This document shows positions 1 through 64,000 of a stretch of DNA of 64,000 bases, one piece after another (position 1 is the stretch's first letter; each line of letters starts with the position of its first letter). Below the pieces are notes generated by a model, which was given only the letters and a program-made list of their open reading frames with translations, had not been told where the DNA came from and searched no databases. Location of the stretch: positions 17,722-81,721 of the forward strand of contig PDIP01000051.1 in the NCBI GenBank assembly GCA_002811645.1. Reading direction: 5' to 3'. The stretch comes from Corallochytrium limacisporum Hawaii. Its lineage: Eukaryota > Protista > Pluriformea. The position numbers were made by a program, and so were the translations under genes.

Positions 1-238
1 TTTTTATCCCGAATTCACCAGCCAATGACAAGGGGGATTGGATTACACCGTCTACAATGTGATCTAGATCCTCGTATTCGCCTTCAACCCCATCAAGTTT
101 GCCGGTCGCAATGTCTTCATTGGAACGTGCCTTGTCCAGTACTTGTCCCTCCGCATCCTCGAAATCAGAAGCTTCATCTTCGGCCCCACTGGGCTGATGA
201 TCAGGCTCTTCGACAGTCAACAGCTCATTGTCAGCCAT
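1..238 (-). CDS. 5' part of an unidentified gene running off the left edge (acidic N-terminus MADNELLTVEEPDHQPSGAEDEASDFEDAEG...)
   Basis: Manual translation: ATG at 238 in context AAAACAATGG, like other starts in the window. The frame stays open for 79 codons to the window edge. It is absent from the ORF track because there is no stop. Divergent from AP3D1. Confidence 0.7.
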   Translation of the reverse strand, partial: MADNELLTVEEPDHQPSGAEDEASDFEDAEGQVLDKARSNEDIATGKLDGVEGEYEDLDHIVDGVIQSPLSLAGEFGIK

Positions 239-1375
239 TGTTTTGGTGCCTATCCTTTCAAGTTCAGAGTTTACTTCGTTGCCAATATGTGGTTGACCAA
301 ATTACCGCGCACAGGTCTTGCACAGATTTTGGGTGTGACCGTGTGCGCATACGTTCAAAGTAATCGCATTTAGAAATGTCCATGGGTGTGTTTCAAATAG
401 CCCAGCTTACTTCTCCCCTTCTAACAGTTGTACACATTGTTCCCGGTCATAGGTGCGTAATCAAGCGATATCCTGGAACACATTGGACCGTACGCTTGTC
501 GGTGCTGGTGTACGGGATTGCCACTTCCCCTCCCGCCGTTTCTTGTACCGACTCGCAAACAAGGGCAGATCCGAAACTGTTTTGGGAAATAGGGGAAGGA
601 TCACTGTGTAACAGAACACCTTGGTAGGCTTGCCACAGTATTGGTGCGACAGTTGGAATGCGAGGACAGGTCTGTAGGTGCTCGATCAAGCGAAGCACCA
701 CTACCGTTCCTTTTGTCTTTCTTCTCTAGACACTTCGCTGCATTTGGATTTCCTACACCATTGAAGCAACTTGTAACTTGGCCTCCCTCTTTCGTGGAAA
801 TTAGGCCCCCATTTGTTGTTTTTCTCATATTGTCCATCAGCTGTTATCTAGGAACGAGGGCGCTCGGGTGTGTGCGCCCAAAGTTACGTGAAATCCACGG
901 ATGGTGGTACTGAATAGATCAGCCCTGTCGTGAGGGCATTGGATTTTCGCCCAGTTCGGAAATTACGAAACATGCCAGTGGCCCACTGGAGGCCCAGTGT
1001 GCCCTCTCTGCTATCGACGTATGAAGTCGGCCGGCCGGCTCGTAAATGGCTGATATGAGGCTTCCTTGGGAGCCACACAAGGAGTCGGATTAGGTGATGT
1101 TCACCATCACATTCAGGTAGATTTCTTCGTTCATTGCGTGACAGGTCTGTACGTGACTTCATCAATCATAGGGACTGATGAAGTAGGTAAATCAGCTTGG
1201 TATTTGCAGTATTTATGCCAACCGGACCAATTCTGCTCCACAAGTTCCACATAGCCGCACACCGAAGAGAGCGCGCCTGTGCACAAGCGAACAAAACGTA
1301 ATAACCATGACAGAGTGCGGGAGGAATATCATACTATAGGTAGATTATTATCAAAAACAGTCATATAGAACCACC

Positions 1376-4300
1376 ATGGCGAAGTCGCGGATCAAGAATT
1401 TGGAGCATGTCTTCGCTAAAAGCCTCAGTGACCTCATTCGGGGTTTGCGTAGCAATAAAGTTGAGGAATCGAAGTTTATTTCGGAAGCCATTGAGGAATG
1501 TCGCCAGGAGATGCGGCAAGAAAATGTTTACATTAAGGCTAACGCAATTATGAAGTTGGTGTACCTGCAAATGTTGGGCTATGACATGAGTTGGGCCAGT
1601 TTCAATGTTGTGGAAGTCATGTCAAGTACTCGGTATACCCTTAAGAGAATCGGATATTTGGCCGCAGGACAGTCATTCAACAGTCAGACAGAGGTGCTCA
1701 TGCTGACTACAAACCTCATTAAGAAAGATCTGAATTCCAATAACCCCTTGGAAGTTGGACTCGCATTGACGGGACTTAGTGAGTTCATGACACCAGATCT
1801 GGCTGCAGACTTGGCCAACGACATTAGCAACATGATGACGTCGAGTCGTCCGTACCTGCGTCGCAAAGCCACATTGCTAATGTATCAGGTCTTCTTGCAG
1901 TATCCGGACTCCCTCAGACCATTATTCCCACGTCTCAAGGACAGACTTGCAGATGAGGACCCAAGTGTACAGGCAGCTGCTGTAACAGTAATTAGCGAAC
2001 TGGGAAGGCGAAATCCGAGCAACTATCTATCTCTAGCACCGATTCTCTACGAAATGCTTCAAAATAGCAGCAACAATTGGCTTTTGATCAAGGTTGTGAA
2101 ATTGCTGACAGCGATGACCCAGGTGGAACCGCGTCTCAGCAAGAAGATTGCTGAACCTCTGACCATGCTGGTGAACACAACACCTGCCAAGTCTCTGGCC
2201 TACGAATGCATCATCGCCATCATCACCAGTGCCAACATGATTCAGTACGGGTCGGCAGTGCAGGCAGCACTGAGTAAACTGCAGGAATTTGTGGAAGACC
2301 AGGACCAAAATCTGCGGTACCTTGGGCTTTTGGCCATGAACAAGATCCTGGCACTACATCCCAAAGCGCTGTCAAACCACCGCGAGATGGTTGTGCTTTG
2401 CTTGGACTACGAAGATGAAAGCATCCGCTTACGGGCACTGGACCTGCTGGTGGGTATGGCTACGCCGAAGAATCTGCAGGCCACAGTAAAGAAGCTCGTG
2501 TTGCACCTAAAGGCCGCACCAAATGGAGGGCAAGCATACCGGGACAAAGTCGCCCGAAAGATTGTGGAAATGTGCTCGCTGGAAAGCTACAAGAACGTGA
2601 CTAATTTTGAAGTTTATCTGGCCGTACTGGTGGAACTCTCCCATGTGGAAGGTACCATGCTTGGAACTTTACTGGCATCCCAAATGTTGGATGTCACTGT
2701 TCGCGTCTCAGGGCTCCGCGCCTTTAGTGCTGAACTTATGGCGGACAATGTTTTGCGAGACGACAACTTACTGCTGAGCATACCAGGAAGTGCATGCGAA
2801 GTACTAGGATCCGCGGCTTTCATTGTGGGTGAGTACTGTTCAAAGCTGCCTGACCTTGACGTGGTCGTGCGGTCCCTGCTGCGAATTGGATGCACTATCC
2901 TCCCTCCGTCCATTCAGTCTATGCATGTGCTGGCAGCCATGAAGATCTACGCCGCTATCTGTGATCGATTGAGTTCACGTCAGGGATTGGCCAAGATGCC
3001 AGAGGCCAAAGAAGATGGAATTGTGCCTGAAAACGACGACGAAGAGGAGGACGACGAAGAGGAAATCATTGAGGGCTCTCTGCTGGATATTGACGATGAA
3101 GAATGCTGGACGCTTCTGTATGCCTTAGAGGGCTTGATTCTGGAGCATCTGCCTGCTTTCACTTCTCAAGGTGATCTTGAGGTGCAAGAGAGGGCCATGT
3201 TCCTCCAGCAGCTTGTGTCTATGAACCAGGAACTCCGAGCCAATGTGCCACAAGGAGACAAGGAACGTCTCTGCATTATTCTTGGATCCGTTTCTTCTCT
3301 GTTTGTTGGAGAGCTTAGGCCTGTGAATGCGAAGGCCCAGCGCAAGGTTGTGGTCCCAGAAGGACTAGATCTGGACGCGTGGATCGGAGAGCCATTTGAA
3401 TCGCCGCACCGCATGGGTGCCATGAGTATTGATGAGGACGATGGCTGGGACATTAACGAACTCATCGGAGGCAAGAAGAAGGGAAAGAAGAAAAAAGGGG
3501 ATAAAAAACGGACGAAGGAGGAAAGGGCTGAGCGGCGACGGCGGCGCGCGGCAGAGAAGGCAGCCAGTCCGTACTTTTTGGATACCGGAGATAACACACA
3601 GGCGGGTGCATTCCCCGACATTGACAGTGTTCCTGTGGAGACTTTGGATCTCGACATGGACCTCCAAGTCAATGATGCTCAGCAGGAGGAAGGTAAGCGC
3701 CGCAAGAAAAAGAAAGAACCGACCTTATTGTTTGAGCAAGTCGCGGCCAAGAGCAAGAACAAGAAAGCAAAGGCAAGGAAAGCCAAGCGTGTTCTTGTTG
3801 ATGACGATATGCCTGAGGGAGCACAGCTCAGTGATGATGAGGAAAAGAAGCTCGCCGGGGCCCAGAAAGACTCTCGATTTGCGGCACTTGATCAGAACCT
3901 AGACGAGCCCTTAAACACCGCCGCGCAGCGCTTGCCGACCCGGGCCCACCGTAGCGACACGCTACCCATGCCGGAACCAATCAATTCCCTGGCATCGGTG
4001 GTGCCGCAAGCCGAAGCAGACGATGTTGCTGCCAACTACCTCGGTGGAAAACCAAAGAAGTCGAAAAAGAAAGCAACCGCGGGAACCACAGGGGATCCCG
4101 CAGAGAAGAAAAAGAAAAAGAAGGAGAAGGAGAGGGAGAAGGCTGGGGTTGGCACAGACAAGTCAAAGCGCAAGAAAAAGACCAAAGCAGGAGCACTGCA
4201 GCGCAAGACTTCTTTGTCCTCCAACCTTCGTCGAGAGATTCACGCCCAGCAGCAGATAAGGGCTGATGACCACGGCATTGAGGGCGCCTTTGACTGGACG

Positions 4301-5050
4301 CTATGCTTTGATGTGCAGACTGTGCCTGAGGAAGGCGTGGACACTAGTGCGAATCAGTTCCGTGGACCCTTGGACCTGTCCGTGCGTGTTCGCCTGAGCG
4401 AGAACAGCCCAATTATCGTGAAGCAAATGCGCGTTTTTCTAGATCAGCCGGAAGCAGCTGGCAACGCTCTTGGTTTCACTTTGGAGGGCCCCGCTGTAGA
4501 AGATGAATTGTCCCAGGTGATTACGGATAACAGTGGTGAAATTGACACAACCATCACGCTGATCAGCCCTGGTGCCGGAGCGGAGCATTCCGATCAGCAC
4601 CTCGCCGCAGCGACCTCGATTCCGGCGAAACTTCAACTTACGACCGTCGAGGGAGAGACAAGATCCATTCAATTCTCTATGAAGATTTCCCTGTCGCAGC
4701 TTACAGTGGCCAAACCATGCAATCCTGAAGAGTTTATCAGCGTCATGAGTGCAAAGCATTTTCTCACTAAGGTCGAACGGCTACGCCACGCAACAGGGAA
4801 GTCCTACGTTGAGGTGCGCCATTTCCTGCAGTCTATGGCGGGATTTGCACTAGTAGAGGATGTGGGCACCAGCTGCTCTATGTATGCCCGGACCTTTGAC
4901 GGCCGCCACGTCTGTCTATTGCTTAAGGATGTGACTTTGGAGAACGGAGCGCACCAACCCAGTGTCACAATCGATGTTAAGGCGACTTCCCGATCCCTGG
5001 CTAAAGGTTTGCTTGAAGCACTCAAGCACGATGCAGGCCTACGGACTTAA
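1376..5050 (+). CDS. AP3D1: AP-3 adaptor complex subunit delta
   Basis: Adaptin N-terminal trunk (KSLSDLIRGLR, YLQMLGYDMSWASFNVVEVMSS, KRIGYLAA, DQNLRYLGL), GELRPVNAKAQRKVVVPEGLDLDAWI motif, K/E-rich hinge and C-terminal ear. Start context ACCACCATGG. Confidence 0.97.
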   Translation: MAKSRIKNLEHVFAKSLSDLIRGLRSNKVEESKFISEAIEECRQEMRQENVYIKANAIMKLVYLQMLGYDMSWASFNVVEVMSSTRYTLKRIGYLAAGQSFNSQTEVLMLTTNLIKKDLNSNNPLEVGLALTGLSEFMTPDLAADLANDISNMMTSSRPYLRRKATLLMYQVFLQYPDSLRPLFPRLKDRLADEDPSVQAAAVTVISELGRRNPSNYLSLAPILYEMLQNSSNNWLLIKVVKLLTAMTQVEPRLSKKIAEPLTMLVNTTPAKSLAYECIIAIITSANMIQYGSAVQAALSKLQEFVEDQDQNLRYLGLLAMNKILALHPKALSNHREMVVLCLDYEDESIRLRALDLLVGMATPKNLQATVKKLVLHLKAAPNGGQAYRDKVARKIVEMCSLESYKNVTNFEVYLAVLVELSHVEGTMLGTLLASQMLDVTVRVSGLRAFSAELMADNVLRDDNLLLSIPGSACEVLGSAAFIVGEYCSKLPDLDVVVRSLLRIGCTILPPSIQSMHVLAAMKIYAAICDRLSSRQGLAKMPEAKEDGIVPENDDEEEDDEEEIIEGSLLDIDDEECWTLLYALEGLILEHLPAFTSQGDLEVQERAMFLQQLVSMNQELRANVPQGDKERLCIILGSVSSLFVGELRPVNAKAQRKVVVPEGLDLDAWIGEPFESPHRMGAMSIDEDDGWDINELIGGKKKGKKKKGDKKRTKEERAERRRRRAAEKAASPYFLDTGDNTQAGAFPDIDSVPVETLDLDMDLQVNDAQQEEGKRRKKKKEPTLLFEQVAAKSKNKKAKARKAKRVLVDDDMPEGAQLSDDEEKKLAGAQKDSRFAALDQNLDEPLNTAAQRLPTRAHRSDTLPMPEPINSLASVVPQAEADDVAANYLGGKPKKSKKKATAGTTGDPAEKKKKKKEKEREKAGVGTDKSKRKKKTKAGALQRKTSLSSNLRREIHAQQQIRADDHGIEGAFDWTLCFDVQTVPEEGVDTSANQFRGPLDLSVRVRLSENSPIIVKQMRVFLDQPEAAGNALGFTLEGPAVEDELSQVITDNSGEIDTTITLISPGAGAEHSDQHLAAATSIPAKLQLTTVEGETRSIQFSMKISLSQLTVAKPCNPEEFISVMSAKHFLTKVERLRHATGKSYVEVRHFLQSMAGFALVEDVGTSCSMYARTFDGRHVCLLLKDVTLENGAHQPSVTIDVKATSRSLAKGLLEALKHDAGLRT

Positions 5051-5453
5051 ATCGGTCTTGTCTATCACGTATTTTGCTACTTTGATTATATTTGGATATA
5101 CTTTGAATGTGTAGAAAGCCTTTGACTGACCAAGCTTGCTTGATTCCATACTCTCTACACTAGGGGCCCAGCCTTCCCTGCATAGGATTCTTACCTATTT
5201 TCTCCCTCGCAAGCGGCTGTTGGTTTTTGTCACTCTTCCTCTGCCAGACTCGCTGTCTTGGCTGTTCTGTGCATTCTTAATACGATGGTGAGGGACAATT
5301 GTATGCACAGGTATCTGTTCGAAAGTACAAATTCGTGTGATCCTGGGGATGAAACAGAGTACTGATAAAGAGAGCGAACTTTCTGTACTTGATCACCTGT
5401 CGGTGATTGACAGGTTTACAGTGTTGTCCTATCTGAGCCAGAGCGAACTAACA

Positions 5454-6812
5454 ATGCTGCGGTACTGGCCAACTACGGCCTTGGCTACAACCAGTCGCGG
5501 CAGCAGCTGTGGTGCTGCTCGACGTCTGTTCAGTACGTCCACTACAATGACCCCACGAGTGAAACCTCGGGCTGTGGTGCTTGGGTCCGGCTGGGCAGGC
5601 TTTCGTGCATCCGCGGATCTTGACTCAAACAAGTACGACGTCACCCTGATCAGCCCACGGAATCATTTTCTCTTCACTCCACTGCTCCCCAGCACTTCAA
5701 CTGGTACGCTCGAGTTCCGTGCCATCGCTGAACCAGTCCGTCAGACTTTACAGAACCCCGGATCCTACCAGCGAGCCTATGCCGTCGGGATTGACCCGGA
5801 ACGCAAGATTGTGCGCTGCTCCGGATGGCGTGACGGGGAAGATCGGATAGAGTACGACACTCCGTTTGATAAATTGGTTATTGCCGTTGGTGCTCGTTCG
5901 AACACATTCAATATTCCGGGCGTATCGGAGCATGCGCACTTCTTGAAGGAACTAGCCCATGCACGAGCCATCCGCCGCCACTTAATCGAAAACTTCGAAT
6001 CGGCGGCTTTGCCGTGCACAACCGAGAAAGACAAAAAGCGCCTGTTGCACTTTGTTGTTGTTGGCGCGGGTCCGACGGGAATTGAATTTGCTGCCGAATT
6101 GAACGATTTTGTGAAGCAGGACCTGGATCGTGTGTTTCCGAACCTCAAGCAGTACCTCAAGATTACTGTGGTGGAGGCGGGAAAGCAAGTGCTTGCGCAA
6201 TTCAGTGATGGTCTCGTGAACTACACGTTGAAGCATTTCCAGCGACAGGATATTGAGGTGCGCCTTGGGACCGCGGTCACTGAAGTGAGGAAGGATCAGA
6301 TCTTGCTCAACACCGGTGAGGTCCTCAACTACGGTCTGTGCGTGTGGAGTACAGGGTTGGAACCCAGGCCGGTCATTGGCCGTCTGGACTGGGAGAAGGA
6401 TCGAGTGGGCCGGCTGGTCACGGACAACAAGTGTCGCGTTTTGGAGCACCCGGACGTGTACGCGATCGGAGACTGTGCGGTGATTCAAGGTTATGATCTG
6501 CCCCCTACTGCACAGGTGGCAGAGGCAAAAGCGATCTATGTCGCGAAGAGCCTGAACAAACTGGTCGACGGCCAACCCCAGAACCAGATTCAGGCATTTG
6601 AGCACTCGAACCGGGGTATGATGGCCTATATCGGGGACTACCGAGGTTTAGCAGACCTTGGTGATACGGGGGTGAAGGCGAGTGGTCCGGCGGCGTGGTT
6701 CCTGTGGCGGGCTGCGTACTTCACTAAGCAAGTCAGCATCAGGAATAAGATCCTGATTCCTTTCCAGTGGTTTAAGACCTTTGTTTTTGGACGGGACGTG
6801 TCTCGCTTCTAG
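5454..6812 (+). CDS. Type II (alternative, rotenone-insensitive) mitochondrial NADH dehydrogenase, NDH-2 family
   Basis: Two Rossmann motifs (VVLGSGWAG; VVVGAGPTGIEFAAE), FLFTPLLPS, AIGDC, and C-terminal WRAAY...FGRDVSRF. ATG 5454 begins an Arg/Ser/Thr-rich presequence. The ORF track starts at a GTG at 5337, and an in-frame ATG also exists at 5349. Confidence 0.93.
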   Translation: MLRYWPTTALATTSRGSSCGAARRLFSTSTTMTPRVKPRAVVLGSGWAGFRASADLDSNKYDVTLISPRNHFLFTPLLPSTSTGTLEFRAIAEPVRQTLQNPGSYQRAYAVGIDPERKIVRCSGWRDGEDRIEYDTPFDKLVIAVGARSNTFNIPGVSEHAHFLKELAHARAIRRHLIENFESAALPCTTEKDKKRLLHFVVVGAGPTGIEFAAELNDFVKQDLDRVFPNLKQYLKITVVEAGKQVLAQFSDGLVNYTLKHFQRQDIEVRLGTAVTEVRKDQILLNTGEVLNYGLCVWSTGLEPRPVIGRLDWEKDRVGRLVTDNKCRVLEHPDVYAIGDCAVIQGYDLPPTAQVAEAKAIYVAKSLNKLVDGQPQNQIQAFEHSNRGMMAYIGDYRGLADLGDTGVKASGPAAWFLWRAAYFTKQVSIRNKILIPFQWFKTFVFGRDVSRF

Positions 6813-6971
6813 AAGATACTTAAGCATGGCCCTTGGCTTTTGTTCTGTCTTCCCTAGTCTTTCCGTTGTCTCTAGACCTTGGGCGCCTGCCCACAGACCC
6901 AAACTCTAAACTCCTGTATAGTAGTAGATTAGGAATAATGTTGGATAAAGTTTAATTTGTGCTTTCCTGAA

Positions 6972-7499
6972 TTAAGGTGTCTTGAGCGTGACCAGCAGCT
7001 GACGCATGGCCTCAATGGATGCCCCACAGATCTCATCTTTGAACTCATAAGCCGCCATGCCACCCGCTTCCTCGCTCCCACTTGATGTTCGTGCCTCTTT
7101 CTTCTTCCAAACGTAGAGTGTGGGCACTATGCGGAGATCTTCAGAATTCATAAGCCGCTTGATCTCATCCACAGCCACTGTCCGAAATACTATAAAGCGG
7201 TCCTTTTCCTTCGTCTGTGCGCTCTCAAATTCTTCGAAAAGTGCTGGAAGGTCATCATATAAGGACTGCGACGCTTGACACCAGGTGGCATAAAACAACA
7301 CTGCGATGTACTGTGGCTGACAAGCAGATGTTTTCAACGGTTTGTTGTTGGGATCTGTGTTTTCTGCATCCATGAATTGACTGGCACTAAGCAGCTGACG
7401 ATAGTCACCTTCATCCTCAAGGCTACGCTTTCTGATGCATGCAGGTACCACATGCTGGACGTTGGTCAGGTCTCGTTTTGTCGGGAAGGTACTGGGCAT
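6972..7499 (-). CDS. Thioredoxin-like protein with monothiol WCQAS (CxxS) site
   Basis: AVLFYATWCQAS, FRTVAVDE, IVPTLYVWK (cis-Pro loop) and EICGAS match the Trx fold. Start context CACAACATG. Confidence 0.8.
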   Translation of the reverse strand: MPSTFPTKRDLTNVQHVVPACIRKRSLEDEGDYRQLLSASQFMDAENTDPNNKPLKTSACQPQYIAVLFYATWCQASQSLYDDLPALFEEFESAQTKEKDRFIVFRTVAVDEIKRLMNSEDLRIVPTLYVWKKKEARTSSGSEEAGGMAAYEFKDEICGASIEAMRQLLVTLKTP

Positions 7500-8469
7500 G
7501 TTGTGATTCTCTCATTAAATTATATATTCTTCCCGAGTGACCTGGGCAACACTGGTACTTAGATCTATTGACAAGCCTACACTGTGTTCAAGTACCTCTG
7601 CCGGTCTCTCTCATCCGCCTTCAGATTTTAACTGCCGCAAGCCACTTTCGCGCCTTCCTTCCGGTTTCCCCCCCCCGGGGGGGGGGGTAACTGCTGTGGA
7701 GAACCCCGCCTCCAAAATCAGGAGCAAAGAATCAGACCACCGACCGTCAAGCTCATACTCTACTGGGCATTCCCAACCGCTCGCCTGCACTCGGATTAAC
7801 CCCCAGGACCCCTCCCCCACAGTCGTGCGCATAGAGAGCCCGACTTCGTGCACTGTGAGAATCACCCAAATCGACCACAGTACATACATGGCCCATTGAG
7901 CAATCAATCGGTCTCGAGGGCCCAATTTTTACTTTTGATTCCCTCTCCCGGGGCCCGGGGTAGATCCTGGTGTCCGCGGCAAAGTCTGGCTGTGCTGGTT
8001 GCGTGCGTGTGTATGTGCCCAGTCCCGGGGAAAAGGTGGGGGGAGGGAGTGGATCCGTCGTTGGCAACCTTCAAGAGTTGCGGTGGTCTGAGTACTGAAT
8101 ACACTGCATTCGAACGTGTTGGCGAGCGAGGAAGGGGAAAGGCACGTCCTGTGGAACCGGTGTGTCTCTGTGACACTGAGTACCGTGGCAGCAAGCGAAA
8201 CATTAAACGTTGCGGAGTGAAATCCGTACCCAGCGAGACAGAATGGTACATCAGTTGATAATAACGTTTATGAGGTATCCTTAGAGAACGACAGGACATT
8301 GAGATTTTACTCGGCCTAGCTTTCGCTGCCCATATCTGTAGACATCAGTTTTAGTCCCACTATGGACATCGGAGACTGAGTAGAACAAAAGTATTCAATT
8401 GGATAAAGTCTATGCATAGATTGTAAATGTAGTCAGAAGATGTCTGGACGGATACAGGTAGAGATAACC

Positions 8470-8740
8470 ATGGCCACAAGCTTCGCCCAAGCACCAGCAT
8501 TCTTTCCCCCGTTTGAAAACGAGGAGAATCGCAGCCTCAATGCGAAACTTCAGGAACATGCAGGCCTCTTACGACGCCAGGAAGCTGAGCTTGAGGATCA
8601 TGAGGCCCGTGCTTGAGCTCATTTTAAAAGTTGAGGCGCTCAGTGCGGAATTGCAGAGGTCTAAGCATCTGATGGACTAGGAAGCCACGGAAACTGCACA
8701 TTGAAGGTAAATAATAAAGAGACGGCTGGAACGTTACAAT
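8470..8740 (+). pseudogene. Probable CCDC39 (axonemal ruler, FAP59) N-terminal remnant with stops and a frameshift
   Basis: ATG 8470 in context ATAACCATGG. Translation PPFENEENRSLNAKLQ...EAELEDHEARA*AHFKS* continues in the +1 frame as SAELQRSKHLMD*EATETAH*R*IIKRRLER. This is colinear with the CCDC39 N-terminus as recalled (PVANEENKLL...DELREYEER...SHFKN...ESEEHFKAIAQRELGR). Confidence 0.55.
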
Positions 8741-8869
8741 TGGTGGTGATATAATACTTTTTATGTAATGAGATGAATTTACAATAAGTTGAGGAGTGTG
8801 TCGTTCACACCGTGCAACATCTAAAGAGTCAAACGCAATGATGACAAAAGCTACGATTCTCTAACTCAT

Positions 8870-10465
8870 TCAAGGTGACTGCATGGCCTCAGGAGCGGTA
8901 CCAGCAGCACCACCGGCAGATTCCATTCCAGTCGCGGCCGCGTCGGTACCGTTCCACTGGGCATAGGTGCGCCTGAACTTGTCATCAATGGATGCAAGGT
9001 AGTATGTACCCGGGAAGAAATGGTCCACTGACGCCCGCGGGTGGTAGTCCTTGGCATTGTGGATTTCGGCCCGCTGCTTCATGGTCGCGGCGAAGTCCTC
9101 AGGCGGCACAACCTGGCGGCTCTGCATACGCGGGGCCATGTCGGCGATTTGTTCCTTGAGTGCGTGGAGCGCAGTGTCAGCATCGTCACGAACAACGAAA
9201 GAGAACATGGAGGCCGCAGCGCCGCTGCCATAGCTGAAGGCAATCACTCGCTTACTCTTGAGCTGCTCGCTGTCCACACCCTGCAGAAGGCTGGCCAGGG
9301 CACCGTAGACGGAGGCCGTGTACATATTGCCGCACATCTTGCCCATGAGTTCGCTGGGGCCGACCTTCGCCGCAAATGGTTTCTTGGCATGGGCCATGAA
9401 AGCCTTCTCCAGGGCACGGTCAAAGTAGGTCTGCGGCCGTGCCATTTCCTTGTATTGCGCAACTTCGGCTTCGTTGGCCCGAATGCTCTCGGACGGGTGG
9501 CCGCTCACATAGTCAAGGTAATGCAGGCGTCCAAAGGACTTCTGTACCAGCTTGTTGTACGGAGTATGGAAGACAAAGTAGTCACCGTAATCGAGGAGAC
9601 CGCCTTCTTGCGTGCCCTTGGTTGCTGCAGTCTGCTCCTTGACTTCCTTGGCCCGTGTGTAACCTTCGTAACAATTGTCCAGGGCGCGCAGATAGCATTC
9701 CACGCTCAGCTTTCCGTCCACGGTCGGGTACTCAGAGTGCAAGTCAGGCTTGTAGAAATCGTAGGCGTGGTCCATGTAGGTTCCCCTCAATCCACGCTCC
9801 ATGACCAGAGGCGCATTCGGACCGATCAGCATTGCAACCGCACCAGCACCTCCCGTGGGGCGTGCGTTGCCTTCTGCGTAGACCGCAATATCTGCCGCCA
9901 CAACAAGTGCATACCGTCCATCCCAGTAGCTAGATTCGATCCACTGCACAGCGTTGAACAGCGCACTGGTGCCGCCGTAGCATGCGTTGGTGGTGTCAAT
10001 GCCTTCGATCGAGTTGTTGCCAGCCTGGCTGAAAAGGGACATAAGCACAGTCTTGACACTCTTGCTCTTGTCAATGATGGTCTCCGTGCCGACCTCCAGA
10101 CGGCCAATGTCTTGCTTGCTCACGCCCGTCTTCTTCAGCAGCTTCTCTACCACAGTCATGCAGATGGAGTTAATGTCTTCGCGGTCGGAGCAGAAGGCCA
10201 TGGTGGTCTGGCCCAAGCCAATGGTGTACTTGCCCTCGGCGACTCCGTCAAACTTTTCCAGCGCGGTCTGGTCGACACAGGTGGCGGGGAAGTAGACATC
10301 CATGCCCAGGATGCCGACATTGTCGGGACGGCCTCCGTCAATGTTTGGGTAGTTCACAGTGGTGTTGGCAGGAGGAATCGACATGATATTGTTGCTGGTG
10401 CTGTTCACGGCGGCAGTAGGTGCGTTGGCCTCATTGGCATCCATGGAAATCTGGATGGGACTCAT
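8870..10465 (-). CDS. HMGCS1: Hydroxymethylglutaryl-CoA synthase (cytosolic type, ERG13/HMGCS1)
   Basis: GKYTIGLGQ, GRLEVGTETIIDKSKSVKT, catalytic NACYGGT, ARPTGGAGAVA, FHTPY, GNMYTASVYG, FSYGSG. First ATG 10465, alternative 10444. Confidence 0.97.
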   Translation of the reverse strand: MSPIQISMDANEANAPTAAVNSTSNNIMSIPPANTTVNYPNIDGGRPDNVGILGMDVYFPATCVDQTALEKFDGVAEGKYTIGLGQTTMAFCSDREDINSICMTVVEKLLKKTGVSKQDIGRLEVGTETIIDKSKSVKTVLMSLFSQAGNNSIEGIDTTNACYGGTSALFNAVQWIESSYWDGRYALVVAADIAVYAEGNARPTGGAGAVAMLIGPNAPLVMERGLRGTYMDHAYDFYKPDLHSEYPTVDGKLSVECYLRALDNCYEGYTRAKEVKEQTAATKGTQEGGLLDYGDYFVFHTPYNKLVQKSFGRLHYLDYVSGHPSESIRANEAEVAQYKEMARPQTYFDRALEKAFMAHAKKPFAAKVGPSELMGKMCGNMYTASVYGALASLLQGVDSEQLKSKRVIAFSYGSGAAASMFSFVVRDDADTALHALKEQIADMAPRMQSRQVVPPEDFAATMKQRAEIHNAKDYHPRASVDHFFPGTYYLASIDDKFRRTYAQWNGTDAAATGMESAGGAAGTAPEAMQSP

Positions 10466-12546
10466 TTCAAATATTAAATTCACACAAATTCACTCTTTTC
10501 TTTCCCTTGAGTTCCTTGTGGATCGTTCGATAACAAGATTCGAACGATTGCGAGTCACACTGTAGTTTGGTTGTGTTAGTAGGTTTCAGATCCCCCAATC
10601 TGCAACAACACAAAGAAGAAAAGAATCCTTTCGGTGAGGTACTGGCGCAACTCAAGCTGCCCCAGATACCTCAGCCGAGGAAGGTTTCACAAAGAAAGAA
10701 AATCAGACGGTTAGTAACAGTGTTCAAAAGTGTCCACAAGAGTACAATAAAAGTTCCGCGTGATGTGACACAGTCCAAGATGAGTCCAATACATGGGTTG
10801 CATACCCAAGTGAGCTAGCCCTGCGCCAGTGTGTGCCACGGGGGACAGAGCAGATAGGTCTGGCAGCCAATGACCGGTGTGCGCAGTCGGGCCTTGGCGG
10901 AATAGAAAGAGCTCTGCTGGGGGGTTGGGACACGTCTGCCGTATCCGCCCCTGTCGTTTGGGTTTCCGATTCCAGCTGCCTCTCCCGCTCCGCCTCGCCG
11001 CCCTTTTCTCACCCCGCAGCCCTCGGGCTAAACGGCTCCGACTCCCCTAGCAAAGATGCGCTACCCAACGCCAGTCAACCTCCCCACCACACGCGCGGGA
11101 GCTGGTGCTTTCGGTGCGAAAATACTCAGCGCCGTGGGGCAGTTGACTAGGCAATTTCCGGAGACGCCCACAGCTGAGTATATCAAATTGAGAGGGCGGC
11201 GCCTTGCAATGGCGAGTGCACCTTCCTTGGTTGACTGGCTTTTTTCTGGGTAGCAAACAGTGTCAAGCGCAAAGCAGACACCTCGTCGTTCGACCGTTTC
11301 TGATTGGAAGATGCTGATCATGTGCCATGTGTCAGTACATGGTTTACAGGAGTGTGTCACATCAAAAGAACATACAAAATAAAAGAAAACACTTACCGTT
11401 GTGGCGGATGATGCTTTTGGATTTGATTCAAAAAGAAAATGTGCCCGTGGATGGGGTTCTCTAGACATTCAGACTTGTCTAGGTGAAATTGTTAAACTCT
11501 AGCTTTTGAAAGCTACGGTCTCTGCCGGGATGTCCTTTGGAGTACCTGATCTGGCCGTGGAGCCTGGTCGTATATGCCTGTATTCGAGCTTATCTTTCGA
11601 TGACGCTGGGCTCCCCACGAAGAGTACAGCACTCGTGATCACCCCAAAGACTCCATTGGTGGGCCACTCTGCGCCACACAAGGTGCCGCATTCACCAATA
11701 GAATTTGAAAGGCCACAATGCTTCCTGCCCCCAGACCCGTGTTCTTCTCCCTTTTGCCGGGGCTTCCGATCGTTCGACGGTCCCTTGCCGTTCCTAGCAT
11801 TGCGCATTGCCTAGAATGGGAAGAAAGAGGCAAAGGGGCTTTGGTAATCGCGCCATGCATAAATCATCCACGTTTTTTTCTTGCTTTCGATATCAGTTCT
11901 TTCTACAGCCACCCCATCCCATGTATGTGGCCAATGCGGGCCCTGCGCGCCACGAACTTGTATTTGGGAGATTCAAACAACACAGACACACAGTGTACGA
12001 AAAACAAGACACCGTGCAGAGGTACCACAGGTCCCGAAAGAAGGATGAAATGAGAGAGGATCGCACGACAGCTTGATGGTTGCTTTTGCGTCAACGCAAG
12101 TGTCATTCCTGGCTCACACACCGACGCACAACTCTCTCAAGATCCGACGAAAGAAATTGTTTTCCTCGTGTGGCGTCGGGCCTTCACGGTTCCCTCGTCT
12201 CACCGCCTTTCGCCGCCCTACGGCTCGCTGGGACACATCGACCCACCCACCGGCCCAGTGGACGGGCCAGCCAATCACCGACCGTTTCTCTTGGCCATAT
12301 AGTAAGTGTACCGTGGAGGAGTGGTCAAAAACGGGGCCTATTTTTAACAACCGCCCTCCCCATTTTCCACTGTATTCTGATGAACCATGCCCTATGCGCT
12401 GTGGGAGGCCCCTGGGGGGGGGGAAGAGGGGAGGCGGAAGTTGTCCAAGGGCGAGCGGAATTGTCCGGACCTGGGAAAACTACCATATTTCTCTATGAAG
12501 CCACCTATCGCTGTCAACCAAAAAAAAAAATAGACACGAAAGTGCC

Positions 12547-12558
12547 AAAAAAAAAAAA
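12547..12558 (-). terminator. RNA polymerase III poly(T) terminator of tRNA-Leu
   Basis: T12 run on the minus strand, 8 nt after the tRNA 3' end. Confidence 0.8.
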
Positions 12559-12566
12559 GATGGAAC

Positions 12567-12647
12567 TGTGACGAGTGGGACTCGAACCCACGCGTGCGAA
12601 CACAATGGCGCCTAAAGCCACCGCCTTAACCACTCGGCCATCGTCAC
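12567..12647 (-). tRNA. tRNA-Leu, anticodon UAG, 81 nt, no intron
   Basis: Cloverleaf: acceptor GTGACGA/TCGTCAC plus discriminator A; D arm GCC-GAGTGGTTAA-GGC; anticodon stem GTGGC/GCCAT with loop TTTAGGC; long variable arm; T arm GTGGG-TTCGAGT-CCCAC. Confidence 0.96.
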
Positions 12648-13742
12648 TTGATTCAGTATCAAAGTCTTTATATTTCAATACTAAATGTACCATCGTGAAT
12701 GTTGCGAAAAAATAATATATAAACCAATGTTGATTTTGGGTTGGGAGGACTGAACCCCTCGTTTGTAAGTGGCTTTTCGTGACCCGCCCGGGTGCCCAAC
12801 CGTCGCCATGCTGCTGATATCAAATCTTGCGGCGTTGATGGACCCTGCACCATACTTTTCAAGACAGATTTGAGCAAAGGGAACAGAATACCTATAGTCT
12901 ATGCGGTCTCGCCCGCGGATGATGATGGTTGCTCTGTGCAGAAGTTGTCCTCCCCCATAAGGAAGGTTTTGGGCCTCAATGCACGGGAAGGCTGCGTTCT
13001 GGAAAAGTGGAAGTACTACCTAGCTGATAACCCTAACTATCATCAAGCATACTTAGCGCCATGGCCTTGAAGTAACCCGCTTGTTCCCGCCCAGTCCCGA
13101 CCTGATTCACCGTCCCATAGTGAATGGACCCCCGCGGAGTTAGCGAGAGGGGGGGGACGCATAGGGCAGCTTAGCAGTTAAATCTGGGGACCGGTGCGGG
13201 ACTAGGAAGAGGGCAAGAAGGGAGAAAACTTACGGTACATTCCCTGCGTCCCCGCCGAAGGAGAGCGCGGACAAGGTGGCTTTTGGAGGTCGCGCGCTCC
13301 GCGACGCGGTTGACAGTTGTGCAGCTGTCCGCCTCCCGTTGGGAAGGGGTTGGGTTGGGTTTGGTAGCAGGGTGTGCAAGCGAGGACGGTGAGGGAAAAG
13401 TGGCAGACAAGCAGTGAATTACCTCCCTGTGTCCACGATCGGCTGATCCAAAAGGAACAGGGGACCAGTTGAATCGGTCGGGAGATGTCTAAACCAGGTG
13501 GGGTTTGACTCGCTGTGAGGAGAACACTGGTGTTTTTCTTTGAGGTTAATTTGTCACACGACGCAATGCTGTGGTTGGGTATTTGTGGTCGCAGGGATCA
13601 AGTAATGCCACAGCAGCATGTACTATATAACACGCACAGGACCAGTAAACATGCACTCGACCATGAGGATATCAACGACAGGCTGAAGTCAGTCTGAACG
13701 AACTTAGATACGAGTAGAGCATAGTGATAACATAGAAAAAGA

Positions 13743-16700
13743 ATGAACCGTACTGCACAGAGGCTCTCTGCGAAAGAAGATGGCAGGCCAACCTTTCCAG
13801 GGTCTCAAGGGGCGGAAACAGTGTCAGGACGAGTTGCAGGGATCCTTCAGGTGGAGGTAGCTTTTGCAGACGGTATTCCAGAGGCGTCTCGTTTCGCAAC
13901 TGGTGTGTTAGTTGCATTAGCTATTCCAATTTTAGTCTTGTACTTCTTGTATTCGGAACATATTTTTGACCTCACAATTTTCCTGGGATCAGTTGCGTTC
14001 TACGGCGTGTTCTTGATCACGCTCCTGGCCATCTTGGCAAACGAAGTGCCGCACCAAAGGTCCCTGCGTGAGGTCAAGTATGATGCTCGCAAGGTTCCGA
14101 AGTATTTTCCTCTTTGGATAGCCAAGACCAAAATATTTGGTTTTATAGTGCGAATGCTACAGAGTTTGCAAAAGACACGCAAGTTTGCGGTCATTTCTAC
14201 GGGGCTGAATGCCTACCGCACGCGGGCCGTGAAAGGTAGGTCAGAGGTGGCCTGGGGTGAGAAATTTAGTGTGGTGCTACACGAGCATGAGCTACGATAC
14301 GATCTCAATGTATCCGTCTGGGAGAAGCGGAGGTTCCGAAACAATCGTTTGCTGGCCAATGGCAAGATTGAGATCCCCAGTGCGCTGTCGTATCTGGAGA
14401 GCCTTACTGCAACGGACAGAGATGGTAATCCACCGACTACAGAAACCAGTTCTACGCCACGAAGATCTGTCACAATGAGTGGGAGCGTAGAAACCCCACG
14501 ACGCCGATACACGGCGCAAAGCACAGACACCGAACAGGCGTTCCAAAAGCTGGCCACAAGGCGCATGGACCAGTTCTTCAGCGACATGGGCGATGAGGTT
14601 CAGGAATTGCGAGACAAGATTGCCCGCAGTACTTGGCGGTATGATAGAAGAACACAGGCATTTGTGATCCCACTGCAGTCATATACGGTTCCGTTCGTGA
14701 TTTCTTTGCCTGACATGTTCCTACGGATACGCTACGAAGCTTTGCATGACTTGGAGACTCGCTTCTTCAAGCAACTCTTCCTAGAGTTTGCCATAAAAGA
14801 TGAAGGCCACCTAAAGGTAAGTCGTGAGGGTCTTGAATCCGTGGTCATGACCATGGGCGAAGAAGTGCTACATGACTCTGATGTGGATCCACTTTTCCGG
14901 GGTCAGGAGACCGTTACCATAGACTCTGCGTGTCAGTTCATTATGGAAAGGGCCATGAAGCAAGGACGCGAAACCTCCACGGCTCCATCCACCAGGTCAC
15001 CACGCAATAGAGGATCGCCGCACATGCGCCCGTTGGGACCTGCGGACCCTGTCACCCGCAAATCCGTACCTGCCGTCCCAGAATTGAAACTAGCGGAAGA
15101 GAATGGTCACAGCTATCGCCGGTTTGGAAGCTTTAGTGGCGGGAATTTCTATGAAATGATTCCGAGTACCATGGAAGATGAGGGGTTTGTGGGACAAAAG
15201 AAGAACAGGAACAAAGTGGCACCAGAGCGTACGTTGCGTTTCCGGAAGCAGCACCACCAGCAGCAGACTTTGGAGGCACTGTCTGAGGACATCGACCCGG
15301 ATGCAGAGAGGGATGTTCAACAGACAGACCAAGTGGAGCAGGACTGGGACGATCTTGCGAGTGTAATCGATACAATGTCGATTGACGCCGGGCTGAGCGA
15401 TGAGGAGTCTGACATGGACATTAGCGATGAAGAATCGTATTTTACCAGCGACGAATGGGAGGCCACTGAAGTGCGAAAGAATACGAAATCAGAGCATGGG
15501 CGGACCTTGATGAGTAGCCCGCGACACGAGGCCAGGGCTGCGGCAGGCGGTAACATTTCCTTCGCGTACCAACAAGGCGAAGTCACGGCTGCTGACGCGT
15601 CGGGAGCTGCCCTTAGGTCTGTCCAGAAAAATGGGAACGGTGTCGAGTCCGGCCCTTCGGACGCAGTGGGTGCGCTCCGTGCTGTGGGACTTTTACGTAG
15701 ATGTCCATTGTGCTGGGATGCTATGCCAGCTGACAGCCTCGATATGATCATCCACATGACGACCTGCCTGGACCACGTGAGCGAGGAAGAAGGAAGAGAT
15801 CACGACCGGAGTGATACAGTTGGCCGCACGGGCAGCTCCTCCGATAGCTCGGCTTTACACGACGACCGTACCGGCATTAATCAATTCATTGTCGGCGGTC
15901 TGCTCACTGAGGCATACGCGTCCCGTGGTTGGCTCCGCCGCCTCGGCTCGTATCTGACCATCGGCAAGTACGAGCTGGGCAGTGTCAGTGGCAATGTGCT
16001 GGTGCTGGATCGCGTGACTGGAAAGCTGGAGGAGGAGAAGATGCCTACGTACATTCGTCTGAGTTTGATTTATTCGTATCAGAGCACTTTGACCCGCGGA
16101 ATTGCGCGTCGACAGACCATTCTCAATATGCTGGAGAGTACTACTCAGAAGCAAGGTGCCAAATTCAACACTCCGGGATCTGCCAAATCTATTTCCGGCT
16201 TTATCAAGTATTACGGGTTAGACATCACTGAATTTGAGGAGGAGGACATCTCTAAGTTCCGCAATTTCAATGAATTTTTCTACCGAAAGCTCAAGCCAAC
16301 TGCACGACCGATCTTTGCGCCTGACGATCCTCAACGCGCGGTTTGTTCCGCTGACTCTCGCCTCGTCGTCTTCGAGACCGTGGACGAGTCCAAGCGTCTC
16401 TGGGTCAAGGGTGCAAAGTTCACCATCCCCAATTTGCTGGACTGCAACGGTGTCGGTCCACCGCCCGGGTTTGAATCCTTGTGTGATGGTTCGGCAGAGT
16501 GCAGCGTTGCTATCTTCCGCCTTGCACCGCAGGACTACCATCGCTGGCACTGTCCCTTTGATGGACGAATCGTCCGCAGCGACCACTTGCCCGGTACATA
16601 CTATTCTGTCAATCCCATGCCCGTGCGGTCGGAGCTGGATGTCTTTACGGAGAACAAGCGGACTGTCACGTTCATCGACACGGACCATTTTGGACCTGTC

Positions 16701-16961
16701 GCTTCGGTCGCAGTCGGTGCGACGATGGTCGGATCAATTATTCTGACCGCGGCAGATAATTCAATAGTCAAGCGCGGCGCCGAGCTTGGGTACTTTGCCT
16801 TTGGCGGGTCCACTGTCATTTATGTTTTCCAGCGTGGTACCATTGTCTTCGACGAGGACCTTATCATCAACTCGCGCCGCCCGTTGGAGATGCGGGTACT
16901 GGTCGGTCAATCACTGGGACGGAAATCGGGTTCCACTCCCCCTAGGGGTCCATCACCATGA
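13743..16961 (+). CDS. PSD2: Phosphatidylserine decarboxylase proenzyme, Psd2 type, with N-terminal hydrophobic helices and a C2-like region
   Basis: FRNFNEFFYRKLKP, SADSR, IFRLAPQDYHRWH, YYSVNP, VGATMVGSI and the GYFAFGGST autocleavage motif. CPLC..H...C motif as in fungal Psd2. Confidence 0.93.
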   Translation: MNRTAQRLSAKEDGRPTFPGSQGAETVSGRVAGILQVEVAFADGIPEASRFATGVLVALAIPILVLYFLYSEHIFDLTIFLGSVAFYGVFLITLLAILANEVPHQRSLREVKYDARKVPKYFPLWIAKTKIFGFIVRMLQSLQKTRKFAVISTGLNAYRTRAVKGRSEVAWGEKFSVVLHEHELRYDLNVSVWEKRRFRNNRLLANGKIEIPSALSYLESLTATDRDGNPPTTETSSTPRRSVTMSGSVETPRRRYTAQSTDTEQAFQKLATRRMDQFFSDMGDEVQELRDKIARSTWRYDRRTQAFVIPLQSYTVPFVISLPDMFLRIRYEALHDLETRFFKQLFLEFAIKDEGHLKVSREGLESVVMTMGEEVLHDSDVDPLFRGQETVTIDSACQFIMERAMKQGRETSTAPSTRSPRNRGSPHMRPLGPADPVTRKSVPAVPELKLAEENGHSYRRFGSFSGGNFYEMIPSTMEDEGFVGQKKNRNKVAPERTLRFRKQHHQQQTLEALSEDIDPDAERDVQQTDQVEQDWDDLASVIDTMSIDAGLSDEESDMDISDEESYFTSDEWEATEVRKNTKSEHGRTLMSSPRHEARAAAGGNISFAYQQGEVTAADASGAALRSVQKNGNGVESGPSDAVGALRAVGLLRRCPLCWDAMPADSLDMIIHMTTCLDHVSEEEGRDHDRSDTVGRTGSSSDSSALHDDRTGINQFIVGGLLTEAYASRGWLRRLGSYLTIGKYELGSVSGNVLVLDRVTGKLEEEKMPTYIRLSLIYSYQSTLTRGIARRQTILNMLESTTQKQGAKFNTPGSAKSISGFIKYYGLDITEFEEEDISKFRNFNEFFYRKLKPTARPIFAPDDPQRAVCSADSRLVVFETVDESKRLWVKGAKFTIPNLLDCNGVGPPPGFESLCDGSAECSVAIFRLAPQDYHRWHCPFDGRIVRSDHLPGTYYSVNPMPVRSELDVFTENKRTVTFIDTDHFGPVASVAVGATMVGSIILTAADNSIVKRGAELGYFAFGGSTVIYVFQRGTIVFDEDLIINSRRPLEMRVLVGQSLGRKSGSTPPRGPSP

Positions 16962-17494
16962 GTAACGTTGTCCTTCATCGTGAGGTCTTTGTGACCTCCT
17001 GTTTTTGGTGCTTATTTAGCACTTACTCAGAATACACCAAACTAGGTTTAGAGTTTTCACCCGTTGTTCAGACTTGAACCCCTGTGCTCTTTCCTCCCAA
17101 CCCCCCCCCCCGGGCGGGGGGGGCCTCCTCCGCACAGGAGTCCATTTTTTAGCCAGCACAATACGCGCTCTCCCCGGACTCATAGGGCCTCCGCTTAGCA
17201 GGTCGCGGCTCCCAAACTTCAGCGCGGGAGCCATCCGCACCGCGGTCTCTGACGCTCGGGTTGAGACTCCATCCACACATGTACATACTCTATGTCTACG
17301 CCCCTGATACGAAAAGGTAGAATTGAACCTGTGCCGCAGGAAAATCATCTCCTTGTGCATAAGACCGAGTACCTGCGAAGTAGAAAGCGACTGTATCCAG
17401 AGAGTGTGTGGCCAGGCTGGTGGACATAGCACACAAGTAGACGACCAGATCATCAACCGCAAAACTACATGTTTATGCCAAGGCTCGGCACGCC

Positions 17495-18514
17495 ATGACA
17501 GGTATCCTCACTCCGGAGCAAAGGGAACAATTCAAAAAGGATGGATATATAGTAATCCCCAGCTTCTACACTTCAGAAGAGGTGCAGGCAATGCGAGATC
17601 GGATGGCGCAGCTCGTCGCCGGTTTCGACCCGGTGAAAGACGGGCACCCGGGTACGGCGTTCGAGACCAAGGCTAACACACAGGGAAAGGATGCGTACTT
17701 TATGGAATCGGCAGACAAAATTCGATACTTTTTCGAAGCCAAGGCGGATCTCAAGCAGACGAACGACACTGATCACGAGAAGGACAAAGATCTCAATCTG
17801 AAAGTGAACAAAGTCGGGCATGGCCTCCACATTCACGACGATGTGTTTAGGAGGATGACGCAGCACCATGCCAAAGTCAGGCAGCTAATAACACAGGACT
17901 TGCGTTATGATCGGGCACGGGTTCCGCAATCCATGTACATTTTCAAACAGCCAAAAATTGGAGGTGCCGTGCTCCCGCATAGGGACGCGACCTTCCTGGC
18001 CACCGATCCGATGACGCTAGTAGGCCTTTGGACACCTCTCGAGGATGCAACGACAGAGAACGGCTGCCTTTCCTTCTGGCCTGGGTCACAGGAGCTGTTA
18101 TCACGGAAACAATGGAAGCGTCGGGAGAACGTTGTGCACCCTGAGGCTGACAGAGGATCCTCGCCTAACACCGACAATCATGCGTCCGACCAGAGGGGTG
18201 ACGATGAACCGGTGATGGAGTTTGAAGGCGACGACCCTTACGAACCAATCACCAACGAAAACGAGCGCGAATCAGAGTACGTCATTGCCGAAATGAAGGC
18301 CGGAGACCTGGCCATCATCCACGGCCTGGTCCTGCACCAGTCCAAGGACAACACCTCCGCCAAGAGTCGGCACGCTTACACCTTTCACATTTACGACGAA
18401 GGCAGAAGCCTGTGGTCACCGTACAATTGGCTCAATGGATTCAGGCCGGCATCAGAGGTGGAGGAGCGGTGCGTCGCGGGCTATCCTGTAATTGAGCCTT
18501 TTGAAGCGGTTTGA
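17495..18514 (+). CDS. PHYHD1: Phytanoyl-CoA dioxygenase domain protein (Fe/2-oxoglutarate)
   Basis: NKVGHGLH, QSMYIFKQPKIGGAVLPHRD (HxD), LEDATTENGCL, HGLVLHQS (distal His), SRHAYTFH. Confidence 0.92.
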   Translation: MTGILTPEQREQFKKDGYIVIPSFYTSEEVQAMRDRMAQLVAGFDPVKDGHPGTAFETKANTQGKDAYFMESADKIRYFFEAKADLKQTNDTDHEKDKDLNLKVNKVGHGLHIHDDVFRRMTQHHAKVRQLITQDLRYDRARVPQSMYIFKQPKIGGAVLPHRDATFLATDPMTLVGLWTPLEDATTENGCLSFWPGSQELLSRKQWKRRENVVHPEADRGSSPNTDNHASDQRGDDEPVMEFEGDDPYEPITNENERESEYVIAEMKAGDLAIIHGLVLHQSKDNTSAKSRHAYTFHIYDEGRSLWSPYNWLNGFRPASEVEERCVAGYPVIEPFEAV

Positions 18515-18619
18515 ATGAAGGATTGAAAGTATTCTTCAAGGGACATCTATATAAACGCTAATCATAATTTATAATTCTTCCAGAACTAAACGGTTTGTAA
18601 AGTGTGTGCGGATGTACAT

Positions 18620-21600
18620 TCACAGTGCCACGGCGTTAGCCATATGCCGCAGCTCGAGGACCATGGCCTCTGTAAACGTCGAGGCCGAAGGAACCAAACA
18701 CTGGCTGCCCTGCACAGACAGAGAGAACGATTCAGACTCGGGATGGAAAGTCACGGCAATGCCAACACCATAGTCTGGGTTTGGAGCGAAGGTTACAAAG
18801 TTACGGACTGTGCCTCCGGCCAGTTTTTTGCCGTGGTACGCCGCGTGGCTCGGGTGAACGTCCGCAACCGTCCGGTCGTGCAAGCGATCTGTCAGGTATG
18901 AACCGAATGGCACCTTGCGAGAAACAAAGAGCAGGGCACGAAGCACAACCTCCTCCATGTCGGTGCCAAACTCATTCAGCCGCTTCAGCATCTCCTTGAG
19001 ACGCTGCTGCGGGCTGCGTGCAGTAAGGGGAAGCATGACGTAGCCAAGGGGACTGTTAGCATTTTGTTTGGCAGTGTTGCCGTTGGCATGGCCAAAGTCT
19101 GCATCGTCTGCGGCCACGGTGGTCGCAGTGTCCATGGCAGTTGGATCCGCAGCTTTCTGCACTGCGGAGACTGGCAGGCGGCAGGGCACATCCTGGCCAA
19201 AGTGACCGTCGGTACGTTGGTCACATCGTGCCAGGGCGCCCGCAATGGCAGCGAGGATGACCGCTAGGTGGCCCTTGACAGTATCCGGCTGGGCCCAGCG
19301 CTGCACTGTCAAAGCTTGATCATCGGAAAGACCGTGATTGCGCCGGGATTTGCGCCGGAGTGCGGTGAGAGCGTCATTGAGGACATGCAGAGGTGCATTC
19401 TCCAGCCACGCGGCGTTGATGAAGAGATCAACGTCGAAACCAGCGTCAGAGGCGGTAGCGATGCCTTCGAGGGCAGTGGCCTTCTGGAGCATTGAAGACA
19501 CTTCATTGACGGCCTGGGTGGCGACGGTGTTGCCCGTGACTGAGTAGACGTCCTCTTCCATTGATGATGTGGATGATGATGATGATGACTGGTGGGTATG
19601 TGACCATAATCCAGTGGAGATCGAGGCTTCGCCTGCAGCTGAGGTACTCGGTTTATCCACGGCGAAGGTCACGGAAGGCTTCTTTGCCTTGGTTTGCACT
19701 GGTTTCGCGGGAGGAGAGCGCATGATCACGTCCTCGTTGACCTGGTAGCTAGGAATGACCGTGAACGGAGAGGCGGCCTTGGAGCTCGTTTGCAGCGACG
19801 TCAGGTCGCTGGCGGCCAGAAGCCGCCGGGTCGAGTCCAGGGCCAGGCGGCTGGCGTCCAGCATTTCCTGCGTAAAGCGCCAGGGGTCGGTGAGGGCGTA
19901 CCAGGAAAGGCCGCCCACGGTGCCGAGCATGGACTCTGATTCGTTCAGAGTGCGGGCCAGCCGGTTGCGCTGGCTCTCGGCATCGGCCCTGAGCTGGCGG
20001 AGAAAGACCTTCTGTGGATCTTCTGCAGTTTCAGACGCGAGGTCAGAGAGCGAAAAGTTCATCCCCGAGGCTGCCACCGCTTGTTCGACCTCGGTGCGGC
20101 TGGGAAGCGGGGGCACGGGACGCTTCTTCTTCGACCGCGTGGTGCCACGGGAAGGTCCTTCCGTGTAGATATCCTCCTCCGAGTCGTGGAACATTTCGTC
20201 GTCTTCATCATCATACTCACCGTGTGCGCGCTGCTCCTCGCCATCGACACAGATACCAGAATCGCGGTTGGGTTCCCGCTTGCCGTCACTATCGTCGGCG
20301 CCGGCATCGTCATCATCTCGTCTGGCTTCGTGGAGAGCGACGGTTGTGTTACGCTCTTCCATTGCCTCATTCCTCGACACCGCAACCTCGGACTCGAGAC
20401 TTCCATGCGCGAGCAAATCCTCCAGCAGGACGTTGCAGCCCTCCGCATCGGAGAGGGCATAGTGAATGCGCACGAGCATGCCAAGGTTGGCGTTGCCCGC
20501 ACTGCAGTTCTCACGGTCCACAGGCAGGCACTCATTTGCGTCAAAGAGCAGGACGTCCCACAGGGGCATATCTCCACGCATGGGCTCGTTCAAGAGCCGC
20601 ACAGTCAGACGCTGTAGGTTGACGTCCTTCTTCGTGTCTGGCTCCATCCACCGCATGTGGGACTTTATGCGGAAGTTGGGATCGCTAAGCCAATGATAGG
20701 TTCCGCTCCCGACAAAGTTACCGGTGCGCTTGCCGCTCTCGTACAGGCGCTGGCGCAGACGCGGATTACGGTGGACCCAGTGCCGCAGTACGCGCTCCAA
20801 ATGGGCCAAAAACCGGCCTTTGCGGAGATCCAGAGAAGTAATGCCGGTCGGGTCAGTGACAACCGACGAATCGATGTCGGAAGATGCATGGCCGTGGCTG
20901 CCATGGTTGTCGTCTAACACGTCACCGTGATCGCCCTCACCTTCCTCGAGCAGAAACAGTGCAGACACCATGTGATTGCCCTCGCAAACCAGCAGCTCGG
21001 GAAGGAGTTCCGGGAGGTAGACATTGGTGCGCGCCTTGCTCCAAAACTTGCACGTGTTCTCGGTTTCGATCGCTTCGCGGACTTTGACCTCCGCCGAGCG
21101 AAGCACTTCAGCCCTGCGCGGGTCCGCGCTCCGTTCCAAGGCCTCGCGGAACTTCTGCTGACGTTGACTGAGGAAGACCCATTCCTGGGATCCAAGCGGG
21201 TCGAATTCCTTCGGGTGACCAACTCGGACGTTGTGCAGCTTACAGTCCTCAACGGTTTCCACAAAGTCCTGGAATTGGTGGTTGAAGGCCTCGGGTTCGT
21301 CAATGGGTAGGCCGTGACCTGCATCAGTGAAAACATGCAGACGGGCGCCCAGGTCAGGTTGGAGGACCACAGAGTTCAAAGGACGAACAAGCGAGTCATC
21401 GATCGCGGCAAAGATCAGGATAGGGACACCGGCCTCCTTGACGCGTTTCAGTCGGCCGCTGCTCACATAGTGCATGAAGATGGCAGCGACCTGGTTTACA
21501 AACCCCAGAGGATTGGAAATCTCTACTGAAAGAGATGTAACGTTGCACGAGTTCAGAAACTTGACCTTTTCTGGGTTCCTCCGATGGTCTGCACCGACCA

Positions 21601-22111
21601 GTAGCTCCAAGAGGGCGTCCTTGCGCAGTTGTGGTAGGCCGAGGTAGGCGAATGGTGACATGACACCGACTTTGGCACCGCGGAACATGCCCGTGAGGGG
21701 AGGGAAGGAGGTGACACCACCCCCATGCGTGTTTACCAGCGTCACTGACTCGCAGCGGTCGTAGTATTGGCAGGCAAATTCAAGCGTGATCATGCCTCCC
21801 ATGGAGATGCCGCAAATGTGGACCTTACGCCACCCCAGGTGATCAATGACTTTGCGGGCATCGTTGGCCATGATGCCGGTGGTGAGACCGGGGGAGATGG
21901 CGGAACTCTTGCCCACACCGCGGTTATCTATGGCGCATATCTCGTACTTTTCCGGGAATTGAGAAAAGTAATCAATCTGTAGGTTCCAGCCCTCATGCTG
22001 CATGGCCAAGCCCTGGATGAACAGGATCTTGGTAGGTCCATGCCCCCAAGTCTTGTAGTGGATGGTGATGGGACCCACCATAGGGTGTCGTCCAACCATG
22101 AGGTACGGCAT
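18620..22111 (-). CDS. Alpha/beta-hydrolase fused to a degenerate wax ester synthase/DGAT-like (condensation-fold) region
   Basis: The N-terminal ~285 aa carry IQGL, DNRGVGKS, nucleophile GISMGG, acid DDSLV and AGH. The remainder carries NPRLRQRL, W..DPNFRIKSH, PLWDVLL and RIHYALSDAEG (compare HHxxxDG), plus a C-terminal segment resembling WS/DGAT C-termini. Confidence 0.8.
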   Translation of the reverse strand: MPYLMVGRHPMVGPITIHYKTWGHGPTKILFIQGLAMQHEGWNLQIDYFSQFPEKYEICAIDNRGVGKSSAISPGLTTGIMANDARKVIDHLGWRKVHICGISMGGMITLEFACQYYDRCESVTLVNTHGGGVTSFPPLTGMFRGAKVGVMSPFAYLGLPQLRKDALLELLVGADHRRNPEKVKFLNSCNVTSLSVEISNPLGFVNQVAAIFMHYVSSGRLKRVKEAGVPILIFAAIDDSLVRPLNSVVLQPDLGARLHVFTDAGHGLPIDEPEAFNHQFQDFVETVEDCKLHNVRVGHPKEFDPLGSQEWVFLSQRQQKFREALERSADPRRAEVLRSAEVKVREAIETENTCKFWSKARTNVYLPELLPELLVCEGNHMVSALFLLEEGEGDHGDVLDDNHGSHGHASSDIDSSVVTDPTGITSLDLRKGRFLAHLERVLRHWVHRNPRLRQRLYESGKRTGNFVGSGTYHWLSDPNFRIKSHMRWMEPDTKKDVNLQRLTVRLLNEPMRGDMPLWDVLLFDANECLPVDRENCSAGNANLGMLVRIHYALSDAEGCNVLLEDLLAHGSLESEVAVSRNEAMEERNTTVALHEARRDDDDAGADDSDGKREPNRDSGICVDGEEQRAHGEYDDEDDEMFHDSEEDIYTEGPSRGTTRSKKKRPVPPLPSRTEVEQAVAASGMNFSLSDLASETAEDPQKVFLRQLRADAESQRNRLARTLNESESMLGTVGGLSWYALTDPWRFTQEMLDASRLALDSTRRLLAASDLTSLQTSSKAASPFTVIPSYQVNEDVIMRSPPAKPVQTKAKKPSVTFAVDKPSTSAAGEASISTGLWSHTHQSSSSSSTSSMEEDVYSVTGNTVATQAVNEVSSMLQKATALEGIATASDAGFDVDLFINAAWLENAPLHVLNDALTALRRKSRRNHGLSDDQALTVQRWAQPDTVKGHLAVILAAIAGALARCDQRTDGHFGQDVPCRLPVSAVQKAADPTAMDTATTVAADDADFGHANGNTAKQNANSPLGYVMLPLTARSPQQRLKEMLKRLNEFGTDMEEVVLRALLFVSRKVPFGSYLTDRLHDRTVADVHPSHAAYHGKKLAGGTVRNFVTFAPNPDYGVGIAVTFHPESESFSLSVQGSQCLVPSASTFTEAMVLELRHMANAVAL

Positions 22112-25100
22112 GGTTTGTTCTTGTCTAGAGGTTACGCTGCTACGGACACTGCTGGTGTGCTAGGTGATCTTTTCTTTCAAAACCAGCGTCCAAAGCCAGG
22201 CCGTCGTCGCTCTCTAAATGATTTCTTTCTATTACCCAAATTATTGTACTATAAACTGACAATGGATATCCAAGGAAATTACCACAAAGAAGAGACCCAG
22301 TCCTTGCTGCTTCTCCCTCACAGCCCACGGACTATGCAGAAACGCCTGTCACATAGTTTCACTTGAGAGACTCTGTTTGCCAAAGTACCATTGCTACGGT
22401 GATCCAATCGGAAAGCACCCAAATGAAAACGATGAATGCACACAGTCAAATAGAAACCCCTGTGCGCGGAAACAAAACAACACAGCACAGCAGTGCACAC
22501 GCACAAAGAGTTTGTGTTTTGTGTTGGGTGTGTGTGTGTGTGTGTCACTGTGAGTGAGTGTGTGTGAGCGTGCGTGCGAGTGGGTTCTGAAGTCTTTCCT
22601 CGCTTCCCCCGTGTTCAGGAGCTGTGGGGCAACCGGCAACAAAGCAAAGCACCATCGCCACGAAATGGCTGGTAGTCTCATCGTTGCTCGGAAAACACAC
22701 GCACAATTTGTACGGAACGCGAGAAATAAAGGACAGACTACGAGAGTTCCAGGCACGGTAGAGCGAGAGCGAGAGCAAGAGAGAGAGAGTGAGAGTGAGA
22801 GCGAGAGAGAAGGAGGGGAGAAGGGCGCAAGGGGAAAAGTGCAAAGGAAAATGAAGAACCGGGGGAGCGAGAGAGGGGCGGGGAGAGGGGAACGAGGAGG
22901 AGGAGGAGGAAGGAGGGCCAAGTACAGTTGTTCCCGGCTGACCGTTGCCAGCTCCACTCCCTCCCCCCCCCCCACCTCCCGGCCGGTGGGCCGGGGGCCG
23001 TTTTTGATAATTTTTCGCAGAGACTTTTTTTTTCTTTATTTTTCAATTTTTTTATTTTGCACCGTTGCCGGCACACAGCCGCAGATTTTGTACCGGGGCA
23101 CCAAGTTTTTTGTGTTGCGTTGTATTTCACTTGCCGGCAGCAACGGGTCTTGGGGCTATCGAATTCTCTTCTCCTTCTTCTTATCGGCTCTTACGTTCAC
23201 TACTGCACCCGTCGCTCTCGCTGGTGTGGGTCTTTGCGTTTGTGAAATCACCACCCTCCCTCTCCGAAGCTGGAGCGGCCTTTGTCCCGGGCAAACAAAA
23301 AGGAAATCTTCCTTTCTTTTTTTCTTTTATTTTTTTGGTGGCACTCGCTGCCCGTCCGTACGCGCACCCTCTCGCCTGCTGCTGCTACTGGCCTTCCCCC
23401 CCCCTCCCCCACTCTTCAACCGAACCGAAAAGCAAAACCAAACCTAAAAGAAAAAGAAAAAGGAAAAGGAAAACAAGAAAAATGTAAATAAATGAGAGAC
23501 AAGGCAAAGGGTGGACAAGACGCGGATGGAGAGCACCCATCGGCCATCGCCCAATCCCAACCTCCTCCCCTCCGCGCAAGTGTGTAAAGATGGCGAAGTT
23601 TGACGGGGTATATTCTGATACTAAGCAAAATCTCTCCCTGGGCTGCCATCCCCGTTCGGGCCCCGGGGGACCAAACCAGCAGGGGATTGGGTCCAAGAAC
23701 CACTACTGGCCGAGCACCGGCGTGTCTCTAGACTAATTATAAGACATGCTATAGTATAGAATATTTGTTATATTATTTCATAATACAATGTGGGTGTTCT
23801 TTAATCTGAATTGTATAAAATAGGAGTCACAACTCGAGAGATAGATCCTTGCGTGCTTATCATTCATGCACCCGCCCCTTGCACCAAAATTTAGAAAAGT
23901 TCAGTACATTCAGTACCAAATAAGTCCCGCCCGCGTGCGTCCTCTGTCTGTCTGTCTCTCTCTCTCTCGCTCTCTCGCCTCTCTCTCTCCCGCCCTCGCC
24001 CTCGTTCTTTCTTTGTGTCCTTTTTGTTTGTGCTGTGCTGGCAGCACTGTAAAAGGATCCAAGCTGCGAGAAGGGGGGTGGGGGGGGGACCGCCACGCGC
24101 GAGGCGTTTCTGTGGGGGAGCCCTTTGGGCAATTGGCCTTCCCCCAGTACCGGCTGCAAAACTCACCGTTCGCCAGGGAGTTAAAAAAAGGAAATGAAGC
24201 GAAAAAAAAAGGGAGGGCGGCGGTGGAGATTGAAACCCCCCCCCCCAAACAAAGAAAAAGAAAACAACTAAAAATAAACCAAAGAAAAAGGATAAAAAAA
24301 GAAAACACAGAAACTTTTTGCCAGTAAAAAAGCGAAGGAAAGGAAACTCTGAGCAAGGCCGCGTACCTGTCTTCCATCGACCAAAGTGAAAAACAAAAAA
24401 AAAATGCGGACTGCCCCACACACCGCCAAAGGAAAAACCATTCGCTTACAAAGCTCAGTAATAAATCAATAGAGAACGAAAAGAGATAGAGTGCAAAGTC
24501 CGTCTTTTCTTTTATCCGCCGCACCAATAATTTGATGAAATGGGGAGAGTAGGCTCGGTTCAACCGCCCCGCCGGGGGGGGGGGGTTCACCTCCGTGCCT
24601 ACTCTGCCGCCCGGGTGTAGTGGGCCATTGACTACCGCTAAAGTCATTTTTTTCCTTGGGCCCGGGCCCCGGGCAGGAATGAGGAGAAGGGGGGGGGGTG
24701 GGTCACTCCCTTTCCCCCTCCCCCCAACCCCGTGGGGTGGCCCCTCGCCGTCCGTTTCCCTGCCCGGGCCGCCGCTGTTTGGGCACCCCGCCTCCTTTTC
24801 GGGGCTGGTTCGCTCCGTCGACTCTCTGTCACTTGCCCGGCACTGCCCCGGCAACTGCCTAAACGGCAGGAATTTAAATAAACAATGGGAGCTTCTCTAT
24901 TTTGAATATACCATGTAGTGGAGAGTGATTAGTTTTTTAATGTCCGCGACAGCGCTTCCCCGGTCTTTTTCGATTTTTCGCGCGCGATTTGCGGGGCCCT
25001 CTGATTCACCGACAGGCGGTCCTCCCCATGCGGAGAGCTAGAGAGGTGTTAGAGGCTTCGAACGGGTATCCGGTTCCACGATCCCTTCGATAACTGCACA

Positions 25101-27078
25101 CTAATATACAACACACCGAGCGAGAGAAAAGACACCATGCGTTTGTACATGTGGCTATCACCAGACCTGCAAGTCGGGAAACCCAACCGACACTCCAGCG
25201 AGACTAGGAACCACTTCGTTTGTGTTCGAAGAAACACTTGCACCATTTTGTGGTCCATGGATTGATCCCCAACCCAGTTCTCTCTCTCTGTGTGTGTGTG
25301 TGTGTACAAAAAACTACAATGTTATTAGCAAGTTGTATACGTGGCATGTTGTTACAAGCATTTGTTTCTCAGTCACTGGGATATATAGAAATCCTCACCA
25401 TCATCATCAACTCGGAAACCATGTGATTTTACAGCGCCGTTTGGCATTCCGGGGATACCCTCCTGTTTGGGTAGTAGGATTGCGATGCATGATCGAACCA
25501 CGGTACTCACATGCATGCTTCATGAGTGAATCTGAGAGTGATGTACGGAGCCAACCACCTGTTCAACGTGTGTGCCCTGGGAACCGTGAGGTCCAACGTT
25601 CCCGTCCAGGTTGTTTTTGAATTCTGCGTATTTTGGACGCTTTCAGGATAACGTCAATTCAGCCAACTGCGTTATGACACACCGTAGATTCTAGCCAGAA
25701 AGGACGGGCCAAAGACAAGCCAGTGAACCGTCATAGATGAAAAGCAGGTGATGACGCTAACTGAGTTTTCCAGATCACGACCTGCGGACAAGGCGCTCGT
25801 CAATCGTTATCACTATCACCATCTCAAATCATATTATCAGCATATTATGCTGACATATGCTGCAGAGGACGTAATCCCATCGTTGGAAACACTCTACAGC
25901 AAAGGCGATCACACGCACATCATCTTTCCGTGTCACAGGACGATAGAGAATTACGGGATGTTATGGTTTCGCACTCAACACAGAAGTGATTAATATGATG
26001 ACCACCATCACGGAGCAGAACGATGAGCGGTGTTTAACCTCCAAGCGCGTAGGGACGCCTGAAAGCGAGTCTCCACCGACCGCATGGTCGGCCATGCAAA
26101 AAGGTATGAACGTCGATTTTTTCCGACGCTTCCGAAATAGTTCTCATTGTCCCCGTGCGTGTGGGGCTGTGGTTGTCCAGCGTCCTCTTCAGAAGGGAGA
26201 TTCTTTGCTGACTTTGTGTCTCCGAACACCTCCCAAAACTGTTACTATTCTTAGGCAGGTAGTTTGTATGGACATCAGGGGGACTGTAGACCATCATCCA
26301 CGCAAGCAACCATATTGGCAAGCGAAAACACACAAGAAAAGTTGGCGCTTGTGGCTGCGAATGAAAACCTCTCCTCTCTGCTTTGTGTTTTGCGCGACCT
26401 GGCCCGAATGGCTGTTGTTGTTTCTTAATCGCAGCTGAGCTCCCGCAAAGAACCGAGGTATGGCCGACGAATTGATCTCTCCTTCCTCCCCGACCTCCCC
26501 CCCCCCAGGGGGAGGGTGGGGACTAAATCGTTTAAATTATGTTTTAGGATTTTCAGTTATTAATCTGCCCTGCCCCGGTGACTTTCAGTGTAATTAGCAT
26601 TGTTAGGGTTATCAGTTGTTACGTCAGCACCAAGCCAAAGCAGTAGCTGGAACGACCCCGGCCCCAACCTCCCACCTCCGTGAAGCACGGGGGGAAGCGG
26701 CGTTTAGCCCCCTTCCCGGGTTTTGAACCGCTTGGACAAGGGAGGGGGGGGGCCCCTTCCCCATTTTTCCTGGAAGTGTTTTGGGTTTGGAAAACCTTTT
26801 GTGCCCGGGGAATGGCAAGGGGGAGAGAGGGAGGGACGAGAGACTCGGGCATAGTTCGCGCGGGTCGGGTATTTTGGTGCTGCTTTACCCGCTGGGTACG
26901 GCGGACGGGTTGTGGGCTCCGTGGCCATCGCAGTGCAATTTCTCACAGGGTCTCAATCCATCCATGTGAGTGTATGACGAGCCACACCATGGGCATTGCA
27001 CGGAAATACGCTGATGGGTGACATAAAACGCCAGGAGACTCGGGAAATAAAAGAGGTAAAGCAACGGATCCAACAACA

Positions 27079-30000
27079 ATGGCAGCCACGGACTTCCTGG
27101 TGAATGATACAGAGGATGCGACCAGTTGGGAACTGGAGCTCGATGAGATTGAACGGAACTTGGACGAGAACGGCTGGGATGTAGCCGAACTTATCCAACG
27201 CAGCAGACGATTATGTAAGGGACGGACGTTCGGCTCCGACGCCGCACTACGGGCGAAAGCGTACCGATGCCTGCTGGGCATCTCTGCCGACGACATTTCG
27301 TCAGCATCGAAAGCGCTGGAGTCAGAGATTGTGGCCATGCGTGATGCTGCGGTAGAAATGGCCGCAACCTCGACTGACACAGATCCGGTGGTAGGCGGCG
27401 ACGAAGTGGACACACTTGACGAAGATTCCACTGCGCCTCTGTCCCAACGAGCGAACGCGGCCGAACTGAAACGCCGCAGAGATGCCGCTCGCACCGTTGC
27501 TGAACAGTGGGGTTTGACGGACAGGCAAACGCGTCAAATGCGTGCCGCTGTCTCCGTTTTTTGCCAACGCCGCGCTTCGGCCGGTTCCGTGAAGTGGTCA
27601 AAAAGTTTACTCCTTGAGGTGATGGCCTCAACATTTATGACTGCGGGCATGGAGCCGGCCGTGACACTGGCCGCACTGGAGCACACCGTCGGTCCGTGGG
27701 TTCCTGAGCCGCTCTACGCTCCGAGCGATTCCGATCGACACCGAGCCATGGCTAGAATGGTTAATGTCCAGTTTACGTTCCTCCTCCAGTATCTTGATCC
27801 CGCACTGAGCCATATCCTGGCCACTGTGCGCGTCGATTTCCTAGACTTTGCGTGGAGTTGGCTTACGTCACTGTTTGCTGGAGCTATTGTTGTCGGGGGA
27901 AGCAGTGGTGGTGCAGAGGGATCTTCGTCGGAATCCCCGTCCTCAACAGGAGTGGTGCACACCTTGTGGGACCGCTATCTGACGGAGGGCAATCCATTGA
28001 TGATCTTCTTCATGGCGGCTGTGATCCTGGCCAACTCCTCGGAAGAATGTCAGGCCATCTACAACCGTGAGTACACTCATGGACCGGACGGTTCCAGCAC
28101 CAACGAAAAGGCCACAAAGACGCGTCAGGCACTCATAGCAGTTCTATCCAGCGCACCGACGCAGCTGTCCGCGGAAGATGTCGGGGATTTCATTGACTTT
28201 GCGAAGCTCTACGCCCGTGCGGTGCCCCTTGCGTTCTGTCACCAGTGGCGTCGATCCGTGTTCGAATCGGATGCGACGCAGGCCCCTGGAACAGGGACAC
28301 TGCTGCAGATGAAAAGCGTAGCCTGCATGACGCACCCGTCGGAGGTGTGGGGGGCGGTTGGTAAGGGTCAAGGCCTGAACTATGTGGTCCTGCGGCTCAT
28401 GAATACTCGCTCTGGACAACAATTCGCCTCCGATAAAGGAACCGCGGTCATGCCGGAAGGTATCCTGGACACGTCCAAGATTGTAGCCATAGATGTGCAG
28501 AAATGCGTTTTTGACGACCCCAGTGCACTGGACACACTCATCACTGACCGAATGTCCGCCTCGCTCGACCCAGAAACACCCAGTCCGGGCAAACCCCATA
28601 TCTGCATCATGGACAATGACTTTGGTTCTGTGTCTGGCGGTTCTGTCACCTCTGCTATGATGGATAGCGGCAGTGAGGACATGGCCGTGGCCACGGTCGT
28701 GAGCCGCTTGCTCGCACGCAACATTCCGAATGTCAGCGTTGGCGCCGGTGGCTTCCCGGCGCTGCTTGCCGTTAGCCGCGGGCAGCGGCCGACGCTAGTC
28801 AGGCCCGCACAGCCCCAGGCATCTGGCTCATCGATGGGCGCCAAGTCATGGCTGGGCGGCATGAAAGGACTGAACCTCGGCGAAACAACATCAAAGTTTG
28901 CAGACTCTCTGAAGGGCAGCACCGCAGGCGCCATGGCCATGTTTGGGTCCAAGGGAAGCAGGACATCGGAGTCGTCTACGTCGCCCACAACAGGAACAGC
29001 AGCAACCGTTGTACCATCGGGAAAATCAGGTGATGACACAAAGTCCCAAGACCAGAGGAGGAGCTCCATCGGCTTCGGATCGTTCTTTGGGTCCAAAGCA
29101 GTGGAAGAAAAAGCGGGCACAGGCGCATCCGCCGCACCAGCAAAGTCGTCTGGGATTGAACAGCAGACGCAGTCCAATGGCGGAGATCAGGCACAACAAA
29201 CATCGCAGTCTGGCACGGATTCGACTGGCAGCACCGCTCAGTTCTCCATGACATCGTTCAAGGGCTTCGGCATGGCCATGAAGGAAGGCCTGACTAAAGG
29301 CCTTAAGCAAGCACAGCATGAAGTCGCGCAGGTCAATCAGGCTCTCTTCACTCCGCTCGCGCCTGCGGTGCCTTCAGACAAAGGAGCACGGTCCATTTCT
29401 GAGGATGCAGGCGCTGCTACGTTGCCCACAGACCACACTGCGCGTGGCAGAAACTTTGGTGACGACGCAGACTCCGGCCCCAAGTCGGAAGACCCGAATA
29501 GCGGCCACAAGACATCACCCGAACGACAGTCCAAGGCCGCTGCGGGCGCGGACATCTTTGCGATCGGGGACGAGGAAGAGGAAGATGAGGGCCGAGCATC
29601 GCAGCCGGAGCCGCAAGGGCTGCAACGGTCGTCCTCGAACGAAGGATCGAAGCGGGGTTCAACGGCGTCTGCGACCGGTTCTACCACCGCGAGCAACGCC
29701 TTGGATCCAACAGAAATGATTGACGTCGAAGGATTCCTTGCGTCGCTCCCGACCAAAGGCGCCGGTGAGGTCAGGCGTGTCTTTGGCTGTGATCGAGCGA
29801 TGCGTGACGGAGTGACGGGCTCAATATTCCCCCGCCCGTCGCTGTTGGTCCTTACCGAACGGCAACTACGATTCGTGTCCGTTGCGTCACATGAAAGAAA
29901 CCGTTCTGGAATCCCAGATCCGCACGTGATTCGTCTGAACGACGTCAAGCGCATCACGGCGAACAAGAAGAACCGGCATCGGCTGACTTTCTTCATCAGA

Positions 30001-30144
30001 GATGACAGATCGCCAACTCAGCAGAGGAAGGAGATGTTAATTGTGCCCGAAGTGCACGAGGTCATTGCTGCCGTCAAAGAGCAAGTGACCATCTACAACA
30101 CCGAGGGACTGGCGGCATCGGAGTCTTCGCCAGTGAAGCAATGA
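27079..30144 (+). CDS. TBC1D23: TBC1 domain family member 23-like (TBC + rhodanese-like + C-terminal PH-like)
   Basis: LRAKAYRCLLGI, FLLQYLDPALSHIL...WLTSLF, LWDRYL, rhodanese-like HICIM...NVSVGAGGF, and C-terminal VKRITANKKNRHRLTF. Domain order is that of TBC1D23. Confidence 0.8.
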   Translation: MAATDFLVNDTEDATSWELELDEIERNLDENGWDVAELIQRSRRLCKGRTFGSDAALRAKAYRCLLGISADDISSASKALESEIVAMRDAAVEMAATSTDTDPVVGGDEVDTLDEDSTAPLSQRANAAELKRRRDAARTVAEQWGLTDRQTRQMRAAVSVFCQRRASAGSVKWSKSLLLEVMASTFMTAGMEPAVTLAALEHTVGPWVPEPLYAPSDSDRHRAMARMVNVQFTFLLQYLDPALSHILATVRVDFLDFAWSWLTSLFAGAIVVGGSSGGAEGSSSESPSSTGVVHTLWDRYLTEGNPLMIFFMAAVILANSSEECQAIYNREYTHGPDGSSTNEKATKTRQALIAVLSSAPTQLSAEDVGDFIDFAKLYARAVPLAFCHQWRRSVFESDATQAPGTGTLLQMKSVACMTHPSEVWGAVGKGQGLNYVVLRLMNTRSGQQFASDKGTAVMPEGILDTSKIVAIDVQKCVFDDPSALDTLITDRMSASLDPETPSPGKPHICIMDNDFGSVSGGSVTSAMMDSGSEDMAVATVVSRLLARNIPNVSVGAGGFPALLAVSRGQRPTLVRPAQPQASGSSMGAKSWLGGMKGLNLGETTSKFADSLKGSTAGAMAMFGSKGSRTSESSTSPTTGTAATVVPSGKSGDDTKSQDQRRSSIGFGSFFGSKAVEEKAGTGASAAPAKSSGIEQQTQSNGGDQAQQTSQSGTDSTGSTAQFSMTSFKGFGMAMKEGLTKGLKQAQHEVAQVNQALFTPLAPAVPSDKGARSISEDAGAATLPTDHTARGRNFGDDADSGPKSEDPNSGHKTSPERQSKAAAGADIFAIGDEEEEDEGRASQPEPQGLQRSSSNEGSKRGSTASATGSTTASNALDPTEMIDVEGFLASLPTKGAGEVRRVFGCDRAMRDGVTGSIFPRPSLLVLTERQLRFVSVASHERNRSGIPDPHVIRLNDVKRITANKKNRHRLTFFIRDDRSPTQQRKEMLIVPEVHEVIAAVKEQVTIYNTEGLAASESSPVKQ

Positions 30145-30509
30145 GTCATATGAAGCTCTTTGTACCACTTCTTGTATACGTAATTTTGGCGGCAGTCTTT
30201 ATTTGTTTAAGAAATTTGCTTGAAAAAGCAAGATTTTGATTGTACTTTCCATTGTCGAGTACGTATTATAGTTCAAAAAGGAGATTTGTGGTCTATCTCT
30301 CTCTCTCTCTAAAACATGTTCCTTAGCAAAGGGTTAATGTCAATCTTTGTTTTCTTTGTTGAATTTTCCTTTCAACTTGTGCTTCATTAAAGAGGCATCC
30401 GTAGATTTCATTGGCTACGGTACACAACATGGGTGATCTTGCGCGAGGACGGAGTGAAAGCACATCACGCGCTTTTGCTGCAATAGCACGTGTTCTACGT
30501 TGCTCTTCT

Positions 30510-32213
30510 TCACAGACCATTCCCGCTTCGACGCCTTGAATTGCTCGATGGCCGCCCAGGATCCATACCGTCCATTGACCCAGCTTCTGCCACCCCGCTC
30601 TTGCGGCCATGCTTGTTTTTGCGTGCCTTGCGAGACGCGCGTCGGAGGTCATCGTCCGAAGCTCCGGTAATGTCCATTTGGTTAGAACCGCCGCCCGCGT
30701 TTCCACCGTCCAATTTACGTGCGGCGTCGCCAGAGACGTCCAGCATGTGGTGCGCATTGCCCCCCGAAGCCAGCTTCGGATTCGTGCCTGCATCATTCGG
30801 GCCCGCACCGTCCGGACCGGCCGGTGTGCCTGTATTGGCAGGCCAGTTCTGGGCCATCGCACCCTGGTGAGCCCGCATCTGTGCGGCTGCGACAGGGTCG
30901 TACGTGACATTGCGAACGCCACCTCCGCGGTTGGCGTAGCCGTCGCCTCCTGGTGATGGAGTCCCCTGGTTCTGGTTCTTGTTCTTGTCCTCGTCGCTGA
31001 CGTTGTCAACATTCATGTCATTGCGACTGTTGTTCTCGTCATCACCATTGATGACTTCTGGCAACATGGTACGTTCTTCCTTTTGGCCTTCCTTGGTCTC
31101 GTCAATTGGCTCTGCATCCAGATTGTCGGGCATGCTTGCGCTCTCGGATAGACTGGAGGCAGTCTGGTCGACCTCCCAATCATAGGGCGTGTCCGTGTCA
31201 CCGCCTACTTCATGCAGCATGTCTAGCAGGATCTGGTGCAGGTAGTCGTATCGGGGCTCCCGGTAGTAGTCTAGGCTCTCAAGATGAAGGATGAATGTCT
31301 GGAATCCCTTTGGCAGCCCCTTGACCAGATTGGCGTTCGTGTAGCGCATCTTCATCCGTGCGATTTCATCCTTGTCGCTCAGACGGCGCCAAGGGAGCTT
31401 ACCGAGGGCCAGTTCCACGAGCACGTAGAAGAGCGACCAGAGGTCGTCATGCCGGCCCATTTCGCGCAGATTGTGTGCGTTCAGGGACGCATAACGTGAC
31501 GTGCCACGGAATCCAGCCTGGTGACGAGGCTGGCGTGGCTGTCCATTCGGTTGCAGGAACCTACGCGCCAGACCAAAGTCTAGCATGTACACTGACCGAC
31601 GCGTCTCCGGGGTGCGGCCAATCGCAAAGTTGGACGGCTTAACATCTCTGTGGAGGTAGCCAGCCTGGTGGATGGCCTTGAGACAGGCCAACATTTCCAT
31701 ACCGAGCTGGAGAGTGGTAGGCAGCGAGAACCGCTGGTGCGGCTGGGCCTTACGCAGTTCTGCAATGCTGCGTCCCACCAGCTCCATAATTAGGTAGTTG
31801 TACTCTGCGGTGCGACCGCTTCCAATGTAGCGGCAAACGTGCGGTCCCTTTTGCAGTGCCTTCAGCACAGCGACTTCCATACGCAGAAGCTGGTTCTTGG
31901 CATTGCCGGGTTCCACCTTGAGTGCACATTCAGTGCCATCGTTAATATGCGAGCAGAGGTAGACATCACCAAAGGCACCGCCACCGATGCGGGAGACTAC
32001 TTTCCACTTCGACTTCCAAACGGATCCGACAGGCAGTTCCTTGAACTTGGCTGCCTTTTGTGGTGGTTTACGAGCCACTTGGGGGGGTGGGAGGTTCTGT
32101 TGACTGCGGTGATGTCCTGAAGAGGTGGCGCGAGCATTGGAATTGTTTTCGCGCGATCCGAAAAAGTTTGAGGGGGCAAGCTTGCCTCCCGTCTTGCTAA
32201 TGAACTGTTCCAT
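30510..32213 (-). CDS. TTBK: Tau-tubulin kinase (CK1 group); AUG-initiated form, frame open upstream to 34097
   Basis: IGGGAFGDVY, ALKVE, LRMEVAVLKALQ, LHRDVKPSNF, MLDFGLAR, AGFRGTSRYASLNAH, EMGRHDDLWSLFY and PYDWE are characteristic of TTBK. First in-frame ATG is at 32213; the ORF-track start at 33773 is TTG. Confidence 0.92.
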   Translation of the reverse strand: MEQFISKTGGKLAPSNFFGSRENNSNARATSSGHHRSQQNLPPPQVARKPPQKAAKFKELPVGSVWKSKWKVVSRIGGGAFGDVYLCSHINDGTECALKVEPGNAKNQLLRMEVAVLKALQKGPHVCRYIGSGRTAEYNYLIMELVGRSIAELRKAQPHQRFSLPTTLQLGMEMLACLKAIHQAGYLHRDVKPSNFAIGRTPETRRSVYMLDFGLARRFLQPNGQPRQPRHQAGFRGTSRYASLNAHNLREMGRHDDLWSLFYVLVELALGKLPWRRLSDKDEIARMKMRYTNANLVKGLPKGFQTFILHLESLDYYREPRYDYLHQILLDMLHEVGGDTDTPYDWEVDQTASSLSESASMPDNLDAEPIDETKEGQKEERTMLPEVINGDDENNSRNDMNVDNVSDEDKNKNQNQGTPSPGGDGYANRGGGVRNVTYDPVAAAQMRAHQGAMAQNWPANTGTPAGPDGAGPNDAGTNPKLASGGNAHHMLDVSGDAARKLDGGNAGGGSNQMDITGASDDDLRRASRKARKNKHGRKSGVAEAGSMDGMDPGRPSSNSRRRSGNGL

Positions 32214-33704
32214 TCTGTGGTGATCTACTTTCAAACGCAAGCGCTTTCGTCCACTGTGGTGATGGCGGAAGTGGTGTTGGTGGTGGTGTCGAGTCCGGTT
32301 GTGATTTCGACGGTGATCACGTACTCCTTCTTCCGCGGCTGGGCTCCGTGAACGTTTGTGATCCGCTGTGGCTGTTGCTGCTTCTGCGTTTGCGAGTTTG
32401 GTGTTTGCGCCGGCCACAGGCTGTGGTGGTACAAACGGTTGATTGTTTTCTGCTGTGATTCCTGTCGCTGGTTTCGCTATAACCACTGCTTCCGATGGCT
32501 CTTGTCCAGTCGGGTTATTCAAATTATCCAAATGAGAATCTGCGTTCCTTCCCTTCTTGCCGTCGGCAGTCTTCACAGGATTCTGACTTAAGCTGAGGTC
32601 TTTTCCCTTGGAGGTAGTGAGGGCGTCGTCGTTGTACGGCCGTTCACCGATGTGGCGCTTCTCTACGTCGTGCTCGAGTAGCTCGTCACGCTCCTGCTGA
32701 CAAAGTGCAATTTTGGGGCGAAGGGAATCGAGTTTTCGCTCCTCTTCGAGCTTACGTTCGTGTTCCTTACGACGCTTGCGTTCTAGATACCGCTCGTGCT
32801 GCTGGCGCTTGCGGTGTTGTTGCCTTTGATATTGTCTGAACTGAAGCTCTTCTTCCCGTTCTCGACGCTCTCGTTCAATTTGAAGAGCCTTCGCGTGTTC
32901 GAATTGAGCCCGTCGCGCCTGCAGTTTATGCTGGTACTCCTGCAGGAATTGTTGCTGTTGCTGTAGTGAGGGTGGCACGCAGGTACCTATAACTGTTGGT
33001 ACAAAGCTACGGTCTTCTGCCACAAGATAATAGAAGCTTGGGTGCAACGGTGTTGATGCCGCGGCTGTCTCTGCTGCGAGTGCTGCTGCGGATCCTCGGA
33101 CGGGCTGCGGTCTCCTACCAATGCCAGTCTCAGTATAAAGCGGGTACGGTCTCACACCGACGTCGTCTTTAGATTGCTGCTGTTGCTGTCTCTGCTGAGC
33201 TTGTTGTTGCCCCTGTGGTCGCTGTTGCTGTTGCTGCTGTGGTGATGGATCCGGAGAAAGTATTTGGTAGCTTAAAATCTGCGGACCAGGGCCACAGTAG
33301 TAAAACGGTGAGAGTTGCTGCTGTCTCTGGGCAACTCCTGCTGGGGGGTAGCTCTGGTGCAGTCGCTGCGTCTGCTGAAGATTCCGAAGCGTTAGCTGGG
33401 GGCTGGGTTGCGGTGAAGTAGCAGCCTGAAGCGCTGACTGCCGCTGCTGTCCCTGTTGCGTGTGATTCCCTCGGCTTGTTCCTGGTGCTGATGCGGATGA
33501 AAACACCTGCTCCTGCTGCTGCCGCTGCTGCTGCTCCTGCTGACTTTGTTGTCCCGTTGACTTACGTTGGGTTTCTGGCGTAGATATTCTCGGAGGAGTC
33601 TGCGCCTGCTGCTGTTCTTGCTGAGGAGGATAGTGCTCTCCTGTCTGTTGTTCTTGTTGCTTTTGCTGTTGAAGTTGTTGTTGCGGCGGCTGCTCTTGCT
33701 GCTC

Positions 33705-33729
33705 TTGCTGCTGCTGCTGCTGCTGCTGC

Positions 33730-33767
<38 letters not shown>
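33705..33767 (-). repeat. (CAA)12(CAG)8CAA repeat encoding Q21
   Basis: Read directly from the sequence; in frame with TTBK. Confidence 0.95.
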
Positions 33768-33768
<1 letters not shown>

Positions 33769-33804
33769 GTCAAAGACCGACCGGTATAGAGATAACGTTG
33801 CTGA

Positions 33805-33843
33805 TCAACCCAGGCTGTAAGAGGCGAGTAGTTTCCAAGCCAT
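33805..33843 (-). promoter_or_regulatory. Single out-of-frame upstream ORF (MAWKLLASYSLG*) in the TTBK leader
   Basis: Only ATG on the minus strand between 32214 and 34387. Context GGAATGG. Stops 31 nt before the in-frame TTG at 33773. Confidence 0.5.
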
Positions 33844-34605
33844 TCCGCTTCCCGCTGAGGCGCCTGCTTGGCCCTCTTGGTTTCTCCGTAGTTCCGGTAA
33901 ATTTCAAGTGCTTTGTTGTGTAAGGACTTTACCGTGACGTCAAAAGATTCGCTGGCGCCGCGAGGGTAATATCTCCAAATATACCCTGCACTAACGGTGC
34001 TTCCAACGAACTGAACGTTACGGCTGAACTCCTGATTAAGGACGCCTTTATCTTGTAGGACTACAAAGTCCTTTGCTCTCTCTTTGTTTACCGGTGTCTA
34101 CTATAACTCTCGCTTTCCGTAACTGCGCGTTGATTCCTAGACGTGGCAAATAAATAGAAAGCTCCGTCTCAAGTCTGATTAACCTAAACCTGACCCTGAA
34201 TTTTCCGACTGGAAAATGCTTCTCTGTCTTTCTGTAAATGCAAAAAACTATCGAACGGCTTCCTGACAATGCCTTGTTGGCTACTTCAATGCCCGATTGA
34301 AAGCTGTCCTGGGTGCCTAATGTCTATTTAGAGTATTTCTTTACCACAAGTCAAGGTAGACCAGTCCTGCGTTTCGGTAGACAACCTCATGTTTACTCTT
34401 TTCTACCTCCGAAGCCGCAAGACATGACGATTCCACCCAAAGCCACGAACAAAGCACGGTTCCAAAAAGTGTCCATCGTGTTCGTTTGTCCATTGTTATC
34501 TCTGTGTCACCACGACGTCAACAAAACCATCCTCTCAGCACATGCTTCGACGAACCCGAAGGCAACAAAGGTAAAAAATTCTTCGCACACACACACACTC
34601 ACTCA

Positions 34606-34902
34606 NNNNNNNNNNNNNNNNNNNNNNNNNNNNNNNNNNNNNNNNNNNNNNNNNNNNNNNNNNNNNNNNNNNNNNNNNNNNNNNNNNNNNNNNNNNNNNN
34701 NNNNNNNNNNNNNNNNNNNNNNNNNNNNNNNNNNNNNNNNNNNNNNNNNNNNNNNNNNNNNNNNNNNNNNNNNNNNNNNNNNNNNNNNNNNNNNNNNNNN
34801 NNNNNNNNNNNNNNNNNNNNNNNNNNNNNNNNNNNNNNNNNNNNNNNNNNNNNNNNNNNNNNNNNNNNNNNNNNNNNNNNNNNNNNNNNNNNNNNNNNNN
34901 NN
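34606..34902. other. Assembly gap (N run)
   Basis: N characters, flanked by (CA)n on the left. Confidence 1.
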
Positions 34903-35070
34903 AAGCAAGCAGGGAAAGGGGGAAGGAGAGAGAGCCCCCCCCGGGGGGGGGGAGTGGGTTGAGAGAGCAGCAGCAGCAGCAGCAGCAGGCAGGCCAGGCA
35001 GGCAGAGCACAGCGCAGCAGCACGGCAGGCAGCAAGGGTGCACGGCGGAAGTCGGCGGCGAAAGGTTGGG

Positions 35071-35109
35071 AAAGGAAGGAAGGAAGGAAGGAAGGAAGGA
35101 AGGAAGGAA
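35071..35109 (+). repeat. (GGAA)n microsatellite
   Basis: Read directly from the sequence. Confidence 0.9.
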
Positions 35110-36453
35110 CGGTGGTCCCAAGGCATTTTTGGCCCCTCTCTGTTTTTTTTGCTATTTTTCTTTGGGACGATATCGGACGCCTCCCCTTTTTTTGGCCCCT
35201 TTGCCCGTTGCCTTTGCTGACTCCCGCCTCCCCCCCCGGGGCGGGTCCGAAAAAGGGGTAAAAATTGGGAAAGGTTTGGAAGAGAGGAAAGGCAGAGGGC
35301 AAAAAGAAAAAAAAGAAAGGGAGAAGAAAGGAGGAAGAGAAAAAAACCGAAGATTGGGGTCTCAAAATCAAAATCAAAACAGAAGAACAAAGAAAAAACA
35401 AACACAAAAGAAAGAAAAGAAGGGAAAAAACTCACAGTAAAGAAAAGGAAAAAAAAAAAAGAAAAGTTCCTCTTCGTCTCCCGGGCTGCTGGGGAGGGAG
35501 AGAGAGAGAGCCAAGACGAACAAAAGAAAGAAAGGGCACCCGGGGGTGGTACTGTGGCTACCGCACCGGGGCACTGCCACGCACGCCCCCTTCCCGCCGA
35601 AGGGAATAGAGGGGCGGGGGGGGAGGGGCGGCTGACACAGACTGACACGGAGAGAGAGAGAGAGACAGACACAGACACGGAGAGGGAGACAGACAGACAC
35701 AGACGCAGAGAGAGAGTGGAATGCGCTGCTCAACCCTTCCTCCGTTTTTTTGGTTCTCTTTTTTTTTTTTGGTTTTCTCTCTCTCTTTCTCTCCGGTTAA
35801 AAAGGAGAGAGAGAGAGAGAGGGGCCCAGGGGAGCGGCGAATGACTGACTGTGCCCCTGGGCGGGGGCCAGCAATGACGCAGCAGAAAAAAGGAGGAGAA
35901 GGGCAGGCCGTTCACTACCACGCACACACGCACGCACGCACGCACGCACGGACGGACAGACCTGGGCCGTGCACTTTGCACTTTGCTCCCAAAGACAACC
36001 TTCCTCCTCCCCCGAACCCCCGAACGGACCCTCCCGGGGAAAGGCAAAAGGCCCGGCCCGCCTCGCACAACGGTCCTTTCTTTCTTTCTATCTTTATTTC
36101 CTGTTTCCTTTTTTTTTTGGTCGGTGGGGTACTTGACCAAGCACGCAGTCCCGCGCAAGTTCACTCACTATCCAGCCCGTAAGCCAAGACCTCTCCCCCC
36201 CCGCGTCTCTCTCTCTCTCTCTCTGGGGCAGAATTTGATGAGATGGAATGAAATGGAGGAATGTACACAGACACAGAGAGAGAGAGTAGAGAGGGAGAGT
36301 GCCCGAAAAGAAATGAAAAGCGATTTTGGGTGCGAAGGGGAAAAATAAAAGTGCCTGATGCAATCAGAAAACCAAGCAGTTCGGACGGCACACCACCACC
36401 CCCCCCCAAAATCAATCAGAATGGAAAACAGTAGTGAAGGCAACGGCGAGGGG

Positions 36454-36660
36454 NNNNNNNNNNNNNNNNNNNNNNNNNNNNNNNNNNNNNNNNNNNNNNN
36501 NNNNNNNNNNNNNNNNNNNNNNNNNNNNNNNNNNNNNNNNNNNNNNNNNNNNNNNNNNNNNNNNNNNNNNNNNNNNNNNNNNNNNNNNNNNNNNNNNNNN
36601 NNNNNNNNNNNNNNNNNNNNNNNNNNNNNNNNNNNNNNNNNNNNNNNNNNNNNNNNNNNN
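36454..36660. other. Assembly gap (N run)
   Basis: N characters between G-rich flanks. Confidence 1.
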
Positions 36661-38271
36661 GTGGGGTGGGGTAATTTGAGTGGCCAGAGAAGGAGGGGGA
36701 GGGGGCGGGCAGGCTATAAATCAGTCAAATCCAAGAGCCAAGTAAAAAAGAAGAAGAAGGTTTTAAGAAAAAAATTATGAGGTATTTGAATTGAATTCAA
36801 AGAGTGTGTTACCCACTCCACCTCCCACCCCCTCCTCCTCTCCCTTTTAATTTTCATGCCAACCTTGGCTGGGCCCTGCCCCTTATTTTTTTTATTCCCT
36901 GACAAGTCCATTTCTTTTGTTTTCTATTGGGCAGTGGGTTATTTTGACTTTACCGAGCCAGTCCTTGCTTGCGCCCTCTCTCGCTCTCCCCTCCCTTACC
37001 GCTCCACACGGACAGACACCTCTCGACCGGGGGTTGGGAAGAGGGGGGGGCTCCCGCTAATCTCTCTCTCTGTGTGTTTTGTATGGCTCGTGCTGGCCAT
37101 GCCCAGAGCCCAAGGTTTTCTGTTCTTTTTCTTTGAACTTTGTTATCTTTGGTCCTCATCCTGCGCAGCAGGTGTGGTGTCAGCAGATGGCCAGGACGAT
37201 CGGTACTGAATGTACGGAAGATCTTCCCATTGCCATCGCGCGCTCTCTCTCTCTCTCGTTTTCCTTGCCTTTTTCTTTTGCCCGTCCGAACGCACGCCAA
37301 GAACGGGGCCTAGGGTTTTGGGTCCGTTTGCTTTTGCTTTGCTGCCCTCTCTCCACCTTCTCCCCCTCCCTCTCTCTGTCGCTCTTCTCCCCCCCCCACC
37401 CCGGGCCCACGCGAGCTGAGCCAGTTGAGTTTTTTTTAAAACATTTTTACTTTCTGGCCAATTGGCGAACGAATCAGAAATTCCCCTTATCTCCCATCTC
37501 TCCACACACACACCCCTCCCTCCCTCTTCCCCATCTCTTCATATTAAGTATGCAGCCTCTCCCCTCTCCACAACTTCCCCTCGCACCGATTATGATTCCT
37601 GGCCCTGGTATAAATTTTTTTATCGGGCCTGGAACGAATAGGGAAATTAATCAAAACTAAGAAATAAACGAATACTTAAGAAAAAGTACTGCGAAATGAT
37701 CAACACTTCAGCCAGTTCTTCAGAATGGCGTCCTATTCCCATAATTTCCTTTTTTCTTCTTTTCTTAAGTAAAAAAGAAAACCATTTCTCCACGCTCTTC
37801 TTTTCTCTCTCTCTCTCTCTTTGCTACTGTGCGGGCCCATGAGACTCTCTCTCTCTCTCTATCTCTTTCGCTCGCCCGAGCGCTCACTCGGGGTGGAGTG
37901 TTCGGAGGTGAATGTTTCCCGAAACTGCCACCCTAAACCCCCCCCAAAACCCAAAGGCCGCACACCAGAGGCCACGTGTGTGTGTTTTCAATAAGTAAGG
38001 AAAGAAAACTACCGGGCTTTATTTTTATTGGTTTCTTTTGGGGGGGGGGGGGGCAGGAGTGCCAAGAAAACAAAATAGAAAAAAATTCCCGTTAGCCCGT
38101 CTTTGGTTCCCCCCGACGCCATTTTTTCTTGGGCGTTGTGTGGTGCGTGCGGTGCGTGGTGTGTTGTTGTGTGACCAGGGCAATCTTCACCCGCTCTTGG
38201 CGGCGGTGGAGAAGGGGGGAGGAGGAGGGTGGTCAAGAGAGCAGTCTTAAACACTCTGCCCCCCCCCCCCC

Positions 38272-38481
38272 NNNNNNNNNNNNNNNNNNNNNNNNNNNNN
38301 NNNNNNNNNNNNNNNNNNNNNNNNNNNNNNNNNNNNNNNNNNNNNNNNNNNNNNNNNNNNNNNNNNNNNNNNNNNNNNNNNNNNNNNNNNNNNNNNNNNN
38401 NNNNNNNNNNNNNNNNNNNNNNNNNNNNNNNNNNNNNNNNNNNNNNNNNNNNNNNNNNNNNNNNNNNNNNNNNNNNNNNNN
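38272..38481. other. Assembly gap (N run)
   Basis: N characters after a poly-C run. Confidence 1.
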
Positions 38482-39806
38482 CCCGCCGTCTCACTCTCTC
38501 TGGGGCTGGTACTCCCACTACCGACCGAGACAAAGTCGCGAGAGGCAGGAAGAAGGGAAAAATAAATGAAGAGGGGAGGAGGGGATGCGTCGCTGGGGAG
38601 GCCCCCGGCATGAATGAAGCGGCGCCTAGGAGCAAAATGTTCCGGAATTTCCAAAGGGAAAAAGAGCCGCCCGGGGGGGGGGGGCCGGGGCGAAGCAGGG
38701 ACAAGCCGGAAGGGCCCGCAACAATTTTTTTGACCTCGGACTCTTGGGCCACCTGGACACACCGCAAAAAAAAAAGAAAGTTGAACATTCCGGCTGTATT
38801 TGCTGACCACGTAGAGTCAGTATTTCTTTATTGCATTCTCCCCCCGTTCCATCTCCCTCTCTCTCTCTCTCTCTCGCTGTGTTATGCCGCCGATGGGTGT
38901 CAAGCCATTTGGTCCACCTGAGCGTTCTCTTGTGTAGCAAATATACGTGGCAGCGGGCGCTTGCGGCACGGGCACTACTTTTGCCCTTTAGCTAATTCCT
39001 TTTTTCCCCTTTTTTCTTTCTTTCTCGCGCGGGGGTGTGTGTGTGTGTGTGTGCGGAGAGAAATCCTTGGATGGCTTGCATGGTGCGTGTGTGTCTGTGT
39101 GCCGCCGGTGTGCAAGCAGTCCTTTGCCCCACCCCCACCCCTTTCGGGGGCCGTGCCGATTTATATAGATAATCTACGGCCATAGTTTCTTGGTTGAAAT
39201 ACCAAGAAATGGAAAACTCAACCCAAAAAAAAAATACGCGGCCAGAGGGAGAAACAGGGGCAGGGAGGGCGGTGAGAGGTCAATGTTCATATCCGGAATA
39301 TTTTTATATTTATGGAATTTCCATTTATATATTGGATATTTAATATACTGACATTATTAGTTTTTATTCTTGTTGCCGATTGGCTGACTTCCGGGAGCCC
39401 CCCCACAAGGCCACCCAAAAAAAAGGGGGGGGGAGAAACAAAAGGCGGAAAAAAATAAAAAGGGAAAACGAAAAGGAAAAGGGAGGAGTGGTGGGGATGC
39501 TTCCACTCTGGTGAAAAAGTGGGAAGGGGGAGAGGGGGCAAAAAGGAGCTGGACTGCTTGATCACAAACCGCATCACCCACGTCGAAACTACAGTGTGTC
39601 AAACATCTTAGATTTATTGAATTAAGAAGTGTACATCAAGTGATGATGGATGACAACGACAATGACAGTGGTCATCGTCTACGACAGGTTGCCAATGTTG
39701 AGAAATGTGAAGAAGATGGTGATGTAGCTGCGGCTGGTGGTGTTGTGGTGGTGGTGATGATGATGATAATGTCTCAAGCCCGACAATGACATGGGCAAAG
39801 TCATGA

Positions 39807-39981
39807 TTGCTGAATGGGAGTTGGTTGTTTGATATCGGGCGATGCGAGCATTTCCCCTGCGATGGTGTGATGGAGAAAGAGTTTCACACTCAGCACGCCG
39901 TCAGTGTGTCTTATTCATTGTTTAGTATGACGGGACAAAACAACCTCGGATTGTGATGGAAACTCCCATGCAATGAAGCAA
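39807..39981 (-). promoter_or_regulatory. Candidate SECIS element in the TrxR 3' UTR
   Basis: Core UGAC (39903-39900) / CGAU (39837-39834), helix GGCGUGCUGAGUG/UGCUCGCAUCGCC, unpaired AAA (39884-39882) and apical mini-stem. Basal helices GGUUGUUU/AAACAACC and AUGGGAGUU/AACUCCCAU. Confidence 0.6.
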
Positions 39982-40094
39982 GATGAGTAATGATGATGAT
40001 GATGATGATGATGATTATGTGTGGATTACCCTCCCTGGACACTGAAAAACATGATCGTTGAGATGATGATGCAGATCAGTTCGGCCCAAGGAGC

Positions 40095-42029
40095 TTAGCC
40101 TCAGCAGCCCGTGACCTCTGCGTCCTCCCCTGTGGACTTGGAGGCCTTGATCCTGAGCAGTTCCTCGGCTCCCGTTGGGTGAATGCCGACGCTATCGTTG
40201 AGGTCGCCCCATGTGAGGCCCAGGGGCGTCGACATGGCCACTGAAAAGCCCTGCAACACCTCTCCAGCGTTTGGTCCGTAGTAGTGTATGCCCACGACCT
40301 GTGCGTCGTGGTCGAGACGGGGTTGTGGTCCTCCCGTGGTGTGCTCGCCCATCCGCTCTCGCGCAGCGACGGGCACAGGACGCTTGACGATGACCTTCGC
40401 ATATCCTGGCGGGAACAGACTTTGTCGCGGTGTCACACTCCACTCCAAGGGTTCAAAGTAAGCGTGGAAGACTTCAATGTGCCGGGGAATGTCCATGAGT
40501 ATGTCCTGCTCGTCCATGTCGGCTCCTTCTGCCCCCGACTGTGTCGGAAAAGGAGGTTCATTAAAAAGCGCTAGAGCCTCCTCTTCGCTCATGCCCACGC
40601 ATGCATACTCCATGGGCGTGAAAACAGTGGTCGGAACAGTGCGCAGCCGGCGCTCCAACGCTGTGCCCCAGAGCGGATCAGACTGGGAGGGAGACGTGAC
40701 CACAGTTGGGCCGGAGGCGATCAGAGGGTTGGAGCTCTCGGACTGCGCAAAGAGACGGTCGGCGAGGTGCTTACCCTGTTGTACGGCGACCGGAGTGAGT
40801 TCTGGGAAGCCTGTGCTTGCGCAGTCGCCGATGGCAAAGATTCCGGCAACACTCGTCTCCGCCGTGAAGGGGTGTGCGAGGACCTTGGCGCTACGGTCAT
40901 CGATTTCAACCCCGAGGCTCTCGACGAGGCCTTGGACCGTATCGACCTCGGGCCTGCGTCCAGTGGCGACCACGACCGTGTCGAAAGCATCAGCGTGCTC
41001 GTCACCACAGTCCACTCCCTTCCACCGGACGGTGAGCCCGGGTCTGCCAGCCCCGTCCTCGGTGTCCGAGGATTCCGCGCCGATTGGAATGAACCCACGG
41101 TGGACTTTGACATCTATGGACCGCAAACCGTCGAGCACGAGCTCTGACATCTGCCGATCGAACCCACGCAGGGGGATGCTCCGGAACAGCAGATGCACAG
41201 GGAAGCCTAGGGACCGCAGAAATCCCGCCGTTTCCAGTGCCACGTACCCGGAGCCGACAACCAGTGTCTTGCCCGGGGCGCGGGGCAGAGTAAATATGTC
41301 GTCGCTCGTAATGATACGCTGCGGATCCACGGACTGCAGTGCCTCAGGTATGTACGGCCGGCCCCCCACGGCAACGACGACGTTCCGAGCGTGCAGCTGC
41401 GGTGGCAGAAGCTTTGCTTTCTTTGGATTCGCCGGAGCAAGAATCGTTTTGAAGGTCGGCGGTGATATGCTATCTGGGCCCCCTGATTCCCTATCAATGA
41501 GTACCCCGTAGGCATTGTAATAATTTGCGGAGCGCGCTCGGAGCTGTGTGCGATGGCCAAAATTTAACGGAAGGATATGATCTTGCACGGACTGGACCAA
41601 CTTTTGCCAGTCGACGCCCGATTCGATTGATAGTGCATCTTTTTCGGGCGCTTTCAGACCAAATGGCTCCTGATCATACAGAGCGGACAGCCGCAGCTCA
41701 CCGGCACGATGAAACAGTTTCTTCGGTATGCACCCGACATTCACGCACGTTCCCCCGAGGCCCCAGGTCGACCCGTGCTCGGAGGGCCGTACGGCATCCA
41801 GGACGGCGACTGAAGCACCGTGCTCTGCCGCACGCTTAGCGCAGGCCAGGCCGCCACTACCGCCACCGATAACGAGCAGATCTAATGGATCTTTGGAATT
41901 GGAGCCCGCCGCACTTCCGGTCATGCCGCCAGCGCTGTTGTTGATCAGAGACCGTCTCTGGTGCAGTAGCACAGTGGCCAGAATGGGTCTAGCCGGCGAT
42001 CCGGGACGGTGGTACCGTGCCAGGGACAT
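40095..42029 (-). CDS. TXNRD2: Selenocysteine-containing large thioredoxin reductase, probably mitochondrial (TXNRD2-like), ending Gly-Cys-Sec-Gly
   Basis: IGGGSGGLA, LGGTCVNVGCIPKK, PELTPVA, VPTTVFTPMEY, VGIHPT. 3' end reads GGC TGC TGA GGC TAA (UGA at 40103-40101). Arg-rich presequence from ATG 42029. Confidence 0.93.
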
Positions 42030-42666
42030 GGTTGTGCCACTGATATGTGCACCTTGAGAATTTGAAACTTTCCACACAGCTTCTACATGGCTGGAGTCTG
42101 CCTACTCGTTGGGTTTCTTCTCTCGCTTCGCGAACGTCGGCTGAGTGAAGTTTCCCGATTCATTCATGCTGGTGGCAAAAGTGTCAGACCCTTTGCCACT
42201 TCGATGTGAACATGATTTGCTGATCTTGAATAGCCGGGGTCTAAGGAAATCTGCGCAGGTAATGGTAACAAAAGCCAAGTAAAAATAAAAAGCCACGGGG
42301 GAAATGGAGAGGCAGGTGCAAAACCAAGAATGCTCTCCGCACTAGCCCCGTGGCTGCGAGACTCCTCCCCCCCCCCCCCCGGGGGGGGGCCGGAGGAAGG
42401 GAAGGGGGGGTTCCGACTTTCCCCTTCCCTCTTTCTCGCCCCAGAGGCGCTTGGGGGACACCCAGTGAGACTCTCGCCCGGGGTTGGGGGGGGGGGAGAG
42501 ACATAACACTGGGCGCGCTCGGACGGGCCCGGCGGTGGTGGCTATTTCCAGCTGTTCGATGCGGAGACAGCAAACGAGATATACCCAGAAGGCATTTTGC
42601 TTGATGATCCCGTAATGGAGTCCAACAACGGCCGGAAGAACACAGCTGAAAGGAGGATAAGGAAGC

Positions 42667-43254
42667 ATGGAGTCTTTGTACCCAGCCATGAATCAATCGA
42701 CTTCCTGGGCAGTGCAGGCCGGTATGGCGGGTGCCATGGCCGCAGTCTTCTCGAAACTCGCGCTGAACGCCGTGGAAGGCGGACGATTAAGTCCGTGTCG
42801 AGGCTACCCCTCACACCTGAGCACGGCCGTCCTTGGCCCGGATTGGCACCGGACCCTCTGTGATCCGTCGTTTGCTACAGACTTTGCGACCGATGTGGAC
42901 AGTTTTCTGGGAAGTCTGAGCTTTGGTTCGTTTATCCGCGGTCATGCTCTCCCTGACCTGGCTGTTAGGGTAGCCTGCCTGCTGTGTATGGTCTATTGTA
43001 ACGCATTCATGTTCAGTCGGTTCAGCCGCGCCCTGGACCGGTCCCCATCAACGGCATCCGCGACCGCGATCGCGACATCTAGCAATTACCTCAGTGCCAG
43101 TCTCGCAGGGATCCTTCTGTTTGGCGAGGTCGTCGGATGGCGGTGGAGCGTAGGGTGTCTCCTGATCACGGGTGGAGTTATGTTGATCGCTCGGGATCAG
43201 GCCTTGGCTGAGGATGGACAAGAAAATGGTGGGAGTGACCGTAAGGATCGGTAG
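42667..43254 (+). CDS. TMEM42: TMEM42-like small DMT/EamA-family membrane protein
   Basis: AGMAGAMAAVFSKLA, NAFMFSRFSRAL, SSNYLSASLAGILLFGE, W.VG..LI..G..LI pattern. Confidence 0.82.
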   Translation: MESLYPAMNQSTSWAVQAGMAGAMAAVFSKLALNAVEGGRLSPCRGYPSHLSTAVLGPDWHRTLCDPSFATDFATDVDSFLGSLSFGSFIRGHALPDLAVRVACLLCMVYCNAFMFSRFSRALDRSPSTASATAIATSSNYLSASLAGILLFGEVVGWRWSVGCLLITGGVMLIARDQALAEDGQENGGSDRKDR

Positions 43255-43502
43255 CATTCAAGAAAATTAAAAAACGTCAGAAGTATTCATGATAGTTCCG
43301 AAACAGATTCATTAGAAAAGGTGAGCAGATTTAGGGGACAAAGTGGATAGGACCACAATCGTGTTTGTATTGGCTACTTAAGGTGACGATGAAATGCTAA
43401 GATGACGATGATGATGATGATGATGATGACGATGATGATGACGAGGAGCAGGAGCAGGAGGATGAGGTTGATGATGATTCTACATACAAAACGCAATTAA
43501 AA

Positions 43503-44501
43503 TCAAATGGCTGGATTCAATCCAGCACCATCTGCTGCTGCTCTTGCCGATAATCCGTTTCCGGCCGTGCTGATAACCTGTTGGGACATCCTCAGGCTCT
43601 GCAGATATTTGCCCCTGGGCGTCAGCAGGGCCCGCATACTCTTGGCCTCCCGCAGCGCTTCCCGCACAGCCCTTTGCGAGAAGCCCTGCAGGACATTCTT
43701 GCCCTCCTTGAATTCGCGGACCGCAAAGTCCGATAGGTCCTTGAGCACGATCTTGCCTTCGTTCAGCTCCTCCACACAGAGCAAGCGCAGTTCCATGAGC
43801 GTGGTCTGGGTGGCCTTGGCGATGAGGATTTGCGATGTAAAGTAATGGAACAGCAGGAACCCCACAATCTGAAGACAGTGGAGGACAGCATTGTGGTTGA
43901 AAACCTCCGGGAATGGGCACTCTAGCGGGTCGTCAACGCCGCAGTAAGGCTTATAGAAGAGGAAGACCCCGGCGGCCGCCAAGTAGAAACAGAGGCCGCT
44001 CACTCCCGCAATGTTGGTGTGATGGTCGCGGCCATCATGGGACCACGTCACGAGGATGCAAAAGATCATATACATTGCCGCCCCAAGCCAGACCATTGCG
44101 GCCATCACGAAGGACTGAGTCACGCCCGCATAGAGGGCCACGGTGCTAAAGGTGGCGCTTATGGGGAACCGCAATGACCGGACGTACGGGTGGTCGGTCA
44201 GAGAGCTCACAATGTATGCGCCCATGGCACCAGCCAAGCCAGTGAAGGCCAGACATAGGCAGGCCAGAACGTCATGCTCCAACAGCCGCATATCGGCATA
44301 GTAGTGGTGCATGATACCGCCGCAGAAGCCTACAACCGCCAGCATTGCAAAGTACAGATGGATCGGCAGGATCACACTCTTGCCGACCTTCTTCCAGAAG
44401 ACTGTGAGCGAGTGGACAACACAGGCTAGGCAGACTACACCACCCACATAGTCTGTGACATATGTGCCGATGCTGTCGTCTACTCCGTTGGCGTAGCCCA
44501 T
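43503..44501 (-). CDS. Seven-transmembrane protein with conserved His motifs (CREST-like / DUF6962-like) and a soluble C-terminal tail
   Basis: About 7 hydrophobic segments, TDY near the N-terminus, GGIMHH and FNHNAVLH motifs. Confidence 0.7.
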   Translation of the reverse strand: MGYANGVDDSIGTYVTDYVGGVVCLACVVHSLTVFWKKVGKSVILPIHLYFAMLAVVGFCGGIMHHYYADMRLLEHDVLACLCLAFTGLAGAMGAYIVSSLTDHPYVRSLRFPISATFSTVALYAGVTQSFVMAAMVWLGAAMYMIFCILVTWSHDGRDHHTNIAGVSGLCFYLAAAGVFLFYKPYCGVDDPLECPFPEVFNHNAVLHCLQIVGFLLFHYFTSQILIAKATQTTLMELRLLCVEELNEGKIVLKDLSDFAVREFKEGKNVLQGFSQRAVREALREAKSMRALLTPRGKYLQSLRMSQQVISTAGNGLSARAAADGAGLNPAI

Positions 44502-47500
44502 GACTATCAGTAATCTCTATGCTCCGTTGGGTTGACTCTTGGGTCTGAACTGAAACTCCTATGTGGTTTGAACGGACCTGCGTACAGGACCCTTTCTGGC
44601 TTAGAACAGTCTCAGTTCAGGAACGCTACTGTAACACGCCTGTGCATACACACAATTTGGAAACTCACCAATCTTATGCCTTCCCCTTTTGGTTCCCTAT
44701 ACACTTGTATCTCGAAGGCTCCGTGCGGCACTAACTCTTTCCGAGACTGCGCCGTCAACGAACGCGGAACTGCCTAACCTTTTCAACTGCTTCAACTATC
44801 CGTGCAGAAGCAGATTGTATTCTATATTCGTACGGACCGCTTGAGTGATCCTTGTGAGACTGCAACGAGACAAATCGACAACAGCACATCATGGGTTGCC
44901 TGGGTCCGATCCCGAAAGTACCCAGCGACTGCAAGTGAACCGGGTGGAGTAACCAAGGCCCGTGGTAAAAACTCACTACGTACGTCCAAACCAGGTCATG
45001 AAGCGAAGCCTACACATGAAACCAAGCACAAGGTCGGATCTCATGGCACGAAGCACAAGTGTCTCGGTAAACGCACAGGCCCAATCCTCAGGGAAAAGAC
45101 AGGTGCCAAACGAAAGCCGTACAGCCACTGGGACCAACCAGGGCCGCACAGTCAGTCACTCGCTGTTTGTGTTGCCGTAGCGGCCTTTCCGTGGGGCGGG
45201 TGTGTGTTCCGGACACGCTGCTGCATTGGTCCTCGTCGGATCCGGCCCCCCTGTCTTCTGCCTTTCTTTTCTTCCCCTTTTTTTTTTGTTCTTTTTTCAT
45301 TTTTTTTTCTTGTGGCCCCATTCTTCCCTTGTGGCGGTACACGTTCTCGCTCCCCCTTCCCCCCCCTTCCCCCTTCCCCCTGCTCCCCTTCCTCTCAGAC
45401 GAAATCTTTACCTGCTCAGGGAGACCCGAGGGCGGAAACTTTTTGTTGTACACTGACTATAGCAAAGGGGCTGCAGGAGATGGCAGCATTGTTCCTTGGC
45501 GCAGCGTTGAGGGCGAAGCCAGGGGAGGGAGGGGGGGAAAAGAAGGAGGACCTCTTTGTGAGAGTGTGTGTGTAGTGTGTGTGCGATCGAGGACTTGGGA
45601 GGGGACGGGAGGAGGAGTACTACTTTTCCTTGGTGGTTTCTTGTTGCCTTTCAAGAGAGTTGGATGGCGGTGACACCGCAAGTTGGCAGCATCGGTTCCC
45701 CGAGACTTGTCGTTCTCATCCAACTGCGCAATGATAGAGAGAGAGAGAGGGGTTGGTGGGTGGGTTAATGAACGTCAAACCAGCAGAAAAGGGGGCCCCC
45801 GAGGGTAAGGGGGCTGGCTATCCACGAAATGAAGCACACACACGCACCAAAAGCCGGACCGAAATCACCGTCCTTCCCGGCTTGCGATGAGACAGTGTCT
45901 CCGCTCCCCCTCTCCCCCCTGGGCGAAACCCCAGCACTGTGCCACGCCCGCAACCCGGCAATAAGAGAATCACAGACGACAAAGACGAAGGCGAGCGACA
46001 GAACCTTCCCAAAACCGAAGTGAGAAAGGAGAGAAAGAAAGCGAAGGATTCCCACCGACAAACATACATCCTGGATCAAAATGTTCCAGTGATTAACCAC
46101 CATGTTCCGTACATTCGCTATCATGTCCTGATCCGATCGATAGCATCATTGGCAGTGAGAGGAGTTGGCCGGGCGAAGCACCAGGCTACCCTTAGATGTT
46201 TTTACCCCTTGCTCTTGTTTGTGTTTTACTTTTCTTTGTTTTTTCCCCAGCGACGCCCGGTATTGTTCTTCCCCCGCAGCAGTCACCACCGCTCCCCGGT
46301 CTTCCTTGGATATTGCCTCCTCTCTCCTCCCGGGGGTTCGGGGTGGCCGAGCCCGACACTCCGCGTTTGCTCCAAGCACAGCATCGCAAGAACGGGGTAG
46401 CGGCAACTGTCTCGGATACCATGCTGGCAAAATGGCCCATACGTTTAATATACATATTACCGTGGTACTTGCGTGCGCGCCTTCGTGCTTCTGTTGCGTA
46501 TTCCCATCACAACGTCCCACCCTCCTTCGCTGCCCTTTTTCGGTGGAGGCGTGGTGGTGCAACAGACGGTGAGAACGTTGCCTATTGAATGTACTGCGAA
46601 TTCGGCGCCTCGTTACCCTAGCACGAGCCAGAGGCGCTGCTTGATTTGCTTGCGGTTGGTGAGGAGGGGGGGTTCGTGGATTTGGGGTTTTGTCGTCCCC
46701 GTGGACAAAGTCCCCTCCCTCCTTCCGGTTCGGAAATCTACGATCTCCGTCTCTGCCCCGTGCGCAACCATCAGTACTTCACTATTAGTATATAATGTAT
46801 GAGACATTTGGAGCCGGGCTGTCTGTCCTTCAAGGGCTTAGGACACATCGGATCCCCTTCCGTGTGTAAATCTCGTGCTTTCCTCGCGCTCTCTCTCTCT
46901 CTCTCTCTGTGTCGTTCAAATCTCTGTCCCCTACTCTCTCATTCTCTCTCTCGGCATCGTCACCCTCCCCTGCCTCTCGCCTCCTTCTTCCTCCTCAGAA
47001 GCGCCTCCCCTCCCTTACCCCCCAAAAGTTTCTAGGGGCTCGCGTGGCCCCTCCCCCGCGCAAGTTGCTGTGGAGGGTTGCCGGCCCGACACCCTGCTTT
47101 CTCTTGCTTCTTTTCTTCTTTCTTCCCCATAAACCACCACCTTCCCCGGGGCTTGACCTGACCCCCCTGCACCCTTCCCCTCAACTCTCATCCTCCCTTC
47201 ACAAGACGATGACTCTTCACGAAGCCTCTCCGGGTAACGACAAGAGAAAGGGGGTGTCGGGGTTCTCGGAAAGCTAGAGAAGATATTGGGCAGGTTGGTT
47301 GGTTCGGTAATATCCGTAAGTGGATCAATGTCCTTTTGCTTCTCTTTCTTTCTTCCCGTCCCCCCCACCGGGGGGGGGGGTTTTTTGCTCTTCGTTCTAT
47401 TCCCGGCCCCCCCCCCGGTCTGGGGAACCAAAGGGAAGGAATGCGGTGCTTTGAATACGGTGAGATGCCCATCAAAAAGGGGGTCTATTTTTGACACGGA

Positions 47501-49792
47501 CCCATCCCGAAGAAACTAAAAGAGAACGAAAAAGAAATCGCGAAGAGCCCGGGGCAGGAAGCGGGAGGAACGGCCGTGCTTTGCAAGCCGCATTTTGGCG
47601 GCCAATGACGACGCAATATGCCGTACAGTTTCTATAGAATCTGCGGCGGAATGCACAGCAAACAAACCTCGAAGCCACCTGCGCCGTACCCAGATTTCCA
47701 GTCTCGGTGGAACAAAGCAAGGAAGACAGAGATTTTAATAGAGCACACTTCATCGCTTTTTCGCCATGGGGACTTTGGGTCGTGGTACGTAATTTTTCAG
47801 TGATGTCACATATTTCATAGTGAATTTGTTACCAGCGGTATTTTGTCTTACCCACTTTCTCCCTTCCAGGCCCCCCCCAGCACCGGGGGACTTTTCCTTC
47901 TCCTCCACCCCCACCCCGGCTTTTCTCACTCTCTCCTTCTAGGTCGAATTCCTAAACTATTTCGTAGCAAAAATTGGTGGTAAGCTCGCAAGGATTTCTC
48001 CTTCCAGTGAGGAGGAGAAATTTTAGTACTAGCACACACGCACACACATACCCCACCGCACCACAACTTTTGAGAGAACCACCAAAAAAAATGGCCGGAG
48101 GAAACCAATAGTGGGCCGCCCACCCACCACCACCAGCCCGGCACTCCCATTTGCCTATTCTTGGGCCACCCACGACTGGTGTGTCCTCCCTTTTGGTTTT
48201 GATCATATTTTCTTTTGCTCTTCATTTATCACTCTTTTGCCCGGAAAACCAAAAGAGAATCTGTCTTTTTTTTTCCCGCCACTTCACATGCGTCAGCTTA
48301 CGTACACATTGAATTCATGGCGCGCCCCTTGGTTCTGGTTTTGCGTCAGTGCAACGCCTCCTCCTAAAAAGGTCGGACGTTGAAAGGTTTTGGCCAGGCC
48401 GAAAAAAAAAACCCACCCCAAATATTAAAAAAAAAAGAGAAAGAGGAAAAAGAAAAAGGTCAAAGAAAAGGCCTTTTCAAGAGCGCACAACGCGAACGCA
48501 ACAACCAGAGAAAATTAATATCACAAGTAGTCAAAGAGGGACAAATAAAACAAAAACAAGATAAGAGAAAATAAGGAACCCCAAAAAATGAATATATGCG
48601 GTGGAAATGGTACCGTACATTCAAAGGAGGGGCGGGGTCCAAGGCCCAGAATCTATGACGAAGAAAATGAGCGCGCGCGTTGAGACAAGCGGGGAAGACA
48701 GGGGGGGGATTTCAAAAAACTTAAATTGGGCCGCAATTTTAAGCGGGTGGTTTTCCGCATGGGGGGGCCAACTAGCGCCGGCCCCCCGTCTGCTCCAACC
48801 ACTTCGCTCCCTCTTTTTCCCCCCGGGCGGGGGGGGGGGTTTGGGGGCGTTCGTGGCCGACACATCGTAAAGCGAACCCTGGTCCTGGTGGTCATATGGG
48901 AGTCCAGTATACATTTTGAGTTTTACTTTTGTATACATACTGTGTACTCTTTTTTTCTATATTGTAACATCTCCGTATAAAATATAACATTGCTATAACC
49001 CCTAACCCCTTTCGAGCGGAGGTTCCCTACACCCCTTCCTCCACCTTGGAGACCGCCACTCATCGGTTCACTCCCGGTGTCAGCTCTAAATCAAAAGCCA
49101 TCAATCAGCGGAGAAAACCATCCAATAAGTACGAGGATTGTACATCACAAAATTCGCGAAATATAGAATCAATACCTGATCCATTTCACTACCTACACAA
49201 TAGGAATATGAATATTTAGTGGTGATTTCTCTGCCCCTTCGTCTCCAACGGCCCCCGAAAGCCCGCTCACTCTTCCAGAGCGGCGCAGAGCGGGAGCGAG
49301 GAGGGTCTCCGCGCAAAGGGGCGGGCTGCGCTGAGCGCACAGAGCGGCCTAGTTTGTCGCCAGTGTGCCTGTCGCTGCCATCCCTGTGCGAACGCTGGTC
49401 TTGATCTGTAGATCCTCTTCGTCAATGGACGCGTGTTGCTGTACTGGTTCATGTGTAGGGCTGTCGCTCTGCTTCGCTCACTCAAGATTGGAAACTGTGG
49501 CTGAGACTATAAAGGATGTGATGCCTACAAAGCTTTGGGCTAACACATATTGCCGCCGAAAATCAAATCTAGAACCATCGGAGCACGATTCGTCGGGATT
49601 CTTGGGGTTTCGTTTATAGTTTGTCTATCCGTGCGACAAATGAGAACAACAACACCGCTAATTTATGTGATCCGCTTACGGTCTACGGAAAAGCAGTATA
49701 TGAATGTGTACAAAAGAAGACCTTGTAGTAAGACTACAGGCAAAGTGGTTTTAGTTAGCCATCATACAGAACTGGTTTAAGTCCTTACCACC

Positions 49793-51259
49793 ATGCCAAA
49801 GGGCTCGGGCAAGAAGGGCAGCGAGGCCAAGGGAAAGGCCAAGGGAGAGGCCAAGGCTGCTGCCCCAGTCGAGATTGACGCCGACCCCTCCAGCCTGGGC
49901 ACACAACAGATCGAGGAAGCCATGCGCAAGATGCAGCAAGAACTGGACAAAGAACGTCAGGAACGCAACTACTACCAAACCGAACGCGATCGCATCCACG
50001 AGTTTTGGGAGATTGCTAAGAAGGGAGCGGAGGATTTAAAGACCCAATTACGCAACCGCGACCGGGAGCTTCAGGACATTGAGGAACGACACCAGGTTGA
50101 AATCAAGGTCTACAAGCAAAAGATCAAGCACCTGCTCTATGAGCACCAGAACTCATTAACCACAGCCAAGGCAGAGGGTGCCACTGCAGTCAAAGTCGCT
50201 CACGATGACACAATTGAACGCGAGAAGGAACTGCGATCGGATCAGAAGGACCTACGCCTGCGCCTGAAGGAATTCGAATTGCAACACGAGGATATTGTTA
50301 AATCATTGCAGCGTGAGCATGACAAGCAGGTCACAGAGTTGCGTAAAGATTTTGAGCAGCAGGTGAAAGACATTGTGGACAAGTATGACCGCAAAATGCG
50401 GTCTCTGCGGGACGACCTCGAGCTGCGCCGCAAGAACGAAATGCATGAAATTGAGGAACGCAAGAATCAACAGATGAATGCCCTCATGAAAAATCATGAA
50501 AAGGCTTTTGGTGACATTAAGAACTACTACAACGACATTACGCTCAACAATTTGGCGTTGATCAACTCGTTAAAGGAAAGCATGGAAGAAATGAAACGTA
50601 AGGAGGAGCGCAAGGATAAGCTTATGGTTGAGATCACCAACGAGAATACGCGCCTGACGGAGCCGCTGCAGAAAGCGAAGGCCCAAAACGATGAGATGAG
50701 CCGCAAGCTCGTGCATCTGACGAAGGACCGCACCGCCCTTTTTAACGCGAAGCAACAGAACAAGATGCTGGAAGAAGAGGTCAAAGATTTGCGATGGCAG
50801 GTCGAGATCATGACCCAGCGTTTCGAGAGTGTGGAGACCGAACGGGACGACCTCTACGAGAAGTTCGTAGGCACGATCCGGGAAGTACAACAGAAGGCGG
50901 GATTCAAGAATCTGATCCTAGAGAAAAAGCTCAAGGCTCTGGCTGAAGACCTGGAGAAGAAGGAAGGTCAACTCAACGAGGTGCTCGCAGCCTCGAATCT
51001 AGATCCGAACGCCCTCAGTGCGGTAACAAGGAAGCTTGAAGATGTATTAGACAGCAAGAACCAGGCAATCAAGGACCTCCGGTACGAGCTCGCGCGTGTG
51101 TGTAAGGCGCATAACGATGTTCTGCGCACCTACGAGGGGAAAATGGCCGAATTTGGCATTTCCACCGCCGACATCGGCTTCAAGCCGCTCACCACCAAAG
51201 CTGCGCAGCATCTGGGCAAGGCACCCGCTGGACTGGTTAGTTCTGGCACCGGGGCGTAA
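49793..51259 (+). CDS. GAS8: Dynein regulatory complex subunit 4 (GAS8/trypanin)
   Basis: ERNYYQTERDRIHEFWEI, EERHQVEIKVYKQKIKHLLYEHQ, HEKAFGDIKNYYNDITLNNLALINSLKE, YELARVCKAHND. Confidence 0.97.
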   Translation: MPKGSGKKGSEAKGKAKGEAKAAAPVEIDADPSSLGTQQIEEAMRKMQQELDKERQERNYYQTERDRIHEFWEIAKKGAEDLKTQLRNRDRELQDIEERHQVEIKVYKQKIKHLLYEHQNSLTTAKAEGATAVKVAHDDTIEREKELRSDQKDLRLRLKEFELQHEDIVKSLQREHDKQVTELRKDFEQQVKDIVDKYDRKMRSLRDDLELRRKNEMHEIEERKNQQMNALMKNHEKAFGDIKNYYNDITLNNLALINSLKESMEEMKRKEERKDKLMVEITNENTRLTEPLQKAKAQNDEMSRKLVHLTKDRTALFNAKQQNKMLEEEVKDLRWQVEIMTQRFESVETERDDLYEKFVGTIREVQQKAGFKNLILEKKLKALAEDLEKKEGQLNEVLAASNLDPNALSAVTRKLEDVLDSKNQAIKDLRYELARVCKAHNDVLRTYEGKMAEFGISTADIGFKPLTTKAAQHLGKAPAGLVSSGTGA

Positions 51260-51489
51260 GGACCGGACTGACGAGTGTGTGAGGGTGAGATCCTGAGGAA
51301 TACGATTGCTGGTACATAGTTTTCCAAGATCATATTCGTTCGCAGTGCAGGAAGCCATGGACCAAAAACAATATCATGGAATCCTTCTACTTTTACAAGT
51401 AAACTACTAGATGTTTACATCAATTCTTTTTAGGTTTCTACTTCTTCCGAAGACGGAAGTCTTCCAAGCTCAGATATCGCGGATTTGCA

Positions 51490-54400
51490 TCACGGACCTA
51501 ACCGCACGCGGATCAGTTCCCGCAGTCGCTGCAGGCTCATGACCTCTTCATCTACCTCCGTGGGCTCGACAATGGGCAATCCGTCCCGCCAGGCCGTGAT
51601 ATTGCGCCGGAGCCTCGTCGGCGAAACAGTTTGACCACCACTGGTACCTGTCTGCACCATTGCCACTCTATGCATGTCCGTCGGCAAAGACTCGCGGGCG
51701 AGCCTGACCCTCACGCGCCCGAGTGGCGTCAAGGATTGACGGGCAACGATCTCATACTCTGCGTCCCAGCTAGGGCCAGATGCCAGGATGTGGAGGTCGA
51801 CAAAGAAGCAGCCAGCGTCATTGTCGCTGGTGCCGTCAATCACTAGAACACGCAGTGAAGCGCACTGTGTTGCGTCATCAAGTAGATGCCGGGCGACGTA
51901 CAGCACACAATGACAGGACACCTCTGAAGTATTGGAAGTGTCGCCGCCTTTGCCGCCCATTCTGTCCTGATCCTTCCATTGTCTGGTTTGGTCCTCACTG
52001 ATCTTCATTGGAAGCTCTGTTTCCATCGTGGACAGTACAGTCCTGGCGTCCGCATCAAGCACCTCGACACGAAAACGAGTTGGTGCCTTGTCATCCCTCT
52101 TCTGTACTGTCGCGGCCCAGGCCAATTCACTGAGGGTGACCGTGATTGGCAGGCGTCGCTGTCCCTCGTCGACAGAAGGAGACCGATGCGAATCCATTGG
52201 GCCTGAGTGCGTGGTTTCCTTGCCTTTGGTTTCCGGTGAAGTAAGCGTATCGTTCAGGCCGGCCCCATCAGAGGTCTCAGCCGCGACGGTATCGGCCGTA
52301 CGGTTAACCTCTGTGTCCGCGCCACCAGATCCTACCTTTTCAATTTCTTCTTCGTTCTCACTGTCCGACAGATGGACTCCAAAGCGGAGCGGGTCATTGG
52401 CCGCCAGTCGCGAGAAAGTGTCTGACAGAGAATCCAGTTCGCTGAAGACAGCCGTGAATTTTCCTCTCGCCTTGCTTGAAGACTGCTGCCTCGGGACGGC
52501 TGCCTGTGATCGGGGATGGGGCACCCGGCCCTCAATGCCCTTACCTATCGCTGTTTGCCGCTGATGGATTTGCTCCTGAACTAAAGCCTGACGGCTGCCG
52601 GAGTGATGCAGTAGCGGGCTGGAACCCATAAGACCCGGAATCCTTTCTGTGAGGCCACTGACCTGGCTGCTGTGGATAGGACGGCTGGGGCTGATCTCGA
52701 AATCTTCGTCATCATAGTTGAATTTTTCGCGATCTGCTGCTGGTGGCGTGCGGATTGGACTGACCTCCCGGCAGTCGATGTTCAGCAACTTTGCAACGTC
52801 ACTGGTGTCGTCATCAATGGCGTCTGTCGGTGAGTAGTGCAGACTCGCAGCTGAGGCGGCGAGGATAAGCTCCGGGGCTGATGCTCCATGGGCCGGCGCT
52901 GGCCGGAGCGGGGACTCTGACTTCATTGAAGATGCCTTCTCCGGCTCCACTGCGAGCCGCTTCCGCCTGCTCTGGCGTAGGGACGGTCCCTCACCGCATC
53001 TACGACCACCTAATGCAAATAACCTCGCCTGAGAGCTGATATTCAGTGTCGAATCTTGTGTTTGGTCGTCAGCCATCCTTTGGTTAAATCGTGTCGTCCG
53101 CGAGTCGTCAACGAGACCTTGAACTAGCCGGTGGCGTTGACGGTGTTGCTCTAGAGCGTAGTACCCAAACGCAGGTGGACTGCGGTCGCGGAAGGGCACG
53201 GGGTTTTCCCGGCGCTTCTCCCCGAGTTGTACAATCGCAGCTTGCTTCCGCTTCTCCCTTAAGCGACGCATAGCAGGCCCCTCATGTCGACTTGTAGTCC
53301 GTGCAGCGATATCGTTGGTGGGAATAAACCAACTCTCGCTTGGTGGAAGCGGTACGCGTGGTCGACTGTAACTCCCCTGGGGATATGGTCTCTGAGTATC
53401 AACATCTGCCGTGGTCACACCAGATGCCTGCTTCTGTTCGCGAAGCACTGGGTAGGCCACGGCATGCTGTGGGCGATGCCAAGTGCGACGATTACGTTCC
53501 CGTCGGCTACCAATGTTTCCCTCGGCAATATCACCCAATGGTCGACTGGGTGTCCGTGTATTCTCGTCCCCGCCGGTGTAGAGTGAATTGATACTGCGCT
53601 CAGTGTGCCTAATTACTGGACTTTTGCCTTTGGCCCTACCATCATCTTCGCGAATACGATCGTAGGTAATATCCAATCCGTTGTTGACCTGCGTGGCCGT
53701 GTCTTGCCTACTACCTTTCCTACGGCCGAACTCGCCCTCGTCTCCGGGCCCGTTCTGCATGTCTCCCTCTCCGAGCCCGCCCTGTATGTCCCAGGCCAAA
53801 GGATCTCCTTCCCTGCCCTCCTCTGCCTCGTCTAACGCCCAGGCAGGCGTACGGAACAACTCCGCTCCCGACGACAGCGCCTGACGCGCGTCACAACTAC
53901 GTTTAGTGTTCGGCAGAAAGTTCAAATTCCGCCGCAGCCACTGAACTACTTCAGCAGTTAGCGACGGCAGTAGGACTTCGTGGAGCGCCGGTACACGTAT
54001 ATCCTCCATCCAGAATTCCACTCTGCGCAAAACACGATCCCGCACTGCCCGAGGGACTCTGCTTTCGTCAAGCATACGCGACAGGACCCAGCGATTGCGT
54101 GAGTCAAGCCTACGGTCCGCGGAGGTAGTGTCCGAGTTGTTAGTCGCCTTCACCTTCGTCCGTCTTTGGTCACTGGCCAACGATCCGCGCCTGAGCAGGG
54201 CCATGAGCGCAGCCATCCGGTCCGCGGGATGGTCATAGGCAAGCGGGAACGACTCCAAATCAGGGCAAAGCATATGTAGGAGCATGGCCGAACAGCTCCA
54301 CACATCGTTGGTGGGCTCGTGGGTCAGGCCCATAGGATAGGTCTCGAGGAGATTGCTGGCAGTTTGGCTGTTCAGGTCGCCTCTGCCGGTCACGCCCACC

Positions 54401-55758
54401 TCTTCCCTTGCTCCAGCGAGGTCCAGGTCGGTGACGGCTGCATGATGAGGCCCCTTGGCGCCCGTGCTGCGATTTTCAATTATTACAAAGCTCGGTTTTT
54501 CACTGTCCCCCGCAGATGTCCTACCCTTGTCGGCCATCATCCCATCGACAGTGAACAAGCGCATACCTAGAGCTGACGCCGGATCACAGTACCAGCGTTT
54601 GGCCGCCACCGTAGGTTCCTGGTGCGGCCATTGGTGGCGACTCTGGGCCGAAGGCCCTGTGCGTCCAGCGCGATAGGGTCCTCCAAAAGCCGTGGAAACG
54701 CTGGTCAGACGTTTGGAGTAGTATGGTAGGAACGGAGCGAGCAAGACTTTAAGCTTTTCATGCGCGATGCCGCTAGCCCGGTGCTGTGATCGGCTCTTCG
54801 TGTTGGGGACGCCGTGCGCACTTCGGCTTTCCCGACGAATATATACTGAGAAGGGTGTGATGTTCCCATGAGTCTGTCCCTCCGCGTGCAGAGGCCGCAG
54901 TTTTCGTAGAACTGTTTTCACCACTGCAACTGCTTGAGAGGGTGCCATGCTGCCGTCCATGAGCCAGGCTAGCTCCTGCAGCCGCTGTTGCTCCTGCACA
55001 TCCTGCTCAATATCGATATCATTCTCTTTAGACGCCGACTCATACTGTCTAAACCGTATTTTCTCGGCCATTTCCGCACTCAACGCCTCTCCTGCAACCA
55101 ATCTCCGTTCGCGGGCGTCGCACATGACGTGCCAGAGGGTCGTACGTTCCGCCGGCTCGGACAGGGTAATTCGCCATGTCGTTAGGGGCTTGGCCTGGTG
55201 GGCAGAGTCCATAGAATTGTATGAAGTCCCATCGTTTTCTCCCTCGTCGACGTCATTCTCCCTGTCGTCGTCGTCGTCGTCAGTGTCAAAATCGTCGTTC
55301 TCGTCGTCAGATGGGAAGTCCTTCCGCAGGGTCATACCTGACCGCCCTGATTGCCGCATTGATCGCAGTCTGCGCAATTCCTTCACAGATTTCAATGCGT
55401 TCGCCGCCGAATGACCTCTTCGTTTGCCTCTTACCCCTACGGGAGGTTGTTGTTGTGTACTGAGGGCGAGTAATTTGCCGTATCGGGCCTTGTAAGTGTC
55501 AATGTATGTCTTTGGGTATGGAACCGCCGGTATCTTGGGCATGGGCCGCCCTGAACTGTCCACAGCTTCGATGTAGTAGTCATCAAGGCTCAATCTTCTT
55601 CGATTGTGGTACTCAGCCAGCAGCTTCAGTCGGAGAGTCGCCGATGCAGTGGTCGGGAACTCGTACACTGAAATTCGGACCCGACAGCCTGTCCGGCGAC
55701 TTCGCCCAACGAAGTAGCCGTCCCCGCAGGCGACGATGTCCCTGGCAATCTTTTCCAT
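51490..55758 (-). CDS. Large protein: N-terminal pseudokinase, disordered middle, C-terminal C2-like domain
   Basis: 1422-aa ORF. Kinase subdomains appear in order but are degenerate (GRSRRTGCRVRIS, LLAEY, LHAEGQTHGNITPFSVYI, VLLAPF, WYCDP, NDVWSC). Beta-sandwich pattern ending LGRVRVRL. Confidence 0.7.
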   Translation of the reverse strand: MEKIARDIVACGDGYFVGRSRRTGCRVRISVYEFPTTASATLRLKLLAEYHNRRRLSLDDYYIEAVDSSGRPMPKIPAVPYPKTYIDTYKARYGKLLALSTQQQPPVGVRGKRRGHSAANALKSVKELRRLRSMRQSGRSGMTLRKDFPSDDENDDFDTDDDDDDRENDVDEGENDGTSYNSMDSAHQAKPLTTWRITLSEPAERTTLWHVMCDARERRLVAGEALSAEMAEKIRFRQYESASKENDIDIEQDVQEQQRLQELAWLMDGSMAPSQAVAVVKTVLRKLRPLHAEGQTHGNITPFSVYIRRESRSAHGVPNTKSRSQHRASGIAHEKLKVLLAPFLPYYSKRLTSVSTAFGGPYRAGRTGPSAQSRHQWPHQEPTVAAKRWYCDPASALGMRLFTVDGMMADKGRTSAGDSEKPSFVIIENRSTGAKGPHHAAVTDLDLAGAREEVGVTGRGDLNSQTASNLLETYPMGLTHEPTNDVWSCSAMLLHMLCPDLESFPLAYDHPADRMAALMALLRRGSLASDQRRTKVKATNNSDTTSADRRLDSRNRWVLSRMLDESRVPRAVRDRVLRRVEFWMEDIRVPALHEVLLPSLTAEVVQWLRRNLNFLPNTKRSCDARQALSSGAELFRTPAWALDEAEEGREGDPLAWDIQGGLGEGDMQNGPGDEGEFGRRKGSRQDTATQVNNGLDITYDRIREDDGRAKGKSPVIRHTERSINSLYTGGDENTRTPSRPLGDIAEGNIGSRRERNRRTWHRPQHAVAYPVLREQKQASGVTTADVDTQRPYPQGSYSRPRVPLPPSESWFIPTNDIAARTTSRHEGPAMRRLREKRKQAAIVQLGEKRRENPVPFRDRSPPAFGYYALEQHRQRHRLVQGLVDDSRTTRFNQRMADDQTQDSTLNISSQARLFALGGRRCGEGPSLRQSRRKRLAVEPEKASSMKSESPLRPAPAHGASAPELILAASAASLHYSPTDAIDDDTSDVAKLLNIDCREVSPIRTPPAADREKFNYDDEDFEISPSRPIHSSQVSGLTERIPGLMGSSPLLHHSGSRQALVQEQIHQRQTAIGKGIEGRVPHPRSQAAVPRQQSSSKARGKFTAVFSELDSLSDTFSRLAANDPLRFGVHLSDSENEEEIEKVGSGGADTEVNRTADTVAAETSDGAGLNDTLTSPETKGKETTHSGPMDSHRSPSVDEGQRRLPITVTLSELAWAATVQKRDDKAPTRFRVEVLDADARTVLSTMETELPMKISEDQTRQWKDQDRMGGKGGDTSNTSEVSCHCVLYVARHLLDDATQCASLRVLVIDGTSDNDAGCFFVDLHILASGPSWDAEYEIVARQSLTPLGRVRVRLARESLPTDMHRVAMVQTGTSGGQTVSPTRLRRNITAWRDGLPIVEPTEVDEEVMSLQRLRELIRVRLGP

Positions 55759-56670
55759 TCTTCCTTACGTATCGACCGACTAAAGTATTAATTCCAGGTG
55801 CTTACATGTTTCCCTGTCGCATGATACGCAGCTTGAACGATGTTAACCGTCTCATTTACAACCATCGCTGCCCCCGAAACTTGCTACCACAATCTCACAC
55901 GCTACGTGAAGCATGGGTATAACCAAGACTCGTAATCTCGGCACTTGGACATAAATACCGTAAACTACGAACCAAATGATTCCGTAAGAAACTCGTGAAC
56001 TCATAAACAAAGGTGGCACACTCTACCACCTTGTTCCGCTTTCAATGCCAACTGTCGCAACAAAGTGGATTGTGACCCGACGGAGGACCCCCCGGGATTT
56101 TGGGCCCCTGTCGTGCTGCGAGCGCAGCTTCACAGTCCGAACCCTTCCCGCCAGAAAAGAATGTAGACTCCCCTTGCGGTCGTTAAATAGGCCCCGGTTA
56201 GTAAGCGCATTCGGTCGGCCGGGTTTCCACGGCGGCCCGCGTTTCATTTCACCGCCAGCCGGGCCGCGAGTGAGAGACGACGATTGCATTGAGCGCAAAA
56301 CAACGACGAAACGAAAACAGCCGATGATTGGGATCCATTCCAGCATGGAGGTATCGCTCTCCGTAAGAATCCGAGCACCTCATGCACGACTGTGGCGCAC
56401 AAACTGCCGGAACGAGCGCTACAGAGGCAGATAAGGAAGATGGCTTCACTAGGGTCAACGCACAAGACCAAAACAAACCAAGCGACCATACTAATGGTCT
56501 TGGGCACATCATGATGATGTAACGCGCTTACTGGGTCTTCTCACAAAGCAGAATTTATCAAGGTGGCCTTTCATAAGATTAATTAGTATTAGTATTAAAA
56601 TGGAAAATTGGTAAACTGTTTGTCCAACAGGGTGTAATCAACAGCAAGTCAAGTTTCATCCGTTGGTGAT

Positions 56671-59600
56671 TCATGACTCAATCGCAGGAGCTGTCGTAAG
56701 CGTACCAGCAACTCCATTTGTTGGGTACGCACTCAGCATGTCCACAATACCATTCAATCGAGTGCTAAGGCCAGCCTGTAGCTCTTGCATCGATCGTTGG
56801 TGGGCCTTCCTGAGATCACGGTTCTCCCGTTGAAGCTGAGCATTGCGGTCCTCAAGCTCCCAAACGCGCGCATTTGAGCTGCCGAGCTGCTGCTCAAGCT
56901 CGATCACGCGTCGCTGGAGCATAATCAAGTCAAGGTCATGCTTCTTGCCTTGCTGTTCAGCATGTTCCTTGCTCACCAGGCGTTCATTCAGGTACGACTG
57001 CGCGTTCTTGGTCATGGACAAGTGACGATGGCGACCGCCGTGGTCTTCCACTCCCAGGAACGAACTGGACGGTTTGCGGGACGTTGCAGAGGCAGTCCCT
57101 CCAAGTGGAGAGGCCGCGTCACCACCACCGTTGGTCACAACGGACCGCGGAGATGTTGCAATGGAGCTGGCCTCCGTACCATTCGAATCAATGCGCGCCA
57201 GCGGATTTGTGTACTTGGATGTGAGACGGTGGCTGTTGCCTCCTGTGGTCGTAATCATCAGATCGCTGACGTTGATGTGCATTGCATCAGTCATCATGCG
57301 CCGACCTTTGGCCCTGTTGATGGCTGCCACATTCTGGCGCGGAAGGCCACGGCCCATGGTCTTGGTTGAAGCTGAGCCTGGCGATCCACGTCCCTTATTC
57401 ATGAGCGAGTCCAGATTTACCATGCCCGCATTACTGCCGTGATCAGTAACAGCAACGATAGCATTGTTTTCCTTATTCTGGTCCTTGCTCTCCGTATCTG
57501 CGGTTGTTGCCACTGAGGCAGTGTCGCTGTCATTGCCTAGCCCTTTCAGGGTCATCTGTTGGCTCATGGCCACGCTAAGATCTTCAATCACACGCTGAAG
57601 TTCGGCATTGACACGGTTGATTTCGGCTTCAATAACCTTTTGGTCATCGTTCCTGTCAACATCGCTGGTGCCATCCTTCGGAGCAGGGGAGCCGGTGGCG
57701 CTGCCATTAGTAGATGCACAAATGCGGCGCTTGGCCTGGCTCACGTTGCGACTGACCGAGGCATTGGTGCCCAGGCTACCGCTGCGGCTGAGTGAATCGA
57801 GAGTCACAGAGTCCAAGCTTGGGTCTGTGTCTTCCATGGCACGTAGGATTTGGCGCAAACGTTCCGCGTCCATGAGAGGCTTGGTAGTTCCTGGAGCTGC
57901 GTATGAGGCCACACGTTGCCGACTGACAGCAGCTGCACGACCTGCACTGGGACGGCGATGCAACTCGGCCTTCATTTGGTTCGTAAGACGCTCCACCATC
58001 TGTCCACGGGTGATGAATGAAGACTTACGGCTCACTGAAGCCGCGGTCTCCTTGTGCAGTTCCTGCTGCTGCTGCTGATCAAGTATAATCTGCATCTGTT
58101 CCGTGCCGGAACTGTGGCGCTTCCTCGAAGTTTTGCGGTTTTTGCCCTTCTTTGAAAGTAGGCCACCACCGCTACGACTGCTGTAGTAGGCACTATCCTC
58201 ATCTTCGTCATCGAAGGTCGCGGTATCTCCGGCAAGGGACATCGTTTCCCCATCGCTCCTGCCGCCGTACAGCCCACCGCTGGCCGATTTCTTGCGTGCA
58301 GAGTTCCGGCGGAACAATGATCCCAAAGATGCCTTCGATGATCGCTCTTTCATGGATTTGACGCTGCCGTTACCGTCCTTGTCTCCACTGCGCCGCATGT
58401 TCACGTGCATGCTCTGCACGGAATAGAGGGACTCCGAACTTTCATTGAAGGCTGCGTCTTCAATCGTGTCCTTCGGTAACTTGGCACCCCGCAGACGTAA
58501 TGAATTGAAAGCACTCATGCGACTGTTGCGACGGTTGGAGGAACCGTTCTTGGCTCCCGGACCGCCGTTGGTGGCCCCTTCGCCACGATTGGTCATGGAT
58601 TTCATTGACGTCATACTGCTGCGGCGAGTTAAGCTGGGTGTCATACTGCCACCCGCATGATACGTGACATTACGGTTGGATGGTGATCCGTCCAGGGTGC
58701 CGGTCTCGGCCTCGTAATCGTCCCTACCCTGCAGTTCCTCCGGCACAATTGGCACGGAGAACAGGTCGTGCTCCACCAACCCTTGCAAATGCTCCAGGAA
58801 TGCTGCCTTGTTTCCCTTGCGGAATTCATAGAAATGCTGATCACCTTGGTAATATAGGCACATCAATTTGTTCCAGTATGGGTGATTGGTGGCCGGAAGG
58901 GCCTCTCCTGGTTCCCTATTCAGGTCCACGGACGGTGCGTTTTCGAGCACAAATATTTCTGTGAGAGGCACGCTGTGGGCATACTTCCAATTTTTGTTGG
59001 AGATCAACGAGTTCTTGAGGGCCACGAGCAGGAGATCGTTAAATAAATATAGCTGCCCAGCCAATGGCTTTGGGTCCAGCATCTTCACGTCCGCGACTGT
59101 AATCAACCGACGGCTGCTGGTGACAGTCTGCGGCGGCAAATTATCAATCTCCATGGCCAGAGTCAGCATTTGTTTGTATGACGATCCCTTTGATTCACTT
59201 TCATTTACTACAGATGCTTCAGCACTGAATGCCCGTAGAGCCTTATGCAAATCTTCATAGTCCGGATGGTCCACGTCTGTGCGTTTGATGATGGCTTCCA
59301 GACACAGCTTGTATTGCACACTTCGCTGAATAGGTTTGATCAGCAGGTCCTTCAACGTCTTCTTCTCCAATTCTGGCCTTTGTTCGCAACGCTTGATGAG
59401 TTCGCCAACCTGCGGCACTGTTTTCATGTAGTGGTCCAGTTTGGCCAGAGATTGCTGATAGAACATACCGTAACTGCTCAATGCCTTCATGACCTCAGCA
59501 ACATGCTTGAGTAACACATCACCAATGGCCACATCCTGAAGACCGTCACCTACCCGAGTCGCAAGCTCCTCGTTCATAGCACCATTGGCCTTAAGGATGC

Positions 59601-59820
59601 TCTTGTAGTTTCCAAAGACCTGAGTAATAATGTCCCGGTAAAGGTAACTCTGTGACTCGACCACCATGTTGGCGAGATCTGTAATAGGTGTAACGAAGCA
59701 GTCATTCATCAAGATCATTGTTGACAGGAACGTGTGTTCACTGTTGAGAAAGTCTGCGATTGGTTGCATCCGCCTCGGGATGGCATCCATTTCCTCGAAG
59801 GGTACTTCCTTCCCAGACAT
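56671..59820 (-). CDS. Dbl-family Rho guanine nucleotide exchange factor (DH-PH) with Ser-rich tail and C-terminal coiled coil
   Basis: DFLNSEHTFL, VFGN...I, IGDVLL, LKDLLIKPIQR..QYKLCL, DHPDYEDL, PH motif LYLFNDLLLVA. First ATG 59820; the ORF track starts at GTG 59883. Confidence 0.9.
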   Translation of the reverse strand: MSGKEVPFEEMDAIPRRMQPIADFLNSEHTFLSTMILMNDCFVTPITDLANMVVESQSYLYRDIITQVFGNYKSILKANGAMNEELATRVGDGLQDVAIGDVLLKHVAEVMKALSSYGMFYQQSLAKLDHYMKTVPQVGELIKRCEQRPELEKKTLKDLLIKPIQRSVQYKLCLEAIIKRTDVDHPDYEDLHKALRAFSAEASVVNESESKGSSYKQMLTLAMEIDNLPPQTVTSSRRLITVADVKMLDPKPLAGQLYLFNDLLLVALKNSLISNKNWKYAHSVPLTEIFVLENAPSVDLNREPGEALPATNHPYWNKLMCLYYQGDQHFYEFRKGNKAAFLEHLQGLVEHDLFSVPIVPEELQGRDDYEAETGTLDGSPSNRNVTYHAGGSMTPSLTRRSSMTSMKSMTNRGEGATNGGPGAKNGSSNRRNSRMSAFNSLRLRGAKLPKDTIEDAAFNESSESLYSVQSMHVNMRRSGDKDGNGSVKSMKERSSKASLGSLFRRNSARKKSASGGLYGGRSDGETMSLAGDTATFDDEDEDSAYYSSRSGGGLLSKKGKNRKTSRKRHSSGTEQMQIILDQQQQQELHKETAASVSRKSSFITRGQMVERLTNQMKAELHRRPSAGRAAAVSRQRVASYAAPGTTKPLMDAERLRQILRAMEDTDPSLDSVTLDSLSRSGSLGTNASVSRNVSQAKRRICASTNGSATGSPAPKDGTSDVDRNDDQKVIEAEINRVNAELQRVIEDLSVAMSQQMTLKGLGNDSDTASVATTADTESKDQNKENNAIVAVTDHGSNAGMVNLDSLMNKGRGSPGSASTKTMGRGLPRQNVAAINRAKGRRMMTDAMHINVSDLMITTTGGNSHRLTSKYTNPLARIDSNGTEASSIATSPRSVVTNGGGDAASPLGGTASATSRKPSSSFLGVEDHGGRHRHLSMTKNAQSYLNERLVSKEHAEQQGKKHDLDLIMLQRRVIELEQQLGSSNARVWELEDRNAQLQRENRDLRKAHQRSMQELQAGLSTRLNGIVDMLSAYPTNGVAGTLTTAPAIES

Positions 59821-61181
59821 GGCTGACCGGTTCCTCGAAGTCCTTGATCCGTTTCCTATAGTTGCTGTTATATCTACTGACACGTTCGTTATGTCCCCTT
59901 GGTTCGCGAATATAACGAGATATTGCTATCTGTGTTCTGCTTCAAGCTTGAAATAGTTCCCTTTTTGTATAATCTTGCTCGTTTGGTACTCCGATCGCTA
60001 GATCAATCCCAAAAGTACCAACGCCATAAATTCGATCTTTCTAAAATTTCGTATTTCTATCATATGCTAGTGGCCCGGTATCACATCAATTTCTCACATC
60101 GCTCCCGGTTTCTATTTACATGCCCAAACATACAGTCCGCACGACGTCTCCGACAGGCAGTCACTAACCAACCGTTCGACACGAACAACAACACCCTCTA
60201 TACACACACACATACACGAACAGCTACCATGATTATAGCGTCACGTCTACCGAAATTTCGATCGTTATTTCTGAAACCATTTCAGGGCCGGTAGCCAAGC
60301 AAAAGAGAAATCCACCAGGCACGGGTGATTCAGTGTCCCACCACCATCCCCCCCCCAAAAAAGTAAAACTTGTCCGGCGGGTTCTCCGCGAACTGAGAAA
60401 AGTACAAACAGAGCGAGAGAAAGGGCAAAAAAGGAGAGTAGAGAATATACTGGACCGACTCTCCATACCGGCTTAGCGCCGCTGGCAAGGGCCGAGTGTT
60501 TGGACCCTCGTCCTTCGACGGTCGGATCCACATTCTGTCGCCCCGTTGCGTGGAGAACCGCTGTGGTAATACAGGGGAAGGGGTGCCGGAAAAGTGACGA
60601 GTGGGTGGTTGTCTTGCTTTTTCGGGAAACATGCAGTACATTCACAACCGGAAATTTTGGCGGGAAAGAATTGAAGGGGTGAGAACCGCCGCCCACGAGC
60701 TTGCTTGCAAGAAGGGTTGCCTGCTGCCCATCCCCTCCCCCCTGCGGCTTGGGTCCGGGGCCGACTTTTCTCCATGGCCACCCTCCCACTACCTCCTTCT
60801 CACCACCGCCCCACCCCCGGGGGAAGGTCTGTACCATTAAAATACGCACAGTATATTTTCTATAGTGAACACACCCCACCGGAACCAGGGCGCTCATTCC
60901 GCTCCTGCACTGAGTACGTGTTTGCCCCCCACTGGCTTCCAATAGGGGCCTATTTTCGGGCTTTTATTTGTATACATCAGTGGTGGGTTACCGTCCCCCT
61001 GGGTTTGGTGGCTAGGCAATGCGTTTTCACATGGACCGGACCTACGACCCCAATCTCTACAGATTTGGAACCCCAACGGAGAAGGACAAGCAGAAAGGGA
61101 TTCTGAACGGCACTACGCAGTGCCACATCGTACAGTGATGCAACGATATGGATCTAACAACGGCAAAACTCTTCTATTGTT

Positions 61182-63356
61182 CTAACGGTAGTGCTTCTTG
61201 CGACTGTTTCGCAGTTTCTCTAGCTTCGCGAGCTCCTTGTGGCCCCGCTTCTTCTTCCCCTTGATTCGCGCAGAGTGCGCAATCATCTGGAACAGCTTTG
61301 TCACCTTCTTGTCCTTGTTGGTTAGACCGGCAGAACGGGATTTCAGACGGGTCTTCTTGTTGCCACCGAACTTGGTGGCTTCCTCACCGTCCTTTGTAGC
61401 CTTGGCATGGGCAATGCGTTCCTCACGCTCCTGTTTGGCCTTCTTGGCGATGGCAGTAATGTCCTTCGGATCCACAATGCCTGTGCCATCCGCTTCCTCA
61501 GCCTCCTTCAGACCGCGCTTCTTTTTGCCGCGACGATTTGTCTTGTCGAGCATCACACTCGTCTGCAGGCGTTTGATCCGTTTAAAGTCCTCATCGGTGA
61601 GTGCGCGTGACATCAGCAAGTTCCGAGCCTCCTGCTCGCGCTCTTCTTCCGTTTCCTCCATGTCGGCATTTTGTTCATTATCGGCATTTGGAGCAGACTT
61701 AGACGGTCCGCTCTGATCTTCCTCATCGTCACTAGAATGGCTAATATCCACCCACGACCCCTCGCTGTCAGTGTCACTCGCGCTTTCCCAGCCGTCCTCC
61801 ACTTCATCCTCCAGAGCCTCGGGACCAAGCTCCCCCCGTGCCACGGCCTCGGCTTTGGCCTGACGCTCCGCTTCGTAAGCCGCAAGAAGGTCGACACCTT
61901 CGATGGTTGACTTTACCTGTGCTGCTCCATACTGCAGCGGCTTGCCCTCACCGTTCATGGTGGCCACCGAACCGGCCAGACCGCGGTCCTTCCGGCGCAG
62001 AAGCTCCGGATTCACGTCCTGGAAGAGCTTCATAAGACTTTTCGCTGCAACGCTGACATTCTTGTCTTTGTGTCGACGATATTCGACCAAGTCCTGCAGG
62101 AGCTCTGCTGTCATAGCCGTCGGTTGACGCAGCGAGATCTCACGGATCGCATTCAGACCAACAGCCATGACTTCGCCTGTGCAGCGGTCGTTAACAAAAT
62201 TGTCAGCCAAAGCTCTGATCACGGGCTCCACAACGTCAGGGGGCACATCTCTGTGGCAGGCTTGGGCCACATCTGCCATGATTTGCGTAACTTCCTGCTG
62301 ATGTGGCTGAAGATAACGCACAATCCACTGGTAAAAGTTCAGGACCAGCAAGTGGTGGATGCCAATGATGCGAGTCAATAGATTGATCTGCAATAGCTTG
62401 ACCTCAAACCGCAGATTTCCATCCCTGCTCTCCTTAAACAGTCGCTCTGCGGTTTCCTGTGGATTGTGTAGCAGTTGGATGGCAATGGACGGATTCGCAA
62501 TACCCGACTTCTTTCCGCCTTGCTCTTGCTGATGTTGTTTCTTTACGACTTCTTTAACATTGCTCTTGAGCTGTTTCTTCTTCTTGCGCGTCTTTTTGAC
62601 GTGGCTGAATGCGGCGTATAGTTCGCCTGCGCTCTGTTTCTTCTCGTTATCGTCATCTTCATCGTCCAAGCCCTGGGCCGCACGGTCGAGTCCGAGGAAA
62701 AATTTTAGCGACGCTATCTTCAACTTCATAACCGGGCTCCACAGAGCACTTGCAATGACATTAACAGTCTTGGCATCGTCCCAGACTTGTTTGCGATAGA
62801 GATCGACCATGACATCGAGACACTTCTTAGCCGCCTGAGGGTCTGCACTGCTGAGGTGCCCGTGCATGTAATTCTGCAGTCGCTTGTTCAAATTTGGATT
62901 CTTGGCCTTCTGGTTCATCAGTTTGACGTCGCTGACAATGTGCAGATGAAGCATGGTACGAAGGGCCTTATCCTGTACCTCGAACAAATTGAAGAACAAT
63001 TCGAGCGTGCTGGCGGCATCAACTAGTTTCCGGTTTCTGAGGATCATTAGGCACTTACACAAAATTCCGCGAATATTGCTCTGAAGGAGTGCCGCCCGTT
63101 CCTCCAGTACTTCGACGATGGCCCGACTGTACTCAGGGACAACCTTTGGATAGCATGGGGCTGTATGTGCCAGGAACATGGACACTTCCGCAAGCTTGTC
63201 TCCGGCGTCAGTGGGATTCAGGCGCAAAACTTCCATTTGGCTCTGGAACTGCCGATATTGCTGCTCAAATTCCTTTTCGTATGTTTGCGGATCCCGACGG
63301 ATAAGGTTCTGCAGCTGTGGTAGGTTGTTAGGTAGCTTGTTGTTCTGCCGTCCCAT
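61182..63356 (-). CDS. SDAD1: SDA1 60S ribosome biogenesis protein
   Basis: NNLPQLQNLIRRDP, WDDAKTVNVIA, YLQPHQQEVT, NFVNDR...EVMAVGLNAIRE, LRRKDRG, TNKDK..K.FQM. Confidence 0.96.
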   Translation of the reverse strand: MGRQNNKLPNNLPQLQNLIRRDPQTYEKEFEQQYRQFQSQMEVLRLNPTDAGDKLAEVSMFLAHTAPCYPKVVPEYSRAIVEVLEERAALLQSNIRGILCKCLMILRNRKLVDAASTLELFFNLFEVQDKALRTMLHLHIVSDVKLMNQKAKNPNLNKRLQNYMHGHLSSADPQAAKKCLDVMVDLYRKQVWDDAKTVNVIASALWSPVMKLKIASLKFFLGLDRAAQGLDDEDDDNEKKQSAGELYAAFSHVKKTRKKKKQLKSNVKEVVKKQHQQEQGGKKSGIANPSIAIQLLHNPQETAERLFKESRDGNLRFEVKLLQINLLTRIIGIHHLLVLNFYQWIVRYLQPHQQEVTQIMADVAQACHRDVPPDVVEPVIRALADNFVNDRCTGEVMAVGLNAIREISLRQPTAMTAELLQDLVEYRRHKDKNVSVAAKSLMKLFQDVNPELLRRKDRGLAGSVATMNGEGKPLQYGAAQVKSTIEGVDLLAAYEAERQAKAEAVARGELGPEALEDEVEDGWESASDTDSEGSWVDISHSSDDEEDQSGPSKSAPNADNEQNADMEETEEEREQEARNLLMSRALTDEDFKRIKRLQTSVMLDKTNRRGKKKRGLKEAEEADGTGIVDPKDITAIAKKAKQEREERIAHAKATKDGEEATKFGGNKKTRLKSRSAGLTNKDKKVTKLFQMIAHSARIKGKKKRGHKELAKLEKLRNSRKKHYR

Positions 63357-64000
63357 GTTTGCTATGTGTTGTCTGTAATTTATCTATGCCTTTGTTCAGA
63401 ACTGCTAAGGTTTGTTCTACGAAGTGGAATCCCCCACGTGTGTTGGGCGTTTGATTTGGTATTCGTCGCTCCCCTTGGGAAATATTTTACATGTTTGCCC
63501 GCATAGTTACACTGATCTCGATCTTCTTTTCTGCAACCCTGAAACGATTTGCGAATGGCGAACTATATATTTGGAATTCTGACACAACTCCCGAATTTGC
63601 TCACTTACATTAGTGCCCAATATACCTCTCCCGTCTCGATCAGAAAGGCAGTCCCCATATGATACAGTTCACAGTGATTGGTGTCATTTCCGTCTCATGC
63701 GGGCAGCTCTGTCCTTGTGGCTCCACTATAGTTTTGGTCACATTGCGAGTACAACCAGCTGCGCTCCTAACGGGCCTTGAACGGCGACACGTTCCCAACC
63801 CTCTTGGTGGTCCGGTCCACATTCTATTCCACGCGGGTCAGCTCCGGTCGCACCTGCACGGGCGGGTTTTTGCAGAGCGCCCCCATCCCCACCCCCTCCC
63901 CTGGGCGGCCCGTGTCATCAAATCACGAACATATACTGAGTACCAACCTCTGTTCAATAAAAAAGTGCATAATTTACATTATGGTTTGAAAGCTTCGTTT

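What the first reader, a model, noticed from the sequence alone, without database searches (positions are those of the whole stretch)
32214..34387. Tau-tubulin kinase with a 628-codon AUG-free in-frame extension: candidate non-AUG initiation and leaky-scanning system with a single uORF
Seen: the TTBK frame is open from 34097, but its first Met is at 32213. Scanning the sense strand by eye, 32214-34387 (about 2170 nt) has exactly one ATG in any frame, against about 34 expected at 1 per 64 nt, and the kinase part downstream has many. The single ATG (33843) opens a 12-aa out-of-frame uORF ending just before an in-frame TTG. The extension looks like protein (Q21, Q/P-rich region, charged coiled coil, His tract). 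Known: AUG depletion in all frames over an open extension is the signature of near-cognate initiation plus leaky scanning to a downstream AUG. Inference: one mRNA yields a short kinase (567 aa) and a long form of up to ~1190 aa with a prion-like N-terminus, tuned by the uORF. Candidate starts are ACG at 33935 (GTC ACG G) and TTG at 33773. An extension this long would be exceptional.
Basis: partly seen in the sequence, partly recalled or inferred. Interest (0 to 1): 0.85.

Follow-up and report, generated by a model that had tools for sequence, protein, structure and literature searches.

The report
Kinase with hidden non-AUG long form
In a single-celled relative of animals, the messenger for a tau-tubulin kinase carries about 1,900 extra protein-coding letters with almost no normal start signal, so the cell probably makes a short enzyme and, from an unusual start, a much longer one; this is a known trick at a greater length than the cases I found, and the long protein has not yet been seen.

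Summary
Observation confirmed. The genome matches Corallochytrium limacisporum (24.1 Mb, almost no introns). The minus-strand TTBK frame is open for 628 codons before its first Met (32213). The only ATG in 34389-32214 is 33843, which opens a 12-codon uORF; 10-32 ATGs are expected, depending on the null.

New evidence: contigs from two independent, probably RNA, runs end at 34342/34343. They cross the uORF region unspliced and without an indel, so the likely leader is 2129 nt with one AUG. Coding periodicity in the kinase frame starts upstream of the uORF, and in-frame CUG is also depleted. The extension holds Q21, a predicted 106-residue helix, a His-rich patch and an NLS-like motif.

Best reading (0.55): near-cognate initiation (ACG 33935 most likely; TTG 33773 unlikely) gives a kinase of about 1140 aa, while scanning or reinitiation over 1630 AUG-free nt gives the 567-aa form. 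This resembles fungal cpc-1 but is about twice as long as the cases I found. Translation, the start codon and conservation in other species are not shown.

The scan noted this same stretch in another window (s1-578681), and AUG-depleted leaky-scanning candidates at other loci of this genome.

The parts
34342..34343 (-). Probable 5' end of the mRNA (contig ends; inferred, since contigs cannot prove a start or a strand)
   Evidence: contigs of two independent runs end at 34342 and 34343 with no loose ends; no coverage in 34344-34586, which holds 6 ATGs in 243 nt
34104..34342 (-). Non-coding part of the leader; AUG-free, no significantly stable structure
   Evidence: Stops in all frames and negative coding score; 1-nt insertion at 34143 and two substitutions in the second sample; folding z between -1.7 and 1.5
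34098..34103 (-). Tandem in-frame stops TAG TAG: 5' limit of the TTBK open frame; not used as a splice acceptor in the contigs
33774..34097 (-). 108 codons with coding periodicity in the TTBK frame; holds the candidate starts AAG 34073, ATT 33980, ACG 33935 (G at -3 and +4), ATT 33902, AAG 33878
   Evidence: z 3.5-4.1 against stop-free shuffles; contexts; one strain difference, TAT>TAC at 33969, silent; no homologue
33933..33935 (-). ACG, best candidate start of the long form (1141 aa, about 129 kDa)
   Evidence: Best codon and context among in-frame codons upstream of the uAUG; not edited to AUG in the contigs; inference
33805..33843 (-). 12-codon AUG uORF in the -1 frame relative to TTBK, ending GGT TGA; the only AUG of the 2129-nt leader
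   Evidence: unchanged in both samples
33174..33767 (-). Q-rich low-complexity region (44% Gln, Q21 at 33767-33705) with two FYY motifs nearby; predicted mostly disordered
32649..32966 (-). 106-residue charged alpha-helix (44% E/R/K) containing RKRRK
   Evidence: AlphaFold helix 378-483, pLDDT about 88-97 over most of it, single-sequence model
32229..32318 (-). His/Arg-rich patch followed by the NLS-like RKRLRLK, 5 codons before the AUG, so present only in the long form
   Evidence: function inferred
32214..33842 (-). AUG-free scanning path of about 1630 nt that is also open and coding-like in the TTBK frame; in-frame CUG depleted, less structured than the kinase CDS
   Evidence: over the whole extension, CTG is 3 of 41 Leu codons against 31%, P=3e-4; median 80-nt MFE -14.6 against -21.4 kcal/mol; partly a composition effect
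30510..32213 (-). AUG-initiated TTBK short form, 567 aa (62 kDa); kinase domain 32003-31344 with intact catalytic motifs
   Evidence: Pfam Pkinase E=4e-29; about 50% identity to TTBK1/2 and Asator; groups with animal TTBK, SH-aLRT 96, long branch, quick tree; motifs

Best explanation
One unspliced mRNA starting near 34342 encodes two TTBK forms with a shared C-terminus. Scanning 43S complexes meet no AUG for 500 nt. A minority initiate at an in-frame near-cognate codon upstream of the uORF (most likely ACG 33935, possibly also ATT 33980 or AAG 34073). These make a kinase of about 1140-1190 aa whose N-terminal half adds a Q-rich disordered region, a long charged helix, a His/Arg patch and an NLS-like motif. 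The rest reach the single AUG at 33843. They either leak past it or translate 12 codons and resume scanning, then cross 1630 AUG-purged nt to the AUG at 32213 and make the 567-aa kinase. The uORF damps the short form but cannot block the long one, so start-codon stringency and ternary-complex levels would shift the ratio. Shown: the anatomy, AUG and CUG depletion, coding periodicity, and unspliced contigs over 34343-33770. Inferred: one continuous transcript across the CAA repeat, translation of both forms, the start codon, regulation, and a nuclear or condensate location of the long form.
For: Open frame and AUG depletion far beyond composition and beyond all other genes sampled. No splice or indel in contigs of two studies; the contig ends coincide with the edge of AUG depletion. 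The same runs hold 30600-33150. Coding signal upstream of the uAUG: 33935-33846 z 2.4-2.7; 34097-33846 open with P=0.013 and scoring above all stop-free shuffles. The only strain indel lies outside the open frame. The short form alone has the usual TTBK layout: about 60-70 residues before the kinase domain, against at most 109 in the listed homologues. eIF1-, DENR- and eIF2D-sized SUI1 frames and three W2 proteins are present (identities judged from frame length only). The same geometry is proven by reporters and ribosome profiling for Neurospora cpc-1 (PMC5487733).
Against: No ribosome, peptide or reporter data. No relative with the extension was found. No stable hairpin lies downstream of any candidate start. 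Coding periodicity continues about 50 codons 5' of the ACG, where only ATT in poor context and AAG are available, and this is unexplained. A second transcription start near 32250 cannot be excluded.
Confidence: 0.55

Rival explanations
1. The single AUG is the real start of the long form. Ribosomes translate the 12-codon uORF and shift +1 at or before GGU-UGA into the TTBK frame (1110 aa), as in antizyme. Those that terminate reinitiate at 32213.
For: It explains why exactly one AUG is kept. The uORF is in the frame that a +1 shift would join, and it ends UGA-U, a common antizyme stop context (PMC1874602). The cpc-1 authors raise the same alternative.
Against: The TTBK frame is open and coding-like for 84 codons upstream of the uAUG, which a frameshift does not need. 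GGU-UGA is not among the antizyme sites named in the passages read (UCC, CCC, GCG, CCG, UUU, AUU, GUU, CUU). No 3' stimulatory structure.
Confidence: 0.12
2. Vestige: the long form once began at a weak AUG (ACG 33935 and AAG 34073 are each one change from ATG) in an ordinary two-AUG leaky-scanning pair. That AUG was lost recently, so the extension is now little translated and has not yet decayed.
For: It accounts for AUG depletion and for coding signal reaching about 34076. The two samples differ by only about 1% here, too little to expose decay.
Against: Both samples lack the AUG. The second sample has 1 indel in about 240 non-coding nt but none in the 328 open-frame nt examined, and its one change there is silent (very few events). 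An overlapping out-of-frame uORF in fair context is not explained.
Confidence: 0.12
3. EIF4G2-type gene: the non-AUG long form is the main or only functional product, and the uORF is a sink for leaky ribosomes. The short form is minor or comes from its own transcription start.
For: EIF4G2 has a GUG start followed by a short out-of-frame AUG ORF (PMC9082881), as here 92 nt after the ACG.
Against: A sink does not require 1630 further nt without any AUG. The depletion ends exactly at an AUG with A at -3 and G at +4 that gives a normally built TTBK.
Confidence: 0.12
4. Splicing or an assembly error supplies an in-frame AUG: an upstream exon joined at 34098, or an intron from 33809 into the CAA/CAG repeat.
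For: TAG TAG could be a tandem acceptor. A frame-restoring GT..AG pair exists (33809-33704, 106 nt). Assembly gaps lie upstream at about 34606-34902.
Against: Contigs of two studies pass both sites with no joint, loose end or indel. The donor GTTGAT and the AAG acceptor are poor. The species has 0.0 introns per CDS kb (PMC5560861). The AUG depletion would still need explaining.
Confidence: 0.05
5. A long, AUG-purged 5' UTR whose open frame is a by-product of CAA/CAG repeats; only the 567-aa kinase is made.
For: No homologue of the extension in any library searched.
Against: 18 in-frame stops expected under local shuffles, 0 seen; the other frames have 16 and 21 stops. Frame-specific codon periodicity, a confident 106-residue helix, and repeat units kept in one frame.
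Confidence: 0.04

Closest known systems
Neurospora crassa / Pezizomycotina cpc-1 (PMC5487733)
   Same: In-frame near-cognate codons (incl. ACG, AUU) upstream of an out-of-frame AUG uORF give N-terminally extended forms that bypass the uORF; the uORF is in the -1 frame; the main AUG lies downstream.
   Different: cpc-1 has two uORFs, a 703-nt leader (about 234 codons), conservation over about 100 species and experimental proof, and encodes a bZIP factor. Here: one 12-codon uORF, a 2129-nt leader, 574-628 codons, a kinase, one species, no experiment.
Human non-AUG N-terminal extensions (PMC3105428; PANTs such as MYC, PMC9082881)
   Same: Near-cognate start plus a downstream AUG give forms with a shared C-terminus.
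   Different: Lengths in that survey are 15-235 codons (known cases) and up to 300 (predicted); this one is about twice the longest.
Rice tungro bacilliform virus ORFs I-III (PMC3542737)
   Same: AUU start, one weak AUG, then a long coding region without AUG that ribosomes scan (about 895 nt).
   Different: Viral, with separate ORFs and shunting. Here: a cellular mRNA, one frame, 1630 nt.
Green-algal and Drosophila bicistronic mRNAs read by leaky scanning (PMC11291117)
   Same: An upstream coding region depleted of AUG lets ribosomes reach a downstream start.
   Different: Those have a weak AUG start and two separate ORFs. Here the upstream coding region has no AUG start and is fused in frame.
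Tau-tubulin kinases TTBK1/2 and Asator (CK1 group)
   Same: About 50% identity in the kinase domain; sister to the animal clade in the tree.
   Different: The listed homologues have at most 109 residues before the kinase domain (that search saw only 312-992-aa proteins). No paper on a non-AUG TTBK form turned up.

Membership tests
Tau-tubulin kinase (TTBK) | CK1-group kinase domain closer to TTBK than to CK1 | tested here: met
   About 50% identity to named TTBK/Asator proteins against 30-34% to the best paralogues in its own genome; SH-aLRT 96 with the animal TTBK clade, quick tree, long branch
Tau-tubulin kinase (TTBK) | Intact catalytic motifs | tested here: met
   Gly loop, AxK, HRDVKPSN, DFG and GTxRYAS present
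Non-AUG N-terminal extension (cpc-1 type) | Stop-free in-frame extension without AUG upstream of the main AUG | tested here: met
   628 codons
Non-AUG N-terminal extension (cpc-1 type) | Extension lies on the mature, unspliced transcript | tested here: inconclusive
   Met for 34343-33770 and 30600-33150. 33151-33769 not examined; continuity across the repeat not shown; RNA status is the tool's guess
Non-AUG N-terminal extension (cpc-1 type) | In-frame near-cognate codon in good context upstream of the inhibitory uORF | tested here: met
   ACG 33935 with G at -3 and +4, 92 nt before the uAUG; context score about the 20th percentile of this genome's AUG starts
Non-AUG N-terminal extension (cpc-1 type) | Coding selection and a conserved start across species | tested here: inconclusive
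   Single-genome periodicity is positive; one silent strain change; no orthologue available
Non-AUG N-terminal extension (cpc-1 type) | Ribosome footprints or protein from the extension | not testable with these tools
   No ribosome profiling or proteomics data at hand
Non-AUG N-terminal extension (cpc-1 type) | Hairpin about 14 nt downstream that enhances the start (optional feature) | tested here: not met
   No z below -1.0 after any upstream candidate
GCN4/ATF4/cpc-1 delayed-reinitiation switch | At least two AUG uORFs, one permissive and one inhibitory | tested here: not met
   One AUG uORF in the probable leader
Antizyme-type +1 frameshift | AUG ORF1 ending in UGA overlapping an AUG-less ORF2 in the +1 frame | tested here: met
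   Geometry fits
Antizyme-type +1 frameshift | Known shift-site codon and stimulatory element | tested here: not met
   GGU-UGA is not among the sites in the passages read; no 3' structure

The most novel reading that the evidence does not exclude
A cellular mRNA uses a non-AUG start and one uORF to switch a conserved kinase between a 62-kDa form and a 129-135-kDa form that carries a condensate-forming, nucleus-directed N-terminal half. Ribosomes bound for the short form scan 1.6 kb of protein-coding RNA. Together with other AUG-purged loci noted in this genome, this would mean that an animal relative that has lost its introns makes protein isoforms at translation initiation rather than by splicing.
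Probability: 0.3. Interest if true: 0.85.

Novelty: new variant of a known kind. Interest (0 to 1): 0.66.

Why it matters
If translated, this would be about twice as long as the non-AUG extensions in the papers I read (300 codons or fewer). The scanned coding distance would also be nearly twice the classic viral example (895 nt). Half of a TTBK protein would be invisible to AUG-based annotation. It gives a natural substrate for asking how far 40S subunits scan or reinitiate through translated RNA. It suggests how an almost intron-free holozoan with reduced NMD and splicing factors (PMC5560861) diversifies its proteins. C. limacisporum can be stably transfected (bioRxiv 10.1101/2020.11.12.379420), so the model can be tested directly. 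Limits: one gene, one lineage, a known class of mechanism, and no translation data.

Tried and rejected
Homologue searches for the extension found nothing: phmmer against 1.84 billion representatives hit only the kinase start; word-index searches of residues 240-680 and 1-110 (these see only 657-2091-aa proteins); ESM Atlas; Pfam; PDB; JGI metagenomes gave only distant kinases. Exact look-up of three isoforms failed. Two marine metagenome runs gave no contig on the leader. The extension and leader are single-copy in the genome. Rfam has no hit in the leader. A fold of the first 108 codons was uninformative (pLDDT 38), and so was the sigma-70 scan.

Rejected: TTG 33773 as the main start (poor context, coding signal upstream of it); C-to-U editing of ACG to AUG, splicing at TAG TAG, a 33809 donor, and an indel in the uORF, all for the major form; readthrough of the double TAG (the strain indel at 34143 lies in that upstream region).

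I did not seek more genome letters by another route, so the background is 264 kb plus ten kinase loci. The tree is the quick version; the careful run did not finish.

Full report
Organism and gene. The window lies on contig C233 of a 24,109,830-base assembly in 286 contigs. This matches the 24.1-Mb Corallochytrium limacisporum genome, reported with 0.0 introns per kb of coding sequence and partial loss of NMD and splicing factors (PMC5560861). The identification rests on size and gene structure, not on a label. The gene is a tau-tubulin kinase: Pfam Pkinase at residues 699-918 of the open frame, about 50% identity to TTBK1/2 and Asator, sister to the animal TTBK clade in a quick tree (SH-aLRT 96, long branch), and catalytic motifs intact.

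Observation. On the minus strand the frame is open from 34097 to 30510. The first Met is codon 629 (32213). The only ATG from 34389 to 32214 is at 33843 and opens a 12-codon uORF in the -1 frame. Out-of-frame ATGs: 1 seen, against 9.9 and 8.0 in codon and synonymous shuffles, with none of 5000 shuffles as low. Local dinucleotide shuffles predict 10.4 ATGs and 18.3 in-frame stops. Low-hydrophobicity coding windows from this genome predict about 32 ATGs. Among 72 long ORFs in 264 kb this is the extreme case. The two CK1-like paralogues checked have lead-ins of 19 and 9 codons. Low complexity alone gave at most a 720-nt ATG-free run in another gene.

Transcript evidence. Two runs from separate studies, RNA by the tool's guess, hold 100% and 84% of the sampled words of 30600-33150. 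On 33770-34586 each gives one contig that ends at 34342 or 34343 and runs past 33770 with no joint, loose end or indel in the uORF. Nothing covers 34344-34586, and that stretch holds 6 ATGs in 243 nt. The edge of AUG depletion therefore matches the probable 5' end, which gives a 2129-nt leader with one AUG. Contigs cannot prove a start or strand and they drop rare forms. 33151-33769 was not examined, so a single transcript across the repeat is inferred. The second sample differs by a 1-nt insertion and two substitutions in the non-coding leader, and by one silent change (33969) in the open frame. This fits the model but is weak evidence.

Where coding begins. A three-periodic model trained on about 60 genes turns from strongly negative to positive at about 34076-33968. 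Against stop-free shuffles, 34097-33774 scores z 3.5-4.1 and 33935-33846 z 2.4-2.7; real N-termini have a median of 2.9. The kinase frame is thus under apparent coding constraint upstream of the only AUG. In-frame near-cognate codons there are AAG 34073, ATT 33980, ACG 33935, AAG 33929, ATT 33902, AAG 33878, AGG 33875 and AAG 33869. ACG has the best pairing of codon and context (G at -3 and +4), while TTG 33773 has a very poor context. Unexplained: the signal continues 5' of the ACG (34097-33936, z 1.9-2.4). This could reflect a minor upstream start, a lost ancestral AUG, or segments chosen after the fact. In-frame CUG, the strongest near-cognate codon in many systems (PMC3542737), is rare in the extension: 3 of 41 Leu codons against 31% (P=3e-4). 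The leader and extension fold less stably than the kinase CDS (partly a composition effect). Both suit a scanned region. No enhancer hairpin follows any candidate start.

The extension. It has Q21 within a 44%-Gln region, two FYY motifs, a 106-residue E/R/K helix predicted with high confidence, KRSRSP, an interrupted His-rich patch, and RKRLRLK five codons before the AUG. These suggest a nuclear or condensate-prone long form. The link to speckles is weak: the human signal was defined on runs of five or more His (PMC2644819) and this organism has few introns. No homologue was found anywhere. The extension may be lineage-specific, or near relatives may be absent from these collections.

Mechanism. 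The sequence needs two things explained at once: an open, coding-like frame with no AUG start, and removal of AUG in all frames right down to the kinase AUG. Near-cognate initiation upstream of the uORF, plus leaky scanning or reinitiation to 32213, explains both (0.55). A +1 frameshift from the uORF explains the lone AUG but not the coding signal upstream of it, and GGU-UGA is not among the antizyme sites in the passages read (0.12). A recently lost AUG (0.12) and an EIF4G2-like long-only gene (0.12) remain open. Splicing or assembly error (0.05) and a chance open frame (0.04) are largely excluded. SUI1- and W2-domain factors are present, but this does not separate the models.

Comparison. 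The closest proven system is fungal cpc-1: near-cognate codons upstream of an out-of-frame uORF, a 703-nt leader, and in-frame footprints (PMC5487733). Human extensions reach 235 codons (known) or 300 (predicted) in PMC3105428. The classic long scan is about 895 nt in rice tungro bacilliform virus (PMC3542737). Green algae use AUG-poor upstream ORFs (PMC11291117). This locus works like these. It is not a two-uORF GCN4-type switch. Membership among proven non-AUG extensions awaits translation data. My literature search was limited to the library provided, so 'longest' means longest among the cases I found.

Earlier notes of this scan flag the same stretch from another window, and several AUG-depleted bicistronic or extension candidates elsewhere in this genome. 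I did not test those other loci; they are leads, not support.

Verdict. A real and statistically strong feature, with contig evidence against the simple artefacts. It is a new, unusually long variant of a known translational device, testable in a transfectable organism. Interest 0.66.

Noticed in passing
window 40095-42029 (-): The thioredoxin reductase-like ORF ends GGC TGC TGA GGC TAA, that is Gly-Cys-Sec-Gly-stop, the selenoprotein TrxR terminus. No Rfam SECIS hit at E<=1 in 30000-40200.
   Followed up: partly
window 34344-40095: A 5.7-kb stretch with no apparent gene, rich in microsatellites and with three assembly gaps, upstream of TTBK; long for this compact genome. It includes an ATG-free run of 1731 nt (36857-35126, minus strand, 207 N). 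The two probably-RNA runs do not cover 34344-34586.
   Followed up: no
window 49793-51259 (+): GAS8/DRC4 flagellar dynein-regulatory gene (Pfam GAS, E=4e-74), with an intact frame.
   Followed up: no
L011-L012 joined, offset 19820-22793 (-) in C186:10001-210000: A 991-aa ORF with a 720-nt all-frame ATG-free run in a Ser/Arg/Thr-rich region; used as the low-complexity control.
   Followed up: partly
window 22681-23540 (both strands): ATG-free runs of 859 nt (minus) and 631 nt (plus) in a long simple-repeat-rich intergenic region between 22111 and 27079.
   Followed up: no
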